Shown: positions 1-64,000 of the stretch, piece by piece
How the letters are laid out: each line of letters starts with the position of its first letter
How positions within the stretch are numbered: the first letter of the stretch is position 1
IMG/VR virus record: IMGVR_UViG_3300023179_003528
Coordinates: 1 to 64,000 of that record
Strand: one strand, 5' to 3'
From: a virus
DNA length: 64,000 nt
Program-made: the position numbers and the translations under genes
The notes under the pieces: model-generated
Told to the model about the DNA's origin: nothing
The model's database searches: none
What the model saw: the letters and a program-made list of their open reading frames with translations, nothing else

Positions 1-449
1 TGGGTTGGATGTATATGACTGTTTGTGCCTTCGACTTTATTGTTTTCCCTATAATGTATACCATAGTTCAATTTTGGGAAACAGAAGCTGCCAACGATGC
101 TTTCCGCCAATGGCAACCACTTACACTGGCAGGTGCAGGACTGTTCCATATGGCCATGGGGGCTGTATTGGGTCTGAGTGCATGGGGACGCACACAGGAA
201 AAATTAAACGGTGCCAACAACGGCGGTATACAACCTCCAGGTGGTACCACATCCAGTGCATTGCCTGCACCTAGCATGGGTAGCACTTTTGGATCTCCAA
301 ACCCACAGATGGGCTCGTCATTTGCAACAGGTCCAGTGGCTAGCACCGCATTTGCATCTAGCACAATGCCCTCAAATGATCCGGGTGGTATAGTAATGAG
401 TCCAGGCGGCAAACCTGGACCGGCACCGTTACCAGATCCTATTAGATAA
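1..449 (+). CDS. Holin-like membrane protein (3TM holin type), 5'-truncated by window edge
   Basis: Frame open from window start (GWMYMTVCAFDFIVFP); two hydrophobic segments, WQPLTL and GLFHMAMGAVLGLSAWGRTQEK motifs typical of phage 3TM holin-like proteins; low-complexity P/S/G tail. Confidence 0.55.
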   Translation, partial: GWMYMTVCAFDFIVFPIMYTIVQFWETEAANDAFRQWQPLTLAGAGLFHMAMGAVLGLSAWGRTQEKLNGANNGGIQPPGGTTSSALPAPSMGSTFGSPNPQMGSSFATGPVASTAFASSTMPSNDPGGIVMSPGGKPGPAPLPDPIR

Positions 450-458
450 GGAATTATA

Positions 459-818
459 ATGAAATACATTTTAACCATACTTCTAACATTAGGTCTTTCC
501 ACAGCATGGGCCTGCGATGAAAAGAAAATAGAGGCTGGAAAACCGGCCAAGGCTGCTACCAGTGCCACTGCTGCAAAAGCATCAGAACCTGCCAAAGCAG
601 CCAGCCCTGCTCCCGCAGCTCAACCTCCTGCTGCTACAGCAGAACCTAGTGATACAGCAGGCAAAGGCGAAGTCAAAGAAGTTTGCATTGACAAAGTTGG
701 CAAGGATGGCAAAGTAGTTATGGGCAAGGATGGCAAGCCTGTTCAAGAATGTAGGAAAATTAGAGTAAGAAAGAAACTAGAAGCAACAGAGATTCCTCCT
801 CCGCCTGCCAAGAAATAA
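459..818 (+). CDS. Secreted/periplasmic protein with Ala/Pro-rich linker
   Basis: N-terminal signal peptide (MKYILTILLTLGLSTAWA), AAGGA SD upstream, C-terminal Cys pair with GKDGK repeat. Confidence 0.65.
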   Translation: MKYILTILLTLGLSTAWACDEKKIEAGKPAKAATSATAAKASEPAKAASPAPAAQPPAATAEPSDTAGKGEVKEVCIDKVGKDGKVVMGKDGKPVQECRKIRVRKKLEATEIPPPPAKK

Positions 819-823
819 TTAAC

Positions 824-852
824 TTGACAAAGGTTAAAGGGTATAGTATTAT
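824..852 (+). promoter_or_regulatory. Sigma70-type promoter for dnaJ
   Basis: TTGACA (824-829), 17 nt, TATTAT (847-852). Confidence 0.7.
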
Positions 853-867
853 ATACTATACCTTTTT
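836..867 (+). terminator. Inverted repeat / possible intrinsic terminator overlapping the promoter -10
   Basis: GGTATAGTAT (840-849) pairs with ATACTATACC (853-862), extendable with AAAG/TTTT, followed by T run. Confidence 0.5.
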
Positions 868-872
868 CTATT

Positions 873-1688
873 ATGAATCATTATCAAACACTTGGAGTAG
901 ATAAATCAGCCAGTCAAGATGACATCAAACGAGCATATCGTAAACTGGCTAGCCAACATCATCCAGACAAAGGAGGAGATGTCAAACGCTTTCAAGAAAT
1001 AGAAGAAGCACATCGTATTCTCAGCGATCCTAACTCAAGACAAGAATATGATAATCCAAGACCTCAGTTCCACCATGGTCATCCACCGGGTTTTGAAGAT
1101 ATAATTTCAAACATTTTTGGAGGTAATCATCCGTTAGGAGATATTTTTGGTAGCCGAAATATGCCTCAAAGAAATAGAAATCTTAATATGAATGCAGCTA
1201 TATCTTTAGAAGATGCATTTTATGGAAAAGATTTATTGGCCAATCTAAGACTGCCCAGTGGTAAAGAGCAGGTTTTAGAAATTAAAATTCCTGCAGGTAT
1301 AAAAGAAAATACAACCATGCGACTACAGGGCATAGGGGATGACTCTATACCAAATATGCCTAGAGGAGATATACTTCTAACCGTGCAGATTTTACCTCAT
1401 GGTAAATTTAAAAGACAAAATGATGACTTAATTTTAGACTTAGATATATCATGTATAGATGCCATGTTAGGCAAAAATATAGACATAGAAACAATAGACA
1501 ATAAACTGCTACAGATACAAATACAACCCGGAACACAGCATGGTCAACTATTAGCCTTACAAGGACATGGTATGCCCAACATGCGTGATTCTCGTTTCAA
1601 AGGCAGGCTATTAGTAAATGTAAATGTTACAATTCCTAAATTCTTAAGCGACGAACAAATAGAAGCTTTGAAAAAAATCTTTACTTAA
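873..1688 (+). CDS. dnaJ: DnaJ/CbpA-type co-chaperone (J domain + C-terminal domain, no zinc finger)
   Basis: YQTLGV...IKRAYRKLASQHHPDKGG J-domain with HPD; G/F linker; DnaJ_C motifs (IPAG, GDILL, IQPGTQ, GHGMP). Confidence 0.92.
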   Translation: MNHYQTLGVDKSASQDDIKRAYRKLASQHHPDKGGDVKRFQEIEEAHRILSDPNSRQEYDNPRPQFHHGHPPGFEDIISNIFGGNHPLGDIFGSRNMPQRNRNLNMNAAISLEDAFYGKDLLANLRLPSGKEQVLEIKIPAGIKENTTMRLQGIGDDSIPNMPRGDILLTVQILPHGKFKRQNDDLILDLDISCIDAMLGKNIDIETIDNKLLQIQIQPGTQHGQLLALQGHGMPNMRDSRFKGRLLVNVNVTIPKFLSDEQIEALKKIFT

Positions 1689-1696
1689 ATATTACT

Positions 1697-2182
1697 ATGA
1701 ATCTAAAACTATTTCCAAATGATATTCTACGACAACGAATAGAAGAATTCGATTTTGATAACTGTGATGTAGATCCAATAGAATTAGAAAAAAAACTAAT
1801 TGATTTTATGTTTAAACATGGGGGTATTGGCCTAGCTGCCAATCAAGTTGGACTGAAATATAGGGTGTTTGTTATGGGACATCCGCATAATCCAAAACTA
1901 GCCCGTGCTTTTTTTAACCCTGTTGTTGTTAAGACCACAGAAACATTTAATGATATGGAAGAAGGATGTTTGAGTTTTCCAAACATCTATGTTAAAATTA
2001 AGCGTCCTGCAAAAATATTGGCCAAATGGCAAAACAGCCAAGGGCAGTGGGAAGAAGGTGAATTTTCAGGTTATGATTGTAAATGTTTTTTACATGAATA
2101 TGATCATTTAGAAGGTATTGTTTTTAAGGACAGGGTGAGTAATTTAAAATGGGCTCTAGCAATAAAAAAAGGAAAAATGTGA
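1697..2182 (+). CDS. def: Peptide deformylase
   Basis: GIGLAANQVG, EGCLS and HEYDHLEG motifs. Confidence 0.95.
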   Translation: MNLKLFPNDILRQRIEEFDFDNCDVDPIELEKKLIDFMFKHGGIGLAANQVGLKYRVFVMGHPHNPKLARAFFNPVVVKTTETFNDMEEGCLSFPNIYVKIKRPAKILAKWQNSQGQWEEGEFSGYDCKCFLHEYDHLEGIVFKDRVSNLKWALAIKKGKM

Positions 2183-2184
2183 AA

Positions 2185-4449
2185 ATGCTTCAACCAGATA
2201 AGAATTTAGAAGAAATATTTGAACACACGGTGCAGCTTGCAAGTGCAAAGGAGCATGAATATATAACCTTGGAACATTTTCTTTACTGCATGATTGAAAA
2301 TGACTCATTTAAAGAATTATTGGCCAGTTTTGGGGCAGATGTAAAAAGTTTAAAAGATGATCTAGAAAACTTTATATCTACAGAGCTACAAGAAATTGTA
2401 AACCCTAAAGCAGACAAGCCTATCAAAACCAGCACTGTAGATCGTGTATTACACAAGGCATTCACAAATGTATTATTCAGTGGTCGACAGATCATAGAAC
2501 CGGCAGACTGTTTTATTACGATTTTTCAAGAAAAGAAAAGTAATGCTTACTACTTCCTACGCAAACACAATGTAGATAGAGAAGACTTTTTATCCTTTAT
2601 CAAGAAAGAAATTATAAGAGAAGACGAAGAGGAACCGGATCGTATTAATCCACAGCTAGAACGTATCCTACTACAATTCTGTGCTAATCTAACGGCCAAA
2701 GCAAAGTCAAAAAAGATAGATCCTGTAATTGGTAGAGAAAAAGAAGTGGAAGAAATTCAGCTTATTCTTGCACGTAGAGTTAAAGCCAATGCAATTCTAA
2801 TTGGTGATCCTGGTGTTGGTAAAACTGCTATTGCAGAAGGGTTGGCCCGTAAGATCATAGAAGGCAAAGTTCCCAAATTTATTCAGGACTATAGTGTTTA
2901 TAGTTTGGATATTAGCAGTATGCTAGCGGGTTCTAAATATAGAGGCGACTTCGAAGAACGGTTAAAGGCAGTTATTCATGCATTGGAAAAGAAAGGCAAC
3001 TGTATTTTGTTCATAGACGAGGCACATATGATGAACGGTGCTGGTGCTGCCAACGGTTCAAGTAATGACATGGCAAATATGCTTAAATCAGCTCTGGGCA
3101 AGGGAACAATTAAAGTTGTAGCTTCAACTACTTGGGAAGAATATCGTAAACATTTTGAAAAAGATCGAGCTCTAATGCGTCGTTTTCAAAAGGTAGTCGT
3201 AGATGAACCAGATGAAGTAACTGCTATTAGAATTGTTAAGGGCTTGAAAAAATATTACGAAAAACATCACAATGTTAAAATTACCAATCAGGCCATTATT
3301 GATAGTGTAAAATATAGTGTAAAATATCTTACAGATCGTAAGTTACCAGATAAGGCTATTGATGTAATTGATTGTGCCTCTGCTAGATTCAAAGTACGAG
3401 ATGAAGAAGGCGGAATAGTAGATCATGATGAAATTGTCTACGAAATCTCTAAAATAGCTAATTTACCTTTAGAAAGTGTGGCAAATAAAGAAAGTATTAA
3501 TCTAGAAAACCTAGAAACTAATATGAAATCAAAAGTATTTGGACAAGAACAGGCACTTGAAACATTGTTAGATAAAATTTATATTAGTCAAGCCGGACTT
3601 AAGGCACCTAATAAGCCTGTTGGTTCTTTTCTATTCGTGGGTCCTACGGGTGTTGGTAAGACAGAGGTAGCTAAACAATTGGCATCAAATTTAAAAATTA
3701 AATTAACTAGGTTTGATATGAGCGAATATCAAGAACGTCATGCTGTGGCAAAGTTTATTGGTAGTCCTCCAGGATATATTGGCTACGACGATAATGCAGG
3801 ACAATTAATTACTTGTCTACAGGAAAATCCAAACTGTGTATTATTACTAGATGAGGTGGAAAAGGCTCATCCAGATGTGCTCACTGTATTATTACAACTG
3901 ATGGATAACGGCTTTGTTACAGGCTCAAATGGTAAAAAAGCAGATGCAAGAAACGCCATTGTAATTATGACCAGCAACCTAGGTGCCGCAGATGCTGAAC
4001 GTAACTCAGTTGGATTTGGCAACCTTGAAAGAGATAGCGATCCTAAAGACGCAGTTAATAGGTTTTTTGCTCCAGAGTTTAGAAATAGACTAGACGGAAC
4101 AATTAAATTTGGAAAACTTGACAGGCCAACTATGGTTAAAATTGTTAATAAGTTTATAGATGAACTTAACAGTTTATTAAAAGAAAAGAGCGTGTTTGCC
4201 AAACTACAAAAAGACGCCATCGATTTACTGATAGAAAAAGGCTTTGATAGTAAAATGGGTGCTAGGCCCTTACAGCGTACAATTGACAGTGAGCTAAAAC
4301 GAGCTCTCAGTAAAGAAATACTATTTGGTAAATTACGAAATGGCGGAGTTATAGAAGTCAGTGTAGCAGACAATAAATTTCAATTTAATATTTTAGATAT
4401 TTTACCTGTTAAAACACGGAAACCACATGCAGAAACTACTGACCAATAA
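2185..4449 (+). CDS. clpA: ClpA-type AAA+ unfoldase (start likely ATG 2185 or GTG 2179)
   Basis: Clp N domain (HEYITLEH), two Walker A motifs (GDPGVGKT, GPTGVGKT), no ClpB middle domain, VGF ClpP-docking loop, MGARPLQR. Confidence 0.92.
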   Translation: MLQPDKNLEEIFEHTVQLASAKEHEYITLEHFLYCMIENDSFKELLASFGADVKSLKDDLENFISTELQEIVNPKADKPIKTSTVDRVLHKAFTNVLFSGRQIIEPADCFITIFQEKKSNAYYFLRKHNVDREDFLSFIKKEIIREDEEEPDRINPQLERILLQFCANLTAKAKSKKIDPVIGREKEVEEIQLILARRVKANAILIGDPGVGKTAIAEGLARKIIEGKVPKFIQDYSVYSLDISSMLAGSKYRGDFEERLKAVIHALEKKGNCILFIDEAHMMNGAGAANGSSNDMANMLKSALGKGTIKVVASTTWEEYRKHFEKDRALMRRFQKVVVDEPDEVTAIRIVKGLKKYYEKHHNVKITNQAIIDSVKYSVKYLTDRKLPDKAIDVIDCASARFKVRDEEGGIVDHDEIVYEISKIANLPLESVANKESINLENLETNMKSKVFGQEQALETLLDKIYISQAGLKAPNKPVGSFLFVGPTGVGKTEVAKQLASNLKIKLTRFDMSEYQERHAVAKFIGSPPGYIGYDDNAGQLITCLQENPNCVLLLDEVEKAHPDVLTVLLQLMDNGFVTGSNGKKADARNAIVIMTSNLGAADAERNSVGFGNLERDSDPKDAVNRFFAPEFRNRLDGTIKFGKLDRPTMVKIVNKFIDELNSLLKEKSVFAKLQKDAIDLLIEKGFDSKMGARPLQRTIDSELKRALSKEILFGKLRNGGVIEVSVADNKFQFNILDILPVKTRKPHAETTDQ

Positions 4450-5059
4450 ATTATTTTATGGCAAATTTGCCTACAAAGTTAATCTACTCATGCGAGGTTC
4501 CAACTATATTGAACTTTATGGACTTAATAAGCTAATTCATGCAATAAGTAAAAGACAAATTGTCATTGGCGCAAAAATTGATTCGGTGTCTTTAATCAGT
4601 ATAGGACATTTTCTACTAGAACTAGAAGGTACTTATAAAACTAGAATAGAGCATAACGAATTAAATGTATACTTTGATAACAAAAATGACTACGCAAACT
4701 TTGTGCAACGGTTTAAAGTTTTAGTCAATATTGTCTATGAACCTCAAAATGATAACATTGAACTTTTTCTAAAAGACAATAATAAAAAGGTCATAAGAAC
4801 TAGTCTACCCAGCAATCTTTATAGGTACAAAGTTTATTTTAAAATTATGCCTATAAATGATGGTGAAAATATAGTAAAATGGGCCGAAAACAATACAAAA
4901 GTTAGACTAAACAAGGGTCCTAGAAAGAGTCTATTAAAAACATTATATCCTAATGCCTACTTATACGTAGAAGATCAACCTACTCTCACTCTGTGCCGAC
5001 TGATAGGAGGACAGAATATTTCCAGAATAGAGGAATATGTGCTAACCTCTGAAGTATAA
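4427..5059 (+). CDS. Hypothetical protein
   Basis: 210 aa ORF overlapping clpA end, operon-like packing. Confidence 0.65.
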   Translation: MQKLLTNKLFYGKFAYKVNLLMRGSNYIELYGLNKLIHAISKRQIVIGAKIDSVSLISIGHFLLELEGTYKTRIEHNELNVYFDNKNDYANFVQRFKVLVNIVYEPQNDNIELFLKDNNKKVIRTSLPSNLYRYKVYFKIMPINDGENIVKWAENNTKVRLNKGPRKSLLKTLYPNAYLYVEDQPTLTLCRLIGGQNISRIEEYVLTSEV

Positions 5060-5068
5060 ATACATGCT

Positions 5069-5254
5069 ATGCAGAGCAAACCTATACCGCATTGGATGGA
5101 CGAATACGGTTCATATATAAAATATAAGAACATAAAGTGCAGATGTGGCGATCTACAACATTGCGGACAAAGTTGTTTAGACTGCAACAACTGTAGCGAA
5201 TGCGAATGTATAGAATGTAACACCAGTCTAGGAATTACGGATGCCGGCACTTAG
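5069..5254 (+). CDS. Small Cys-rich putative metal-binding protein
   Basis: CRC..HC..SCLDCNNCSECECIEC cluster; TATAAATA (5055-5062) immediately upstream. Confidence 0.55.
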   Translation: MQSKPIPHWMDEYGSYIKYKNIKCRCGDLQHCGQSCLDCNNCSECECIECNTSLGITDAGT

Positions 5255-5630
5255 CCAAAGTTTAGAATTTACCATCAATACCAATACTGTGGCCATTACC
5301 TATCCTAATACGGCCACAGATATGCTGATATATTTCAGCGATAGGGTCAAAGGTGATGGATATTATGGGTCTAGTGATGGATTCCATACAGTAGCATATA
5401 CGGCAGCAGATACATTTATTGGCACAATTACCATGCAGGCCAGTCTAGCGTCTGAACCGGCGAGCAGCGATTGGTTTAACATAGTTGGGACTACCTGTAC
5501 CTATACTGTATTTGATATTAGATCAACCAGTACCGTGAACTATTATAATTTTACCGGAAACTTTGTTTGGGTAAGAGGTAAAGTAGAAATAGCAGACGGC
5601 ACCCTTGAAGTAATACACTATAATCATTAA
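5241..5630 (+). CDS. Hypothetical protein, probably virion beta-sandwich
   Basis: 129 aa, T/Y-rich, GDGYYG and NFTGNFVWVR motifs seen in large-phage structural proteins. Confidence 0.65.
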   Translation: MPALSQSLEFTINTNTVAITYPNTATDMLIYFSDRVKGDGYYGSSDGFHTVAYTAADTFIGTITMQASLASEPASSDWFNIVGTTCTYTVFDIRSTSTVNYYNFTGNFVWVRGKVEIADGTLEVIHYNH

Positions 5631-5668
5631 TTAATCTAGCATAATAAATACTCTATACGGAGATTTAT

Positions 5669-6157
5669 ATGCGTATTCATGACCTATTCGACAACGATAC
5701 TACCTTACGTAATGGCGATATATTTGCCATTGAACTAGGTGAGGACCTAATAATTGAATCTACAATCATAGGGTTTATGAAGGATGGAGTAATTATACAA
5801 GGCGACGACGTTATACTATCCTTTCTACAAACCATACCAGTTAATGAGTCTGTGAGTAAATTTACAGCAATGGAACTGGCTGTTATGGAAGGGGGTGGAG
5901 ATATCGCAGATCTGCGAGAAGCAGAGTATCAAGGCAGAAACGTTCAATTAGGCAAACCTATGGCGGGTGATGTTAAAAAGTCAAAGGTATATGTAAAGGG
6001 TCCTAAAGGCAATGTTGTCAAAGTAAACTTCGGCGATAAGAAGATGAAGATTAAGAAATCTAATCCTAAACGTCGCAAATCATTCAGAGCACGTCACAAC
6101 TGCGACAATCCAGGTCCACGTTGGAAGGCACGCTACTGGTCTTGCAGGGCTTGGTAA
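5669..6157 (+). CDS. Putative internal head protein with basic C-terminal domain
   Basis: TAAATA at 5645-5650 and GGAG SD; C-terminal EAEYQGR...KSFRARHNCD...KARYWSCRAW module common in T4-like phages. Confidence 0.75.
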   Translation: MRIHDLFDNDTTLRNGDIFAIELGEDLIIESTIIGFMKDGVIIQGDDVILSFLQTIPVNESVSKFTAMELAVMEGGGDIADLREAEYQGRNVQLGKPMAGDVKKSKVYVKGPKGNVVKVNFGDKKMKIKKSNPKRRKSFRARHNCDNPGPRWKARYWSCRAW

Positions 6158-6158
6158 T

Positions 6159-6518
6159 ATGTTATTAAAAGAATTCTTTGGTAGATCACTAGATCTACAA
6201 TCTAACGAGCGTAAACGTAACGATAAATTACGTGATGAACTTTTTCAATTTGTTATAGAACATGACAGATTGCATAAAGATTATTTCTTTCCAATTGCTA
6301 GGAAAATTAAACTGGCACAAAAACAGAACACCGGTGAATCTAACTTCACTGAAGAATTCTTACCTATGGTTAAAAAGGGCTGTTTAGAATTTTATCATAA
6401 GAAAAACATGATGGGCAAACCTGAAAAAGTGTTTACCAAGGATCTACAAGAAGAAATGTGTGAACGGCTGTATAATCACTACTATGAAGACATCATAAAG
6501 GATCATTATAAATTATGA
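6159..6518 (+). CDS. Hypothetical protein
   Basis: 119 aa, tightly coupled; MLLKEF leader. Confidence 0.7.
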   Translation: MLLKEFFGRSLDLQSNERKRNDKLRDELFQFVIEHDRLHKDYFFPIARKIKLAQKQNTGESNFTEEFLPMVKKGCLEFYHKKNMMGKPEKVFTKDLQEEMCERLYNHYYEDIIKDHYKL

Positions 6519-7378
6519 TCTTAGTGGAAGGTGGTAACGAATTTAAGTTAGCAGACGGTAATCCTGCTACAAAACAAAATGCGTCGAGCGAAGAAGCCAA
6601 AGGTGCAGCAGATAGCTTGGGCAAGGAACTTGGTATAGATTTAGGATCTCGTCTAGGAGGTAGTGTAATCTATCCTGGGGCAGAAACAGGTGACGCAGAT
6701 GCTATATTAGACCCAGTTGACTTTATAAAAATTGCTCCGGGCACACAACCTAAAGATGCACAAAATCAATTTCGAGGTTGGCTAGCACAGAAATTACAAA
6801 AGATTGGCTATAAAGAATTACCTAAAAAAGCAGTTGTTGATGCACCAGGTAGATATTATAAGGTAGCTGGTGATGGGCTAACTGCCTGCGTTCAAATACC
6901 AGGATCAAAAGAATGGCTACAGGTTGATTTAGATATAGCAGAACCTGGCGAAGGTAAATTCAGTCTGTGGAGTAAGCGTGGTGAACCTAATCAACCAGGA
7001 ACACCTAAAGATGCTAGGGCCAAAGGTGCCTACAGGCATATTTTACTATCTGCCATCGGCAGCATACTCATAAGTCCGGATCATCCACAAGGGCTGAGTT
7101 GGAGTTATAAAAATGGTTTATTTGACCGTGCAACTAAACAAACTCTAACCAAAGATCCAGATGAAGTCGCTGGCATATTATTCGGCGGCAAGGCCAACGA
7201 TCTAGACAATATTAGCACAATACTGGCCAAATTAAAACAGAGTCATCCTAACCAATACAATGATATAGTTTCTAAGGTCAATGCGGGGCTAGAAAACTAT
7301 AAGACACAGTATAGGCTGAAAGAAAGTCATACTGTGGGCACACCACAATGGTTTAGGATTGTTTTAGATCTAATATGA
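6515..7378 (+). CDS. Putative Pol-beta-superfamily nucleotidyltransferase
   Basis: LGGS...GDADA (GS + DxD) and downstream QVDL third acidic residue. Confidence 0.55.
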   Translation: MILVEGGNEFKLADGNPATKQNASSEEAKGAADSLGKELGIDLGSRLGGSVIYPGAETGDADAILDPVDFIKIAPGTQPKDAQNQFRGWLAQKLQKIGYKELPKKAVVDAPGRYYKVAGDGLTACVQIPGSKEWLQVDLDIAEPGEGKFSLWSKRGEPNQPGTPKDARAKGAYRHILLSAIGSILISPDHPQGLSWSYKNGLFDRATKQTLTKDPDEVAGILFGGKANDLDNISTILAKLKQSHPNQYNDIVSKVNAGLENYKTQYRLKESHTVGTPQWFRIVLDLI

Positions 7379-8514
7379 AAATACAGGAACTATTACAAGA
7401 GGCAGAACCTGCTGTTGGTCGTAAGTATCAGCACATAGAAGATCTTGTTTTTACAGGTATTCCCAGTAAAGGAATAGCACCTGGTGCTAAAGCAGGACTA
7501 GAAGCCGTTAGAATTTTAAACGGTATGTCTAGCTCACCTAAGGCCAATGAGTTAAAATGGGATGGCAGTCCTGTAATTTACTGGGGCAGAGATGCACAAG
7601 GTAGGTTCAGTATGATTCCTAAAAATGCCTGGGAATATTTAAAGAGAGGTAAAACTGAAGTAAGCCCAGGTGTTCCTACTGCTATGTATTCTCCAGACGA
7701 TATCAAAAAATTTATTTTAGGAACTGGTAAGAATGAGCCAGGGCAGGAGAAGCAAAGGCAGATGTTTGCCAATCAACTTGCTGGTCTTTGGCCATATTTT
7801 GAAAAGATCAGTCCACCTAAAGGTTATATAGAAGGTGGTATATTATTCAGTCCTTTACAACCCTATACGTTTAATCAAGAGACTCAAGAATTTGACTTTC
7901 AACCAAACATCACAGGATTTCATATTCCCAAGGACAGTGGGCTAGGTAAAAGAATTAGTAAAGCAAAATTAATGGTAGCAGCCACTGGTTATTATGATAG
8001 TTTAGGCAGCGCAGAAGAAAGTAGATTTCCAAACGCAGAAAAATTAAGCACACCAGATGTTATTGTGCAAGGAACCCATTATGTAGAAAAGGCTCCTGGG
8101 ATAGATAGTAATTTATTAGACAGTGCTCAATCATATATCAATAGTAATGCTAAATTGATAGATAGTTTTTTAGCTCCTAAGCCTGGTCTAAGCAAAGTAG
8201 GAGATATACTCTATAAATTTTATAATCAAAATTTGCGTATAGATGCTGTGAAAGATAAATTTGTGGATTGGGCACAGGCAAATCTATCTGCCAATCAGGC
8301 CACTAAGCTCATAAGCGACCCTGGTCTAAATGCTGCACTCACCGCAGTTGAATTATTAAGTAAAGCCAAAATGGATGTATATCGTAGAGCCAGTTCTGTC
8401 AAGCATGGAGACATTCGCCAAACCAAACCAGAAGGGTATGTTTATCAAGATCCACAGACTGGTCAATTTGTTAAGGCTATCAGTCAAGCAGACTGGGCAC
8501 CAAGGAAAGACTGA
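7375..8514 (+). CDS. KxDG-motif protein (ligase-like covalent nucleotidyltransferase fold; DUF6267-like)
   Basis: HIEDL, LKWDGSP (motif I-like), IEGG, PEGYV (motif IV-like), FVK (motif V-like). Confidence 0.6.
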   Translation: MKIQELLQEAEPAVGRKYQHIEDLVFTGIPSKGIAPGAKAGLEAVRILNGMSSSPKANELKWDGSPVIYWGRDAQGRFSMIPKNAWEYLKRGKTEVSPGVPTAMYSPDDIKKFILGTGKNEPGQEKQRQMFANQLAGLWPYFEKISPPKGYIEGGILFSPLQPYTFNQETQEFDFQPNITGFHIPKDSGLGKRISKAKLMVAATGYYDSLGSAEESRFPNAEKLSTPDVIVQGTHYVEKAPGIDSNLLDSAQSYINSNAKLIDSFLAPKPGLSKVGDILYKFYNQNLRIDAVKDKFVDWAQANLSANQATKLISDPGLNAALTAVELLSKAKMDVYRRASSVKHGDIRQTKPEGYVYQDPQTGQFVKAISQADWAPRKD

Positions 8515-8515
8515 A

Positions 8516-9685
8516 ATGTTATTAAAAAACTTTTTTGAAGCAATAGAAAGAACAGGACAGGGCAAAACTGCTGTAATAGGTTGGGGGCGTGGCATGGGTC
8601 ACAAAGGGCACATGATGCTGGCCAGTAGTGTTATAACTAAGGCTAAATCAGTAGGTGGAGATCCTTATTTTGTAGTCAGTCGCACCATGGGCAAGGATGA
8701 TCCTTTGAGCGCAGATGAAAAATTAGCCATTTACAAAAAAGTATTTCCTCAGCAAGGACATATATTTCAAGCAGCCAGTGACGAACTACCAGATCTTACT
8801 CGTGTGTTGGCCAATCTAAATCAACAGGGATATTCAGATGCTGTGGTAGTTGTAGGGGCCGATCAAGTAAAGGCGTTTCAATATCTAAACAATTATAACG
8901 GTAAACCCAACAAAGCAGGAGACATTCCTTTTAATTTTAATACTTTACAGGTCATTAGTAGGCAAGAAACTGGGGATCCCAGCGCAGGAGAAGAAGGTCC
9001 TAGAGCTACTCCTATGCGTAACATCCTGAACGACCCTAATGCTACACCTCAACAACAATTTCAAGTTTGGCGTGATGCTATGAGTCCGGAAGTATCCGAC
9101 GACGAAGTTCGTCAACTTATGTTAAAGGCAAAACAACGTATGGATCAATTTTCAACCCCCAAAAAGAAAATTAAAGAAAAAATGCTGCCAAAAAGCTCTT
9201 TTGCAGGCACACCAAAAAACAAACTAGGTCCTGCTGCTCACCTAAAAGGCAAAATGAAAAGACCTGCTGGTCAAGGTGATCTAGTAGGTGATGCCCAGGA
9301 AGGTGTGGCGGAAGGCGGCTATGATGACTATAAGAGTAGGTTTAAATATCGAGAATTACAACATGAGCTAGGACATGAACTAAATCCCCCGCGGCAAAAA
9401 CCTAAAGGCATGTATTTCTATACGGTTAGGCCCATGGACCTATTCAAAGCCAAATCATTGGGCCTAAAGCAAAGTCGTAGCGGTAAGTGGTATAGCGCAA
9501 TACCTAACCCTCAAGCAGATAAAGAATTTGGCCCAGGAAAGTACTGGGAACCAAAAAACGAAAGTCAAAAAAAACAGGTGCCCATAGGCGAATCATATGA
9601 AAAAGAAATGTCTAGACTTATCAATAAAATAATAATAAATGAAACAGTACAAAATAACCAGCAAAAACGTACTGCAAAAAAGTGA
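8516..9685 (+). CDS. HxGH-family cytidylyl/adenylyltransferase-like protein with C-terminal modules
   Basis: Start reassigned to ATG 8516 (MLLKNFFEA); GWGRGMGHKGH, DPLS, VVVGADQ, RATPMR motifs. Confidence 0.7.
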   Translation: MLLKNFFEAIERTGQGKTAVIGWGRGMGHKGHMMLASSVITKAKSVGGDPYFVVSRTMGKDDPLSADEKLAIYKKVFPQQGHIFQAASDELPDLTRVLANLNQQGYSDAVVVVGADQVKAFQYLNNYNGKPNKAGDIPFNFNTLQVISRQETGDPSAGEEGPRATPMRNILNDPNATPQQQFQVWRDAMSPEVSDDEVRQLMLKAKQRMDQFSTPKKKIKEKMLPKSSFAGTPKNKLGPAAHLKGKMKRPAGQGDLVGDAQEGVAEGGYDDYKSRFKYRELQHELGHELNPPRQKPKGMYFYTVRPMDLFKAKSLGLKQSRSGKWYSAIPNPQADKEFGPGKYWEPKNESQKKQVPIGESYEKEMSRLINKIIINETVQNNQQKRTAKK

Positions 9686-9875
9686 AGACGACTGCTATCT
9701 ATCGCCGGATGACCCCATACATGAACTGCTGATATCACAGTATTTAGGCGGGCTGGGTGCAGAAGAGCGTCTGGCCAAGTATCGTGAAATTCAAATAAAT
9801 AATAAGGTACGCAAAGAGCAGGAACATGGAAAAACTACATCAGGCTTCAAAAGTCGCATTCGCAAGCACCTATAG
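9639..9875 (+). CDS. Hypothetical protein
   Basis: 78 aa ORF bridging neighbouring genes. Confidence 0.6.
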   Translation: MKQYKITSKNVLQKSEDDCYLSPDDPIHELLISQYLGGLGAEERLAKYREIQINNKVRKEQEHGKTTSGFKSRIRKHL

Positions 9876-10269
9876 CTTTTATCTTAAGGCACACAATTTC
9901 CATTGGAATGTTGAAGGCAGCGATTTTTATGAATATCATGAATTGTTTGGTAAAATCTATCAAGAAGTTTATAATAGCATAGATGAATTTGCTGAAAAGA
10001 TTCGCGCATTGCAGACCTATGTGCCTGCCAGTTTATCACGTTTCAATATGTTGAGTAAAATACAAGATGAAACTGACATTCTTGCCAAAGATCAGATGCT
10101 GGCAGAATTGCTCAAAGACAACGAAAAACTAATAGCAATTATAAAATATACCTATGATGCTGCCGAAGCCGTAGGTGAACATGGATTTAGCAACTTTCTT
10201 GCAGAGCGTATGGATGCGCATCGTAAACACAGTTGGATGCTTAGGGCTTCTCTAAAGGACAGCCAATGA
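9826..10269 (+). CDS. dps: Dps / ferritin-like DNA protection protein
   Basis: KAHNFHWNVEG..F...HELF...Y.....DEFAEKIR ferroxidase signature; HSWML; TAAATA at 9796-9801. Confidence 0.93.
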   Translation: MEKLHQASKVAFASTYSFYLKAHNFHWNVEGSDFYEYHELFGKIYQEVYNSIDEFAEKIRALQTYVPASLSRFNMLSKIQDETDILAKDQMLAELLKDNEKLIAIIKYTYDAAEAVGEHGFSNFLAERMDAHRKHSWMLRASLKDSQ

Positions 10270-10637
10270 GAGCCAAGGAATTTCTGTCTGAAAAAAAGCA
10301 GGGAAAATTAAGTTCCCGCCAACAACATGCCACTAGGGGACTACATCTTTTTTCAGACGATGAACGTTGGAATAGTGATTATACACAATTTAGATTGGGC
10401 ATGGCCCTGGCCTGCGCCAATGGTCGGGATCCCATTGATGTTAATTGGAAAAGTTGGGTAGGTAAAGCTAAAAGTGCTCATCCCTATACTGAAGAAGAAG
10501 CAGAAATGCTCAAGCAGGCCTATAAGGTAGTAGGCGCAAATTACACAGATTTAAATCACGGCGATTTAGAAAGTGAAGAAGTAAAAAGCGTTAATACAGT
10601 TAGTCCTGTAGCAAATTGGATGAAAAATAATGAGTAA
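10266..10637 (+). CDS. Hypothetical protein (MRAKEF leader, probable head protein)
   Basis: 123 aa, ATGA overlap with dps. Confidence 0.7.
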   Translation: MRAKEFLSEKKQGKLSSRQQHATRGLHLFSDDERWNSDYTQFRLGMALACANGRDPIDVNWKSWVGKAKSAHPYTEEEAEMLKQAYKVVGANYTDLNHGDLESEEVKSVNTVSPVANWMKNNE

Positions 10638-12642
10638 AGAATTTAAGATTTTAAAGGGTCAAACCCATACACGTTATATTTTAGAATCTGCAACAGGAGG
10701 TGCTACTAGTTCAGCAGCAGTCAGTTCTAGCACTGCGGCAGTTTCAGGTATGCGTAGACGAACAGGTGATAACTTGCTTACTCCAGAAGCAGAACAACAA
10801 AAGGTTCCACAGAAACCACGTCAAGGTCCTCTACGTCCTCAGACCGGTGCCGGCGCACACAAGGACAAAAAGCGTGATCAAAAGCAGGGAAAGCAAAAAC
10901 ATAAGAAGCCTTTTTACGAAGACCACGAAATATCCATGGCCAGCAATGAATTAAAAAGTATATATTCAGATGCTAAGAAATTACTGGTCTTGGTTCAGCA
11001 GTATGGAGAACAAGGCGACCTAGAAGCTTGGCAACAGAGCAAGATTACCAAGGCAGCAGATTATCTTAATTCAGTTCTACAAAGCATAGGTGGTGAACAT
11101 AATGAATTAGATGAACTCAAAATGGACAAGGCCACTAACCAAGACAAAATTAATTTTTTTAAAATGCAGGCCGATCGATTCAAGCAACAGGGATTTGTCA
11201 AAGCAGCAGATCAGGCTCATCAACAATCTAAACAGTATAACAAACCACAAAAGGTAATGGAATTAGACAAGCCAAGTGGTAAACTTTATATTTTAGTAAA
11301 GGCAGACAATACTAATAATGTTAGATTGCTCGGAGCATTTGCTAATAATCCAGAAGAAGTAGAATATATGGCGCAGCGCCAAGGCATCAAAGACAAGTCT
11401 GGCAGTAAGATGAAGGCTTTAAAGATTAACCTACTGTTTACTGATGCGGCTCAAGCACTAGAAGATTTAGAAAATATTTTTAGAGATATCGACTTTGTAG
11501 GAGCGGAGGCAGCTGAGTTTGTTTTTAAGAATAATGTTTATGCTAAAAACAACAAAGAGTTAGATCCTGTAGTAGCAGATGAAATCCGCGAATTTCATAG
11601 TTATATAGATTCTGGTGACAATCCTAAAATGAAGATGTATCAATCTGTAGATGCGGGAACAGAACCAGAAGGCAAACCAAAAGGTGTAGATCATTTTGTA
11701 ATAGGACCGGATGGCAAACGTCGTCGTGTGGCTATGCCTGGCAAACCTAGTGCTCAAATGGGCGGACATGCTGTTGAACAACCTAAAACATTTACCTATA
11801 CACTTCAACGCACAGATTTAATGCCTAAGCTACGTTCTATGGGATTTAAATTCGACGGAAATAAGATTATTCTAAGCAAACAACAACGTGACCAACTTGT
11901 GGCTAAGTTAGGTGATCAATTTCAAAGTATATTTGGCCAAGGCGGCAAGTTTGGTGAGGGAATCAAAGGCGGACTTGTAGGTGGTGCAATTGGAGCTGCC
12001 CTAACTAAAAATGTTCGTGGTGCCATGACTGGATATCAACTCGGTAGCAAATTCCAAGATGCCTTGTCAAAGGAGGTCGAGGAAAGTGGTCTTCAATACT
12101 ATACAGGTGTTAAGAAACACGGCGAAAAGTATATGAAGATGGCTGCGGCAGCAGGGCGTAGAGGTGCCAGCCAGGCCGAAATAGGCAAACTCAAAGACAA
12201 ATACAGTAAGGCCTATAAAGAAGAAGATATAGAAGAAGACCAAAAGAAAGGCTTATACTACAACGTAAACAAACGTAAAAAGGCAGGCACAAGTAGAAAG
12301 AAGAATCATCCAGATGCACCTTCTGAACAAGATTGGAAAAATGCCGCAAAGACCGCTAAGAATGAAGACAAAATTAAAGGTGTGGATGGTAAGGCCTGTT
12401 GGAAAGGCAAGCGTTATGCTGGTAAAGTTAAGAAGGCAGACGGCACCTATAAAGACAAATGTGTGCCAGTAGGTGAAGATTCCTATATTGAAAGTCTAAT
12501 GAATCAATTATACGAAAAGGCTCCCCAAGGTTGGGAAGGCACTGTTAAGGCAATGAAAAAGCACAAGGAAATAGATAATCCATATGCACTAACGAATTGG
12601 ATGAAGAATAAAGGTTATAAAAGTCATAAAGCAAAAAAGTAA
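10630..12642 (+). CDS. Modular, Lys-rich putative internal head (poly)protein
   Basis: 670 aa of short modules separated by hydrophobic-x-Glu sites; ends GCA AAA AAG TAA. Confidence 0.75.
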   Translation: MSKEFKILKGQTHTRYILESATGGATSSAAVSSSTAAVSGMRRRTGDNLLTPEAEQQKVPQKPRQGPLRPQTGAGAHKDKKRDQKQGKQKHKKPFYEDHEISMASNELKSIYSDAKKLLVLVQQYGEQGDLEAWQQSKITKAADYLNSVLQSIGGEHNELDELKMDKATNQDKINFFKMQADRFKQQGFVKAADQAHQQSKQYNKPQKVMELDKPSGKLYILVKADNTNNVRLLGAFANNPEEVEYMAQRQGIKDKSGSKMKALKINLLFTDAAQALEDLENIFRDIDFVGAEAAEFVFKNNVYAKNNKELDPVVADEIREFHSYIDSGDNPKMKMYQSVDAGTEPEGKPKGVDHFVIGPDGKRRRVAMPGKPSAQMGGHAVEQPKTFTYTLQRTDLMPKLRSMGFKFDGNKIILSKQQRDQLVAKLGDQFQSIFGQGGKFGEGIKGGLVGGAIGAALTKNVRGAMTGYQLGSKFQDALSKEVEESGLQYYTGVKKHGEKYMKMAAAAGRRGASQAEIGKLKDKYSKAYKEEDIEEDQKKGLYYNVNKRKKAGTSRKKNHPDAPSEQDWKNAAKTAKNEDKIKGVDGKACWKGKRYAGKVKKADGTYKDKCVPVGEDSYIESLMNQLYEKAPQGWEGTVKAMKKHKEIDNPYALTNWMKNKGYKSHKAKK

Positions 12643-12698
12643 GTGAGCAGGAGCCTCTAGCGCCAATTGATCCTACGGATAATACTCAGGCTCCTGCT
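12633..12698 (+). promoter_or_regulatory. Programmed -1 ribosomal frameshift signal (slippery heptamer + stem-loop)
   Basis: A AAA AAG at 12633-12639 in frame; AGCAGGAGCCT (12646-12656) pairs perfectly with AGGCTCCTGCT (12688-12698). Confidence 0.75.
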
Positions 12699-12881
12699 AG
12701 TAATAAAATAGTTAGGTTACCAAAACTCCGTCCGGACATGCCTCTTGACTATTGGGATGCTAGATTCCAACAGGCAGATCCAAATCGCTACCATCAATTT
12801 AAGAATAAAACACCAGAAAAGAAAAGTCAAATGGCTGTAGCTGCTCTAAAACAGGCTAGAGAGAAGCCAAGAAAAGTTTGA
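12639..12881 (+). CDS. -1 frame extension (80 aa) of the 10630 protein
   Basis: Open -1 frame VSEQEPLAPIDP...KLRPDMPLDYWDARFQQADPNRYHQFKNKTPEKKSQMAVAALKQAREKPRKV* fills an otherwise empty gap. Confidence 0.7.
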   Translation, partial: VSEQEPLAPIDPTDNTQAPASNKIVRLPKLRPDMPLDYWDARFQQADPNRYHQFKNKTPEKKSQMAVAALKQAREKPRKV

Positions 12882-12906
12882 CATTATTAATTTAAGATTG
12901 TATCAT
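12878..12906 (+). promoter_or_regulatory. Sigma70-type promoter
   Basis: TTGACA, 17 nt, TATCAT; AAGGAG SD follows. Confidence 0.8.
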
Positions 12907-12925
12907 ATAACACAAGGAGATATAA

Positions 12926-13201
12926 ATGAGTAAAGCATTTGGCGCCCCTGAACAGGCTAAAATTAAACAGATTGTAGCCGAAGGTGTTACAGTAATGCAG
13001 GAAATTCAAGACCTAACTGAGGGTTTAAATGACACAATTAAAGCAGTAGCTGAAGAACTAGAAGTAAAACCTAGTGTAATTAAACGAGCAATTAGAATTG
13101 CACTAAAAGATCAATGGAACCAAGTTTACAAAGAATTTGATGATTTAGAAACCATTGTTAATATCAGTGGTCACGCAAATATGCGTGACGATGAAGAATA
13201 A
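12926..13201 (+). CDS. Small helical DNA-binding protein (T4 DsbA / GapR-like)
   Basis: 91 aa; EIQDLTEGLNDTIKAVAEELEVKPSVIKRAIRIA pattern; strong SD. Confidence 0.55.
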   Translation: MSKAFGAPEQAKIKQIVAEGVTVMQEIQDLTEGLNDTIKAVAEELEVKPSVIKRAIRIALKDQWNQVYKEFDDLETIVNISGHANMRDDEE

Positions 13202-13219
13202 TAATAAATATTTTTGGGT

Positions 13220-13272
13220 AAGGTTCAGCAAGCCACAAATTGCTATTCGAAGGTCAGTGAGCCATAAATCAC
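13220..13272 (+). promoter_or_regulatory. Tandem structured leader motifs upstream of DNA polymerase
   Basis: Two copies of AAGGT(T)C-stem-GCCAYAAA-stem; second abuts the AAGGAG SD. Confidence 0.6.
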
Positions 13273-13284
13273 AAGGAGAAGAAT

Positions 13285-15954
13285 ATGAGCTACGTAGATG
13301 CCATCTGGGATCGAGAACAAGACACCGTTCGTGTGGTTGAACGCGATAATAAAAAAGGTCGTTTATTTCAAGATTACCCTGCCAAATATATTTTCTACTA
13401 CCCTGATCCAAAAGGCAAATATAAGTCTATTTTCGGAGAAAGCCTTAGTAGAGTCTTATCAAGAAATTTTAAAGAATTTGTAAAAGAACAAAAAATTCAT
13501 AGTAATCATAAACTTTATGAAAGTGATATGAATCCTGTATTCCGTTGTCTAGAGGAAAACTATCTAGGCAAGGATGCACCAAAACTAAACGTAGCATTTT
13601 TCGATATCGAAGTGGGGTTTGACCCAGATCGTGGATATGCGTCGCCAGATGATGCATTTATGCCTATCACTGCTATAGCAGTTCATCTACAATGGTTAGA
13701 CACATTAGTATGTCTCAGTGTGCCACCTAAAACACTTACTTTAGAACAGGCACAGGAGCAGGTAAAGGATTTTCCTAACACACTATTATTCGAATCAGAA
13801 TATGAAATGTTGGACACATTTCTTACCTTAATTGAAGATGCAGATGTATTGAGCGGATGGAACTCAGAAGGATATGATATTCCATATACGGTTAATCGTG
13901 TGACAAAGGTATTAAGCAAAGAAGATACTCGGAGATTTTGTCTATGGGATCAGTATCCAAAAAAACGTGAATATGAAAAATATGGTAAAACTGCCCTTAC
14001 TTACGATCTTGTTGGTCGTGTCCATGTTGATAGTTTGGAGTTGTACAGAAAGTATACATATGAGGAACGACATTCCTATAGATTGGACGCAATCGGCGAG
14101 ATGGAAATCGGAGAAACCAAAACTGTATATGAAGGAACTTTAGATCAACTTTATAATAATGATTATCGTAAGTTTATTGAATATAACAGGCAAGATTGTG
14201 CCTTGTTAAACAAATTAGATCGCAAACTTAAATTTTTAGATTTAGCCAATACAATTGCACATGAAAATACTGTTTTACTACAGACCACAATGGGCGCGGT
14301 TGCTGTAACAGAACAAGCAATTGTAAATGAAGCGCACCATCGAGGCATGATTGTTCCAAGTCGTCCTCGTAGAGATGAATCTAGAGACAATCAAGCAGCA
14401 GGTGCTTATGTAGCATATCCTAAAAAAGGACTACATGATTGGATTGGATCAATGGACATTAATTCACTGTATCCATCGGTAATTCGTGCTCTTAATATGG
14501 GTCCTGAAACTATTGTAGGACAATTGCGTCAAGACTACACACAGGCCTATATTGAAGGCGAAATGGCCAAAGGTAAAAGTTTTGCGGCAGCATGGGAAGG
14601 ACGTTTTGGATCTCTCGAATATGAATTCGTAATGAACAAGGATCGTGCTAACGACATTACCATAGACTGGGAGAATGGTGAAACTTCAATAATGAGCGGG
14701 GCTCAAATCTATGAACTTATTTTCGACAGTAGTAAACCTTGGATGTTATCTGCCAATGGCACAATCTTTACACACGAACACGAAGGCATCATTCCCGGAT
14801 TACTTAAACGCTGGTATGCGGAACGTAAGGAAATGCAGGCTAAACTTAAAGAAGCTGTCAAGGCAGAAAACAAAATTGAGGAAGAGTATTGGGATAAACG
14901 GCAATTGGTTAAGAAAATTAATCTTAATTCCTTATATGGTGCTATTCTTAATGCTGGTTGTAGGTTTTTCGACAATCGTATCGGTCAATCTACCACACTT
15001 ACAGGACGCCAGATTGCCAAACATATGGCTAGTAAAATTAATGAAGTCGTCACTGGAGAATACGACCACGTTGGAAAAGCAATCATATACGGAGATACAG
15101 ACAGTGCCTATTTCTCAGCCTACAGTAGTCTCAAAAACGAAATCCAAAAAGGTCAAATTCCGTGGGACAAAGAAACAGTTGTAAAACTTTATGACAATGT
15201 AGCAGAAGAAGTTAATTCAACATTCCCACAATTCATGCTAGAAGCATTTCATTGTCCCAAGAGCAGAGGAGAAGTTATTAAAGCAGGTCGTGAAATTGTA
15301 GCTGCAAAAGGATTGTTCATAACTAAAAAGCGTTATGCTGTATTGTATTATGACAAAGAAGGCAAACGGTTAGACATCGAAGGTAAGCCTGGAAAAATCA
15401 AAGCCATGGGGTTAGATTTGAAACGCAGCGATACTCCAGAATTCATGCAGGACTTTCTCAGTGAAGTTCTAGAACGTGTGCTAAATGGTGCAAAAGAAAA
15501 AGAGATTCTAGAACGTATACAAGAATTTCGAACAGAATTCAAAGCACGACCTGGATGGGAGAAGGGTTCGCCAAAACGTGCTAACAATATTACAGAGTAT
15601 CAAGAAAAAGAAGCCAAAGCAGGTAAGGCTAACATGCCTGGACATGTCCGCGCCAGTATTAATTGGAATACTCTCAAGCGTATGCACGGAGACAAATACA
15701 GTATGCAGATTGTAGATGGTATGAAGGTCATAGTATGCAAACTTAAATCAAATCCTTTGGAATATGCTTCAGTGGCCTATCCTGTAGATGAACTTAGGTT
15801 ACCCAAATGGTTTCAAGATTTACCATTCGATCATGCAGAAATGGAAACAGTTATTATTAATAACAAACTGGAAAACCTAATCGGTGTTTTGGAATGGGAT
15901 TTAGAATCTACCACAGATACTAATACATTTAATAGCCTGTTCAGTTTTGAATAA
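13285..15954 (+). CDS. polB: Family B DNA polymerase (gp43-like)
   Basis: ExoI FDIE, ExoII GWNSEGYD, ExoIII YNRQD; motifs DINSLYPS, KINLNSLYG, YGDTDS; no intein seen. Confidence 0.97.
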   Translation: MSYVDAIWDREQDTVRVVERDNKKGRLFQDYPAKYIFYYPDPKGKYKSIFGESLSRVLSRNFKEFVKEQKIHSNHKLYESDMNPVFRCLEENYLGKDAPKLNVAFFDIEVGFDPDRGYASPDDAFMPITAIAVHLQWLDTLVCLSVPPKTLTLEQAQEQVKDFPNTLLFESEYEMLDTFLTLIEDADVLSGWNSEGYDIPYTVNRVTKVLSKEDTRRFCLWDQYPKKREYEKYGKTALTYDLVGRVHVDSLELYRKYTYEERHSYRLDAIGEMEIGETKTVYEGTLDQLYNNDYRKFIEYNRQDCALLNKLDRKLKFLDLANTIAHENTVLLQTTMGAVAVTEQAIVNEAHHRGMIVPSRPRRDESRDNQAAGAYVAYPKKGLHDWIGSMDINSLYPSVIRALNMGPETIVGQLRQDYTQAYIEGEMAKGKSFAAAWEGRFGSLEYEFVMNKDRANDITIDWENGETSIMSGAQIYELIFDSSKPWMLSANGTIFTHEHEGIIPGLLKRWYAERKEMQAKLKEAVKAENKIEEEYWDKRQLVKKINLNSLYGAILNAGCRFFDNRIGQSTTLTGRQIAKHMASKINEVVTGEYDHVGKAIIYGDTDSAYFSAYSSLKNEIQKGQIPWDKETVVKLYDNVAEEVNSTFPQFMLEAFHCPKSRGEVIKAGREIVAAKGLFITKKRYAVLYYDKEGKRLDIEGKPGKIKAMGLDLKRSDTPEFMQDFLSEVLERVLNGAKEKEILERIQEFRTEFKARPGWEKGSPKRANNITEYQEKEAKAGKANMPGHVRASINWNTLKRMHGDKYSMQIVDGMKVIVCKLKSNPLEYASVAYPVDELRLPKWFQDLPFDHAEMETVIINNKLENLIGVLEWDLESTTDTNTFNSLFSFE

Positions 15955-15962
15955 TTATGCTA

Positions 15963-15991
15963 TTGACATTACAACATTTTCTAAATATAAT
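15963..15991 (+). promoter_or_regulatory. Consensus sigma70 promoter with embedded TAAATA
   Basis: TTGACA, 17 nt, TATAAT; TAAATA at 15982-15987. Confidence 0.85.
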
Positions 15992-16008
15992 TTAACAAAG
16001 GAAAAATC

Positions 16009-16743
16009 ATGAAAGACATTTTACAAGACATCGTTGGACATACAAATAAATTAGGGTTCCTTAATATTGTCAAGGTTACAGGAACTAAAGACAAGACACA
16101 AATCGACTCGATGGCAGAAGATAGATCTGTAATCATGCATGCCGAAACTGCTGACCCGTATCCAGATATGATTGGTACATTTGGTATGCCTCAACTTGAA
16201 AAACTACGCTATCTATTAGATGGTAAGGAATATCAAGAAGATGCTAAAATTGAATTAACCACAGCGGTTCGTAATAATGAAACTATTCCTATTGGACTTC
16301 ATTTTGAAAACAAAGATGGCGACTTTAAGAATGACTACAGGTTTATGAACCAAGATCTTATCAACGAAAAACTTAAAACAGTTAAATTTCGTGGAGTTAA
16401 ATGGGATGTAGAAGTTGAGCCAAGCATTGCTTCTATACAAAGATTTCAATTTCAAGCAGGTGCTAACACAGAACATACTATATTTTTAGCCAAGACAGAA
16501 GATAAAAAACTGGTATTTACTTTCGGTGATGCTTCCACACACGGTGGAGAATTTGTATTTGCCACAGATGTTGTAGGCAAGTTAAACAAGGGATGGACTT
16601 GGCCTGTATCTCCAATTCTCAGTATTCTTAAGATAGCAGATACAAATAATACAAAAATGAGTTTTAGTAATGAAGGTGCCATGCAGATTACACTAGATAG
16701 CGGACTGGCTACCTACCAATATATTGTTCCAGCCCAGGCATAA
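16009..16743 (+). CDS. Putative sliding clamp (gp45/PCNA-like)
   Basis: 244 aa next to polB; two-domain size; C-terminal GAMQITLDSGLATYQYIVPA resembles clamp terminal strands. Confidence 0.55.
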   Translation: MKDILQDIVGHTNKLGFLNIVKVTGTKDKTQIDSMAEDRSVIMHAETADPYPDMIGTFGMPQLEKLRYLLDGKEYQEDAKIELTTAVRNNETIPIGLHFENKDGDFKNDYRFMNQDLINEKLKTVKFRGVKWDVEVEPSIASIQRFQFQAGANTEHTIFLAKTEDKKLVFTFGDASTHGGEFVFATDVVGKLNKGWTWPVSPILSILKIADTNNTKMSFSNEGAMQITLDSGLATYQYIVPAQA

Positions 16744-16758
16744 TGATATTGAGTTGAA

Positions 16759-18312
16759 ATGAAAAAACCACCAATTAATCTAACACCGTTACAAAAAGAC
16801 TATGCGGTTTTTCTTCCCGCAATCTCGTCGTTCTACAGTACCTATGTGGCAAAACAACGACTAGAAGAATTTGTTCCAACAGATCGAATTCCTAAAGATT
16901 TCGACCGTGGCATTGAGGGTATGAACTTTCTCAATCCCGAGGAAGGCTATTTTACCTATAAATATGCGCTATATTCAGCAGGTCATGCTCAATTAGATCT
17001 GCAAAAAAGTCTTGTTCAAGAATCTATGATCCAACAGAGGGATCGCAATGCCACAATGATTTTAGGTGATTCGGGAGGATATCAAATTGGTAAAGGTGTT
17101 CTAAAATTTGATTGGTTAAATTTTGAAGGTGCAAAAGCCAACGCTGTTAGACAGCAAATTCTAGAATGGTTAGAACTAACTGCAGACTGGTCCATGTTTT
17201 TAGATGTGCCAACTTGGGCCTGTGATCATATTCATAGCCCAAAAACAGGACTTAAAACTTTTCAAGATTGTTTAGATAAAACTCGTTTTAATAATGAATA
17301 TTTTTTAAAGAATAGGCTGGGACAAACAAAATGGCTTAATGTTCTGCAAGGTAGCGATTGGGATAGCGCAGAAGAATGGTATGATGGTGTTAAAGAGTTT
17401 TCAGATCCTACTGTATGGGAAGATCGAGCCGCAGAAGGGTGGGCCTTTGGAGGTGCCAATATGTGTAAAATGGACATCACCCTTAAAAGATTAATCACTA
17501 TGCGTGAGGATGGATTACTTACCAATAAAAATTGGATTCACTTCTTGGGCACCGCTCAATTAGATTGGAGCTGTTATCTTACCAGTATCCAAAGGCAAAT
17601 TAGGAAACATATCAATGAAGAAATTACCATATCTTTTGACTGCGCCTCACCGTTTATCGCAACAGCGCATGGACTCGTCTACACCAATGCCCAGCACACT
17701 CAAAAACGTTGGAGCGTTATTATGGACAAAGCCCCAGACCTCAAAACTCTTGCAGGAAGCGATATCCCATTCCCATTTGAATCAGAACTAGGACGCAGAA
17801 TGACCATGGGAGATATTTGCCATTATGCTCCTGGTATGCTAAACAAAATTGGTAAGGAAGGTAAAACTTCTTGGGATAGTTTTTCATATGCTCTAATGAT
17901 GGGTCATAATGTCTATTGCCATATTGTTGCTGTACAACGTGCTCAACAGTTGATGGACATTGAAGTTGCTAAAACTAAAGGAAAAATTCGCTGGCGTCAT
18001 TGGAAAAAAGTCAAAGCAGATGATAAGAGTGACGAATATTCAGAATGGGTTCCACGTAATATCTTATATTTTAACAATTTTGTAGAAGATCTATTCAATA
18101 CCAAAACTAAACAAGAAGCATTCAATATTATGGATGAGGCGGGTCCTTTTCTAAGATCGTTGGAAGGAGCAAGGCTGCGAGGAGGTCCTGCTCAAAATAC
18201 TTTTAATAGACATTTTGATGTAGAAGAAATCACCAAAGCAGTAGAAATAGATTTGGAAAATCCCGAAGATGAAGAACTTAGGAAATTGGAAGATAGTCTT
18301 CTTGACAGTTAA
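16759..18312 (+). CDS. dpdA: DpdA-type (TGT-fold) DNA guanine transglycosylase
   Basis: GDSGGYQ, LDVP, LNVLQG, GWAFGG, IHFLG and SFDCASP motifs of the TGT barrel; adjacent to Que-pathway genes. Confidence 0.8.
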   Translation: MKKPPINLTPLQKDYAVFLPAISSFYSTYVAKQRLEEFVPTDRIPKDFDRGIEGMNFLNPEEGYFTYKYALYSAGHAQLDLQKSLVQESMIQQRDRNATMILGDSGGYQIGKGVLKFDWLNFEGAKANAVRQQILEWLELTADWSMFLDVPTWACDHIHSPKTGLKTFQDCLDKTRFNNEYFLKNRLGQTKWLNVLQGSDWDSAEEWYDGVKEFSDPTVWEDRAAEGWAFGGANMCKMDITLKRLITMREDGLLTNKNWIHFLGTAQLDWSCYLTSIQRQIRKHINEEITISFDCASPFIATAHGLVYTNAQHTQKRWSVIMDKAPDLKTLAGSDIPFPFESELGRRMTMGDICHYAPGMLNKIGKEGKTSWDSFSYALMMGHNVYCHIVAVQRAQQLMDIEVAKTKGKIRWRHWKKVKADDKSDEYSEWVPRNILYFNNFVEDLFNTKTKQEAFNIMDEAGPFLRSLEGARLRGGPAQNTFNRHFDVEEITKAVEIDLENPEDEELRKLEDSLLDS

Positions 18313-18330
18313 TTAAAATTATATTAAACT
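18302..18330 (+). promoter_or_regulatory. Sigma70-type promoter
   Basis: TTGACA, 17 nt, TAAACT; ATG only 6 nt downstream. Confidence 0.7.
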
Positions 18331-18336
18331 TAAATC

Positions 18337-18849
18337 ATGCAAAGAATTTATCAAAATAACAGCGACAATTTACCAGATCTCTTTATAGGTAAAGAAATTG
18401 AGCATACTCCTGCTTATGGTAAAGCAACACTATTTGTAGTAGGAATACAGGTTATTGAAGATATTTCAGAAAATCTTTTAGGTATAGAACATATTTTCTT
18501 CGGAGCTAACCATAGCTTTAACCCAAAAACATCAACTGAATGGAAACTTTGGGAAGAAATGATTTCTTATTTTTTAGATAAAAATTATCTCTGTTCATTA
18601 GATATCCCTATATCGGTTGTCGAAGAATTCCACGAGGGAGGACTCGGTGAATATGATAATTTTATTCCACAGATACGGGTTCCAATTCCCTATATTAGAT
18701 TGTGGAATTATAATACTATGTTAAAAATAGATGACATAGGATTTGATAGGACTAATCCAGGTGTATGGTCACACAGTCTACATACATTATTGGATCGTAA
18801 TAAATTCACAGACTGGTCTAAATATAAAGAGGATAAAATTATCAAATGA
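18337..18849 (+). CDS. Hypothetical protein in deazaguanine locus
   Basis: 170 aa; EHTPAYG..TLFVVG, HIFFGANHSF, KIDD..F..TNPGVW motifs. Confidence 0.75.
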   Translation: MQRIYQNNSDNLPDLFIGKEIEHTPAYGKATLFVVGIQVIEDISENLLGIEHIFFGANHSFNPKTSTEWKLWEEMISYFLDKNYLCSLDIPISVVEEFHEGGLGEYDNFIPQIRVPIPYIRLWNYNTMLKIDDIGFDRTNPGVWSHSLHTLLDRNKFTDWSKYKEDKIIK

Positions 18850-19034
18850 TTACAGGTAAAATTATTAAAAAAGAGTTAGCACAACAAGGAACTACAGAAG
18901 AGCGACTTTTTAAACTACTAGAAAGTATGGATTGGAAGCTCTGGGAAATGTATCAAATTATGAAATCACAATCTAATGATACTCAAAAGCCTGGAATTAA
19001 AACTAAACCTGTCAAAAAAACGGACGAAGAATAA
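18846..19034 (+). CDS. Hypothetical protein
   Basis: 62 aa, ATGA and TAATG coupling, GAGG SD. Confidence 0.65.
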   Translation: MITGKIIKKELAQQGTTEERLFKLLESMDWKLWEMYQIMKSQSNDTQKPGIKTKPVKKTDEE

Positions 19035-19414
19035 TGGATAAATCAATGATCTGGGTAACCTTTCGTAAGGAAGGTATTCATAAATATCCAGCAGCACTGA
19101 CGGATCCTAGGTTAAAAACAGGTGATGAGTATGACGTTTCTTTTTTGGGTTATCCCCATCGCCACATTTTTCATTTCAGGGTGTGGATCAGTGTAGAACA
19201 CTCGGACCGGGCAATTGAATTCATTCAATTCAAACGCTGGCTTGAAAATCTCTATAATCAAGCAACACTACAGTTAGACTACAAATCCTGCGAGATGATG
19301 GCAGAAGATTTATACGCTCAAATCTCCGCAAAATATCCAGGACGAGAAGTTTGGATTGAAGTGTCGGAAGACAACGAAAACGGTTGCTTTATTAAATTTC
19401 CACCAACTAATTAA
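19034..19414 (+). CDS. dpdL: QueD/PTPS paralogue of DpdL type (T-fold)
   Basis: LGYPHRHIF (LxxxHRHxF instead of QueD CxxxHGH), SCEMMA, EVSEDNENG. Confidence 0.7.
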   Translation: MDKSMIWVTFRKEGIHKYPAALTDPRLKTGDEYDVSFLGYPHRHIFHFRVWISVEHSDRAIEFIQFKRWLENLYNQATLQLDYKSCEMMAEDLYAQISAKYPGREVWIEVSEDNENGCFIKFPPTN

Positions 19415-19424
19415 TTTTATTATT

Positions 19425-19652
19425 ATGGCACTTTCATCTAGTATAACTAAAACTCTTCGTTTCAAACCAGAAGTTAACAAAATCTTTGATGATCTAGAAG
19501 CATGGCACGATTATTGCAGAATGGAACTGATTGATTTTAATCCTGCTCATCTTTATAAATCTAGAGAATGGAGAGAATTCAATAAAACTAGAGAATATTT
19601 AGATCGTAAGGTTAAACGAGAACAAAAACAAAATAAAAAGAATCATGGCTAG
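19425..19652 (+). CDS. Hypothetical protein
   Basis: Start reassigned to ATG 19425; overlaps next start. Confidence 0.6.
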   Translation: MALSSSITKTLRFKPEVNKIFDDLEAWHDYCRMELIDFNPAHLYKSREWREFNKTREYLDRKVKREQKQNKKNHG

Positions 19653-20751
19653 AATATTTATAATAGATTTAGAAAGTGTAGAAACTAGATATACAGCACA
19701 ATGGAAAGAACATGTTCCAAAAATTCTTAAAGAACAAGGACATGAAGTTCACATGGTTTCTGGTCCGGAAGATATTCCTCGAGCCACTACTCCTGGCGCC
19801 TTTCTTAACTTTGGCGGGACTAATGTCTATAAGTCTAGACAAGTTGAAGAATTTAGTCGCCTATTTACCTCCGGATCAATTAATTCTGGCGATCATTTTT
19901 TGTTTTTGGATGCTTGGCACCCAGGAATTATAAACTTAAAATACATGAGCAGTCTTCTTAATATTCCAATTAAGATACATGCTCTTTGGCATGCAGGGTC
20001 ATATGACCCCCAGGACTTTTTAGGTAGGCTTATTGGTTCCGCTCCTTGGGTAAGACATGCAGAGAAATCATTCTTCCATGCCATTGACCATAACTACTTT
20101 GCCACAAATTTTCATATTGAAATGTTTATGCGCAATCTTCTTAACAACGGCATGGAATCTGAAAATCCATGGTTTGAAGAAGATGTCGCAGAAGCCCTGG
20201 CAGGTGAGCGTCCGTGGCTAGTAAGATCAGGTTGGCCCATGGAATATATGCCAGAAACACTGGCTCCTTATAAAGGTAAAAGAAAACGTGACCTAATTCT
20301 TTTCCCACATCGCATAGCACCAGAGAAACAGGTTGATATCTTTAGAGATTTGGCTCTACTGCTGCCTCAATTTCAATTTGTTGTCTGTCAAGAGCAGACT
20401 CTTACCAAAAAAGAATATCACAATTTACTAGCCGAAGCCAAAATGATATTCTCAGCTAATCTTCAAGAAACTCTAGGCATAAGTTGTTATGAAGGTGTAT
20501 TGCTTGACGCTATTCCATATGTTCCGGACAGATTATCCTATACAGAAATGTATCATAAAGAATTCAAATACCCTTCTAAGTGGACAGAAAGTTGGAATAG
20601 TTATCTTGATTATCGTGCTGATATTTGCTATAATATAATATCATTGATGAATAATTATGAACAACATAAAAGCCAAATGGCCAGTCAAGCAAAAGATTTA
20701 TCTGAAAATTACTTTAGTGCCAACAAACTTTTATCAAACCTTTCTAAATAG
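19645..20751 (+). CDS. GT-B fold glycosyltransferase (GT4-like)
   Basis: LFPHRIAPEKQ and SANLQETLGISCYEG donor-binding motifs, PYVPDRLSYTEM. Confidence 0.8.
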   Translation: MARIFIIDLESVETRYTAQWKEHVPKILKEQGHEVHMVSGPEDIPRATTPGAFLNFGGTNVYKSRQVEEFSRLFTSGSINSGDHFLFLDAWHPGIINLKYMSSLLNIPIKIHALWHAGSYDPQDFLGRLIGSAPWVRHAEKSFFHAIDHNYFATNFHIEMFMRNLLNNGMESENPWFEEDVAEALAGERPWLVRSGWPMEYMPETLAPYKGKRKRDLILFPHRIAPEKQVDIFRDLALLLPQFQFVVCQEQTLTKKEYHNLLAEAKMIFSANLQETLGISCYEGVLLDAIPYVPDRLSYTEMYHKEFKYPSKWTESWNSYLDYRADICYNIISLMNNYEQHKSQMASQAKDLSENYFSANKLLSNLSK

Positions 20752-20759
20752 GTAAATTT

Positions 20760-22775
20760 ATGAAACTAAAAATCTTAGCAGCAAGTCTAGCGATTGCCTA
20801 TGGGTCATTACATGCTCAAGTTCAAACAGGAGCATGGTTAACCAGCGAATATGACAAAGGTAGAACGCTAAGTGGTATCAATGCAGCCTGGGCATATTCT
20901 CGTGGATATAGTGGCAAAGGCAGCACAATTGCTATTATTGATTCTGGAATAGATGCCAAATCTGCAGAATTTCAAAATAGAATCAAGGCTGTTTATGATT
21001 TTACTAGCTCAGGATCTATCAACGATACTCTAGGACATGGCACCCACGTAGCTGGTATTGCGGCTGCTGCCAAAAACAACATAGGAACTCATGGGGTAGC
21101 CTTTAACGCAGACCTCTTGGTTGCCAAGGTAACCACAAGTGGCCTGGTTACAATGACCACTGTGAATAAGGCGGCAGCGTGGGCTAATAGTTATAGTGCA
21201 GATGTTGCTAATTTTAGTCTAGGCTTTAGTCTTAGAGATAGTGCAATTGCTCCCACTCTAGTTAGTCCAGGGATTTACAAAACCAATGCTACCAATACAG
21301 GAAAAACATTAGGAGGTTTAGATCTAGCATCTTGGCGTTCTGCTGTAAATGGAGAAATGCTTCTAGTGGTAGCGGCTGGCAATGATAATACACCGTGGTC
21401 TGGATCTTTGTCTCAGTTAGCCACAGCAACCGATACTAATGGTAATTTACTATTGGGAGGTCGTGTGATTGTTGCGGGTAACTGGAACAGTCAAGGTGTT
21501 ACCAAAGCAGGTAAAACAACCTACAGCACAGGACCAAATAATAATGGTTCAGCCACTCTATGTATGGTTATGGTAGGCACAGTTTGCCAAGATAAATTCA
21601 AGGTCAGTGACTTTTATCTACTTGCACCGGGCACAGGCATTACCAGCACTTTTCCTATAGATAAGAATAGAACTGGATTGTCCACGCTTACCGGAACTAG
21701 TCAAGCAGCTCCTGCCATCAGTGGTGCGGCAGCAATTGTTAAAGAAATGTGGCCTCAAATGACTGGTAGTAATATTGTAAAATTACTTTTAGTGACTGCT
21801 AATAAAAATATTGAGGGTTATAACGTCTATCTGCATGGTCAAGGTTTATTAGATCTAGATAAGGCCACACGCCCAGTAGGTAATTTAGGTATTCCTACTA
21901 CAGGCAGGTTAACTGGACCTCGAGCACTTCCTACAAACCCCATACTAGTCACAGGCGGCAGTGCAAGCACAGGGGGAGTTGGCAGCATTATTGTGTTAGA
22001 TGATTTTGACAGAGATTTTGGTATAGATGCAAAATTCTTTACAGCAAGAAAAACTACAAAAGAATTTAATCCTGTTCAGGCATTCATGCCTTATGACTCA
22101 AAAAACTCTTACAGTCTGCTTAATAACTACAATCAAAGACTAAGTTCAGCATCAGGAAATCTAGAGTTATCTGTTTATCAAGATACTAATAATGCAAACT
22201 TTCAAGTGCCTGGTATGATTGAAGTCGCTTATAAAGTACACGATTTTAAATTTACGGCTGCTCATTTTACAGAACAATCTACATGGCTAAGCAATTCATT
22301 TGTAGGTTCTAATAGAGAAAGCTCTACCTTGGTGTTAGGATTAGGTATAGATACACCATTATCTGAAAAAAGTAGGGTATACGCTAATGCTATGAATGGC
22401 ATTACTTCAATAAAAAGTTTTAGCGATAAGGTTACTGGACTGGATACAGCCTACAGTTGGTCTTGGACAGCTGGATTAGAAAGAGATCTTGATAAGATTG
22501 GTACAATTGGATTAATGGCATATCAACCAGTAAGTGTATATAATGCCAGTGCCAATGTTAATATGCCTGTAGGCATAGATCAAAACTTGAATGTTATTCA
22601 ATCAACTCGGACCAATCTTGCCGCAGATACTAAAGAAACTAGGTTAGGTCTTTATTGGAAATATACAGATAATAACAGTTATGCATCTGCATTTGTAGAA
22701 ACAAGATACAACTATCAAGGAGAAAATGGACAAAAAGACACAGCGGTTGCCTTCCGAGTTGGAAAAACTTTTTGA
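20760..22775 (+). CDS. S8 subtilase with signal peptide and probable C-terminal beta-barrel
   Basis: IIDSG, HGTHVAG, AAGN, GTSQAAP; HGQGLLDL; amphipathic beta C-terminus ending in Phe. Confidence 0.88.
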   Translation: MKLKILAASLAIAYGSLHAQVQTGAWLTSEYDKGRTLSGINAAWAYSRGYSGKGSTIAIIDSGIDAKSAEFQNRIKAVYDFTSSGSINDTLGHGTHVAGIAAAAKNNIGTHGVAFNADLLVAKVTTSGLVTMTTVNKAAAWANSYSADVANFSLGFSLRDSAIAPTLVSPGIYKTNATNTGKTLGGLDLASWRSAVNGEMLLVVAAGNDNTPWSGSLSQLATATDTNGNLLLGGRVIVAGNWNSQGVTKAGKTTYSTGPNNNGSATLCMVMVGTVCQDKFKVSDFYLLAPGTGITSTFPIDKNRTGLSTLTGTSQAAPAISGAAAIVKEMWPQMTGSNIVKLLLVTANKNIEGYNVYLHGQGLLDLDKATRPVGNLGIPTTGRLTGPRALPTNPILVTGGSASTGGVGSIIVLDDFDRDFGIDAKFFTARKTTKEFNPVQAFMPYDSKNSYSLLNNYNQRLSSASGNLELSVYQDTNNANFQVPGMIEVAYKVHDFKFTAAHFTEQSTWLSNSFVGSNRESSTLVLGLGIDTPLSEKSRVYANAMNGITSIKSFSDKVTGLDTAYSWSWTAGLERDLDKIGTIGLMAYQPVSVYNASANVNMPVGIDQNLNVIQSTRTNLAADTKETRLGLYWKYTDNNSYASAFVETRYNYQGENGQKDTAVAFRVGKTF

Positions 22776-22784
22776 AATATACAG

Positions 22785-23261
22785 ATGATTTCATTCCTTT
22801 CTAAATATTTTTTAGACTGCCTAGACAAATTGGGCAGAAAACGCATAGTATTAGATCGGCAAAGTGCAGAGCCTTACCTAGAAAGGTATTATATTTTTCT
22901 AAAGGATAGAACTTGGTTTCCTTTTAATATTTTTTTACACAAATTCCTCAAAAGCGATCCGGATGATGTTCATGATCATCCTTGGCCATATACTACTCTA
23001 ATATTAAAAGGTGGTTATTACGAATGGCTTCCTGAATTTAATGTATATGGAGAACAAGTTGGAGAGAAACGTTTATGGAGGGGTCCTGGTCATTTTCGTT
23101 TTAGTACTGCTCACAGTTTTCATCGTATAGAATTAAAACAAGGTATAGAATGTTGGACACTGTTTATGCCAGGACCTCAACGCAGAGAGTGGGGATTCCT
23201 TGTAAATAACAACTGGATACATCATTCACAATATCTAGAGGAGAAAAAAAATGCCACATAA
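22785..23261 (+). CDS. Cupin-fold protein
   Basis: HDHPW..ILKGGYYE...HRIEL metal-binding pattern. Confidence 0.7.
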   Translation: MISFLSKYFLDCLDKLGRKRIVLDRQSAEPYLERYYIFLKDRTWFPFNIFLHKFLKSDPDDVHDHPWPYTTLILKGGYYEWLPEFNVYGEQVGEKRLWRGPGHFRFSTAHSFHRIELKQGIECWTLFMPGPQRREWGFLVNNNWIHHSQYLEEKKNAT

Positions 23262-23487
23262 AAAAGAAAAGGTTGTTAATACATATGACCAAGATGACGG
23301 TCCATTGACCGAAGAGCAATTAGCTCAACTACCTGTTCAACCAATTCAACAATTTGAAATAGATTGGGACAAGATCGCAGAAAATGTTCGTGCAGCAGAT
23401 CTGCTGATAAAAACTAAACCAATTGTAAAACAAGTAGAAAAACCTAAAAAAATTAAAGTCTCATCTAAACCTAAAAAAAATGTATAA
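23251..23487 (+). CDS. Hypothetical protein
   Basis: 78 aa, GAGGAG SD, overlaps neighbours. Confidence 0.55.
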   Translation: MPHKKEKVVNTYDQDDGPLTEEQLAQLPVQPIQQFEIDWDKIAENVRAADLLIKTKPIVKQVEKPKKIKVSSKPKKNV

Positions 23488-23878
23488 TTCTAGAAAGATA
23501 TTCGACGGACCTGAAAAAATAGAGGAGCATGACCCTACTTGGACAGGAATTTTACAAGAAGATTTTCATGTCATAGTATATAGAGACAAATACCCCGTAA
23601 CTAACGGACATATGCTATTTGTTCCTAAATACAACACAATTGATATTCTTAAACAGGCCTTTGAAGGTGCTGTTAGATATGGCAAGGACAAAGTTATAAA
23701 AAAAGAATGGGACGGATTCAATATAGGTTTAAACTACGGACTTGCTGCAGGACAGACTGTGGAATGGCCTCATATACATCTTATTCCTAGACGTCATGGC
23801 GATGTAGAAGACCCTGTAGGCGGTGTAAGGAATATAATTCATGGCAAGGGCAATTACAAAACAACTAATCAAATTTAG
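23480..23878 (+). CDS. HIT-family nucleotide hydrolase
   Basis: DKYPVTNGHMLFVPK, GFNIGLNYGLAAGQTV, PHIHLIPRR. Confidence 0.9.
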   Translation: MYNSRKIFDGPEKIEEHDPTWTGILQEDFHVIVYRDKYPVTNGHMLFVPKYNTIDILKQAFEGAVRYGKDKVIKKEWDGFNIGLNYGLAAGQTVEWPHIHLIPRRHGDVEDPVGGVRNIIHGKGNYKTTNQI

Positions 23879-24725
23879 TAATCAGCTGGTCCTCTTCATT
23901 TAAACAGGCCTGCATGGTACATATCTGAGCAGATGTGGGCGGTAACCATCCATGATTCCAAATATTGCCTAGGGGTTGATTTCTACAATAAGCTCCGCTT
24001 ACAAAACCATTAGTGTCTATAATGAGTTTTTCTATGCCTGCGTTGCACAATTTACCAGTATATATATGGTCGCTTTGAGATATATTCTCATGTAATCTTT
24101 CTACTACAGTTGTTTGTTGAAACTTAATATTCTCTTCTATAAGATATTCATCGCCACTCATTATTCTTAGTTGTCTTTCTGTGTAGGGGTATTGACCTCC
24201 GTCTTTACTGGCTCCGTGGTATAATACAGATTTTCCTACTATAAAATTATATTTTTTTTCAATTTCAAGTGCTCTGCTCCAATCTTCATCAAAATGATTA
24301 GGCCTCATAGGCACTTCAACATGTATTTCTTTTTCTTTGTCTAGAAAAACAGATATAATATAATCTATTAATGAAGGATTTTGCCAATAATGATAGGACA
24401 AAAAAAGTCTATCAATGTAAGGTTCAATAGCCCACCAATCTAACCATAATCTGCCACCGTTTGTGATTAGATCACATTGTCCATTTAAGGTCTTACACTC
24501 TTTTAGTAAAGCAGGAAAATAATCAGTGTCCAATGGTTCTCCGCCATCGAAATACCAATCAGTTATTCGTCCCAAGGATTCTGCCCATTCATTAATAATT
24601 TTGGCCACTTTGATATAATCATTGATATGTTTGGGTTCTTCTCCTCCACGCAGTCTTCCTGGACAATAGGAACATTCTGCTTTACAGAAAGTATGAATTT
24701 GCCATCTAATTTTAGTTTTAAGCAT
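23865..24725 (-). CDS. Radical SAM enzyme with C-terminal SPASM/twitch-like Cys
   Basis: CKAECSYC (CxxxCxxC), GGEP, TNG; C-terminal CNAG...C...C...C. Confidence 0.85.
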   Translation of the reverse strand: MLKTKIRWQIHTFCKAECSYCPGRLRGGEEPKHINDYIKVAKIINEWAESLGRITDWYFDGGEPLDTDYFPALLKECKTLNGQCDLITNGGRLWLDWWAIEPYIDRLFLSYHYWQNPSLIDYIISVFLDKEKEIHVEVPMRPNHFDEDWSRALEIEKKYNFIVGKSVLYHGASKDGGQYPYTERQLRIMSGDEYLIEENIKFQQTTVVERLHENISQSDHIYTGKLCNAGIEKLIIDTNGFVSGAYCRNQPLGNIWNHGWLPPTSAQICTMQACLNEEDQLITKFD

Positions 24726-24752
24726 TGACAAACCTAAATAATTGTGTATAAT
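24725..24752 (+). promoter_or_regulatory. Sigma70-type promoter for queE with embedded TAAATA
   Basis: TTGACA, 16 nt, TATAAT; TAAATA at 24735-24740. Confidence 0.7.
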
Positions 24753-24771
24753 TACTTATCAAGAGGTGCTC

Positions 24772-25617
24772 ATGAAAAAACTTAAGGTATCAGAACTTTT
24801 TTATAGTATACAAGGAGAAGGTCGCTACATGGGTGTTCCTTCTATATTTTTACGGGTATTCGGCTGCAATTTTACCTGCGATGGATTTGGAATGCCTAGA
24901 GGAGAACGATCAAATGAACGGAACTTGGTTGCAAATAGCATTACAGAGTTTAAGCAGTATAGAGATTTACCACTTGTTCATTCCGGTTGTGATTCTTACG
25001 CTAGTTGGGATCCTAGGTTCAAAGACTTTTCACCACTACTTACAACAGATGCCATTGCGGAATCGATTAGAGAACTTCTTCCGTTCAAAAAATGGAAGAG
25101 GGAACATCTAGTAATCACAGGTGGAGAGCCATTACTGAGTTGGCAACGCAGTTATCCTGAACTGTTAAATCATCCCTATATGGATGATCTAACAGAAATT
25201 ACTTTTGAAACCAACGGAACTCAAAGACTTCATGAGGATTTTAAACTATATTTGGAATTATGGTCTAATAGAACAGACAGAGAAATTACATTCAGTGTCA
25301 GTGCCAAACTTCCAGGTAGTGGTGAGAGATGGGAAGATGCAATTAAACCTGATGTTATCTGCGATTATGAATCAGTGGGTTGGACTTATCTCAAGTTTGT
25401 GGTTGCCACGGAACAGGATATTAAGGACGCTCTTAACGCTGTAATCGAATATCGCAATGCAGGATTTAAGGGAGAAGTCTACATGATGCCGGTTGGTGGT
25501 GTCGAAAGTGTTTATAGTCTAAATAATAAAAACGTGGCCTTGGCCTGTATGGAACACGGACTAAGATACAGTGATAGACTTCAGGTGCCACTCTTCAAGA
25601 ATGAATGGGGTACGTGA
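24772..25617 (+). CDS. queE: 7-carboxy-7-deazaguanine synthase (radical SAM)
   Basis: SELFYSIQGEG, FLRVFGCNFTC...GCDS (third Cys after an insertion), TGGEP, FETNGT; GAGG SD. Confidence 0.9.
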   Translation: MKKLKVSELFYSIQGEGRYMGVPSIFLRVFGCNFTCDGFGMPRGERSNERNLVANSITEFKQYRDLPLVHSGCDSYASWDPRFKDFSPLLTTDAIAESIRELLPFKKWKREHLVITGGEPLLSWQRSYPELLNHPYMDDLTEITFETNGTQRLHEDFKLYLELWSNRTDREITFSVSAKLPGSGERWEDAIKPDVICDYESVGWTYLKFVVATEQDIKDALNAVIEYRNAGFKGEVYMMPVGGVESVYSLNNKNVALACMEHGLRYSDRLQVPLFKNEWGT

Positions 25618-26006
25618 TGAAAAACTTTTTTAAAAAACTATTTGGCTTTGAAGAAATAGACAGGGCCATTGAAAATATGCAGTCTTCGCCGGACCCACAG
25701 ACTCATGAGCCTACACCAAAAGAACGTGCTACTCAAAATAAAGAACCATGGGTAGCTGTTCTAGAAACGCATGTTAATAAAGATAACATTAGGAACGGTT
25801 TTTTTGAACTTGACTGGAACGAATATTTTGTGCTACAATTAAGAAGTGCTGGATATAAAGGCGACACAGACGAGGCGATTGTTAATCAATGGTTTACTGA
25901 ACTGTGTCGCAATGTAGCCGCAGAAGAGGGTATAGACATGAGCCGCAGAGGTACTGGCTATATAAATGTAAATAACTTAGGAAACGGACGTTCCGAGGTC
26001 AGTTAA
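25617..26006 (+). CDS. Hypothetical protein
   Basis: TGATG coupling with queE; GFFELDWNEYF motif. Confidence 0.75.
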   Translation: MKNFFKKLFGFEEIDRAIENMQSSPDPQTHEPTPKERATQNKEPWVAVLETHVNKDNIRNGFFELDWNEYFVLQLRSAGYKGDTDEAIVNQWFTELCRNVAAEEGIDMSRRGTGYINVNNLGNGRSEVS

Positions 26007-27010
26007 TGACGAAAACATATATACTGGTAGATACCGCAAATTGTTTTTTTCGAGCCCGACATGTGGTTCGAGGTAATCTAGAAGATAAAATTGGTATGAG
26101 CATACATACCGTATTAGGTAGTGTCCGCAAGGCGTGGCGTGATTTTAAAGGCGATCATGTTGTATTTTGCCTGGAAGGCCGCTCGTGGCGCAAAGATTTT
26201 TACGAGCCCTATAAGCGTCAACGTTCCGAGGCACGTGCTGCCCAAAGTCCCCGCGAAGCTGAAGAAGATCGCGTGTTTTGGGAAACGTTTGATCAGTTTA
26301 AAGAATTTATCGCTAACAAGACAAACAGTACAGTTCTACACCATCCCCAATTAGAAGCAGATGATTTAATTGCAGGTTGGATTAAATCACACCCCAATGA
26401 TCGTCATATTATTATTAGCACAGACGGGGACTTTGCTCAACTTATTAGTCCAAATGTAACACAGTATAATGGTGTCATGGGGATCACTATCACCCACGAA
26501 GGTTACTACGACGAAAAAGGCAAACCTGTTGTAGACAAAAAGACCAAAGAAGTGAAACCTGCACCTAATCCTGAATGGTTATTGTTTGAAAAATGTATGC
26601 GCGGTGACACTTCAGATAATATCTTTAGTGCCTATCCGGGTGTTCGAGAAAAGGGCACTAAAACCAAAATTGGCCTACGTGAAGCATTTGTAGACAAACA
26701 AAATAAAGGTTATGCTTGGAATAATATGATGTTGCAGCGTTGGGTAGATCATGAAGGCAAAGAACATAGAGTTATAGATGACTACAATAGAAATGTTCAA
26801 TTATGCGATCTTAATGCTCAACCAAAGCATATTAAAGATATTATTAAAGAAACTATCAATAATGAAATAAATCAAAACAAAAATATAGAACAAGTAGGTA
26901 TTAGACTCATAAAGTTTTGTTCAAGTTATGATTTACAAAAAATTGCTGAACAGGTTCAAAGTTATGCAGAACCTTTAAACTCGAGGTATATACATGAACC
27001 CATCTGCTAA
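26006..27010 (+). CDS. rnh: T4-type RNase H / 5'-3' flap exonuclease
   Basis: LVDTAN, SWRK..Y..YK..R, EADDLI, STDGDF.QL, GDTSDNI. Confidence 0.92.
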   Translation: MTKTYILVDTANCFFRARHVVRGNLEDKIGMSIHTVLGSVRKAWRDFKGDHVVFCLEGRSWRKDFYEPYKRQRSEARAAQSPREAEEDRVFWETFDQFKEFIANKTNSTVLHHPQLEADDLIAGWIKSHPNDRHIIISTDGDFAQLISPNVTQYNGVMGITITHEGYYDEKGKPVVDKKTKEVKPAPNPEWLLFEKCMRGDTSDNIFSAYPGVREKGTKTKIGLREAFVDKQNKGYAWNNMMLQRWVDHEGKEHRVIDDYNRNVQLCDLNAQPKHIKDIIKETINNEINQNKNIEQVGIRLIKFCSSYDLQKIAEQVQSYAEPLNSRYIHEPIC

Positions 27011-27479
27011 GGTCTTAATTCCAAATAAGGAATGGATTATACAAGAAAATAACAATAAAATAGGAAGTGTCAGTAAATTTAAACGTGGATATATTTTTAT
27101 TAAAAACGGTCAGTCTTTGTTTTTTAAAAATCTAGAAGAAATCAATTCTAGATTTGGCATCAATATAAATGAAAATAATGTCCATAAATTTGTAGCATCA
27201 GATACAAAGGATTATAAAATATACGATTTTTCATGCAGCTCGAAACCATACGATCCTGTATACAATATAAAGAAGAAATTGCCGTTATTTGCAAAAAGTT
27301 CAAAAAGTAAAAGTCAATACTGTGCAGGATATTATGTTATCAAATTCCGTAAAGGGTGGGTCAAAAGTTTCTGTCCTAAACTAATTACACTAGAAAGATA
27401 TCCGTTTTTTGGTCCATACAAAACAGAAATGGAAATGAAAAATCAATTAAATATAATTAACAGATATGAAACCACTTAA
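26994..27479 (+). CDS. Hypothetical protein
   Basis: 161 aa; CAGYY and FCPKLITLERY motifs; GAGG SD. Confidence 0.75.
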   Translation: MNPSAKVLIPNKEWIIQENNNKIGSVSKFKRGYIFIKNGQSLFFKNLEEINSRFGININENNVHKFVASDTKDYKIYDFSCSSKPYDPVYNIKKKLPLFAKSSKSKSQYCAGYYVIKFRKGWVKSFCPKLITLERYPFFGPYKTEMEMKNQLNIINRYETT

Positions 27480-27687
27480 CACGTTACCTATTGAAGAATT
27501 TCTTAATAAAGCTCGTGTAGCCCTAAAAGCTAATCAAAAAGATATGACCTTAAGTATTAAAGAAGTAGCTGACCTACAGAATAGCCTAAGTATAGTAATG
27601 ACAAGACTAACAGGAGAACTAGATCAAATTGCATCTCAATCTGGTAGTGGAGATATTCAAATTAAAATGAACGGCGGATCTTGGTAA
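27466..27687 (+). CDS. Hypothetical protein
   Basis: 73 aa, coupled. Confidence 0.65.
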   Translation: MKPLNTLPIEEFLNKARVALKANQKDMTLSIKEVADLQNSLSIVMTRLTGELDQIASQSGSGDIQIKMNGGSW

Positions 27688-27727
27688 AAAACGGCTAAAT
27701 ATATACGCACTTATCGGAGATGTGTAT

Positions 27728-28027
27728 ATGAGCAGGCCTAAACCAAAAGTATTATTAGAAATAACAAATAAAAAAACCTATAAAACTGAACAGGTATTAG
27801 AAGCCGACGCCATTTGGGCTGTTTTTTATAAGGACAGTCCCATAAATCTTAAAACTAATAGTATGATTGCAGGGCATATAAGTCCAAAATATAAAAAAGT
27901 CAGTTTCTCAAATAGTGGTCACGCCTTCAATTTGGCTGAAAAACTTAATAAATTGTTTTCTACATCTGACTTCGGCGTTGTCAAACTAATCACTGGAGAA
28001 AAAATATCCGATGAAGATCAAGCATGA
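27728..28027 (+). CDS. Hypothetical protein
   Basis: MSRPKPKVLLE start; TAAATA 27696-27701 and GGAG SD. Confidence 0.75.
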   Translation: MSRPKPKVLLEITNKKTYKTEQVLEADAIWAVFYKDSPINLKTNSMIAGHISPKYKKVSFSNSGHAFNLAEKLNKLFSTSDFGVVKLITGEKISDEDQA

Positions 28028-28403
28028 TCTTACACAGATTGTGGCTCTATCATTGGGTCTTCCTATTGAGCCAAAAAATGTAAAAAAATACATAGGCCTA
28101 TGGTGGTGGAGTCCTATTGAAAAACAAGGGGGAGGACTCAAACTTAAAGAACAAGGCTTAGAGGCACTGGTAAAAGCAGACATAAAACATCACCGCATAA
28201 CAGTGGAAAATTTTCCAGATGCTACCAATAAAAATATCATATACTTGGACAACTATATTGACTGCCCGTGGTATTTAAACAACAGGTATATCTATGTTTT
28301 CAGTGAAAGAATGGCAATCCAATTAGTTTTGTATTCTGGTAATCTACAGAAATTCTTGGAGGCAAAAGCCTACAGGAACAGATTGACAGCGAGTAAGGTT
28401 TAG
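28011..28403 (+). CDS. Hypothetical protein
   Basis: 130 aa, overlaps previous gene. Confidence 0.7.
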   Translation: MKIKHDLTQIVALSLGLPIEPKNVKKYIGLWWWSPIEKQGGGLKLKEQGLEALVKADIKHHRITVENFPDATNKNIIYLDNYIDCPWYLNNRYIYVFSERMAIQLVLYSGNLQKFLEAKAYRNRLTASKV

Positions 28404-28411
28404 CATATAAT
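28383..28411 (+). promoter_or_regulatory. Consensus sigma70 promoter
   Basis: TTGACA, 17 nt, TATAAT. Confidence 0.85.
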
Positions 28412-28465
28412 ATACATATATTGAAACAGTCAATATATATCTTAAATATTTTTTAGAGAGCAGCT

Positions 28466-29545
28466 ATGTCAGAAAAATTATCAGCTAACCGCACTGTTAC
28501 TCCTAACGAAGCCAAGCGTTCGCTTCGTAAGTGTATTAAAATTCAACGCCCTGTGTTTATGTGGGGTCCTCCAGGTATTGGCAAATCAGATATCGTTAAA
28601 CAAATTGGCCAAGAATTCAATCGCGAAGTTATTGATGTTCGTTTAAGTTTATGGGAGCCCACAGACATCAAGGGTATTCCATATTATAACAGCCAAGCCA
28701 ACACAATGAGTTGGGCACCACCTGCAGAACTGCCCACTGACCCAGAATCTAGTGCTATTCTGTTCCTTGATGAGCTTAATTCTGCGGCTCCTGCTACACA
28801 GGCAGCGGCTTACCAACTTATTTTAAATCGTCGTGTAGGTACTTATGTTCTTCCAAAAGGTGTAGCAATCATTGCCGCGGGCAATCGCGAAACTGACAAA
28901 GGTGTTACCTATAGAATGCCTTCTCCGTTGGCCAATCGTTTTGTACATTTAGAGCTGCGTACTGACTACGACGATTGGTTACAATGGGCTACTAATAACC
29001 GCTTGCATGAACAGGTTGTAGGCTACGTTGGTTTTGCCAAACAAGATCTCTACGACTTCGATCCACGTTCTTCAAGTCGATCATTTGCTACTCCCCGATC
29101 ATGGAGTTTTGTCAGTGACCTTTTGCACGACGACGATTTAGATGAAGGCACACTCACAGATTTGGTTGCTGGTGCCGTAGGTGAAGGTCTGGCTGTTAAA
29201 TTTATGGCACATCGTAAAGTATCTAAACAGATGCCTAAACCAGAAGAAATTCTTGTAGGTAAAGTTAAGAAATGCGAGATTAAAGAAATCTCTGCTATGT
29301 ATTCATTGACTGTTTCTCTCTGTTACGAGCTTCAAACCGCACATCAAAAGAAATCCAAGAACTGGGACGAAATGGCTGACTACTTCTTTGAATTTATGAT
29401 GGATTGTTTTCCAACAGAGTTAGTGGTTATGGGTGCCAAAGTTGCCCTTACTAGCTATCAGTTGCCCTTTGATGCCAGCAAACTCAAGAACTTTGATAGG
29501 TTCCACGAGAAGTATGGTAAGTTCATTATCCAGGCAATGGAATAA
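28466..29545 (+). CDS. MoxR-like AAA+ ATPase
   Basis: GPPGIGKS Walker A, LFLDE Walker B, AAGN sensor, LANRF, TPRSW. Confidence 0.9.
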   Translation: MSEKLSANRTVTPNEAKRSLRKCIKIQRPVFMWGPPGIGKSDIVKQIGQEFNREVIDVRLSLWEPTDIKGIPYYNSQANTMSWAPPAELPTDPESSAILFLDELNSAAPATQAAAYQLILNRRVGTYVLPKGVAIIAAGNRETDKGVTYRMPSPLANRFVHLELRTDYDDWLQWATNNRLHEQVVGYVGFAKQDLYDFDPRSSSRSFATPRSWSFVSDLLHDDDLDEGTLTDLVAGAVGEGLAVKFMAHRKVSKQMPKPEEILVGKVKKCEIKEISAMYSLTVSLCYELQTAHQKKSKNWDEMADYFFEFMMDCFPTELVVMGAKVALTSYQLPFDASKLKNFDRFHEKYGKFIIQAME

Positions 29546-29570
29546 AAAAAGGCCCATTAGGGCCTTTTTT
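29545..29570. terminator. Bidirectional intrinsic terminator
   Basis: AAAAAAGGCCC-ATTA-GGGCCTTTTTT. Confidence 0.9.
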
Positions 29571-29571
29571 A

Positions 29572-29600
29572 TTGACAATTGTATGTTTAGACTGTATAAT
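29572..29600 (+). promoter_or_regulatory. Consensus sigma70 promoter
   Basis: TTGACA, 17 nt, TATAAT; AAGGAG SD downstream. Confidence 0.9.
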
Positions 29601-29629
29601 AGATATATAATGTTAACAAGGAGTGCAAA

Positions 29630-30865
29630 ATGGCTGTAATGAAGTCTGAAAAAACTAGTAAGATTGAGGCACGTGAATTTAGTCAATCTGAGAAAAATAA
29701 AATAGTTGAAAAGCTGGTAACCGCTCGAATCGGTCTGCTACTGCGTCATCCGTTTTTTGGCAATCTTGCCACACGTATGAAACTAATTGATGCTACAAAT
29801 TGGTGTCCTACATTGGCCACAGATGGTCGTAATTTTTACTATAATAATGATTTCGTAAATAAACTGACTCCTAAACAGGCCGAGTTTGGATTCGCACACG
29901 AAGTTCTACACAACATATTTGACCATATTGGTCGTAGAGAAAACCGCGACCCGCAACTCAGTAACATTGCCGCAGATTTTGCAGTCAATCAAATCCTAAA
30001 AGATGAACGTATCGGCGAAGTACCAGATTGGATCAAAATTTTCCAAGACAACAGATACCGTGGCATGAGCTATGAGGAAATCTATTCGGACCTTGAAAGC
30101 CGCGCCTGTAAAATAAATATTGGTTCTCTAGGAGAACTGTTAGATGAGCACCTAGACGGTGAAGGCGACGGTGAAGGTGGTGATGAAGATGGTAAGGGTC
30201 GTCCTAAACTTACTCCAGATGAAAAGAAAGCCATACGAGATGAAATCAAAGAGGCCATGATAGCGGCTGCACAGGCCGCTGGCGCAGGAAAAGTGCCTGC
30301 GGGAATCGCCCGTCTTATCAAAGACTTTACTGAACCTAAAATGGATTGGCGCCAATTGCTGCGTATGAATATTCAAAGTATTATCAAAAGTAACTACAGT
30401 TTTAGCCGCCCGAATCGTAAAAGCCAGCATTGCGGTGCCATATTACCAGGTCTATTAAATGAAGAAACCATTGACGTATCAGTTGCGATTGATATGAGTG
30501 GCAGTATTTCAGATTCACAGGCCAAGGACTTTATCAGTGAAGTAAAGGGTATCATGGAGGAATACAAAGACTTCAATTTAGATCTCTGGTGCTTTGATAC
30601 TGAGGTTTATAATTATGCCAAATTCACCGGTAATACTGCTGACGATATCATGTCATACCAAATTAAAGGTGGCGGTGGTACACTGTTCGAAGCAAATTGG
30701 GAATTTATGAAAGAAGAGGGCATTGAGCCAAAACGTTTTATTATGTTCACAGACGGCTATCCTGGAGGCTCTTGGGGCGATGAGGACTATTGCGAAACCC
30801 TGTTTGTAATTCATGGTAACGAAACCATAATTGCACCGTTTGGCCAGACTGCCTACTATAAATAA
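29630..30865 (+). CDS. Metallopeptidase-like + VWA domain protein (MoxR partner)
   Basis: ATDG, HEVLH (HExxH), DMSGS MIDAS, GGGGT, FTDG. Confidence 0.88.
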   Translation: MAVMKSEKTSKIEAREFSQSEKNKIVEKLVTARIGLLLRHPFFGNLATRMKLIDATNWCPTLATDGRNFYYNNDFVNKLTPKQAEFGFAHEVLHNIFDHIGRRENRDPQLSNIAADFAVNQILKDERIGEVPDWIKIFQDNRYRGMSYEEIYSDLESRACKINIGSLGELLDEHLDGEGDGEGGDEDGKGRPKLTPDEKKAIRDEIKEAMIAAAQAAGAGKVPAGIARLIKDFTEPKMDWRQLLRMNIQSIIKSNYSFSRPNRKSQHCGAILPGLLNEETIDVSVAIDMSGSISDSQAKDFISEVKGIMEEYKDFNLDLWCFDTEVYNYAKFTGNTADDIMSYQIKGGGGTLFEANWEFMKEEGIEPKRFIMFTDGYPGGSWGDEDYCETLFVIHGNETIIAPFGQTAYYK

Positions 30866-30877
30866 ACTTAGTAGATA

Positions 30878-31171
30878 ATGTCTTTAAGTAGAGGTGAACT
30901 TAATCCGTTGGGTGTTTTGGGACAAAGAAAGTTAACTTTCATTCCAAAACACTTTGTTAAAATATCTATTCCTATATATTTTTCTATTGAAATAGATAAT
31001 TGGATTAACTACAACCTTAATGGAAGATATGCTATTAAACATAAACTAGTTATAGATCAATCTAACAAACTAATTGAAACATTAGAAATCGGACTAGAAG
31101 ATCCTATGGAACTTACCATGTTCACATTAGGATGCCCATATTTACATGAAAAAGGAAAGGATTTATTTTAA
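30878..31171 (+). CDS. Hypothetical protein
   Basis: 97 aa; TAAATA 30859-30864 upstream. Confidence 0.7.
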   Translation: MSLSRGELNPLGVLGQRKLTFIPKHFVKISIPIYFSIEIDNWINYNLNGRYAIKHKLVIDQSNKLIETLEIGLEDPMELTMFTLGCPYLHEKGKDLF

Positions 31172-31368
31172 TGGAAAATCAAACTGCTCAACCAGAACTT
31201 AGCCTCACTGATCTTGCCAATATTAGATCAATTATTGATACTGCCTCACGCAGAGGCGCATTTCATGCCGCCGAAATGAGTGCTGTAGGTTCCGTATTTG
31301 ATAGGCTCAATAACTTCTTAACTGCGGTTACACCTAAACCATCAGAAGAAGCAGCACCACAAGAATAA
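31171..31368 (+). CDS. Hypothetical protein
   Basis: 65 aa, TAATG coupling; IIDTASRRGAF motif. Confidence 0.7.
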   Translation: MENQTAQPELSLTDLANIRSIIDTASRRGAFHAAEMSAVGSVFDRLNNFLTAVTPKPSEEAAPQE

Positions 31369-31378
31369 GGAATATAAA

Positions 31379-32026
31379 ATGAAGCATGTAGGTAAGATGA
31401 AAAACAACGGAGCAAAAATAGTCATTGTATATAGGACTATCCCTGGCGATTCTAACAGTGCTCTGGTAGTTGGCACCAATGGTTTAGGTGAAAGTTATCA
31501 CGATGCTCTTATGAGTTTAATACAAGATTCAGCAGGACAAAATGCACATGAGTTAGCAGATATTCTATCTGTAAGATCTTTCCCAGATGGTTCTAATATG
31601 TTGCAATTTTTGCACACAAGAGGACATCTTAAAAAGGTTCCTACAAATGGTGTTTTGGTTACTCCTACACCAAATGACAGCATACCACTGAGCGAACTCA
31701 ATATTCTAATTGCAGAACAAAAAGGCATTACAGTAGATGAACTGGCAGTAACCGACGGTTCAAAATCCAAAAAGAAAAAAGACGATGTAACAAAAACTAC
31801 TTCATCTAGTGTATCAGGTGAAGACTATCACGAAGAACTGCCTGTAGACGTCAAACCTACAGATGTTAAGGTTACTTCGGATATAGATACACCTGTTACT
31901 GCTTCTGCTCTACGTACAATGGCAGATAAACTGTTTAAAGAAGCACAGGCATTAAGGAAAAAAGCTGAGGAAATGGAACCTTCTATAAAGAAAGAACGAT
32001 CAACAAAAACAGCCAAGGTATCTTAA
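31379..32026 (+). CDS. Hypothetical protein
   Basis: 215 aa, MKHVG start, AAGGA SD. Confidence 0.75.
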   Translation: MKHVGKMKNNGAKIVIVYRTIPGDSNSALVVGTNGLGESYHDALMSLIQDSAGQNAHELADILSVRSFPDGSNMLQFLHTRGHLKKVPTNGVLVTPTPNDSIPLSELNILIAEQKGITVDELAVTDGSKSKKKKDDVTKTTSSSVSGEDYHEELPVDVKPTDVKVTSDIDTPVTASALRTMADKLFKEAQALRKKAEEMEPSIKKERSTKTAKVS

Positions 32027-32211
32027 TGAATTTTAAAGTAGGCGACCGGGTAGTTAAAGTATCTGGTTATACTTGGCCTGGTGTGGTAGTCAGTGTGTTT
32101 GATACACTGAAAGGTGAACGAAGAGTTGTTGTAGAATGTACCGTAGCAGAAGTAGCAGGCGCACTTCATATCTATAATGAAAATCAACTAAAACTGTCAG
32201 ACAATGACTGA
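32026..32211 (+). CDS. DfrB/R67-like (type II DHFR, SH3-like fold) protein
   Basis: F..GDRV.K.SG..W.G.VV...T...VE...G.LHIY....L matches the R67 DHFR core pattern; overlaps thyA start. Confidence 0.7.
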   Translation: MNFKVGDRVVKVSGYTWPGVVVSVFDTLKGERRVVVECTVAEVAGALHIYNENQLKLSDND

Positions 32212-33085
32212 ACAATCATATCTAAATACACTTCAAGATATTTTAGATAATGGTGAATATAGACCTGACAGAACAGGGATAGGAACCATTTCAAAATTTG
32301 GTTTAAATATGAAGTTTGACTTAACCAAAGGATTTCCTGCGATCACAACAAAGAAATTGGCTTGGCTAAGTGTGGTAAGCGAATTACTTTGGTTCATTGA
32401 AGGCAGCGGAGATGAATATAGGCTAAAAGAAATACTATATGGAGAACGGTATGATAGCCGTAAAACCATATGGACTGATAATGCTACTGCACCTTATTGG
32501 ACGTCTAGAAAAGTTGCAAGACATGCAGGAGACCTAGGTAGAATATACGGTGTTCAATGGCGTAGATGGCGTAAGCCACTAATCAGAGTCAATAAGGTTA
32601 TATTAGCCAACCATGATCAACTATTAGATCTAGTGGATGGGATTAAAAAAGATCCTTATAGTAGAAGACATATTATCACAGCGTGGAACCCAGGTGAACT
32701 TGAATTAATGGCTTTACCACCTTGCCACATGATGGCACAATTTTATGTTACAAACGATAAAAAATTAAGTTGTCAGATGTATCAGCGTAGTGCGGATATG
32801 TTTCTGGGGGTGCCATTTAACATCGCTAGTTATGCCTTGTTTACACATATGCTTGCTCAAACATGTAATCTCGACGTAGGGGAATTAACTATCGCTCTAG
32901 GGGACGCTCACATTTACACTAATCATATAGATCAAGTAAAAGAACAACTACTTAGACAACCTTTAGATATGCCAAAACTTGAATTGAATTCGGATGTAAA
33001 AGATATAACTAAGTTTACAATGAAAGATATATCTTTAGTAAATTACAAACACCATGACGCCATAAAAGCAGATATGGCTGTTTGA
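32204..33085 (+). CDS. thyA: Thymidylate synthase
   Basis: DRTG.GT, ELLWF, YGVQWR, MALPPCH, YQRSADMFLGVPFN, GDAHIY.NH. Confidence 0.97.
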   Translation: MTEQSYLNTLQDILDNGEYRPDRTGIGTISKFGLNMKFDLTKGFPAITTKKLAWLSVVSELLWFIEGSGDEYRLKEILYGERYDSRKTIWTDNATAPYWTSRKVARHAGDLGRIYGVQWRRWRKPLIRVNKVILANHDQLLDLVDGIKKDPYSRRHIITAWNPGELELMALPPCHMMAQFYVTNDKKLSCQMYQRSADMFLGVPFNIASYALFTHMLAQTCNLDVGELTIALGDAHIYTNHIDQVKEQLLRQPLDMPKLELNSDVKDITKFTMKDISLVNYKHHDAIKADMAV

Positions 33086-33853
33086 TTACCAAAAATGTGC
33101 CCCTAAATTTATTTTTCTCCAACTATTAGTGGCGGTGCATACATACAAAAATCCACCGTCCCAAACCATAGTTCCCTTTTTTCCTGTAGAGTTCGATGCT
33201 GTAGGAACAGTAACATCTAACCCAAATTGAACACTACCGCTAATCTGAATATTACCTAAAATATTCAATCCGGCTACAGTTTGCGTGGTGTGGTCAGTAA
33301 TATAATTATAGGCAGAACTATCACTTACGTTAAAAGATTCGTGAGTAATATAACCTATAACATTGTCGTAATTCTTTATTAAGGTTACGTCTCTAGGATC
33401 ATCATCTATGTCATTAATTACAGTAGAGGGCAAAACCCAACCATTTTCACCAACTTCTGCAGGAAATGCTGGTCCGACAAGATAGACAACTCCATCATAA
33501 TAAGTTTTTAATTGTTCATCGGTTGTATCCCACCACAGATCCCCAGAATTCAAATTATCAGGCTCTTGATCTGCGGTAATAGCTCCGGCAACAGGTTTAA
33601 ATGATCCATCATATACCTTTAATCTCTGTGCTGTGGTATCATACCAAAGTTGTCCTGTTAATGGATTTTGAGGAGGGTTGTTAGTGGACGAAGCATTATT
33701 AGCCAATAATTTTATAAGATTATTATTATAAATCTCTCCGTATCCACTATAATTTTTACCAACCAAAGTCAAACTAGTAGATAATTTATCAATAGTTTTG
33801 TCTGCCAATGTTACTAAAATTGTTCCATCTGTGTTTAGTATGGTATAAGCCAT
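33086..33853 (-). CDS. Tail/baseplate structural protein
   Basis: TSLTLVGKNYSGYGE and GQLWYDT/GDLWWDT repeats typical of jumbo-phage fibre N-termini. Confidence 0.8.
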   Translation of the reverse strand: MAYTILNTDGTILVTLADKTIDKLSTSLTLVGKNYSGYGEIYNNNLIKLLANNASSTNNPPQNPLTGQLWYDTTAQRLKVYDGSFKPVAGAITADQEPDNLNSGDLWWDTTDEQLKTYYDGVVYLVGPAFPAEVGENGWVLPSTVINDIDDDPRDVTLIKNYDNVIGYITHESFNVSDSSAYNYITDHTTQTVAGLNILGNIQISGSVQFGLDVTVPTASNSTGKKGTMVWDGGFLYVCTATNSWRKINLGAHFW

Positions 33854-33854
33854 A

Positions 33855-35321
33855 TTATTCTACCTTAATTATGTAATAGGTTACTTTAGATCCAATGTTA
33901 AAATATAGGTTAGGTAAACTAAACAATGGATCGACTCCACCGTAATAAGTTCCTATTACATTAAACAAATCAGGATAATTGGTTTTGTTTAAAACTGCAC
34001 CTGTACATACCATCCATCCATCCGGTATAGCATTTGTCACTGTAGATCCCGCAAATAATTGTAATGTGCCTGTACTGGAATAATAATTGCGGGCATATAC
34101 ATTTCTGGCATGTATATCTCCAAATGGCTGAGATTTTGTTCCTATGCTATTTGTAGACGTTGTGGCTCTTACGTTATTAACAAACAATGTATTAGAACTA
34201 GTAGTAATACCTGTTAAACTTACTGCTCCACTTACACTCACTCTCCCTGTTAACGTAGTTTCACCAGTAACAGTCAACGAACCTAGTGTTGCAGCACTTG
34301 TTACAGTAAAGTTTCCTGTTACCTTAGTATTCTTTTTTAGATTAATTTGTGTAAGATCTACATCAACTATTGGGTTCGAATCACCTAATAATTTAACTAA
34401 AAATTTACCACTTGCTTTGTTATTATAAACAACTGCATCATCTGAATCTTTGTAAAATTGAACATATTCAGTTGTAGGTGTGCCATCAATTCTTATTACA
34501 ACACCATCTCTACCTTTTGCCGCTGTTTGGTTTGATGGCGTATTATAAATGATACTGCCAGTTATTAACTGTCCATTAGCCGTACTATCATTTTTTCTAA
34601 GATAACTTGTAGCAGCGAATTCTCCCAACTTATCTGCATTAGTTGCTGTGCCTTGAAATTTCGCCACAGTTCCAACGACACCAAATGAGGATGTAGATAA
34701 ATTTACACCTGGTTTGATGCTGTCAAAACCTTCATAAACAGGCAAATAAGAATTTATTGTAGCAGTAGATGTTATAGAAATTACATTACCATCTGCCCAC
34801 GTAAACACACAATCATGTTTTATAGATGTATCACTAGCGTCGGTAATTTCCTCAACTGTAACACCAGATTGTTCTGCTCCTCCCGATGACGGTCCTACCG
34901 TAATCCAATTATTATTGCTAAACAATTTAATTTGATTATATGCAGTATCAATCCATAAGTCACCGTCTTTCAATGCCTCAGCGCCGTATATTCGTGGATC
35001 AGTTCCTTGCTGATATAACCCTGTAGCAGATGGCCAACGAGTCAACGTCGATGAGCCATCCATAATTCTTAGAACTTTACGATTAGGATTGCTAGTATCA
35101 TACCATAATTGTCCTTGTATAGGATTTTCAGGCGGTATTGGTCCAGCAAAGTTTTCTAGTAAACTTAAAAAATTCTGAGCATATTTCTCACCGTAGTTAG
35201 GATAACCTCTACCTAACAGGCTTAAACTTGTATCAACTGTGTTAATGCCCGGAGGCATTGGTGGAACAACTACTGTAGAAGTATTTGTAGGATCCGAAAA
35301 TCTAAGAGTATATCCTGACAT
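33855..35321 (-). CDS. Tail fibre protein with tail-collar domain
   Basis: Same N-terminal module as neighbour; C-terminal IPDGWMVCTG...YPDLFNVIGTYYGG...F.LP collar motif. Confidence 0.85.
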   Translation of the reverse strand: MSGYTLRFSDPTNTSTVVVPPMPPGINTVDTSLSLLGRGYPNYGEKYAQNFLSLLENFAGPIPPENPIQGQLWYDTSNPNRKVLRIMDGSSTLTRWPSATGLYQQGTDPRIYGAEALKDGDLWIDTAYNQIKLFSNNNWITVGPSSGGAEQSGVTVEEITDASDTSIKHDCVFTWADGNVISITSTATINSYLPVYEGFDSIKPGVNLSTSSFGVVGTVAKFQGTATNADKLGEFAATSYLRKNDSTANGQLITGSIIYNTPSNQTAAKGRDGVVIRIDGTPTTEYVQFYKDSDDAVVYNNKASGKFLVKLLGDSNPIVDVDLTQINLKKNTKVTGNFTVTSAATLGSLTVTGETTLTGRVSVSGAVSLTGITTSSNTLFVNNVRATTSTNSIGTKSQPFGDIHARNVYARNYYSSTGTLQLFAGSTVTNAIPDGWMVCTGAVLNKTNYPDLFNVIGTYYGGVDPLFSLPNLYFNIGSKVTYYIIKVE

Positions 35322-35323
35322 AA

Positions 35324-35986
35324 TTACATTCCATCAGTTAGACTCTGTATTCTAACTGTATAATCAATCTGTATCATTCTGTTCAGAGATTTTTGAACAG
35401 GATGAAAAATTACATGTGTTAACAAATCTCCTTGGCCTTCTCCGTCTGGACTATAAGAACGTAAACCTAACTCGTCAAAAACATATGTTCCTTCTGAGTT
35501 GGTAGCATTATCAAATGCCGCCTGCCCTGCTGGTTCTCCAAAATCTAATAGACAACTTACTAGAATATCACTGTAGGTAGTGCCTAATACGTGTCTTACT
35601 TCCATAAAATTTCTAGCAGGATCTATACTACTAGACTGCTTTGCATCTACGACTTTGTAATAAGTTTCATTATAAAGCGCACTATTTAGACCAACAGTGT
35701 TTGGTGTTAGATAGGTAATTATTCCAGTTTCGTCAACTCTTGTTCCACCATTACCAAAAACCATTTCACTAATAGTGCCGAAACCTTGATTACTTATACT
35801 CCTCGCCAGGGCCAAACTAAAGTTCTCATAATGAATAGCATTACGCTTATCTATGAACACTTCTTTTGTCATAGGATCAAATATCTTAATATGACCTTGA
35901 ATCCTAACTGAACCTTGCTCGTTAGGCTTCTTTTCTTGTTGATTTTGCACAGTATTAGACTGGTTTTTGTTGTCTTTATTATTCAT
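35324..35986 (-). CDS. Virion structural protein (baseplate/fibre attachment)
   Basis: GHIKIFDP, NAIHYEN, FDELGL, HVIFHPVQKSLNR..IDYTVRI; start at second ATG, 5 nt after TAAATA. Confidence 0.75.
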   Translation of the reverse strand: MNNKDNKNQSNTVQNQQEKKPNEQGSVRIQGHIKIFDPMTKEVFIDKRNAIHYENFSLALARSISNQGFGTISEMVFGNGGTRVDETGIITYLTPNTVGLNSALYNETYYKVVDAKQSSSIDPARNFMEVRHVLGTTYSDILVSCLLDFGEPAGQAAFDNATNSEGTYVFDELGLRSYSPDGEGQGDLLTHVIFHPVQKSLNRMIQIDYTVRIQSLTDGM

Positions 35987-36007
35987 CATAATATTTATTC
36001 CGCTATA

Positions 36008-36901
36008 TCAAGGCCATGTTAGGTCAAAGGGTGCCCTGCCCCATAGGTTAACACCAACACAGACATAGAGATATCCAGTGTCATAGGCTATTTCACCTAC
36101 AGATCCGTTACTACTGGGAGACAACGGCACAGCAGAAACTACCAAGGTGTTAGGTCCAGTAGCACCTGTAGCACCTGCACCTGTTGGTCCCTGTGGCCCT
36201 GTGGCCCCTGTGACCCCTATAGGCCCCTGTGGCCCGCTAGGTCCTTGTGGTCCTGTTATACCAATTGGTCCGCTAGGTCCTTGTGGTCCTGTTATACCAA
36301 TTGGTCCGCTAGGTCCTTGTGGTCCTGTTGCTCCAGTAGGCCCTTGTGGACCGGTTGGGCCACGAAAACCCGGAAGACCTTGAGACCCTGTTGGACCATC
36401 TACACCGCTAGGTCCACTGGGTCCTTGTGGTCCAGTTGCCCCTGTAGATCCTTGTGGTCCTTGAGGTCCTTGTGGTCCACCGCTGGGTCCTGTGGGTCCA
36501 GTTATACCAATTGCGCCGCTAGGCCCGCTTGGTCCTTGAGGTCCTGTGGCGCCAGTGGCGCCTGTGGCTCCCGACCCTGTAGCACCAATTGATCCGCTTG
36601 GTCCCTGAGGTCCTGTGGATCCTGTAGATCCAGGTACGCCATATCCAATAGGTCCTTGAGGTCCGCTAGGTCCTTGTGGACCGGCTACATTACTGGCAGC
36701 ACCAGTAGCTCCTGGCGCACCGGTAGCTCCTGTCTGACCTGTTATGCCAGTTGGACCCGTTGCACCCATGAAATCATTGCCCTGTATCTGATTAATAAGA
36801 GTTTGAAATCTAATTCTCTTAGCTAAACCATAATCAGATACAACAAAAAATGTTTCGTTGGTAGCGGTATTCAGTAATTGTATTTGCGATATTTTTGGCA
36901 T
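36008..36901 (-). CDS. Collagen-like fibre protein
   Basis: Roughly 200 aa of G-X-Y triplets (GPTG, GATG, GPQGPSG). Confidence 0.9.
36234..36329. repeat. 36-bp tandem repeat inside collagen gene
   Basis: CCGCTAGGTCCTTGTGGTCCTGTTATACCAATTGGT twice exactly plus a partial third copy. Confidence 0.85.
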
Positions 36902-36902
36902 A

Positions 36903-39900
36903 TTATAATTCCTCTAGCGGCTCATTATCTTGGTCTGTTAGGGCAAATCCTCCCTCATTAGTGATTGCAACATCGCCACCATAATAGTAACTATCTGGCA
37001 ATTCAGCAGGTCTAGCCTGTAAGAATCTTGCAGGCACTGTGGTGCTGGTCATTAGTGAATATGTAGATGTGCTATTTACTACATCGTTCCATACATCCTC
37101 TGCATCAAATTCACGTTTAATAATCACTAACTTAATATTCTGCTGCACACTCTCTTTAATATTTAAACTAATAGTTTGATCTTTTATACTAAACTCAGGT
37201 GGTAAATAATCTATGCCGCTGTATTCATAACCGTTGAACGAACCATATTTGTCAGAGTTAGTATAAACCCAAACTTGGTTAGTAGAAGTAATAACATAGG
37301 CAGTGCCTAATACTGTAGTTTCTGGAAGATAGGACACTTCAGATATCCATCTATTTTTACGGCCTTCCTCAGAATTCTTTATGGAATTTTCAATTTCCTC
37401 ATCAGTCAATGAACCACTATTCCCTACATAATTAGACACCCAATAGTTTAATTCGCCTTGGTCTGGATTTCTATTAAAATACTTTAGATAATATCCAATT
37501 ACCGTAGGAGCATAATTAGATGGATCAGCAACAGAAACAGTGACACTTGTGCCGTAAATGGGAGGTTTAGGAATATTTAAAAAGTACGGTGTATCATAGG
37601 TAAACTCTATGTCCTGCCTAAATGTTCCAACTTTGTTCAATACTCTACCGCCGTAAACAACTGTAACTTGGTCCTCTAATCTAATCGGATTTGGCACTGA
37701 GGTTGTTGTGTTTATTGTATTTAAAATTATTCCATCGTTGGTCAGTGTGCTATACGAAACTGTTTGACCAAGATAATTTGTGCTTACTGTAGATGTAGTA
37801 AACGACAATGTACTAATGTAGTAGGTATTACTATTTGCCTGTGTATAATGCACCTGTTTTAAAATTCTTTCAGTAAATGGTATTGTCTGTTGACTACCTT
37901 GATCAATAACTTTTGTATTTTCACGTGAATAAAAACTTGGGCTTGTTCCTAGCGTTCCTCTTCTTAGCTGAGACAATACATTGCTAGCAACCTTAAAAAA
38001 TTCAATGCGTTCGGCATCTACAATGATTACTCCTGGAAGATTTTTTTCTATGTCTGGACTGGTTAAAACTTCTGCATCAGCCACATGAATTTCTAGATCA
38101 TATACTGATAGAGGTTGAGTAAGATAAGTTGAATTCTCTTTACTTAATCGTTTAAAATGTGTCCTATTAAAAATATCATTAAAAATTCTATAGCCTAAAA
38201 TTGTAGTGGCTAACTGCTCATTGCTGAACGTAATTATTGTAACCTCATTAACTTCTGAATGATAAAATTTATCTGAGATTTGAATAGTTACTGCATCACC
38301 TAGTATTTCATAATCATAATGATTAACTAGAGGAACACCATCAACAATAACCCAGACGTAATCTATGTCTAAAGCAGGACGACTAATCACATAACGTCTA
38401 GCAGGGTTACCTCTAAAACGTTCTGTTCTCATCAGCATATCGTCATGATTATTATAGGTTATAACTTTTAATTCATAGGGATATGTTGCCGATCCTGGAG
38501 GGGCAATTGTCAATTGATTGCCTACAATATCGTAATCATAACTATATGATCCAGTTTGTGAAATAGCGGCTATGGCTATCACATCACCGTTAACAATAGG
38601 CACCAGTATAGAAAAAGTATTAGGAATTCCACTATAAGCATAATCAAAACCTCTTCTTAGTTCTCTTCCATTTAAATAAGCCCTAACATCTGTAACACTT
38701 CCATAATTTACACCGTATGTATCAATTTTATAGGCTGTAATTAAAGCATTGCTTACTTTGAAATAAGTTACATCAGGAGGACGCAAAAGTTTTCTTAACC
38801 CCGACGAATTAGATTCTACAATAGTTTGAGCCACTACTGGTTCTATGCTTCCCGGTGGATATGTTAATACCCATGAAACTTCCCCAGCATTATCAACCAC
38901 CAGTATTTCTTCATTTATTTCATTAAAATATCTTTGAGCTGTTCCAAAAAACCATGCTGTTACTGTAGCGGTCGTAGAGTCATCTATATTGTAGACATTA
39001 ACTGCTGCTCTATTACTGTTTTCATTTGCATAGGTTAATATATAACCATAATCAGTTGTTGTTGTAACTTCATTAATGGCTGAACCGTTCACTGTAACAT
39101 AGGCACTTTTAACTGTGCCCAATTGTGCTAAACTTTGCAGTTGAACTGAAGAGGTATTATTTGCTATGACACTAACTGTATCAATAACACCTGCTTCTTT
39201 AAAATCTCTACCTCCACCAACACTTATTATACTCACACCCAATATGCCTTTAATATCCTGAGGAGGAATAATTATGTCATTAGAGGACCATTCTATACTA
39301 AACTCTGTAGATGTTGTAAAGTTTGTTGTTGAATTATAGGACATTAGCCTATTCTCAAACGTTACCACTAAAGAACTACTGTTAGGTGGAGTGATACTCA
39401 AATGCCTTGTGCTTAAGGATCCTGGATAGATAACATAGTAGGTATTAACAATAATAGGGGCACCTTCAGGATGCTTGGTGTAGACATTTATACCGGTACT
39501 TTGATTTATTTCTCCCGGAACTAATTCTTCTGGTGCATAAGTGTGGTTAGGGCTTATAAATGCTTCGCCATCAATTGTAATATCTTCAGGATTTATTCCT
39601 AATGCTGCTATTCTGGTGCTAGTGGTCCAAGATCCGCCTTCTATAGCACTGTCTAAAATTGTAGTTTCTGTATCATAAGTCCAGAATTCTATACTGGCTA
39701 TACTGGTTGTGTTAGTGTATGTCCCATCTACAAAAACAGTAGAAATGGTTGCTGTTAAAGGCAGTCGTGTAGATGTTGTTAATGTAACAGTTCTAGCAGA
39801 AGTATTTACAGATTGAACTCGTGGCGTAACATTAAAGAAGCTACCAGAAAGTTGTTGTTTGCTAGCACTAATTACGTTAACTAATTGTCCAGGAAAAATA

Positions 39901-42900
39901 CCTGTGGTAGTTGTTAGTGTTAACACCGATGTTCCGCTACTGGCAGTATTGGTAACTTCAATATTAGAATAAAATGCAATATCATCAGCCCAAAAACTTA
40001 TACCGTAAGCACTGGTGGTTTGTGAACCTGTTCTTTGATCCACTAACCAATTTATGCCCCACTTAGTTGTATAGTTAAATGGCAGTCCTTCTACAACTGT
40101 TCTCGGAAAAGTTATACCTTGCATGAGCTGATCTAAATCAGTACCGGGCATACCGTCTGTTGGAGCATAATATTCACTAATACGATCAACTGCATTTAGC
40201 AATGCTACATTTTTCTTATACCTAACGGTCAATACCTGGTTAGTTTTAGGTGTGTAATTTAAAAATACCAATTTGGAATATTCTTTCCTATAATCGGTGT
40301 TAGCACCAATATAATCTTTATAATAGACCACAGTATAATCACTGCTTAAAACTATTTGACCATCTAACGTGGGCCGAATTTGAGCCTTATCTGGAACAGC
40401 TATCCATGAAAGAACAAATTCTGTGTCTGCGCCATTACACAAGAATTTGTCCTCTGTGTCTATTTGTGACACTTCTTGACTTCTAGATGTTCTATCAAAC
40501 TTCATGCCAAGTGTCAACTCTCTCACTGTGTCATTTGATAACACAGCATAAGCTGAAGCATTTTCTGTAACTGCTCCTCCTCCTGATATTACTACAACAG
40601 GTGGTCTTGTATACCCAGATCCGTAATTTGTAACTTCAAACCCTACTACCTGTCCTGACCTAATAAATGCTCTTGCAGTCGCTCCAGACCCATTATCTCC
40701 TAATTGGTTTACAAGGGTTATTGTAGGCGTTTCTGTATATCCTGCACCGCCTTTTGACACACGAATACTTCCCACATAATAGGTATAATTATCTACCCAT
40801 GATTTCCATGGATAAGTTAGCATCCATGTGTTGGTAGAAGTAAATGAACTTGCAGGAACGGTTGCTGGTATCTCCAATGTATTGAATCCATTCTTAGGAT
40901 CGTCGTAATATGGAGGAAAATCAAAGTCTGTAATGTAGGTATAACTTGGTTCAGTTTGATTATATTTGGTTGTAAAATTTCTAATTTGAGTATGATATGG
41001 TTTTACTTCTTTAAGGTAATCTTCATAGTATTCGCTGTTTTGAACTTTATATGTAGATCTTTGATCCAGCGAACCAGCATTATTTGTTACATTTATGAAT
41101 GAAGTTTTGAATGCCCAATCCAGTCTCTTTTGCTCAGTTAATGCATATTTTATGGCTTTAAAGAATAAAAGATTATAATGAACTTTTAAATCATTTATAA
41201 ACAAATCTTCCTTAATAGCTTTAAGTATATAAGATGTTTCTACGTAAGGCTCGTAACCGCTGTAATTCCAAATCAAATCTTTTATCTGTAATGATCCTTT
41301 TTCTAAATAAACTAAATTATAGCCCTTGCTAAATGAGCCAACTGTGTCATCATCTATTTTTTCTAATATTATATAGTTGCCCTGACCGTTATTATTAACC
41401 TTAACATAATCACCTAGATCAATCTGCTCAATAGTTTTTAGTTGATATATTTCATCTATGGTATATGCGTAATCAACAAACTTATTATATGTCTCGCTGG
41501 TCCAATCAATATAATCCCAATAAAGACTAGTATTATAACTCTGAGTAGCGACTCTCACCCAGCCTAAAGAATATCCTTGGTATTCATACTTTGACCACTT
41601 ACCATTTTGAGTATTATCAACTTCAACTATTGCTGTATAAGGTCTTACTGTAATGGTAGGGGCAGCAGTAAATCCTTGCCCGGTATTTTTAATTGTAGCT
41701 GTAACTACTTGACCTAGACTATCAATCTCTAGGTCAATCTCAGCTCCCTTGTTATTTTCAATATTAACTCGAGGTGCATAAACATACCTATATCCAGGTT
41801 CAATTATGTTTACTGAAACTATTCTACCGTTATTTAAAGAACAAGATAGTTGCGCCTGTTTTAACATAGAAGTGTTTAAAAAATCTAATCCTTCAGTATC
41901 TTCTAATATTATATCATATCGACCATCGCTTACATGGGGAATTTCTTCTTTAGCTTTTAAATTACTTAGATTATATTTTTCTGTAATTCTTTCTGTAATA
42001 ATAATATCATTTACATATTCAATAATGTTTCTGAGTGCTGTAAATCTATCTGCAAACAGTGTTTGTCTAGGGCGAATTCCTATACCATATTTCTCTCTAA
42101 ATGTTAAATTAGGATCAGGAACTGGATTACCTAATAAATCTTTACCTAACAGGCTGTCATATAATTTTTTCTCTAGCAACGCAGGAGGCATGCTGGTGGA
42201 TGAGCCTTCCTGCATCAATAACCATTCTGTATGTCTAGGAATTGAATTATTAATTATATCAGATGAAATATTTAGACTTATTCTATCATCAATTAATATA
42301 GGTCCCACATTGGCCAATGCCAGGGCATTTTGATCTATAATTTGACCAAACTGTATTCCATACCCAGTGGGGTTTTCAATTATACTGGCCAGCTGAACAG
42401 CAGTGACTCTGCGATTTTTCTTATTAGGCAATATAATTCTATTTTTTACCCAGAAGTAATATACATTGGTAAAACCTCCGGTAGTTGGATTATAAACTTG
42501 TTTTACAGAGACAACATCATTTAGAGGATATTTAGGTTGCCCACTTATACCATCAGTTAAACCTTGTGATGTATCCGCAAGCACTGCCCATTCGCTTGGT
42601 AATAACTCGGTGCCTACCCACTCGTATATATCTATTGTAGAGCCAGGAAATAATCTACCCCAGTTATTTTTTCTATAACTAAGCTCACCTTGTTCATACC
42701 AAACATATTTTACATTGCTGGTATCCCACCATATTTCTCCCACATGCTCATCTAACCAGTTTATTTCTGCATCAATAACTACTTCACTATTTCCCACACT
42801 GTAGACCGCGGGATCAATATTAGATTTATACTTGATATCTTCATCAGCGATACCAGCAATTTTCCCTTTTAATGGATCAATTATATCTAGATGCTCAATA

Positions 42901-45900
42901 ACCTCGTCGTTGAATGTATCATATAATGTTAACTTTTGGACTGTGTTGATATCTACCAATTCATCTTGCTGTCTTAAAACACTCCAACTCTTATCAAGAA
43001 TTTTCTTTTGATACTGATAAAATGCACTTTGAGGAACCTGTTCGCCAATTACAGTTCTATATGCAGGTGCTCCTACATAAACCGAATTATCATTAACAGC
43101 TATACTAAAGCCGAAATTAGTTCCTGTGCTAGGATCTAATATAGGTAATTCATCTGCTAATCTAAATTTGTTAAGATAACGATTGTAAACATAAGCAGTC
43201 CCGCTGTATTTTACCGTGTCAAAAAATGTTGTAGATCCAGAGTCAAATGTTGTTTCATCTGAAAGGTCTGAGTTAGAATCTTTGACAAACTTTGTTTCGT
43301 AAATAGCTTCAGAATTGGCCAATAATGAATCATATCTATCAAAGGTCATTCTTAGATTTTTATTTGTGCCTTGCGCTGTAATAATCAACTCTGTTGAATC
43401 AGAATTAACACCGATGGCCTTGCCAAATTTCATACCTGGGTTAGACACAGGGTTGTGTATGATAGATTCTAAATTAAATTTAACAGAATCAGTAAGAGTA
43501 TTTTTATAAACAGCTACCTTGCCATATGATTGATCGGTGTTGCGTGAATCAGGAGCAGATACAAATAACCAATTGCCATCTGAACTGACAGCTACCGCTT
43601 CTCCAAACTTAGCATTTCTTTCAAATGGGCTAGATATAGTCTGTGCCAATGTTATATTGGTTGTTGTAAAAATTGATACAAATCCAGTGTTAGTGTAATA
43701 ACCAGGTGCGGCAATGGCAACAACTTCAGATTTCTTACTACCACTTATAACCTGTCCCCAGCGTGATCCTGTATTGACTGTTATAGGAGCTGCGATATGT
43801 TTTATATATGAAACATTAACCTGATTAGATGCAGTAGTAAAATTATAAACATAGACCGTGCCTGTGCCTGCAATAGAAATATTTGGAGCACCAACTAATA
43901 ATACCTGTGTATTGCCCAAGTCCAGGTTAGAAACATACACACTAGACCCAAAGCGTTCGTAATTATTAGGGTAAGGGCTAATTAAAGAACCTTGACTGAC
44001 TTCAGTATTGGTTCCTATAAATGTGCTAATTTTTACCAACCCTTCTTCTAACCTAGCACTAAACGAACCAGTATTTCCAGCGAATCTTAAACCTCCAGAG
44101 CTATAAGATTGGCGAGTGTAACTTACCAAAGGTGCACCGGCAAAAACTATACCATATGAACTGGTGTTAAACTTATTCAAATGATAGGCCAATCCTTGAC
44201 CGAAATTTGTAAACCCTCCGGGCCTATAATAAGTTGTGCTAGGAGAATTCACACCGTAACTTGTCACAAGACTTACATCACCTTCAATTTCATTGTATAA
44301 AAATACGGTGCCCGTATTCGTTCCTGTTCCTGCGGCCGCGACAACAAAATTATTATTAGAATCTTTTTGAGTTATTTTATAACCCAACTGTGTTGTAGTA
44401 TTTTCTGCAACTGTCTTGATACTATAACTATTGTAATTTTTAATTTTTTCAATGACTTGCCAATTATTATTACCATTGTCTAATAGCCAATTCTTTGCGC
44501 CGTAGGGCAATCTTAGCAATATATTATCTTTTGGTAAATTATCAAAATCTGCGAATTTTGCTGATTGAAATTTAAAAACTAAACCAACATCTTCAGCGGT
44601 AAAGCCAGTAAAGAAAAAACTAGATGTAGTAGAAATTACAAATGAGTTTATTGTAGGAACTTCTACAATTTGATATACACCATTTACTGTGTCTGCAAAC
44701 TGGCTTATGCTAACCACATCATATCTGTTTATATTATGAGCTTTTTTAGTCTTAAAAATATATCTATCAGTAGAACCTTCTTGCAGACTAACCGATGATA
44801 ACGCAGAACTACCTAAAACATATCTATATACATCCCAATCTTTATTTCTCTTATTACTGATCCATACATAGTCATCAATCAATAATACTCTATTATTTTC
44901 AATATCAGTTAATGAATTTTCGTTATAGGCAGTATAATCAACATCATCAAATCTAACAAACCCAGCAGTTTCAAGTTTAAATATTTCTGTGTCATTGGTT
45001 GTTTTGAATGTAGACGACGACACATATCCATCATATGTAATCAACAAATCTGTTTGAGTTGTATAATATATTAGAGACTTATTGTCAATTTGTATTTCAT
45101 CATTGAAAGTCACAATCTGTGGATTATCTACAAACTCTCCTTCACGCAGTGTTACTTCAATTTGTTTATAGGTCTCAAAAGAACCAAAATGTCCTATTCT
45201 AAATGCCCATTCTTCGTTATAAGAAATTTCACCTTGTAGATTATGAATTGCTGCTTTGGCTAATTTTTCAATGGCATTACGTGTGCCCTTTTCTCTAATA
45301 AATCCTTGATAAAATTTATATTGAGCAATAGGATTAGTAAAAATACTATTAAGATACGGTCTAGGAGTATATCCAATCAAATGCTGCGCCATCTTTTGTT
45401 GGGCAGAATCAAAGTTATCTATATCTAAACTATAAAAATCTTCGAATTGATTGATCTTGTAGTCAAAATTTGGTAACAGTTCTGCTATGGGTTTATCACC
45501 TAATAACACCCATTCGGCAAAATCAAACTTATCAGACCCTATAGTACTATTCTTGGCTGTATAATATTTTCCGTTAAACCTTACTACATCTCCTGCATTG
45601 TAATTTGTATAATTTTTCCAATTTCTAATATAGGCAACGTCATAAACAAATCCTGGGCTAAAATAATCACCGTTCCAATCGCTGGTTCTAAATCCTGTTA
45701 ATCTAATTCTTTGTTGCCTATATCCTGTTGCAGTGTTGTATATAGTATCATTAAAAATTGTTGAATTATTTAGAACAATCGCATGTTCTTTTTGAATATT
45801 GTTAAGAGTGGCAAAGTATAAACCATCAGTAAAATTTACTGTGTTTATGGTACATAAACCATCTTCTCTGTTAACATTGATATTGTTTTTTGGAATAGGA

Positions 45901-48900
45901 ATACCGTTGGCCTGTAGCAAACTATAGTCATAAAAACTGTCAAAAATATTATCAACTACTGTGTTAGGCAGTTTGAACTTTAGAACATCTGCAAAAGGAC
46001 TTAGTGTGATAACACTATTGTTTGCCCAATTTTGACTTGCCCAATATAAAAACTCTTCGCCAGTGAATGACCAATCTACAACACGTACAAGATCTGAATT
46101 ATATACATCAAAAACAAATCCGTGTTCTGTTAACCACTGCCCATAGCCGATTATTAAATCATACACTTCTTGAATACTTGTAAGTTCTGTTCCATATGGA
46201 ATAGTTTCTGTAAAATTATTAAAACTATTCCAACGCTGCACTGTTATTCCACCTTTAATAGGCAAGTAAGGCATGCGTTGATAATATTGCTCATCAAAAT
46301 TAGCAGTTGTCTTATGTCTAGTCTTTACACGATAAAATGCATTATTGTATGTTACAATTTGTCCAACTTCATATAAAACCCCTCCCGATGATACTGTGGC
46401 CGAGGTAGGATCAGTTTGACTTGAACTAGATGTAGGGGCTGTAGACGAGCTCTTCCAATCCACATAAGGTTCACTAACACCACCTACCGTTAATGTAGGT
46501 GTATTAACATTTCTTCTAGGTCTGTATATGGTAAAATATGGATCTTTCTTATCATAGCCTTTGATAACAAAATTGCCATTAGATTTTTGAAGAATTATAC
46601 CACTGATACTGATAGAACTTACAGGATTACTTACATTTAAAATTAGTTTATAGTCTTCAGGTGGCAATACACTACCTGGACTTGTGCTAGTAGGGTCTAT
46701 AGCATCAATAACTACCTGCACTTTATCCTTACTAATAAACCCGCCGACTTTATAAAATAAATTAAAGTCTAAATAATCTAAATCTGATCTTAGATCTGAA
46801 ACGTAATTTCTTGTTCTTGAAAGACCTACTTCAACAACATATTGACTAAATCCAGATAGCAATTCAGATGTTTCTGTATGAATCAAAATATTTTTTAATT
46901 TGATAAAATCTAATGTGCTACCATAGGTAATTTGGCCAGCAGCATTTGTTGAAATTCTGTACGGATCATACATGTATGCTGCGTAGTGCATAGGAGAACA
47001 TAAGGCCATAATCTTCTGCACGGTAAATGGCCAATAGCTACTTCTGCGCCATGCAGATTCGGCAGGACCAATATCGCCTACTTTCCAATTATTTTTCCTT
47101 TGTCCTAATTTAATACTATCAACAATTAGGTCAGGGGCTACAAGATCTCCTTGTCCGTCAACTGGTATTAAATTTAATAGACCGTCTCTAGCATAAAGAG
47201 TATCTGTTCCTTGTCGTGTTCCTTGCCTAATTATACCCAAAGATAGGTCTTCCCATAAGGGAAGATTACCAGATGTATATGGAGCAACTCCATACTCATC
47301 ATCCCACCATGCAGGTTTTTCTGTGAAGCCTAACATCTCCCAAGGATGAGTATGAGGACGATCTGTTCCATATAGGTACCTATACACAGATCTCCAAGAT
47401 CCTGCAACATGAGTATCTATGCTAGAAATATATGCTCCGGTATAGTTCCAGGTCCAAGGATTATCTTCATCAAAGGCCGTATTTGTTTCAGGATCTATAC
47501 CATAAAATCCGCTCCATCTAATAAAATCTTTAGTTATAATTTTATTAATATCAAGTTCACTGAACAAATTATTCTTAAATGCACCTATTAACAATTCATT
47601 GTAATCTAAAAGATCTCGTCTAAAATTTACTTTAATATTATTGTAGACTCTCTTTTCAAATTCTAAAAGAACGTCATCTCTATAATCATTATAACTTCTA
47701 ATAATACTTCCATCGTGGCATTGGATAACATAAACCGGATCAATATATGTGTCGTCTAAATATTTTGCAGGAGTATACTTCTGGTAAATCCCTAACTTAG
47801 TAGGTGTAGGCGGAACATAAGATCCTACTGTGGATGTATATTCTACAACTTTTAAAATGTCACCAACAGATGGTGCGAACAATAATTCTATAGCAGCATC
47901 ATTAGGTACAAAATTATAATCTTGGCCTACTATAAGTTGAACATTATTTAGATATATTAATACAGATTTTTCACTTAAATTTAGAAGATTAAATTCACTT
48001 GAAATTGGATATTCTAAATTGTTGATGTTAGTAACTGTCCATTCACGAATAGTTTTATCTGACCCGTATCCTAACATATCAGAGTAATAATAAGAACTTA
48101 ATAGATCTTTATCTGAATTAAGTTCTTTTAATATTTGATCAACAGCATCAATTGGTGTTGTGGCATCTGTTATATCTGAAATTTTTCGTAAAAATGCTAA
48201 TTTAAATTGATTATAATGATCGGATGCTTTATCTAACGCAGTAATAACACTGTGTTCTTTTTTGCCTATGAAAAATAAACTAAAAGCAATAGGATTAATA
48301 TTAGAAATTAATCTTTTACCATATTTCTCTATATTGTCAATATCTCTAAGATTACTATTGCCAGGAAAATTGCCTACAAAATCAGGGCTGGCATCGATCA
48401 TTGATTTGAGATGATCAGAAACTTCCGTGAACGTCAGCGTTCCAAATTTTTGATTTAAAGGATTATTAGTTAGAGCTAATGGTGATTCCCAATAACCTAC
48501 CTTTCCTAAATCATTGTCAGTATGTATTTTAATTAATAACTTAGACCCTGAACTTAGCTCAGTGTCAAATTCTATTTGTGCTGTTTGATTAATTGTAGAT
48601 ACTGTATAATCGCCAGCATCTAACTTTTTATTATCAACAAATACTTCAATTGAATAACTAGCAATAGGTATAAAAGATTCTAAAATATACGTAGAGGTTG
48701 CTTGATCTAAAACTTTAAATTCTATAATAGGTATACCATACTCTACTGTATCATTCCAAGTATTTTTATACACTTCTCCAGACTGATGACAGTATTTTAC
48801 AAAAGTCTTACTAGTTTCTAAAGTTGTTCCATCTGAATAAGTTATTAGGGAATTATTCAAATAATCTTCAAATATAAATCCGCCTACTCCTTGATTAGAA

Positions 48901-50630
48901 TAATTTATATTAATGTCGAGTATAGAATCTAAATAGGGTCCTTCTTGATAACCAAATATTTTATTTCCTTGAAAATCAGTGTTTGTAAACTGTTCTCCAT
49001 CGTTAGTAAATAGGTCAAAAAGTGGTGCTTGATTTAGTGTATCGTGCGATTGCCCTTGAATCCAATTATCTCCATCGAACCACCAACTTGTTCCTTGATA
49101 TTTGACCCCACTGTTAACAGCACAGACAACTCCTTGTTGAATCTGAGCAACCTCGTGTAATTCTATTCTTTTTCTACCCGCTATAAAAACTATATTAACT
49201 TGATATATCTTATTTCTAACCTGTTCATCTGTATCAGCAACAAAAATTATTCTATTTCCTTGCTCTAAGTGAACTTGATCAGCTATATGAGCAGACCTGC
49301 CTTCTACTAAACTAAATGCATCAGTAATATAGTCATCGATTAAATCTACATTCGGTAGTCCCTCAGTTCCAAAATTGTATAATTTTAGATCGGGTTTAAA
49401 CTCAATAATAGGACGTTTAGCACGCTTATCATTTGGATATACAGGAACAAGATTATTAGCTTCTGCACTTTTTGTTATGACTTCTTTATGAAACCATCTA
49501 TTGTAACGAGACCACGGATTAAGGTCTCTACTTGAACGGTTTATTGTGATATATTCCTGACTGATAGGTAATGCACTGTAATTGTCAAAAGGATATGTGT
49601 CAAACGGACTGGAATCAAAATTTTCATCATAGATTTCACTGAGATTAACATTAGTAATTAGGCTTGCTACATCTATTAATTTAATTGCCTTACCAACTCC
49701 TTCAACAAAATATTCTTTATCTATATACGAAGATGGAACAACTGTGCCACCAAATCTAATTTTCATTCCATTGGTTAATTCAACACCAGTTCCAGAAGTG
49801 TAAAATTGTTTACCTACTATTTCATCTTCTACATTTATAATTGAATCTTCTGCGATATTTCTAACTGCGATAATACCTTTGGCCAAACTAGATGCATCTG
49901 CTGCATAGTATAAAGTATCAGGCGTGTCATTGTCCACCATCATGGTTAAGGTGCCTGCACTTACTCCATTATTTGAGATGTTTTGATTATATAAATCATC
50001 ATTGCCTACACTGGGTTGTGTTTTAATGTAAAATTTATATATAGAATTTATATTAAAATTATAGGTATTACCTCTATAAAGTATTAGTAAAGGATCTTCT
50101 GTAATACCGTCTGGACTAAAAACAAAAGAAGTTTCAGTAGCATTGTCTACAACAGTAAATGTAGACGTAGAATTTAGTTGTGTTCCAGTAATAGTAACTG
50201 TATCAGGTCCATTGACTAGCCAATAATATTCTTGATAATTAACAAATTTGTCAAGATCTATATGTGGATTGTAGGACGCAAAATGGCTTCTATAAATTTT
50301 ATCAAAATTCTTGGAATTACCGTTATTGTAGTTAATGGTATTAGTTAAATCATCAATACCGATAACATCTGTAATCTCACCGGTGTTATCCTTAACCACA
50401 AGTGCTGGTTCTAATTGATAATCTCTACGAAGTTGACTTTTTTCAGTGAGATATAAATCTTGATTAGGATCGTAATTGGGGACAAGTTTAGATCCTATAT
50501 AACCATCAATTCTTTCTACACTAGGAGGCTGAACTAGTTGATCGATGGTGCTAGATAAAAACTTAGCATTTTTTTCTGAACGAATAAATTCAGGTAGTAA
50601 ATTGACAGATTTAATACTCTTTTCAGCCAT
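36903..50630 (-). CDS. Giant (~4575 aa) multidomain baseplate/virion protein
   Basis: Uninterrupted ORF; start likely MAEKSIKS; LLPEF N-terminus, IREKGT, KPYHT motifs; FG-GAP-like propeller repeats; follows wedge gene. Confidence 0.85.
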
Positions 50631-50631
50631 A

Positions 50632-53600
50632 CTATGTTCCGGATGTATTAACAATATTCGATGAGTTTAATTGAGTTGCGGTAATAGCATCTATCACGTC
50701 TATATCATCAGCGGATACATCATTAATAAAAATTTCATTAGATAAACAACTTACCTCATATAAACTTCCAAAGTTGCTTGACCTAGGCACAATCACAAAA
50801 TTTGTTATATCAGGAGATAACAAATTCATGACATATGTAGATAGTTCACTAAAATAAAAAGATTGTCCAAAATCCCAATTATCAAGATTAAAGAAATCAT
50901 TAATAGCCAATAATATTCTACTTTTAATTTCATTATCGCTGCTGGTCCTTGCAGTATTTTTAACTGCCTTAAAAGAGGCCTGCAGACTAACTGGCGCTTT
51001 TTTTCCAAATAATATTTTATACTTAATAGGTTGAAACACTATCTCATCGCTTATTGTTTTAATAGGCTCTAGCACACCAGAATAACTTTGTTCAAGGCCG
51101 GTGCTGGTTGGCGGTAACGGTTCACTACCAATACCTGTCAATAACCATGATCTAAATTCTGTATCATATGAACTGGTCAATAGATAGATATCTATTAAAT
51201 TACTCTTACCCGGATCTATTCTTCTATCCTCGCTGCTATTATGTTCGTAATGAAATTTAATACCAGACCTTCCAGGATAAGCCAAATAATCAGATTCATA
51301 TACCCAAGTTGTGCCATCATATGAATTTACTACATTATAACTGTCATCATAAAAATAATAAAGTTGATTTGTAGATGTGCCTTGAGGAACATTATCTGGA
51401 TTACTATATGCAATAAAACTATCTCTATCTATCAAGGACAATTCCGTTCCGTTGGTAGATTTTTGAAAATAAACAAATTTATCTAATTGCCAATTTCCAT
51501 CTAAACCTAACACGGTACCTGTAGATTGAGGTTGAACTACGTTGATAAATGAATCTGGATCATCTAATTCACCAAAACTGGTCTTTTCATAAAAACTAAC
51601 TAGAACTTTTTTAGGATCTACATAACCATCTTGTTCTACAATATTATCATCTACCTGCCATACGTAGTCTTTTTCTAGTGCATAAGTTGTCAAAGGATCT
51701 TCATTGACAGATAATACTGTGATTCGATCTTTGACAACGGTATTTGATACATAATCATAATTTACACTATTCTTATCTATAAAGAAAGCAGTTTCCTGTT
51801 CACTTTCAAAAATTAAATCTAAATTTCTTGCCCTTACCCTATAGTTTTTTCCTGTCCATGTAAACGCAACCAACCAACTGGAATCTAAATTAGCATCATC
51901 TAAGTTTCCTTGGTTAGATAAACCAAAAGGACCAACTAGGTCAAGATTTGAATCTAAAATAATTGTCCATTGTCTAGTTAACTGACTAAAACTTATACCA
52001 AAGTTTCTCTGAGCTAGACAAAGATTAACCATTTCATTTTCAAATTGCAAGGTTAATACGTCAACAAATTTTGGAATAATTTCTGTAGGAATAGCGCCTG
52101 TAGGGATGTAGGCGCTGATTGTAATAGGACCAGTTCCGTCATCTAGTTGACCTGCTCCGGTATTGCTACCATCACCTACAACTTGAACAACCTTAACCCA
52201 AACATAGTTTTTAGTTGAATTGCTTTTATTAGAAACTAACTTATTTGAAGATGAAAAATACTTACCACTAGAAGGTTTAAACTTTACTAAGGCTCCGGGC
52301 ACTAACCATTTCAAATTATTAGACGTAAAATCTCCAACACTGTAGGCAGTATTATCACTATCTTCTAAATATCCCTTGTTTTGTCCTAGCACAGGAGCGT
52401 TCCAAGTTAAGTTTAAACTGGATAAATTGGGCCTTGAAAACTTATCTATGTAAAAAGACTTTAACGAAGGAGCAGCAACTACAGGTTCAACAAGAGTTTT
52501 AATGAATCCTAATATTCCGTTACGGTTATTTGATGTAAATTCAAATGATTTTTCTGTATCTTTCTTATATAATATACCGTCAGATGCAAAAATGTTTGTC
52601 TTACTATATTTCCCACTAACATCACTAAGTTCAAAGTACTTGCTAACTCCGCTGCTTACCCTATTGACACTTTTTACTTTAATAATATCGCTGCCTAAAG
52701 TTAGAGGAGCTATATTATAATCTTCAGCAGTTACCATTCTATTCTGAACGTAAAACGCCTGTGGTGCTTTATTTTGAATACTTACATTACTTTCTGTTGC
52801 AGCACTGTTATTAATTGTGTATTGCAGAGCAAATGTCAGTGTAAGTGTATGGTTTTGTCCACTTTTGCTTACATATGGTATCTCAACTACTATACCATTC
52901 ATCTGTTCTGGCTTAATTGTATACGTTAGACCATTACTTTGCCTATAAAATAGTCTAAATGTGCCCTTAGGTAAATTTCCAAAGTTTCCATCAGCAAAAT
53001 TTAGATCGATTTGATCTTGATCTCTTGTGGTAACACTAAAAATATCACGCTTGTCATTCTTCAAACTATTGTATATTACATTGTTGCCTACAACATCAGG
53101 AACCTTACTCCACAATGAATCATAAGTGCCGTCGCTATCTAACTTCCATAACCACACATCTGTTTGATTGATATTATTAGCATTGATGCCAATTATTTCA
53201 TTGGCTACAGGATTATCAATTGTAAAGTTACTTGAAGTTAGTTCACCTTGTCTAAAATGCACAAAGAATCCTGTGTTAACACTTCCAGATCCTTGATTAT
53301 CATTTCTATAGATAAAACTAAATGTGGATCTTGGTCTAGGAGCTTCTTCATAGACAAATAACTTGCCCGAAAATGTGCAGGGAACAATTTCAAATGTCAT
53401 TGCTGTGCCGTTTATATTCTTTAAAAAGCTATATACAGGCACATCTGTATTACTGCTATTAATTCTATACTGCTCTGTCAGTATGCCATCGATAGTTTCC
53501 CTATCGTAGGGCTTACCAAAACTAAAACTTCCCCCCATGGCACTGTTAAGAATACTAATAAATTGTCCATACCAATTACTATTGGTGCTGTCATTCCATC

Positions 53601-54024
53601 CTACAGTAACATTAGCCAAGTTTAATCCATTAGAATCGATAACACTATCGGTAGTTGCCACGCTGGTTAATTTTAAAAACCCACTACCGGGCACGTTACG
53701 TGAAGGAACATAACTAATAAGCTGCGCCAAACGTAGGATACTGTCCCTACGTTGTGCAGTTTCAATGAAATTCTCCCTAGCGTTTAGATCAATTCTAAAA
53801 CTAAGATTTTGACCTAAAAAAGCAACAAGATCTATTAAAGCTATATATTCACTTGACTCTATAAAATCATTAAAATCTTCAGGATAATTTTCCTGAAGAT
53901 ACTGTATCATTGTTCTTCTTAGAGTTTCAAAATCATAACTTTGAAAATCTGCATTGCGAAAAGATTGATATATCTTTTTCCAATCTTCTGTAACTAATAA
54001 TTTGTTTGAACTTTTTGGTATCAT
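50632..54024 (-). CDS. Baseplate wedge subunit (gp6-like)
   Basis: DFETLR, NARENFIETAQRRDSILRLA, LNFADGNFG, QNRMVTAEDY. Confidence 0.9.
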   Translation of the reverse strand: MIPKSSNKLLVTEDWKKIYQSFRNADFQSYDFETLRRTMIQYLQENYPEDFNDFIESSEYIALIDLVAFLGQNLSFRIDLNARENFIETAQRRDSILRLAQLISYVPSRNVPGSGFLKLTSVATTDSVIDSNGLNLANVTVGWNDSTNSNWYGQFISILNSAMGGSFSFGKPYDRETIDGILTEQYRINSSNTDVPVYSFLKNINGTAMTFEIVPCTFSGKLFVYEEAPRPRSTFSFIYRNDNQGSGSVNTGFFVHFRQGELTSSNFTIDNPVANEIIGINANNINQTDVWLWKLDSDGTYDSLWSKVPDVVGNNVIYNSLKNDKRDIFSVTTRDQDQIDLNFADGNFGNLPKGTFRLFYRQSNGLTYTIKPEQMNGIVVEIPYVSKSGQNHTLTLTFALQYTINNSAATESNVSIQNKAPQAFYVQNRMVTAEDYNIAPLTLGSDIIKVKSVNRVSSGVSKYFELSDVSGKYSKTNIFASDGILYKKDTEKSFEFTSNNRNGILGFIKTLVEPVVAAPSLKSFYIDKFSRPNLSSLNLTWNAPVLGQNKGYLEDSDNTAYSVGDFTSNNLKWLVPGALVKFKPSSGKYFSSSNKLVSNKSNSTKNYVWVKVVQVVGDGSNTGAGQLDDGTGPITISAYIPTGAIPTEIIPKFVDVLTLQFENEMVNLCLAQRNFGISFSQLTRQWTIILDSNLDLVGPFGLSNQGNLDDANLDSSWLVAFTWTGKNYRVRARNLDLIFESEQETAFFIDKNSVNYDYVSNTVVKDRITVLSVNEDPLTTYALEKDYVWQVDDNIVEQDGYVDPKKVLVSFYEKTSFGELDDPDSFINVVQPQSTGTVLGLDGNWQLDKFVYFQKSTNGTELSLIDRDSFIAYSNPDNVPQGTSTNQLYYFYDDSYNVVNSYDGTTWVYESDYLAYPGRSGIKFHYEHNSSEDRRIDPGKSNLIDIYLLTSSYDTEFRSWLLTGIGSEPLPPTSTGLEQSYSGVLEPIKTISDEIVFQPIKYKILFGKKAPVSLQASFKAVKNTARTSSDNEIKSRILLAINDFFNLDNWDFGQSFYFSELSTYVMNLLSPDITNFVIVPRSSNFGSLYEVSCLSNEIFINDVSADDIDVIDAITATQLNSSNIVNTSGT

Positions 54025-54072
54025 AGTGAATTAATTTGATACCGTATTTATTATAAAAATAAACTGCTAGTT

Positions 54073-54510
54073 TTATTGAACCGCAAGACCAATCTTCTGA
54101 TCAAATTGTAATTTCATATTCACGCTTTGATCTGTACCGTTTAATAACAAGGTAATTTCTAAGATATAACCTTGATCGTATTCTGTAAGATCTAGTTGAG
54201 TAGGGGTAACTCTAGGATCACTGCTACAGATATTTGCAATATCTTCTTGCAAAAGAGTTCTGGTTTCTTCAGTTAAAGGTTCCATGATTAGATCCCAAAT
54301 AATGCTTCCAAAGGTAGGATTCATTACTCGTTCACCTTTACGTGTTCTAAAATGATTTAGTATATCTTGTTTGATTAAATCAAAATCGTAAAGCCTTACG
54401 CTTTGATCTTGATTGGCAATCGTGCTAAATCCTTTGTAAAAATGACTTCTTTTTACTGGTTGATTGGCTATAACCCTGCTTGTATTAATGACCTGTGACT
54501 TATACGGCAT
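54073..54510 (-). CDS. Baseplate gp25-like protein
   Basis: DILNHFRTRKGERVMNPTFGS..W..I.EP, DPRV. Confidence 0.9.
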   Translation of the reverse strand: MPYKSQVINTSRVIANQPVKRSHFYKGFSTIANQDQSVRLYDFDLIKQDILNHFRTRKGERVMNPTFGSIIWDLIMEPLTEETRTLLQEDIANICSSDPRVTPTQLDLTEYDQGYILEITLLLNGTDQSVNMKLQFDQKIGLAVQ

Positions 54511-54518
54511 AAGAATAT

Positions 54519-56033
54519 TTATAAGTTGGCAGATCCAGTCAAAATGTCAGTATTTGCTGTGCTATATTTTTCTTTATCAAAGTTTTCATGCTGCGGCCAT
54601 GGCTCGTGTGTAGGTGCTCGTTGCATGATACTGAGTAGATCATCTGTTACATAAAACTTTCCGTTGCTCCACCCCACTGTTTTATCTCTATTGGGTAGTT
54701 TATAAATCTTTAGACGCACAGGATCGGTAGGAGAATCTGCTGTTTTCGCCTGTTCAGCAGTTGGACCATTCATATGTATCTGTTTAGCAGTTTCAATATG
54801 ACTACCTACTGTGGCAATATTTGTGTTTCCATTAGCACTGAAGTTATTATTTTTTCCTGCCACTATGTTATTATTATTGGTAGTTGTCTGATAATAAGTG
54901 TCTAGCACCTTAAGGTGCATGTTTCCAGTAGTTTTAAACATAGTGTCACCACTAGTAATCACTCCAAGGTTAGCAAAACTTAGTTTACCATCCTTATTGG
55001 CTATCAATGTAAATTCATTTTCAACATTAATGTTGATAGAATTTCCTACACTTAGGTTAAGATTCCTTAGAGCTTCTAGGTTTATATCTCTATCTGCTCT
55101 AAAATTAAAATCAGCCTCTGTTCTAATACTGACGCTGTCCTTGGCATATATATCTATCTTGCCATCACTGGTCATTTCTACCCAAGCAGTGCCCTTGCTG
55201 TTAGCAATATAGATTAGATCTTGACTATTATGCAGCAAAATCTGATGTCCAGTTCTAGTTCTAATACGAACAAGTTCATTTTCCCCATCTACATCACCGT
55301 CATCCATAACAAAAGTGCTACCACCTAGTCTACTGATAGGAAACTGTCTATTGCCTTGATAGCCAAGTTTGCCTTTTTTACCATTAGGATCTGTCGGTCC
55401 TGGAGTGCTAATACCAAAAACTAAACTAGGAGTTTCCCTCCTACTGCTGCTACTAGTTACTCCTCTTACAGTATCCAACAGTAATCCTTGAGCCAATAAT
55501 CTATCAGCAAATGGATGCACTGCTTTTGGTATACGTGCCGGATCTTTCAGAGTATTAAGAGTTTGACTCCCTCGATGAATTTCAGCTACTGGGACATTGG
55601 TAGTTCCATATTTTCTTATCTGTTCGGGCGTCATAGACGAATTAAGAGATGAAGCTACGCCAGGAACCATATGATTTTGAAACTCGTCTGGCACGCAACC
55701 TATCCAAAATCCTTGATTAGGGTCGCCTTCAATAAAAATTACTAAGACACTAGTTCCAATGTCAGGAGGCACCATCCACATTCCATAACTTTTTTGAACA
55801 TCATTAAAGTCACTGCTGTTATTTCCTTCAAACTTTATACTTGTAACACCATAGAAAGGACTGAGATATCTTACAGGATGGGTAAGGCTTTGTAGATCAG
55901 ATGGTATAGCTTGATTTTTTCTTAGAGAAACTTCTATAATCCCCATGTAGGTAGGATCTAAATTATTAGTAATGTCTGCTAGGTATGGTCCCGAGCTGTT
56001 AAATTTGCTGCTACTACGTTTTTCTACTTGCAT
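54519..56033 (-). CDS. Baseplate central spike (gp5/VgrG-like, no lysozyme domain seen)
   Basis: OB-fold DP..MG...PPDIG..VLV.F..GD, RTRTGHQI, beta-helix repeats, IHMNG, PTHEPW. Confidence 0.85.
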   Translation of the reverse strand: MQVEKRSSSKFNSSGPYLADITNNLDPTYMGIIEVSLRKNQAIPSDLQSLTHPVRYLSPFYGVTSIKFEGNNSSDFNDVQKSYGMWMVPPDIGTSVLVIFIEGDPNQGFWIGCVPDEFQNHMVPGVASSLNSSMTPEQIRKYGTTNVPVAEIHRGSQTLNTLKDPARIPKAVHPFADRLLAQGLLLDTVRGVTSSSSRRETPSLVFGISTPGPTDPNGKKGKLGYQGNRQFPISRLGGSTFVMDDGDVDGENELVRIRTRTGHQILLHNSQDLIYIANSKGTAWVEMTSDGKIDIYAKDSVSIRTEADFNFRADRDINLEALRNLNLSVGNSININVENEFTLIANKDGKLSFANLGVITSGDTMFKTTGNMHLKVLDTYYQTTTNNNNIVAGKNNNFSANGNTNIATVGSHIETAKQIHMNGPTAEQAKTADSPTDPVRLKIYKLPNRDKTVGWSNGKFYVTDDLLSIMQRAPTHEPWPQHENFDKEKYSTANTDILTGSANL

Positions 56034-56034
56034 A

Positions 56035-58998
56035 TTAACTCATTAACTTTGTTAACGGGCTTTGAGCTTTGCTGCCAAAATTAGATGCCAGTGATGTGCT
56101 AAGTTGGCCAGTATCATAAGTTCCGCTGGATCTAAGTTTTGCTTCAACTGAACTTGAATTATTGGTCAATAACGTCATTGCTTGGTCACTAGTAATTGTA
56201 TTATCTACTGATGTTCTAGACGTGTTTAAGCTAGTTAATGGATTTACAAACTTACTAGAACTTTGTAATAGATTTATCGTTGTAGATCTATCAACACCTG
56301 TTATACTCGATGGTGTTATTACTCCATAGGCACTGGCTAAACTTGCGCCTCCACCTAACTTCATAATATCTGCAAGATCAACTGTGTTAACTTCTGCATT
56401 AGGAGCTGATTGGTTAGGAGCCAAAGGTGGAAGATTAACAAGGTTACCTACAGGAATTTGATTTATAGCCACACCTTTTTCAGCAGCAGCCTTAGGATCT
56501 ACTCCATCCGGAAATGCTTGTGCTAGAGCACCTAACTGTAATAGTGCCAATGGACTTCCAGATTGAAGTTGTTCGGGGCTAATACATAATTTATTGGCAA
56601 GTTCTGCGATACTCATACCTACTGCACTGGTAGCATTTGTTATAGCAGCATTAATTTGCTGTGCAGTTTGAGCAATAGGGTTAACGATTTTATTAACACC
56701 TTGCTGTATTTGTCCTACTGCTGCGTTTATTCCTTGTGCAAGTGGTGCTGTTATACTATTAACAACCTGAGCACCTAATTGGTTAATACGCCCTATTTCT
56801 GCTATAACAGACTGGAGTTGTCCAAAAATATTAATACCTATACAAGGATCCCTAGGTCTGGCCACTGCTCGTGTAATATCACGAACTGGAATAGTCTTTG
56901 GGTCGGGTTCAACATAAAAAAAGTCCTCTGGTCTGGTTTCTTTCATTGTAGATTCTGGTAAGATTTGTCCTGGCATCCTTGTAATCTGAATACGTTGTTT
57001 AAACACTCCGTCATTAAACGAGTGAACTACTTCTCTTATCCAAAATATTCCGCCAAACTGCGCTTTACTAGAGTCAAAAATGTAGCTGCCATTTGGAGCT
57101 ATATCAACAGGATTTCTAAAATTTATTTTAATGAATACCTGTTGTGTTAGATAATTCATCTCTCCTTCTGTGGTAAATCTGTTATCACCTTTGTATACAT
57201 CTTGAAACTGATTACCATGGCCACTTGTTCCCAAATAAAGAGGATCGCCTATTATTTCTATTTCACCGTTTATGCCATTAACTACAGAATTAATAATGCT
57301 TTCATGAAGCTGCTTTGATATTACATCAAATGGAGACAGACCTGGAGGTCCAGCGTTTGGAGTATTGCCCTGATAGGCATTAAGCATAGGTGTTGGTAAT
57401 CTTTGATTAGTCCCTGGTGTATCCCTTTGAGAATTGTCTGTTGGTGTTCCTCTTTCTGTAACTTGATTTTTTGTGTCTTGAGCAAGACTATTTTTATTTT
57501 GATCAAAATCACTTTGTCCTTTGAATATACTAATGTTTTCAAAGGTAAGATATTTGTAATCTAGCTTCATGCTAATCAGGTCAGAATTATTACCTGTATA
57601 AACATAATTATAAGATCTTAAAACTCTATCTTCTATATCTTCTATGTTCCATTTTTGTGTGCTAAAACCTGGAACCTTAGTGTAATGCACAGCATATGGT
57701 GTGATAATAAATGTATATTCAGTGTAATTTTTATTAGTAGTTGGATCTATTTTAGGTTTTAGTTTAGTTCTAGGATGAATCATAAACCAATCTACCATAC
57801 CGTTTTGAGGAACTTCGCCCTGATACATTTTTTCTAAAAGTCGCTTACCGTATTCACTGTCTCTAATTACAGCCTCTATAACGCTGGTGATGTTGGTATT
57901 TTCATTAAAAACACTTACTGAACTAGAATTTTCGCCTGACTTGACTCTACCTCTGTCATCTACCATATTAGGATCGCCAGCGTCTACTCCTCTAGGCAAG
58001 ACATAATCTTTGCCTGGTGTTTTCAATTTACTTTTAGAAAAGAAATTATCTTTAACAGTTAGGTCAATATTTCCTTTAGCATCGACATCTGCAAATAAAA
58101 TATTGTAAGTATCTGATTCCGCTGCTAATTCTTTATCTTTGCTCAGTGAATTATTTTTCTTTAATTGCTCATTTAGATTTTTTGTAAGGTTATTAAGAAC
58201 TTCACCCACAGTAGTTCCTTGAACACTCACTGGCATTTTTAATTGATTAGGATTTCCAAACGCACTCTCGTGGAAGGCAAATCCTTTACAGGAATACTTG
58301 ATTCCCCTTTCTGTAAAATCTTGTTGTATATCGTTAAACCTAATTACATAATATCTATCAGCATACAATATATTTTCCGGATCTGTAATATCTTTACTAT
58401 CAGGATATCCTTTAAATTCAATTTTAAATAAAAAAGGAGTTCCGATAGGACTGATATACCCTGCTCCAACACTGGCCACATGTAATGCTTCAACAAATCC
58501 ATTTATACTGTAAGGTTCAATAACATCAAATGTAATAGTTTGTCCAAGAGTAGCACCTAAAGCATATGTTGATATAGTCTTTAACTCTATATTATTAATA
58601 TACATATCAAATCTGCCAGGGCTTTTTAGATTAAAATCTTTGATTATTTCTCCAGCTTCCTTAGCAGAAATTATAGTTGTAGGTGATTGCCCAAGCTCAT
58701 TTTCATTGTATCTTGTAACATCCACCGCAGCAGTTGCTCTCAGGCCATTGCCATCTTTACCTGCTGAATTCAAAACTATAAGGTCCAATTGATCTGTGCC
58801 TTCACGCCAGCTATAGGGATTCTCAAGTTTTTCGGCAGACAGGGCTGCTAGTGTTATATTATAAGTGTACGACCTATACTTATCTAACACATTTCCTAAA
58901 ACAAAGTCAGGATCTTTTTTCTGAGGATTTATCCTAGACGAAGTTACTATTACTTTTGCTCTTTTAACTTCAGTTTTGCGCTCTACTTGTTCCGTCAT
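56035..58998 (-). CDS. Putative baseplate hub protein
   Basis: 987 aa between gp5-like and gp53-like genes; IIGDP, HSFNDG.F.Q motifs. Confidence 0.65.
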   Translation of the reverse strand: MTEQVERKTEVKRAKVIVTSSRINPQKKDPDFVLGNVLDKYRSYTYNITLAALSAEKLENPYSWREGTDQLDLIVLNSAGKDGNGLRATAAVDVTRYNENELGQSPTTIISAKEAGEIIKDFNLKSPGRFDMYINNIELKTISTYALGATLGQTITFDVIEPYSINGFVEALHVASVGAGYISPIGTPFLFKIEFKGYPDSKDITDPENILYADRYYVIRFNDIQQDFTERGIKYSCKGFAFHESAFGNPNQLKMPVSVQGTTVGEVLNNLTKNLNEQLKKNNSLSKDKELAAESDTYNILFADVDAKGNIDLTVKDNFFSKSKLKTPGKDYVLPRGVDAGDPNMVDDRGRVKSGENSSSVSVFNENTNITSVIEAVIRDSEYGKRLLEKMYQGEVPQNGMVDWFMIHPRTKLKPKIDPTTNKNYTEYTFIITPYAVHYTKVPGFSTQKWNIEDIEDRVLRSYNYVYTGNNSDLISMKLDYKYLTFENISIFKGQSDFDQNKNSLAQDTKNQVTERGTPTDNSQRDTPGTNQRLPTPMLNAYQGNTPNAGPPGLSPFDVISKQLHESIINSVVNGINGEIEIIGDPLYLGTSGHGNQFQDVYKGDNRFTTEGEMNYLTQQVFIKINFRNPVDIAPNGSYIFDSSKAQFGGIFWIREVVHSFNDGVFKQRIQITRMPGQILPESTMKETRPEDFFYVEPDPKTIPVRDITRAVARPRDPCIGINIFGQLQSVIAEIGRINQLGAQVVNSITAPLAQGINAAVGQIQQGVNKIVNPIAQTAQQINAAITNATSAVGMSIAELANKLCISPEQLQSGSPLALLQLGALAQAFPDGVDPKAAAEKGVAINQIPVGNLVNLPPLAPNQSAPNAEVNTVDLADIMKLGGGASLASAYGVITPSSITGVDRSTTINLLQSSSKFVNPLTSLNTSRTSVDNTITSDQAMTLLTNNSSSVEAKLRSSGTYDTGQLSTSLASNFGSKAQSPLTKLMS

Positions 58999-58999
58999 A

Positions 59000-59299
59000 T
59001 CAGATACCTATGTCACGCCTTAAGGTAGATAATTTAGGCAAATATATTTGTAATCCTGCACGAAAATCAAAAATAGGATCTTTAATAACATTTTTATTTC
59101 TTATGGCAAACACCCACCAAAGATTAACATCATTGTAAAGATCAAAGGCCAACAGGTCTGGTCTAAATTCATATTCCTTAGTTAGATTATAATAAACATC
59201 ATCAGTTTGAAATTCAAAATCTCTATGAGTCATTACATCTAAGTAATTACCAGTTGCTAAAGTTGTATAATAAGGACTGGTTTTTGAATAAACAGCCAT
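59000..59299 (-). CDS. Baseplate gp53-like / LysM protein
   Basis: RPDLLAFDLY....LWWVFA.RN...I.DP. Confidence 0.85.
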   Translation of the reverse strand: MAVYSKTSPYYTTLATGNYLDVMTHRDFEFQTDDVYYNLTKEYEFRPDLLAFDLYNDVNLWWVFAIRNKNVIKDPIFDFRAGLQIYLPKLSTLRRDIGI

Positions 59300-60063
59300 T
59301 ATAGATATCCTTGTTTTCTATGATTATCTGTATTAGATAACCATTTGTCTACGCTATGGTTCAATATTTCTTTCCTGCTATACATTACAATACAGGTTAT
59401 GGCTATAGTAGACATTGTAGGCACAGCATTTAATCCATAGGCATTAGGTTCTTTATTTGTAAAATAATCAACTTGTTCTGAAAGATCTATTCTAAAATTA
59501 CTAATAGCCACAGGCACATTTTCTAACATAAACTGTCCGTAAGCATATAATCTGCAGACAGGAGGAGGGCTTCCAGCATATAAATCTTTTCCTACACGCA
59601 TTTTAGTCAAGGCCTTTAACAAATGCACAGTTGCTAGATAATTTTGAGCATCGGTTTGATTTTGAACTGTAAATTTTCCTGTAATGTTTATAGGACCTAC
59701 TTGAGATCTAGTATAAAAATTTTGTCCATAGTTAGAATGAACTGTGTTTAAAGGACTGTAGTCGGCTTTGTTGTCATACTGTATCTGAGGAGTGTAAGGA
59801 AATATGATTCCTCCAAAATTTTCCAAATTCCCTTCGTTGTGCGTCAATGATGTTAGATAACTAGAGGGCACCTTTATTCTTACCCTAAGATCGGGTTGCC
59901 TTGAAGATATTTGAGGACTGGTAATATTAACCTGAGCAGGTGTTACCTGAGGCCTCTCTGCTCCTGGCGCTACAGATTTGAATAAAGGTTTTAGTAGTTG
60001 ATTTAAAATACCTTGACCTAGAGGAAGTGGTTTCCAATTTATGCGCGAATCGTCATTACTCAT
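59299..60063 (-). CDS. Tail tube initiator / baseplate cap-like protein
   Basis: GIIFPYTPQI, GSPPPVCRL..YG..M..NVPV. Confidence 0.7.
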   Translation of the reverse strand: MSNDDSRINWKPLPLGQGILNQLLKPLFKSVAPGAERPQVTPAQVNITSPQISSRQPDLRVRIKVPSSYLTSLTHNEGNLENFGGIIFPYTPQIQYDNKADYSPLNTVHSNYGQNFYTRSQVGPINITGKFTVQNQTDAQNYLATVHLLKALTKMRVGKDLYAGSPPPVCRLYAYGQFMLENVPVAISNFRIDLSEQVDYFTNKEPNAYGLNAVPTMSTIAITCIVMYSRKEILNHSVDKWLSNTDNHRKQGYL

Positions 60064-60122
60064 AAATATATTTCCATTTGTGTTATTTAATAAATTAAAT
60101 AAACTACCTACTTAATGCATGA

Positions 60123-60150
60123 TTGACATTTGAGTTATAGATGTTATACT
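60123..60150 (+). promoter_or_regulatory. Sigma70-type promoter with extended -10
   Basis: TTGACA, 16 nt, TGtTATACT. Confidence 0.75.
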
Positions 60151-60174
60151 GTGATAAAGGATACAAAAACTATA

Positions 60175-61092
60175 ATGACCACAGGAATATTCACAACACG
60201 CAAAGTAAAATATTTAAACAACAGAGATCTACTTTCAGAGATCCATAAGAGCAAGTGTAGTTTTTCCAGTTTTTCTAAACCAGATTTCCAACAATATGAC
60301 ATTATTTTAACCAGTTTAACCAAGGTTAATATACGAACAATAGCAGAAGCCAAGCGCAATCGTGCCAAAAGATTAGGCATACAGGCATTTATACTAGCCA
60401 GACATAATGGCGATAAGAAAATTAAACTAGCAGAATGCACTCCAGACTATAAAACTATTGCCAAATCTGATATCATAATTCGTATAATGACCTATGACCA
60501 TATTCCTTTAGCACCCGGACGTAAAAAAACTACCAAAACCACAGCCGACGGTCATGAAAAGGTCAACTTTCCTCCGTTTCAACATTGGAAATTTAATGAC
60601 CAAAACGAATTAGTCTGTGTGGGTAAGAGTCATTGGAAAGGAGGAATTAAAACTGGCAAGTTCAGTAGAGATCATGGTCGCATAACAGAAGGATTAGGCA
60701 GAATGTTTATAAAACTATCTGAACGTTATGCTCAAAGATCAAACTGGCGGGGCTACACCTATATCGATGAAATGAAAGGACAGGCTATTCTTCAACTCAG
60801 TCAAATTGGTCTGCAGTTTGATGAATCTAAATCAGAAAATCCATTTGCCTATTATACCGCGGCAGTTACTAATAGTTTTACGAGAATTTTAAATCTTGAA
60901 AAGAAAAATCAAAATATTCGCGATGACATGCTAGAAGAAAACGGACTTACACCAAGTTCAACTAGACAAAATGCTCATGAATATGCTGAGGAGACTGCTA
61001 GACAAGCAGAATTATATAAAAATCTTCGTATGCCTAAAAGTGAAGATGAATTAGAAGAAGATCCGGAGACTGAGGAAGAAACAGGGACTTGA
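60175..61092 (+). CDS. Late-transcription sigma factor (gp55-like)
   Basis: YLNNRDL, NWRGYTY.DEM, FDESKSENPFAYYT....NSF motifs; adjacent to gp47. Confidence 0.85.
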   Translation: MTTGIFTTRKVKYLNNRDLLSEIHKSKCSFSSFSKPDFQQYDIILTSLTKVNIRTIAEAKRNRAKRLGIQAFILARHNGDKKIKLAECTPDYKTIAKSDIIIRIMTYDHIPLAPGRKKTTKTTADGHEKVNFPPFQHWKFNDQNELVCVGKSHWKGGIKTGKFSRDHGRITEGLGRMFIKLSERYAQRSNWRGYTYIDEMKGQAILQLSQIGLQFDESKSENPFAYYTAAVTNSFTRILNLEKKNQNIRDDMLEENGLTPSSTRQNAHEYAEETARQAELYKNLRMPKSEDELEEDPETEEETGT

Positions 61093-61118
61093 CAGTTTAA
61101 CATAAAACCTGTTAAACT
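61089..61118 (+). promoter_or_regulatory. Sigma70-type promoter
   Basis: TTGACA overlapping the sigma gene stop codon, 18 nt, TGtTAAACT. Confidence 0.6.
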
Positions 61119-61137
61119 CATAGAAGGAGAATTTTAT

Positions 61138-62151
61138 ATGAACCTTTTTAAAAAGGTGGCAGCATTCACAGATCTTCATGTAGGGCTAAAATCAAACTCT
61201 ACTCTACATCTCAAAGACTGTGAAGATTTTATAGATTGGTATATCGATACAGCTCAAAAAAATAACTGTGATACAGGAATCTTTTTAGGAGATTGGAGTC
61301 ACAATCGTAACAGTCTAAATCTAATCACCCTGGATACCAGTATGAGATGTTTGGAAAAATTAGGCTCTGCATTTGAACAATTTTTTTGGTTTCCTGGCAA
61401 TCACGACCTATACTATAAGGACAAACGAGACATTCATAGCAGTGTGTTCGGACGTCACATACCTGGAGTGACTGTGGTAGATTCTGTTACCACTATAGGC
61501 AATGTCACCCTGGTTCCTTGGTTAGTTGGTGATGAATGGAAGGACATGAAATCTCTTAAGAGCAAATACATATTTGGACATTTTGAACTACCGCAGTTTA
61601 TGATGAATGCCATGGTACAGATGCCGGATCATGGAGAACTACAGGCCATAGATCTTAAGAGTCCAGACTATGTGTTCAGCGGACACTTCCATAAACGTCA
61701 GAACAAGGGCAATGTTTGGTATATAGGTAATGCATTTCCACACAACTTTGCTGACAATTGGGACGATGATAGAGGCATGATGATTCTTGAATGGGGAGGT
61801 GACCCCGAGTTTATAAATTGGCAAGACTGTCCCAAATATAGAGTTGTAAAACTAAGTGAATTAATTAACAATCCAGATACAATTATTAAATCCAAGATGC
61901 ATCTAAAAGTTTTGTTGGATGTTGATATCAGCTTTGAAGAAGCAAACTTTATTAGAGAAAATTTTGTGTCAAAATATGATATCAGAGATATCAGCCTAGT
62001 TCAAGATAAAAATAATTTAGATAACGGATTTGATGATAATATTGATACCAAATTTGAAAGTGTAGATCAAATTGTAATAGAACAGTTAGTCAACATAGAT
62101 TCAAATCAAATCAATAAAAACCTACTGTTAGACATATACAAAAACCTATGA
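61138..62151 (+). CDS. Recombination endonuclease subunit (gp47/SbcD/Mre11-like)
   Basis: TDLH.G, LGDW, GNHD, GHFE, SGHFH phosphoesterase motifs. Confidence 0.93.
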   Translation: MNLFKKVAAFTDLHVGLKSNSTLHLKDCEDFIDWYIDTAQKNNCDTGIFLGDWSHNRNSLNLITLDTSMRCLEKLGSAFEQFFWFPGNHDLYYKDKRDIHSSVFGRHIPGVTVVDSVTTIGNVTLVPWLVGDEWKDMKSLKSKYIFGHFELPQFMMNAMVQMPDHGELQAIDLKSPDYVFSGHFHKRQNKGNVWYIGNAFPHNFADNWDDDRGMMILEWGGDPEFINWQDCPKYRVVKLSELINNPDTIIKSKMHLKVLLDVDISFEEANFIRENFVSKYDIRDISLVQDKNNLDNGFDDNIDTKFESVDQIVIEQLVNIDSNQINKNLLLDIYKNL

Positions 62152-62975
62152 TTATAGACTGTTTTATTTTCTTCAATGAATATGAAATACTAGAAGGAAG
62201 ATTAGAATATCTCTATCCTCATGTGGATTATTTTGTTCTGGTAGAATCAAACATGACATTCAGTGGTAAACAAAAGCCCATGTATTACATGCAGAACATG
62301 TCACGGTTTAAGCCATATCTTGACAAAATTTTATATTTTCCCTTTATTACCAGTGCTGATAGATATGACTTTACCAAACAGCCTAGACATGATAGAGATT
62401 ACGCTACCGGACCCTGGGCTGCCGAACATGCTCAACGTCGCTACATGGGTTCTTGCATTGATCTATTTCAAGATGAGGATATTATCCTATTCAGTGACCT
62501 AGATGAAATATGGCATAAAGATTGTATTCCTATCATACGTGAACATCTAGATGCAGGAACTCCAGCATTGACCATAGAACAAGATCATTTCTGCTATAAT
62601 TTTAGACAAAAACAGATTATTCCTATTAGAGGTACCACTACCAGTAAGATAAGTTTTGCTCGTCAAAGAGATCCTCAGGCACAGCGTAATGAAAAATACG
62701 GATATCCCTGTATTATTAGAGGAGGATGGCATCTAAGCTATTGGGGTGACACAGAAAAAATCAAATACAAAATTGAATCATTTAGTCATACAGAATTGGA
62801 TAGAGATGAGTATAAAAATCCGGATCATATCAAACAACGTATCAAGCTAGGTGCAGATCTGTTCAATAGAGATAATCCTTATGTAAATGTGGACCCAAGT
62901 GAAATACCCCAAGATGTAATGCAAATTTTCGGCAAGTATAATGACTACCTTATAAAAGAAAATGTTCAAAATTAA
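62148..62975 (+). CDS. GT17-family (MGAT3/GnT-III-like) glycosyltransferase
   Basis: DCFIFFNE..L..RL..L...VDYFVLVES..TFSG..K, E..QR, SDLDE, GGWHLSY, KIESFSH. Confidence 0.85.
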   Translation: MIIDCFIFFNEYEILEGRLEYLYPHVDYFVLVESNMTFSGKQKPMYYMQNMSRFKPYLDKILYFPFITSADRYDFTKQPRHDRDYATGPWAAEHAQRRYMGSCIDLFQDEDIILFSDLDEIWHKDCIPIIREHLDAGTPALTIEQDHFCYNFRQKQIIPIRGTTTSKISFARQRDPQAQRNEKYGYPCIIRGGWHLSYWGDTEKIKYKIESFSHTELDRDEYKNPDHIKQRIKLGADLFNRDNPYVNVDPSEIPQDVMQIFGKYNDYLIKENVQN

Positions 62976-64000
62976 AACACTCACAGTAAAAAACTTCATG
63001 AGCGTGGGCAATCAAACCCAGGCCGTAGACTTTTCTAAACAAAATCTAACCCTTGTACTAGGATCCAACCTAGACCTAGGAGGAGATGACACCGGTTCAC
63101 GAAACGGCACAGGTAAAACAACAATCATTAACGCACTAAGTTATGGACTCTACGGTCAGGCTCTGACAAATATTAGAAAAGAAAACCTAATTAATAAGAC
63201 TAATGGCAAAAATATGTTGGTCACTGTAGAGTTTGAAAAAGGTAAAAATCATTATAGGATAGAACGAGGCCGTAAACCCAATGTGTTAAAATTGTTTGTG
63301 AATAACCACGAACTAAAAACTGATCAAGCCGAAGACGAAAGTCAAGGCGACAGCAGAGAGACACAGAAAAGCATAGAGGACATGCTGGAAATCAGCCACA
63401 CCATGTTTAAACATCTAGTGGCCTTAAATACCTATACCGAACCTTTTCTTTCTATGAAGGCTGCTGAACAACGTGAAGTTATAGAACAGCTACTTGGTAT
63501 TACTTTATTAAGTGAGAAAGCAGATACTCTAAAAGATCATATAAAACAGACCAAAGACCTTATACAAACTGAAAACACAAAAATAGAAGCCATAAAAGCA
63601 GCTAATGAAAATGTTCAAAAAAGTATAGATAGTTTAAAAATAAAAAGTTCTGCCTGGGACAACAAACACCAACAAGAGTTAGAAAATCTAGGTCGTGCCA
63701 TTGTGAATCTTGAATCTGTTAACATTGAAGCAGAAATACAGGCGCACAAAGATCTGGCCACATGGTTAGAGAATGATCGTAAACTAACACAGCTTAGAAA
63801 ACAACGTGCTACTCTAGAAACTGCGGTCATGCAGGCTGCTAAAAGTGTAGAAAAGTATACTTGCGATTATGACATGCTGAAAAACAAAACATGTCCTTCC
63901 TGTAAACAGGGTCTGCAGGATCATGATCATGATCATATGATTCAAGAAGTAGAAAAAAATCTAGTTGATGCCAATGAATATGCAGGCAAGGTCACACATG
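62962..64000 (+). CDS. Recombination ATPase (gp46/SbcC/Rad50-like), 3'-truncated; absent from ORF track
   Basis: MFKIKTLTVKNFMSVGN, Walker A NGTGKTT, IERGRKP, coiled coil, CPSC zinc hook near 63892. Confidence 0.93.
   Translation, partial: MFKIKTLTVKNFMSVGNQTQAVDFSKQNLTLVLGSNLDLGGDDTGSRNGTGKTTIINALSYGLYGQALTNIRKENLINKTNGKNMLVTVEFEKGKNHYRIERGRKPNVLKLFVNNHELKTDQAEDESQGDSRETQKSIEDMLEISHTMFKHLVALNTYTEPFLSMKAAEQREVIEQLLGITLLSEKADTLKDHIKQTKDLIQTENTKIEAIKAANENVQKSIDSLKIKSSAWDNKHQQELENLGRAIVNLESVNIEAEIQAHKDLATWLENDRKLTQLRKQRATLETAVMQAAKSVEKYTCDYDMLKNKTCPSCKQGLQDHDHDHMIQEVEKNLVDANEYAGKVTH

Follow-up and report, generated by a model that had tools for sequence, protein, structure and literature searches.

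The E. coli dnaX gene, the IS3-family insertion sequences and a small number of phage structural genes provide the described systems closest to the locus reported here. The dnaX signal includes an internal Shine-Dalgarno element ~10 nt upstream. In OrfA/OrfAB of the IS3 family (IS911/IS150-type), an A_AAA_AAG-type site precedes a stem-loop, the upstream ORF ends near the site, and the shift leads to a longer transframe fusion. Phage structural frameshifts are known in the tail assembly chaperone G/GT and in T7 10A/10B. Further, dnaX gives two products of one gene at a fixed ratio, and both the use of this heptamer by the IS3 family and frameshifting in the major head protein of Lactobacillus phage A2 have been noted (PMC5009743). 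T4-like phages are reported to be without tail chaperone frameshifting (Vladimirov et al. 2022, as cited in PMC10885494).

The locus analyzed here lies in a window of 64,000 nt, the whole stretch of DNA under study (positions 1 to 64,000 of IMG/VR record IMGVR_UViG_3300023179_003528). An earlier note on this DNA had claimed that a programmed -1 ribosomal frameshift extends a modular head protein, citing a slippery heptamer, an 11-bp stem and an 80-codon -1 frame that runs to the TGA ending at 12881. All three are present, and the features are as follows.

10630 to 12642, + strand: modular zero-frame ORF of 670 aa (P0001), ending GCA AAA AAG TAA at 12631-12642
12633 to 12639, + strand: slippery heptamer A_AAA_AAG, in phase (codons AAA at 12634-36 and AAG at 12637-39)
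12640 to 12642, + strand: zero-frame stop TAA adjoining the heptamer, a possible "shifty stop"; TAA is in the same place, directly after the heptamer, in 34 of 35 frameshift-type loci
12646 to 12656, + strand: 5' arm of the stem, AGCAGGAGCCT, read in the -1 frame as S-E-Q-E-P via the rare codons GAG and CAG
12657 to 12687, + strand: 31-nt loop with a small inner AUCC/GGAU hairpin (12670-12673 pairs with 12677-12680)
12688 to 12698, + strand: 3' arm of the stem, AGGCTCCTGCT, read in the -1 frame as Q-A-P-A
12639 to 12881, + strand: -1 frame extension, 80 codons plus TGA at 12879-12881, giving a 750-aa transframe product with the junction ...AKK/VSEQEP...
12729 to 12869, + strand: conserved C-terminal module, extension residues ~31-77, a predicted small two-helix domain

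The two arms are exact reverse complements of each other and form a perfect 11-bp stem, which begins after a spacer of 6 nt from the heptamer; the stem-loop has a minimum free energy of -21.4 kcal/mol (z = -2.2 compared with shuffles). Three components of the canonical bacterial -1 frameshifting signal, namely an in-phase heptamer, a 3' structure and a selected -1 frame without a start of its own, are found at this locus. Readthrough of the stop codon was considered and rejected, because the zero frame contains a second stop, TAG, five codons past the TAA.

Indels are typical of homopolymer runs, and the break between the two frames could in principle be an assembly indel, with seven A in the true sequence, or a recent inactivating frameshift in a once-fused gene. 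The claim of the earlier note depends on the run at 12633-12638 containing six rather than seven A. Contigs assembled from 4 runs of 4 independent lake-metagenome studies all contained six A, with no indel at 12633-12639. Among these contigs, a 605x unitig matched the window exactly, and strain variants differed by 10-12 substitutions but no gaps. The frame break is real DNA. None of the sequencing runs listed for this stretch was an RNA run.

Scans of IMG/VR yielded 58 distinct junctions; 35 of these, all distinct loci, have the C-terminal module placed -1 relative to a long upstream ORF. The module was in the +1 frame in none of the 35, and a +1 shift was rejected on this basis. An in-phase heptamer was present in every frameshift-type locus (A_AAA_AAG in 30 and A_AAA_AAA in 5), and the codon carrying its first A always ended in A (GCA, GAA, ACA, TCA, CTA, CCA or AAA) although the amino acid specified varied (A, E, T, S, L, P or K). 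The module is fused in frame, without the cassette, in at least 15 syntenic homologues. They belong to the same phage group, whose DNA polymerases share ~72-88% identity with that of the window over the first 300 residues. The existence of such fusions would suit the decay of a once-fused gene; however, the same break, always -1, recurs at 35 distinct loci with the heptamer. Homologues are therefore not all stem-less in-frame fusions, whereas a complete set of such fusions would, according to the earlier note, have refuted its claim. Further, the -1 extension had dN/dS values of 0.03-0.45 in 10 computable pairs (dS 0.55-1.8), and dS was saturated in 3 further pairs. These values indicate strong purifying selection on the -1 module at near-saturated dS and argue against a recent inactivation. 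Overall, we consider an assembly artefact or gene decay to be extremely improbable.

The extension consists of a 30-residue Pro/Ala/Gln-rich linker and a conserved module of ~50 residues. The first ATG of the -1 frame is at 12738, and initiation there, or reinitiation after the TAA, would make the -1 ORF a separate small gene. A Met at this position recurs in many relatives (P-D-M-P-L-D-Y-W), and the 5' arm of the stem contains AGGAG. However, no Shine-Dalgarno motif was found before ATG 12738, the Met is missing in nine relatives (L003, L047-L051, L062, L065 and L081), and no start codon is conserved in the -1 frame: the 30 codons before the Met are open, and start-less, in 35 of 35 loci, with the linker motifs VSEQEP and PKLxP recognizable in most. 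In addition, the -1 ORF always opens 13-61 nt from the heptamer, and homologues carry the module at the end of long proteins, at the extreme C-terminus in almost all of 109 database cluster representatives. The results agree with the earlier note that the -1 frame is without a good start of its own and do not support the independent start at ATG 12738 that it had raised against itself, and a separate gene is very unlikely. The SEQEP linker was found inside a long in-frame protein in none of 220 database homologues. A PDB profile search and a Foldseek search against the PDB with the module returned no match, and BFVD gave only sub-threshold matches to the module (E >= 0.1), from uncharacterized proteins of uncultured, jumbo and T4-like phages. 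Pfam and PHROGs searches gave nothing meaningful for P0001, the extension or longer -1 ORFs.

To survey the stem in relatives, we used an anchored helix search with shuffles on 28 unique cassettes, because loop lengths differ (15 to 33 nt across cassettes) and the MAFFT cassette alignment consequently mis-aligns the 3' arms. An uninterrupted helix of 7-13 bp, starting 4-6 nt past the heptamer, was found in 24 of the 28, and the same helix length was reached by only 0-18 per 500 shuffles. The four cassettes in which the stem is missing are L052, L060, L081 and L082. Evidence for true base-pair covariation is weak, because the 7-bp stem core is invariant; at the variable pair, unique cassettes have G-C (5), G-U (1) or A-U (1), but also A.C (6, a set of close relatives) and A.A (2). 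Because both arms also encode conserved linker residues, protein and RNA constraints are confounded. In place of covariation, codon choice and the movable 3' arm support the stem: the 5' arm always reads GAG CAG, whereas the family uses GAA at 84% and CAA at 77%, and the Pro-Ala of the linker is encoded by CCTGCT in 36/55 cases compared with 5/25 in the background.

The heptamer alone is unremarkable. A_AAA_AAG occurs in 44 copies in the window compared with ~32 expected, and 6 of the 31 copies inside window ORFs taken as genes are in phase; in-phase copies are thus also seen elsewhere in the window, without visible function. A second A_AAA_AAG before a stop, at 9676, was dismissed, as its -1 frame comprises only 16 codons. 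It is the combination of features, together with its conservation in relatives, that exceeds chance.

The shift site is a homopolymer, and an A added to the A6 run by RNA polymerase would lead to the same protein product as -1 frameshifting. Runs of ~9 A are known transcriptional slippage sites, and three of the relatives without a stem (L052, L060 and L081) have an A9G run. However, six A are short for efficient polymerase slippage, the conserved downstream helix and the adjacent stop are features of a ribosomal signal, and a polymerase would not need the strict in-phase X_XXY_YYZ arrangement seen in all 35 loci. Transcriptional slippage, which is handled together with ribosomal frameshifting in the review of Atkins et al. 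2016 (PMC5009743), is therefore an unlikely source of the longer product.

Overall, programmed -1 ribosomal frameshifting, as claimed in the earlier note, is the best reading of the locus and one in which we have high confidence, given the conserved cassette, the selection on the -1 frame and the six A in the contigs. Judged from the sequence, this uncultured T4-like lake phage very probably makes 670- and 750-residue versions of a multi-module protein. We propose that ribosomes translating the 670-aa gene would reach A_AAA_AAG with tRNA-Lys in both the P and A sites, the TAA directly 3' and, after 6 nt, the 11-bp stem-loop at the mRNA entrance. Some would slip one base back, read GTA AGT GAG CAG and so on, and produce the 750-aa protein, whereas the remaining ribosomes would terminate at the TAA and release the 670-aa protein. 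If the slippage is ribosomal, as we infer, the RNA signal would, through its efficiency and perhaps with a contribution from the stop codon, set the ratio of protein with and without the C-terminal module. Related phages have either the same device or a permanently fused module. A_AAA_AAG, the dnaX shift site, ranks with the heptamers most prone to shifting in E. coli (PMC5009743); the properties of tRNA-Lys in the host of this phage are assumed here. No tRNA genes were found within the window.

The gene is flanked by a Dps/ferritin-like gene and, on the other side, by a small regulator gene followed by a family-B DNA polymerase gene, and this Dps-like/polymerase arrangement is syntenic in relatives. 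Among the INPHARED cultured phages, neither the gene (blastn) nor the module (tblastn) was found. A single internal module of P0001 (residues 98-187) did match, the matches being hypothetical proteins from T4-like cyanophages. For P0001 as a whole, the ESM Atlas gave a low-quality model (pLDDT 0.47) with uninformative neighbours. The "head protein" label given in the earlier note is plausible because the genome encodes a gp21 (Peptidase_S77) prohead protease (PF03420, 93.3 bits, above the cut-off; G000 73266-73697) and a capsid protein of the gp23 family (PF07068, 270 bits), and because neighbouring genes have T4-like targeting N-termini: they start M(K/R)xx(K/Q)E(F/L)(L/F)xE, like the MKTYQEFIAE of T4 IPII/IPIII. 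The presence of a gp21-type protease with gp23, and the hypervariability of the locus, recall T4 IPI-III and Alt, internal proteins with a capsid-targeting sequence and gp21 processing. The N-terminus is also conserved in the P0001 family (MSKEFKILKG...YILE/SATGG in P0001; MxxEFKK...Y(I/V/T)LE/(S/T)A overall), but it is longer than that of T4, P3 is often V or T, and agreement with the (L/I)-x-E rule is only loose; the neighbouring genes fit a targeting peptide of ~10 residues with an (L/I)-x-E end better than P0001 does. Unlike the T4 internal proteins, which have no known frameshift, P0001 is also far larger and modular, and its packaging and cleavage are predictions. The protein is probably cargo of the virion (head) of a T4-like phage and processed by the protease.

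The DNA-invariant stretch of the cassette (heptamer, TAA and 5' arm) spans ~24 nt and, together with the module, is found in different phages behind at least 4 upstream modules or linkers that are unrelated. The 5' half of the cassette is common to several co-occurring genotypes in one lake, as indicated by a depth spike and loose ends in the assembly, and in some relatives the cassette gates 2-3 modules at once. Because the cassette behaves as a portable unit with a shared 5' half, it could, tentatively, serve both as a recombination junction for module shuffling and as a stoichiometry device for a terminal module, anchoring or effector, of a head cargo polyprotein processed by the protease, although we regard this dual role as rather doubtful. 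The mechanism itself is textbook, and the cassette is short (~66 nt). Gene callers split or drop the extension, one example being P0122, which was called in the -1 frame with 83 aa, and an abundant freshwater phage protein family is therefore systematically mis-annotated. The sister phages with a permanent fusion are natural controls, and the system is therefore suited to asking why a sub-stoichiometric C-terminal module pays. Literature searches on this cassette, and on frameshifting among internal head proteins or in T4-like phages, returned nothing relevant, and frameshifting in T4-like structural genes is not known; the locus adds a well-supported, unannotated recoding event to the T4-like phages.

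The earlier note had called the signal dnaX/IS3-type, and this assignment applies to the heptamer and to the 3' stem but not to a 5' Shine-Dalgarno stimulator or an Rfam match. As in E. coli dnaX (tau/gamma), A_AAA_AAG is followed by a 3' stem-loop ~6 nt downstream (PMC5009743). Unlike dnaX, the locus lacks a Shine-Dalgarno element before the heptamer, since nothing GGAG- or GAGG-like occurs in 12610-12632; the zero-frame stop abuts the heptamer; and the shift adds 80 residues, whereas that in dnaX truncates. A GAGGA located 7 nt upstream of the heptamer was seen in one subgroup of relatives only. An Rfam cmscan of 12500-12900 (E<=10) detected no frameshift element, including dnaX RF00382, and gave only one chance lncRNA match. 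The locus resembles the IS3 family in its A_AAA_AAG-type site, 3' stem, nearby upstream stop and longer fusion product, but the phage gene is not a transposase or part of a mobile element; neither DDE nor HTH domains were detected in it. The tail assembly chaperone G/GT was rejected as an identity for the gene, because the locus is not between tail tube and tape-measure genes and its flanks differ. As with G/GT, T7 10A/10B and the A2 head protein, -1 slippage would lead to short and C-terminally extended forms at a set ratio; unlike in those systems, the gene is of another family and in another position, and what is added is a shuffled module, which sister phages carry as a constitutive fusion.

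The modular protein P0001 (670 aa) is encoded by an ORF whose 3' end reads GCA AAA AAG TAA, and therefore the slippery heptamer A_AAA_AAG lies in the X_XXY_YYZ phase relative to that ORF. The ORF, stem-loop and open -1 frame described in the earlier note, as well as its claim that the -1 frame lacks a good start, all agreed with the sequence:

10630-12642 (+), zero-frame ORF encoding P0001
12633-12639, heptamer A_AAA_AAG
12640-12642, zero-frame stop TAA, abutting the heptamer
12646-12656 with 12688-12698, stem of 11 bp with no mismatch, 6 nt past the heptamer; a small AUCC/GGAU hairpin forms within its loop of 31 nt
12649-12653, AGGAG, a perfect match inside the 5' stem arm
12639-12881, -1 frame from G12639, 80 open codons (the extension), ending at TGA 12879-12881
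12738, earliest ATG of the -1 frame, with no ribosome-binding site found ahead of it

The stem-loop has a folding energy of -21.4 kcal/mol (z = -2.2, RNAfold). Because no conserved start codon was found downstream of the AGGAG, this match is probably incidental to the stem. Readthrough of the TAA was rejected as an explanation because it would be unproductive, a second zero-frame stop lying five codons beyond.

The frame break could have been an assembly indel (7 A), as the earlier note had allowed. We compared 12300-13000 with Logan contigs of lake and freshwater metagenomes (four runs, four studies), and no indel at 12633-12639 was reported in these contigs, although contigs, unlike raw reads, can hide rare variants. 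A unitig of ∼605x depth was identical to the window across 12528-12661, one contig covered the whole region with two substitutions and no gap, and strain variants with 10-12 substitutions were likewise gap-free, which speaks strongly against an artefact. Summed contig depth in lake metagenomes rose ∼3-fold to a peak at 12636-12659 (heptamer and 5' arm), where loose ends ran on into the loop types of two related IMG/VR loci, L086 and L096; this 24-nt stretch is thus common at the DNA level to several genotypes that occur together, and it may mark a junction for recombination.

Homologues of P0001 number in the hundreds in metagenomes. A search with the 80-residue extension alone against 1.8 billion cluster representatives matched 109 proteins of up to ∼1000 residues, and in nearly all of them residues 28-78 of the extension (the module) formed the extreme C terminus. 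Related IMG/VR loci were gathered with P0001, with the module alignment and with the 20-mer AAAAAAGTAAGTGAGCAGGA, exact copies of which occur in 33 viral contigs; removal of duplicates left 58 distinct junctions. At 35 of these, a long ORF preceded the module, which lay in the -1 frame of that ORF; it lay in the +1 frame at none, and at 15 or more it was fused in frame. The rest run off the contig end or are themselves the extra modules that come after the conserved one in long -1 ORFs (L023 and L024). All 35 frameshift-type loci contained an in-phase heptamer (A_AAA_AAG in 30, A_AAA_AAA in 5), followed immediately by TAA in 34, the exception being L082, where the stop is 15 nt farther on. The first A of the heptamer is supplied by varying codons (GCA, GAA, ACA, TCA, CTA, CCA, and AAA), and therefore the nucleotide is kept but the amino acid is not. 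Fused and frameshifted types come from one phage group: identity to the window over the first 300 residues of the polymerase is ∼72-88%, the order of small upstream gene, modular gene, 91-aa regulator and DNA polymerase is common to both, and all family members begin MxxEFKK...ET(R/V)Y(V/T)LE(T/S)A(T/S)GG.

In pairwise Nei-Gojobori comparison of the extension, dN/dS ranged over 0.03-0.45 across the 10 computable pairs, at dS 0.55-1.8 (window versus L021: dS 0.99, dN 0.07); dS was saturated in three further pairs. Independent initiation at ATG 12738, which the earlier note had named as a refuting possibility, is made unlikely by the absence of this Met from several lineages and by the linker ahead of it, which is open in 35/35 loci with no start codon found. 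The linker motif VSEQEP...PKLxP is kept in most of the 35; of the 220 homologues from databases, no long in-frame protein contained the SEQEP linker, which was confined to P0122, a gene call of 83 residues whose start lies in the -1 frame before the heptamer. AlphaFold2 (44 sequences) predicted a disordered linker and a two-helix module (pLDDT > 90), for which no significant structural neighbour was found in PDB or BFVD. On these patterns of conservation, the -1 frame is genuine coding sequence under selection and lacks a start of its own. Overall, the observation is confirmed, and its interpretation as a programmed -1 frameshift is supported by this selection and by the -1 arrangement with in-phase heptamer at 35/35 loci.

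An uninterrupted helix of 7-13 bp starting 4-6 nt past the heptamer was present in 24 of 28 unique cassettes (heptamer, adjacent stop and stem-loop), a length matched only 0-18 times per 500 dinucleotide shuffles of the downstream sequence; L082 has no stem. The 5' arm, GAGCAGGA(G/A)CC, is nearly invariant, and the 3' arm, ..TCCTGCT(C), lies at a shifting distance, so that the loop measures 15-33 nt. Each arm doubles as coding sequence for conserved residues. GAA (84%) and CAA (77%) are the usual codons in the family, yet the 5' arm reads GAG CAG everywhere; the linker Pro-Ala is CCTGCT in 36/55 cases versus 5/25 elsewhere, at an overall CCTGCT density of only 0.42 per kb. Such codon usage argues for selection on the stem at the RNA level. 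The earlier note proposed to look for covariation of heptamer and stem; classical base-pair covariation is weak: the core pairs do not vary, and the single variable pair is G-C, G-U, or A-U but also A.C and A.A.

At L052, L060, and L081 (junctions at ∼1849, 1469, and 2456), the upstream ORF ends CTA AAA AAA AAG TAA (A9G); the linker that follows is very short, and no stem was found beyond the A9G site. Here, transcriptional slippage is a serious alternative route to the module, which may otherwise be reached by unaided ribosomal slippage.

By itself, the heptamer means little in the AT-rich DNA of the window, which holds 44 copies of A_AAA_AAG against ∼32 expected, 6 of the 31 copies inside ORFs taken as genes being in phase. 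An in-phase copy followed directly by TGA (9676-9685) ends a 436-aa cytidylyltransferase-like ORF (8375-9685); because its -1 frame is open for 16 codons only, this site probably arose by chance, and it could serve as a negative control in reporter assays.

Four or more different modules or linkers stand upstream of the cassette, and in some loci (L023:2501-3361, L024:1133-1831, L027:2501-2893, and L093) the -1 ORF carries one or two extra small modules past the conserved one, one of them ending ...GQLAHWLANMKAGRAKK, so that access to several modules can depend on the frameshift. Given these contexts, the cassette behaves like a portable joint within a family that shuffles its modules. A promoter-like TTGACA-17-TATCAT (12878-12906, 11/12 matches) runs across the TGA that ends the -1 ORF and lies just upstream of the 91-aa Spo0A_C-like regulator gene (12926-13201); similar motifs follow the gene in relatives, e.g. 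L006.

The 76-kb genome record (CheckV completeness ∼20%) encodes a T4 gp21-type prohead protease, gp23 capsid protein, T4-like baseplate proteins and a T4-type DNA polymerase; a 4583-aa ORF at 36903-50654 (-) adjoins the baseplate wedge and hub genes. Neighbouring genes have N termini of the form M(K/R)xx(K/Q)E(F/L)(L/F)xE, resembling the T4 IPII/IPIII capsid-targeting peptide MKTYQEFIAE, as read from the T4 record; a resemblance to this peptide is also seen in MLLKEFFG, MKIQELLQEA, and MRAKEFLSEK, encoded at the gene starts 6159, 7375, and 10266. Genes downstream of the modular gene in other loci begin similarly, e.g. MRAKEFIVE in L009. Given these T4-like genes and N termini, it is a reasonable hypothesis that P0001 is a protease-processed, head-packaged cargo; the label "head protein" in the earlier note fits this context, but the N terminus of P0001 itself fits the targeting peptide only loosely.

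In E. coli, A_AAA_AAG, the site used by dnaX, ranks with the heptamers most prone to shifting; AAA is a better pairing partner than AAG for the single tRNA-Lys (PMC5009743). In the window, slippage at AAA-AAG would be of the tandem or P-site kind, with the stem acting as stimulator at the mRNA entrance; termination would give 670 aa and shifting 750 aa. Slow termination at the TAA would possibly add to slippage; the notion of a "shifty stop", in which a stop codon immediately 3' raises slippage, is traced to Weiss et al. 1987, as cited in PMC5009743. The signal would thus work like those of dnaX and IS3, and the "dnaX/IS3-type" designation holds for the heptamer and 3' stem only; the signal falls outside the curated dnaX element because no upstream Shine-Dalgarno stimulator was found in the window and no Rfam frameshift family matched the site. 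T4-like phages are reportedly without frameshifting, even for the tail chaperone, according to work cited in PMC10885494. The mechanism is of an already known kind; the gene family, its setting in T4-like phages and the naturally occurring pairs of fused and frameshifted genes are, as far as we found in the literature, new.

What the first reader, a model, noticed from the sequence alone, without database searches (positions are those of the whole stretch)
13220..13284. Tandem covarying hairpin/pseudoknot motif in the DNA polymerase leader
Seen: copy 1 AAGGTTC-AGCAA-GCCACAAA-TTGCT (13220-13244) and copy 2 AAGGTCA-GTGA-GCCATAAA-TCAC (13250-13272). The stems differ in sequence yet both pair, the 8-nt loop GCCAYAAA and the 5' AAGGT are conserved, and GGT can pair with loop GCC to give an H-type pseudoknot. 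Copy 2 ends immediately before the AAGGAG SD. Established: T4 gp43 represses its own translation through a leader hairpin. Inference: a duplicated autogenous operator or a small undescribed ligand-sensing RNA controlling polB.
Basis: partly seen in the sequence, partly recalled or inferred. Interest (0 to 1): 0.72.

Follow-up and report, generated by a model that had tools for sequence, protein, structure and literature searches.

The report
Twin pseudoknot leader of phage polymerase
The messenger-RNA leader in front of this uncultured giant lake phage's DNA polymerase gene folds into two tiny, strongly conserved pseudoknots set against the ribosome-binding site; no RNA catalogue lists them, and they most likely throttle polymerase synthesis, as phage T4 does with a simpler hairpin.

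Summary
The two units at 13220-13244 and 13250-13272 recur in every close relative examined: 144 distinct leaders from IMG/VR. Both stems are kept through many compensating changes. The proposed GGU:GCC pseudoknot covaries: loop GCU occurs only with partner AGU, at 6 or more places on the PolB tree.

The motif occurs once per genome, always in the polB leader, including one complete 383-kb genome. Rfam 15 has nothing like it. Cultured relatives (Phosso, Atu_ph07, CBB, 121Q, XaC1) lack it.

A sister clade (PolB about 60% identical) keeps only one such unit, and there its 3' stem strand usually contains the Shine-Dalgarno G's. So the SD-proximal unit is the core, and the window's clade carries a doubled form. 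Other lineages have lost the unit repeatedly.

Best reading: a cis-acting translational operator of polB, most likely bound by the polymerase itself as in T4 gp43 (about 45%). A mini riboswitch, another protein, or a factor-free structure remain open.

Earlier follow-ups of this scan reached the same reading on at least eight other genomes. New here are the single-unit sister form, covariation in the second pseudoknot, and the evidence of repeated loss.

The parts
13205..13210 (+). TAAATA box, a candidate phage promoter of T4-late type. It lies 11 nt before the first GGU, so the transcript would start just ahead of the motif.
   Evidence: TAAATA lies 6-45 nt upstream of 14 gene starts in the window, against 0.99 expected. 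It sits 11-12 nt before the GGY in 97 of 144 relatives whatever the upstream gene. Promoter function is inferred.
13222..13224 (+). Unit 1, pseudoknot helix S1, 5' strand (GGU)
   Evidence: It pairs with loop bases 13232-13234. Partner/loop combinations seen: GGT:GCC 107, GGC:GCC 12, AGT:GCT 9 plus 1 shifted, GGT:ACC 3. No incompatible combination was seen.
13227..13244 (+). Unit 1 hairpin: stem AGCAA/TTGCT (13227-13231 with 13240-13244) and loop GCCACAAA (13232-13239). Within the loop, GCC is the S1 3' strand and ACAAA is loop L3.
   Evidence: All five stem pairs show double changes. Loop positions 2, 4, 6 and 7 are invariant in 67 leaders retrieved through PolB.
13252..13254 (+). Unit 2, pseudoknot helix S1, 5' strand (GGU)
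   Evidence: GGT was invariant in 62 of 62 scan hits where it was left free. It was GGT or GGC in 62 type-A hits. AGT pairs with loop GCT in L380 and L401.
13257..13272 (+). Unit 2 hairpin: stem GTGA/TCAC (13257-13260 with 13269-13272) and loop GCCATAAA (13261-13268). It ends at the SD.
   Evidence: The stem pairs covary. This is the unit also kept in the sister clade, where the stem takes in the SD.
13273..13287 (+). Shine-Dalgarno AAGGAG (13273-13278) and the polB start codon (13285-13287)
   Evidence: The SD follows the unit-2 stem with no gap. In relatives with 7-bp stems, the stem includes the first bases of the SD.
13285..15954 (+). polB: family B DNA polymerase of 889 aa, homologous to T4 gp43
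   Evidence: PF00136 and PF03104. It is 25% identical to T4 gp43, E 1e-55.

Best explanation
The 5' leader of the polB mRNA carries two small H-type pseudoknots in tandem. In each, an upstream GGY pairs with the first three loop bases (RCC). The hairpin stem stacks on that helix, and the A-rich rest of the loop (AYAAN) would run along its groove. The second pseudoknot ends at the Shine-Dalgarno sequence, or includes it in relatives. When the fold is held shut, the ribosome cannot load. The most likely holder is the DNA polymerase itself when it is not engaged on DNA. That would be autogenous translational repression, as in T4, RB69 and RB49 gp43, here with a doubled and pseudoknotted operator. 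Shown: the structure, its conservation, its uniqueness to polB, its strand, and its contact with the SD. Inferred: translational repression, the identity of the binding factor, the groove contacts of the A-rich loop, and the promoter.
For: Structure. Both stems covary. For pseudoknot 1, a scan that left the loop triplet free gave 75 polB leaders among 76 distinct hits, with loop GCC (66) paired to GGY and loop GCT (9) always paired to AGT. This switch needs at least 6 changes on the PolB tree. For pseudoknot 2, all changes are compatible with pairing, and AGT:GCT occurs in L380 and L401.

Strand. In the eight inner stem pairs there are 24 G:U cells against 1 non-standard cell, so the sense strand folds, i.e. 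the mRNA.

Specificity. There is one significant hit per record with the tandem model and with the single-unit model, including a 100% complete 383-kb genome. The leader stays with polB although the upstream gene varies.

Link to translation. Unit 2 abuts the SD. In the sister clade the SD starts inside the 3' stem strand in 48 of 69 leaders, and 99.7% of cells pair. The spacing between the two loops is fixed at 27-30 nt, which suggests the pair is read as one object.

Precedent. T4 gp43 represses its own mRNA through a hairpin next to the RBS. The loop bases UAAC or UAAA matter for binding, and some T4 relatives do not autoregulate (PMC3014915). The T4 hairpin has a 5-bp stem and an 8-nt loop. 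This PolB is a gp43 homologue. Repeated loss of the unit, about 13 changes, fits an accessory regulator.
Against: No binding or expression data exist. The loops cannot be aligned with the T4 or RB49 operators. Those operators are single hairpins without a pseudoknot. Every conserved base could be explained by the RNA fold alone. A small pseudoknot that takes in the SD is also the classic design of small riboswitches. The hairpins are no more stable than shuffled sequence.
Confidence: 0.45

Rival explanations
1. A tandem mini riboswitch. Each roughly 25-nt pseudoknot binds a small molecule (a nucleotide or dNTP, a 7-deazapurine precursor, or an ion), and ligand binding closes the helix next to the SD.
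For: It has the same H-type layout as preQ1-I: a short first loop, an A-rich third loop, and the SD in the 3' helix strand. The few conserved bases are invariant. The helices are very short (3+3 bp in the sister clade) and should need a stabiliser. Tandem arrangements occur among riboswitches (own knowledge). A QueE-like gene lies 11 kb downstream.
Against: No Rfam family matches, even at E up to 10. There is no L2 segment where preQ1-I holds its ligand-pairing C; this follows directly from the sequence. The motif precedes only polB, whereas riboswitch classes usually serve several gene types. The supposed DpdA has no sequence match.
Confidence: 0.2
2. A factor-free structural element. The pseudoknots set a low fixed rate of polB translation and/or protect the 5' end of the transcript from decay.
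For: If TAAATA is the promoter, the motif begins about 5 nt from the 5' end. All conserved bases can be given roles within the fold itself.
Against: The loop sequence is fixed, the spacing between units is fixed, and the position relative to the SD is strict. That is more than simple protection or damping needs. The stems are weak.
Confidence: 0.18
3. An operator for a different phage or host RNA-binding protein, for example a RegA-like repressor, the SSB, or the conserved 91-aa protein encoded upstream.
For: In T4, regA sits directly upstream of gene 43. Here a conserved 91-aa helical protein precedes polB in all 80 close relatives.
Against: That protein is equally present in CBB and in leaders without the RNA unit. 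Its model has no significant fold match. A general repressor should have several targets, yet the motif is unique in a complete genome.
Confidence: 0.13
4. A DNA-level element: a protein-binding direct repeat, a hairpin promoter, or an origin.
For: The two units are direct repeats about 30 bp apart, roughly three helical turns.
Against: The stem sequences change freely while pairing is kept. G:U pairs are tolerated on the sense strand only, 24 against 1. Pseudoknot covariation makes no sense for duplex DNA.
Confidence: 0.03

Closest known systems
Translational operator of gene 43 (DNA polymerase) of T4, RB69 and RB49
   Same: Both lie in the leader of a gp43-type family B polymerase gene, next to the RBS. 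Both have a hairpin with a stem of about 5 bp and an 8-nt loop (T4: AGCCU-AAUAACUC-GGGCU). Both loops hold a YAA core with important A's.
   Different: The element here has two units, each a pseudoknot, whereas the review states that gene 43 has none. The loop GCCAYAAN is not alignable with AAUAACUC or GUAAAU. The cultured phages closest to this clade lack the element. It is therefore probably an analogue or an independent invention. Binding by PolB is untested.
preQ1-I riboswitch (RF00522)
   Same: Both are very small H-type pseudoknots with an A-rich third loop and the SD in the 3' strand of the second helix.
   Different: The covariance model does not match. Helix 1 has 3 bp rather than 5. 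There is no L2 loop. The gene context is polB, not queuosine genes.
T4 gene 32 leader pseudoknot
   Same: Both are H-type pseudoknots in the leader of a T4-type replication gene that is regulated autogenously.
   Different: The gene 32 element lies far upstream of the RBS and nucleates cooperative binding along an unstructured leader. It serves a different gene and has a different sequence.
Tandem-hairpin operators and switches: E. coli thrS operator, guanidine-II (mini-ykkC)
   Same: Both have two alike hairpins with conserved loops just before the SD, read together (own knowledge).
   Different: Those loops are anticodon-like or ACGR and lack pseudoknots with a 5' partner. The regulated genes are unrelated.
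SELEX pseudoknot ligands of HIV-1 reverse transcriptase
   Same: They show that a polymerase's nucleic-acid cleft readily accepts a small RNA pseudoknot (own knowledge; topic of PMC2588506, listed but not read).
   Different: They are artificial, bind a different polymerase family, and have no regulatory role.

Membership tests
T4/RB69/RB49 gene 43 translational operator | Lies in the 5' leader of a gp43-type DNA polymerase gene, adjoining the RBS | tested here: met
T4/RB69/RB49 gene 43 translational operator | A single hairpin without a pseudoknot | tested here: not met
   There are two units, each with a covarying 5' partner. The review states that gene 43 has no pseudoknot.
T4/RB69/RB49 gene 43 translational operator | Loop sequence with a UAAC or UAAA core, homologous to the T4 operator | tested here: inconclusive
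   The loops contain AYAAN with invariant AA. The register and flanks differ from T4 and RB49.
T4/RB69/RB49 gene 43 translational operator | Bound by its own polymerase, with translational repression | not testable with these tools
   It needs binding and reporter assays.
preQ1-I riboswitch | Matches the Rfam covariance model | tested here: not met
   No hit at gathering score or at E up to 10, nor at E up to 5 in sister-clade leaders.
preQ1-I riboswitch | H-type pseudoknot with an A-rich L3 and the SD in the 3' helix | tested here: met
   This is the layout only.
preQ1-I riboswitch | An L2 loop carrying the ligand-pairing cytosine, and association with queuosine or preQ1 genes | tested here: not met
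   The RCC triplet follows the stem directly, so L2 is 0. The element always precedes polB.
Guanidine-II (mini-ykkC) | Two hairpins with ACGR tetraloops | tested here: not met
   The loops are 8 nt, GCCAYAAN. There is no Rfam hit.

The most novel reading that the evidence does not exclude
Each roughly 25-nt unit is a self-contained ligand-binding aptamer. That would make this the smallest natural riboswitch class known, used in tandem by giant lake phages to tie DNA polymerase synthesis to a metabolite such as a dNTP or a modified-base precursor.
Probability: 0.17. Interest if true: 0.9.

Novelty: new variant of a known kind. Interest (0 to 1): 0.68.

Why it matters
This is a well-supported structured RNA, absent from Rfam and from the papers searched. 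Each of the two PolB searches matched more than 580 viral contigs from lakes and other fresh waters, and a large share of the leaders examined carry the element.

It suggests that translational control of the replicative polymerase, known experimentally only from T4-type phages, recurs in uncultured jumbo phages in a more elaborate form. The natural series of none, single and twin units offers a way to study how such operators arise, double and are lost.

At 25-60 nt, with clear compensatory mutants already supplied by nature, the element is easy to test. Either outcome would be useful: a polymerase-binding pseudoknot or a mini riboswitch.

Tried and rejected
- Rfam: nothing at gathering thresholds over the whole window, at E up to 10 on the leader, or on 10 sister-clade loci.
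- Thermodynamics: the leader and the single units are not significantly more stable than shuffles. An MFE alternative that pairs unit 1's GGUUCA with unit 2's UGAGCC is specific to this window. The covariation contradicts it, because AGU tracks loop 1, not loop 2.
- Extra copies: weak covariance-model hits (17 bits or less) in the window and in nine other records lie in coding DNA and lack the features of the motif.
- Cultured relatives: Phosso, Atu_ph07, Vibrio phage 2.275.O, CBB, 121Q and XaC1 have no such motif. The polB leaders of CBB, 121Q and XaC1 hold a G+C-rich hairpin followed by a T run instead.
- Expression: no RNA holder was listed among public runs, so 5' ends and expression could not be examined.
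- The 91-aa neighbour as trans factor: it is universal, also where the RNA is absent. Its model (pLDDT 87, all-helical) has no Foldseek match at E 0.001 or better.
- Deazaguanine context: only a QueE-like radical-SAM protein, below the curated cut-off. The 517-aa 'DpdA' has no Pfam, PHROGs, NCBIfam or PDB-sequence hit.
- Literature: two full-text searches found no description of this element. The primary paper on operator determinants (PMC137073) is not held.

Full report
**What is there.** The window is part of a 76-kb viral record, about 20% complete, from lake or freshwater metagenomes. At 13285 starts an 889-aa family B DNA polymerase (PF00136 and PF03104). It is homologous to T4 gp43: 25% identity, E 1e-55. 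The 83-nt spacer before it reads as follows:
- stop codon of a 91-aa ORF, ending at 13201
- TAAATA at 13205-13210
- unit 1, AAGGT-TC-AGCAA-GCCACAAA-TTGCT, at 13220-13244
- a 5-nt linker
- unit 2, AAGGT-CA-GTGA-GCCATAAA-TCAC, at 13250-13272
- SD AAGGAG at 13273-13278
- ATG at 13285

The composite pattern occurs only here: 2 matches against 0.03 expected.

**Conservation and stems.** PolB alone was used to fetch 80 IMG/VR loci with 81-88% protein identity. Every one has both units. Counts on 67 distinct leaders gave these results:
- 88% of cells pair, against 72% in shuffles.
- There are 212 double-change cells against 80 in shuffles (0/500).
- Partners slid by 1-3 columns pair only 25-46%.

RNAalifold predicts both hairpins unaided, and all 9 predicted pairs carry double changes. 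In the eight inner stem pairs there are 24 G:U cells and one non-standard cell. The sense strand therefore folds, which means the mRNA. Folding energy by itself is unremarkable.

**The pseudoknots.** An IMG/VR scan for the commonest unit-1 stem, with the loop triplet left free, gave 76 distinct sequences, 75 of them polB leaders. The triplet was GCC in 66, with partner GGT or GGC. It was GCT in 9, with partner AGT every time.

Over 148 distinct candidate leaders, 4 of which were spurious, the combinations at a fixed offset were:
- GGT:GCC 107
- GGC:GCC 12
- AGT:GCT 9, plus 1 shifted by one base
- GGT:ACC 3

No incompatible combination appeared. On a PolB tree the GCT state needs at least 6 changes. 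L100 and L138 have identical PolB N-termini yet differ by the double switch.

For unit 2, two scans that left the partner and the triplet free gave only compatible states: GGT:GCC 59 and GGT:ACC 3 in one, GGT or GGC with GCC in 62 in the other. The double change AGT:GCT appears in unit 2 of L380 and L401.

The geometry is that of a classical H-type pseudoknot:
- helix 1 of 3 bp
- loop 1 of 1-3 nt
- helix 2 of 3-7 bp
- no loop 2
- an A-rich loop 3 of 5 nt

Contacts of the invariant loop adenines with the groove of helix 1 are inferred, not shown.

**Specificity.** A covariance model of the tandem motif hits the window once, at 62.6 bits, with the next hit at 13 bits. It hits once in each of five large related records. 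A single-unit model finds only the polB leader in five records, one of them a 383-kb genome rated 100% complete. The weak extra hits lie in coding DNA.

The gene upstream of the leader differs among relatives: a 91-aa, a roughly 97-aa or a 205-215-aa ORF. The stretch TAAATA-N11-GGY..polB stays constant. TAAATA precedes 14 gene starts in the window, against about 1 expected. It is therefore probably a phage promoter of the T4-late kind, and the motif would sit at the very 5' end of a dedicated transcript. A sigma-70-like promoter at 12878-12906, with no terminator after the 91-aa ORF, would also read through it.

**Wider family.** Cultured relatives lack the element: Phosso at 52% PolB identity, Atu_ph07 at 46%, and CBB, 121Q and XaC1 at about 43%. 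Environmental clades with PolB about 60% identical to the window's are mixed:
- Many have no leader at all.
- 69 of 117 distinct leaders carry a single unit of the same design, GGY-N2-3-stem-GCCAYAAN-stem.
- In 48 of those 69 the SD starts inside the 3' stem strand (cGGAG).
- Upstream of the unit sits a different covarying hairpin, followed by CAUGAAUCA.

On 66 such leaders, 99.7% of cells pair, with 99 double-change cells against 28 in shuffles. Rfam has nothing for them either.

A PolB tree was rooted on CBB, 121Q and XaC1. The twin clade is sister to the clade that holds the single-unit and leaderless forms. Within that clade there are about 13 switches between having the unit and lacking it. 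The SD-proximal unit is therefore the ancestral core. The window's clade has it doubled, and the element is dispensable.

**Mechanism.** A tiny pseudoknot that touches or contains the SD, is unique to one gene, and has a fixed spacing of 27-30 nt between its two loops points to control of translation initiation by something that holds the fold shut.

The best candidate is PolB itself:
- T4, RB69 and RB49 gp43 repress their own mRNAs through a leader hairpin whose loop UAAC or UAAA bases matter for binding.
- Some T4 relatives do not autoregulate.
- The T4 hairpin has the same 5-bp stem and 8-nt loop format.

The loops are not alignable with T4 or RB49, however, so this is an analogue rather than a demonstrable homologue. 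I put autogenous repression at about 45%. The other readings are a mini riboswitch at about 20%, a factor-free damping or stabilising structure at about 18%, another protein at about 13%, and a DNA-level role at about 3%.

The conserved 91-aa neighbour was examined as an alternative factor. It is universal, also where the RNA is absent, and it has no informative fold match.

**Novelty.** There is no Rfam family, and no paper was found in two full-text searches. Earlier follow-ups of this scan reached the same 'twin pseudoknot leader' reading on at least eight other genomes. This window is thus one more member of a family the scan already knows. The additions here are the single-unit SD-fused sister form, the double compensatory change in the second pseudoknot, uniqueness in a complete genome, and the pattern of repeated loss.

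Noticed in passing
window-wide, e.g. 16009, 20760, 28466, 50632(-), 59299(-): TAAATA lies 6-45 nt upstream of 14 of 59 gene starts, against 0.99 expected, including starts of genes on the minus strand that look structural. It is a likely phage-specific promoter resembling the T4 late TATAAATA box. polB is the exception, with about 75 nt between the box and the ATG.
   Followed up: partly
12878-12906 (+): A sigma-70-like promoter, TTGACA-17-TATCAT (11 of 12 matches), lies ahead of the 91-aa ORF. There is no terminator between that ORF and polB.
   Followed up: partly
12926-13201 (+): The 91-aa all-helical protein (phrog_12534) is a conserved neighbour of polB. It is found in all 80 close relatives, in the sister clades, and in CBB (CBB_262, 31% identity). 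Similarly sized ORFs occupy the same slot in 121Q, XaC1, Phosso and Vibrio phage 2.275.O. The AlphaFold model has pLDDT 87 and no significant PDB fold match. Its function is unknown.
   Followed up: partly
L004, L009, L024 and most other loci of L001-L080, directly upstream of the polB leader: In most relatives a small gene of about 97 aa, ending ..GMLANYxLLxxIDxxGLIRML, is inserted between the 91-aa gene and the polB leader. The window, L077 and L078 lack it.
   Followed up: no
L452-L531 (sister clade), about 75 nt before polB: These leaders are built as TATAA(A/G)TA, a small 5' hairpin, CGAGUCG, covarying hairpin X (4-5 bp, loop about 7 nt), CAUGAAUCA, and one pseudoknot unit fused to the SD. 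The roles of hairpin X and of the conserved single-stranded blocks are unexplained.
   Followed up: partly
16759-18312 and 24772-25617 (+): The 517-aa protein that another note calls DpdA/TGT-fold has no hit in Pfam, PHROGs, NCBIfam or PDB sequences. The 281-aa radical-SAM protein matches several QueE models (E 3e-16) but far below their curated cut-offs. The claim of a 7-deazaguanine pathway rests on thin sequence evidence.
   Followed up: partly
L094, L095, L096 (CBB, 121Q, XaC1), 40-80 nt before polB: In the same slot, these cultured Rak2-like phages carry a G+C-rich hairpin followed by a T run, which looks like a terminator, instead of the pseudoknot leader.
   Followed up: no

Follow-up and report, generated by a model that had tools for sequence, protein, structure and literature searches.

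The locus described here raises the question of how a phage that encodes a thymidylate synthase returns its dihydrofolate to tetrahydrofolate when no FolA-type dihydrofolate reductase (DHFR) is found nearby, and whether a 61-aa open reading frame (ORF) placed directly upstream of thyA could do so. The window, that is, the whole 64,000-nt stretch of DNA analysed, corresponds to positions 1-64,000 of a 76,454-nt IMG/VR record with a CheckV completeness of ~20%. An earlier note on this DNA had read the ORF as a homologue of the R67/DfrB-type DHFRs overlapping the start of thyA by 8 nt, and both the overlap (ATGACTGA) and the absence of FolA (PF00186) that it reported were verified; the latter extends to the entire 76,454-nt record, whose ~20% completeness makes it possible that folA lies elsewhere in the phage. 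The ORF itself does not match the PF00186 profile. Its ATG shares one nucleotide with the TAA that ends the 215-aa gene in front of it (TAATG). The features of the locus are collected in the table.

Table. Features of the thyA locus in the window (positions of the 64,000-nt stretch)
Feature	Position	Strand	Basis
215-aa gene, unassigned function (phrog_15894), N-terminus MKHVGKMKNNGAK	31379..32026	+	homologue upstream of thyA in 80 of 80 loci
Shine-Dalgarno-like AAGGT, 6-7 nt 5' of the ATG of the 61-aa ORF (putative)	32015..32019	+	read from the sequence
DfrB-type (R67-fold, cluster II, LHIY) DHFR homologue, 61 aa	32026..32211	+	ATG 32026, TGA 32209-32211
L47-H48-I49-Y50 codons, β4 strand (equivalent to R67 V66-Q67-I68-Y69)	32164..32175	+	HMMER and hhalign alignments
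8-nt overlap ATGACTGA, thyA start and dfrB-like stop	32204..32211	+	read from the sequence
thyA, thymidylate synthase, 293 aa	32204..33085	+	Pfam PF00303, E 1.4e-102

The pairing with a true ThyA, on which the earlier reading relied, is well founded: in addition to its strong Pfam match, the thyA product passes the NCBIfam equivalog cut-offs of NF002497 (345 vs. 327 bits), NF002496 and TIGR03284. It is thus a genuine thymidylate synthase and hence releases dihydrofolate. As thyA lacks a recognizable Shine-Dalgarno sequence, the ATGACTGA overlap is probably a site of translational coupling from the dfrB-like gene to thyA.

The 61-aa ORF is a genuine gene, and purifying selection on it is strong. 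A word-index search returned 255 relatives, the best 120 of which share 74-97% identity, and when 1.84 billion cluster representatives (clusters at 50% identity) were searched exhaustively with a profile, 1,293 proteins reached E ≤ 1e-3, of which 388 also reached E ≤ 1e-10. Comparison with relatives at 57-76% nucleotide identity gave dN/dS values of 0.02-0.2 (dN 0.08-0.3, synonymous sites saturated). Within the family, residues K11, G14, Y15, P18, G19, F25, R33, V35, V36, E37, C38, G45, L47, H48 and I49 are invariant or nearly so, position 50 is either Y or F, and the strand G-A-L-H-I-Y is near-invariant; the pattern G-x-L-H-I-Y/F was seen in nearly all of 149 further family representatives inspected. 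Lake and freshwater metagenomes of several studies repeatedly contain DNA of the window's phage, and a DNA-level search of GenBank phages matched thyA fragments only.

The protein is a true homologue of R67/DfrB, with a match beyond chance, as the earlier note had supposed. Pfam DHFR_2 (PF06442) is its only Pfam match (E 1.3e-3, 18.9 bits) and the top Pfam match of all 38 relatives tested. The profile comparison therefore went in favour of the R67 family as the best and only specific match, yet the curated cut-offs were missed (18.9 vs. 25 bits for PF06442; 20.4 vs. 137 bits for NCBIfam NF000331, trim_DfrB), and by those definitions the 61-aa protein is not a 'DfrB'. Aligned by hhalign, 36 diverse family members and seven canonical DfrBs (plasmid DfrB1, B2, B3 and DfrB9-like, two Rhizobiaceae DfrBs and one phage 'R67' protein) matched over 60 columns with 96% probability, E 4.5e-9 and 30% identity. 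HMMER and hhalign gave the same residue equivalences, namely K11 to K32 of R67, S13-G14 to S34-G35, W17 to W38, G19 to G40, E37 to E58, G45 to G64 and L47-H48-I49-Y50 to V66-Q67-I68-Y69. These bear out the matches listed in the note (K32, SG, W38, G, VE and LHIY for VQIY), and its statement that W45 and H62 are not kept proved equally accurate, W45 aligning to V24 and H62 being lost in a loop 3 that is two residues longer. In R67, H62 is a pH-sensitive residue at the dimer-dimer interface.

The equivalents of K32 and W38 are thus both present (K11, W17). In the broad alignment of 36 sequences, K11 shows a conservation of 90% or more; W17 is invariant among 38 close relatives and often replaced by F or Y in distant members. 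Substrate binding and tetramerization are reported to depend on K32 and W38, and W45 to be dispensable (PMC9835603). LHIY stands in place of the active-site motif VQIY, the last two residues being unchanged and L and H taking the positions of V and Q, respectively. Among PDB sequences, the protein matches best the NADP+-bound Q67H mutant of R67 (2p4t), so that the natural His48 mimics an engineered, structurally characterized variant.

Structure prediction gave a concordant result. The AF2 model built from a 38-sequence alignment (pLDDT 92) has five strands and forms an SH3-like barrel of ~58 residues superposable on R67. The best seven Foldseek matches in the PDB are all R67 DHFR (TM 0.79-0.84, rmsd 2.1 Å, 30-32% identity), and in VIA-align the R67 entries 1vie, 2rk1 and 2gqv reached Z 9.2-9.4 over 57 residues; Tudor and KOW domains scored Z 8-9, and the fold by itself is accordingly not decisive for R67 identity. 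Among viral models in BFVD, the second-ranking match was A0A6J5PTB3 (46% identity over 58 columns, TM 0.85, rmsd 1.0 Å), preceded by a 150-aa protein at 51% identity that is probably gp36 of Pelagibacter phage Kolga.

Phage DfrB homologues had been assayed already in 2023 (PMC9835603), and a study that includes 20 viral homologues (Lemay-St-Denis et al., Mol Biol Evol, September 2025) showed that viral cluster II homologues adjoin ThyA in FolA-less phages and that cluster II enzymes with the motifs LHIY or LHIF are active, trimethoprim-resistant tetramers (PMC12486381). A0A6J5PTB3 is one of these cluster II enzymes; its motif is LHIF and its kcat 1.07 per s, and it is resistant to trimethoprim and tetrameric in SEC (PMC12486381, Table 1). 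The DfrB-TS fusion BBD027md-00173_03685, with LHIY, has a Km(DHF) of 28 μM, a Km(NADPH) of 4.8 μM and a kcat of 2.3 per s (PMC12486381). In every respect open to computation the 61-aa protein is a cluster II member, since its LHIY follows the nonpolar/polar/nonpolar/aromatic pattern of the cluster II β4 strand and its similarity to the assayed A0A6J5PTB3 is clear in both sequence and structure. With that protein and viral cluster II in general it shares the SH3-like DfrB domain, an L-H-I-Y/F β4 strand, residence in a phage, a nearby ThyA and the absence of FolA. It differs in being a bare 61-residue domain known from sequence, whereas A0A6J5PTB3, from an uncultured Caudovirales phage, is an assayed protein of 174 residues, and also in the putative translational coupling of its gene to thyA and its location in a freshwater phage of ~320-350 kb (see below). 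With R67/DfrB1 and the clinical DfrB2, DfrB3 and DfrB9-like enzymes it has in common the fold and the equivalents of K32, S34-G35, W38, G40, E58, G64, I68 and Y69. In contrast to R67/DfrB1, it is only 30-32% identical, carries LHIY, lacks H62 and W45, has the longer loop 3 and has no disordered N-terminal tail; R67/DfrB1 is an integron/plasmid resistance cassette, whereas the window gene is a phage core-metabolism gene.

The earlier note placed the ORF in the 'frd slot' of T4, and this idea was directly demonstrated by a survey of the 80 closest ThyA loci (70-99% ThyA identity). A homologue of the tail-fibre-like gene located downstream in the window was found in 72 of them, and the 215-aa gene (phrog_15894) was invariably present (see table), its linkage to thyA thus being constant across the set. 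The slot between the 215-aa gene and thyA is occupied by folA in 33 of the 80 loci and by a dfrB-like gene in four, with no locus having both, and is empty in the remaining 43, which are fragments (5-36% complete) whose reductase may sit elsewhere, as in record G021 (264 kb, 69% complete), where thyA and the dfrB-like gene are 135 kb apart. The folA-thyA gaps in the 33 loci range from -6 to +63 nt, and in sister phages with 70-80% identical ThyA, folA takes the exact position of the window's dfrB-like gene. Conversely, no FolA was detected in any of 46 records carrying the dfrB-like gene, the largest of which is 69% complete, and the dfrB-like gene was absent from the five largest FolA-bearing records, positive controls being matched in the larger of these searches; two of these five are 99-100% complete (353 and 322 kb), one with terminal repeats. 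No record among those examined carried both reductases together. The dfrB-like gene looks like a replacement of folA in the same slot. Of all the results, this alternation argues most strongly for the 61-residue protein doing the job of FolA. The syntenic FolA-bearing relatives in the same survey also point to a jumbo phage of ~320-350 kb as the source of the window.

Taken together, the homology and fold of the protein, the purifying selection on its gene, the arrangement of the locus and the alternation of folA with the dfrB-like gene in one slot make it highly probable that the ORF encodes a cluster II, LHIY-carrying type-B (R67-fold) DHFR that recycles the dihydrofolate of ThyA. By analogy with the assayed relatives, the protein would be a trimethoprim-insensitive, catalytically active tetramer. 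Four SH3-like barrels of 61 residues would assemble around a single central pore lined by K11 and L47-H48-I49-Y50 of each subunit, and this pore would bind NADPH and dihydrofolate jointly, allowing hydride transfer. Produced from one transcript with thyA, and probably coupled to it in translation, the enzyme would convert the dihydrofolate released by ThyA to tetrahydrofolate, performing the task that falls to folA in the sister phages and letting dTMP synthesis keep pace with replication of a genome of ~320-350 kb. The window gene thus resembles T4 frd-td (folA-thyA) and the sister phages in its position and orientation directly upstream of thyA and in its presumed function, while its product is unrelated to FolA in fold and quaternary structure: FolA is a monomeric, Rossmann-like protein of ~160 aa, and the window encodes a 61-aa SH3-like subunit. 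The native folate-recycling role suggested in the earlier note is consequently supported at this locus by the FolA slot and the assayed relatives; it is not new (PMC12486381), and serving a phage ThyA cannot be all that the family does.

The family at large has a more varied genomic context, as seen in 80 IMG/VR loci encoding it. Only about 10 of these have thyA alongside; in eight IMG/VR records besides that of the window it lies directly downstream of the dfrB-like gene, with gaps of -4 to +30 nt. In other large-phage loci the neighbours are genes for an ATP-dependent DNA ligase and a MazG/PRA-PH-type NTP pyrophosphohydrolase, and in small-phage loci genes for a DnaA_C HTH protein, a PD-(D/E)XK nuclease and an SNF2 helicase. 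These neighbours match the NTP pyrophosphohydrolase and DnaA domains reported among the fusion partners of DfrB homologues (PMC12486381). Searches of whole records carrying the dfrB-like gene found ThyA in seven of 45, ThyX in none of 45, a TGT/DpdA-family protein in none of 25 and RibD_C in none of five. The linkage to thyA that the note anticipated in relatives therefore holds in a few clades and independent lineages, but is not family-wide.

Furthermore, ThyA, ThyX and FolA are absent from all nine near-complete (≥90%) small phages that carry the dfrB-like gene (L061, L063, L067, L072, L074, L078, L080, L082 and L083; IMG/VR G030-G032, G037, G038, G041, G042, G044 and G045). Their genomes are 35-62 kb in size, one having terminal repeats and two being flagged as proviruses, and the encoded protein has the same VVEC...GALHIY core. 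Serving a phage ThyA cannot, for this reason, be the sole role of the family: in these nine phages the partner must be the host thymidylate synthase/folate pathway, or the protein must have another role. Translations of the upstream regions suggest a high GC content for these nine phages.

Linkage to thymidylate synthase nevertheless recurs in unrelated phages. In Pelagibacter phage Kolga, the 150-aa gp36 (MT375529.1; L001:2713-3165), annotated as 'hypothetical protein', combines an N-terminal domain of ~90 aa of unassigned function with a C-terminal DfrB-like domain bearing VLHVY, and thyA follows 4 nt downstream. In Rhizobium phage RHph_N1_10 (MN988505.1; L002:2980-3996), an unannotated DfrB-like domain (VVEDDRGALHIY) is in frame with ThyA with no intervening stop, and RHEph10 (L095) has the same arrangement; it is therefore probable that the thyA CDS deposited for RHph_N1_10 lacks the reductase domain with which a natural fusion protein begins. 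Like the window pair, the RHph_N1_10 ORF and the published DfrB-TS fusion place an LHIY-type domain N-terminal to or directly ahead of ThyA, and they would carry out the same two-step folate cycle. They differ in being one polypeptide, whereas in the window there are two genes in different frames joined by the 8-nt overlap, the 61-aa ORF ending at its own TGA and thyA starting at position 32204 in another frame. A search for longer or fused forms yielded just 11 proteins, none of them fused to ThyA, a weak result because it relies on shared exact words. Plasmid copies of the window's family are essentially lacking; the only clear LHIY copy on a plasmid is that of pBsp2S1a of Bradyrhizobium sp. 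2S1 (L094:2986-3165, WP_029085151.1; 54% identity). This copy is flanked by IS elements: it lies directly upstream of an IS630 transposase gene, and an IS5 transposase gene is found at a distance of ~2.6 kb on its opposite flank.

Several other explanations of the ORF were weighed against this evidence. That it is a leader or upstream ORF merely tuning thyA translation, and not a functional protein gene, could be suggested by its very small size, the 8-nt overlap and the lack of a visible Shine-Dalgarno sequence for thyA. However, the 255 word-index relatives, the 1,293 clusters at 50% identity and dN/dS of 0.02-0.2 effectively refute the leader-peptide and chance-ORF readings, and a confidently predicted AF2 fold and the dozens of phages that carry the gene far from thyA, or without it, speak in the same direction; the probability of a mere leader is negligible. 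More serious, and still improbable, is that the protein is an SH3-like binding or oligomerization module of replication and nucleotide metabolism, which would bind, for example, nucleotides or other proteins, any DHFR activity being incidental. The genes of most relatives do lie in replication modules (ligase, MazG/PRA-PH, DnaA_C HTH, PD-(D/E)XK, SNF2), thymidylate synthase is absent from the nine near-complete phages, Tudor and KOW folds score nearly as high as R67, and a binding function has been suggested as ancestral for DfrB homologues (PMC12486381). Against such a module stands the alternation of folA and this gene in one syntenic slot, the two never being found together in a record; in addition, a natural in-frame fusion to ThyA exists, K32, I68 and Y69 of the pore are retained next to an invariant His at position 67, and identity to an assayed DHFR, A0A6J5PTB3, reaches 46%.

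The departure of the pore motif LHIY from VQIY also admits an R67-fold NADPH-dependent reductase acting on another pterin or a deazapurine, for example in phage DNA modification, and not on dihydrofolate. This is very improbable, given that enzymes with LHIY and LHIF reduce DHF (PMC12486381), that none of the 25 records searched for TGT/DpdA-family genes has one, which lends no support to a link with 7-deazaguanine chemistry, and that the window gene abuts thyA, not modification genes. A reading that goes beyond the preferred one, in which the phage role of the mini-enzyme is wider than serving phage ThyA, is suggested by the retention of the LHIY protein in complete 35-62 kb phages that have neither thymidylate synthase nor FolA. 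It could consist of a host-independent, antifolate-insensitive supply of tetrahydrofolate while the phage takes over the cell, a second, non-DHFR activity in the replication module or, at the present locus, a physical channeling complex with ThyA, and we consider it rather unlikely. A type-B DHFR recycling the dihydrofolate of ThyA remains the preferred explanation for the window gene.

Phage DfrB homologues beside ThyA, the activity of cluster II and the DfrB-TS fusion have been known since 2025 (PMC12486381). What is new here is that folA and DfrB alternate in one slot, that the family is so large and so conserved, and that it has copies in phages devoid of thymidylate synthase, which bear on its native role. 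The alternation, within a family of freshwater phages of ~320-350 kb, amounts to a natural experiment supplementing the 2025 result and is strong genomic evidence that, in nature, the rudimentary four-subunit enzyme fully takes over the work of FolA. The 'unclear native origin' ascribed to DfrB in the earlier note is dated, the clinical dfrB genes having been traced to Burkholderiales (PMC11662351). Its idea of a reservoir of resistance genes stands in part: the phage family, with 1,293 clusters, is a large environmental pool of reductases for which trimethoprim insensitivity is expected because the assayed relatives are insensitive, but with only ~30% identity to DfrB1 the 61-aa protein is no direct source of the clinical dfrB genes.

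Other parts of the window contain several conspicuous genes. A single ORF of 4,583 aa (36903-50654, minus strand) is followed on the same strand by ORFs of 1,130 and 987 aa, presumably all giant virion or tail proteins of the jumbo phage. A gene pair at 28466-30865 (plus strand) encodes a 359-aa ATPase (phrog_1297) and a 411-aa protein (phrog_1314) labelled 'HNH endonuclease'; the latter has an HExxH-like motif (HEVLH), and the label may fit poorly. The phage also encodes a 671-aa subtilase (Peptidase_S8, E 1.2e-34; 20760-22775, plus strand) and a family-17 glycosyltransferase (E 4.4e-28; 62148-62975, plus strand).
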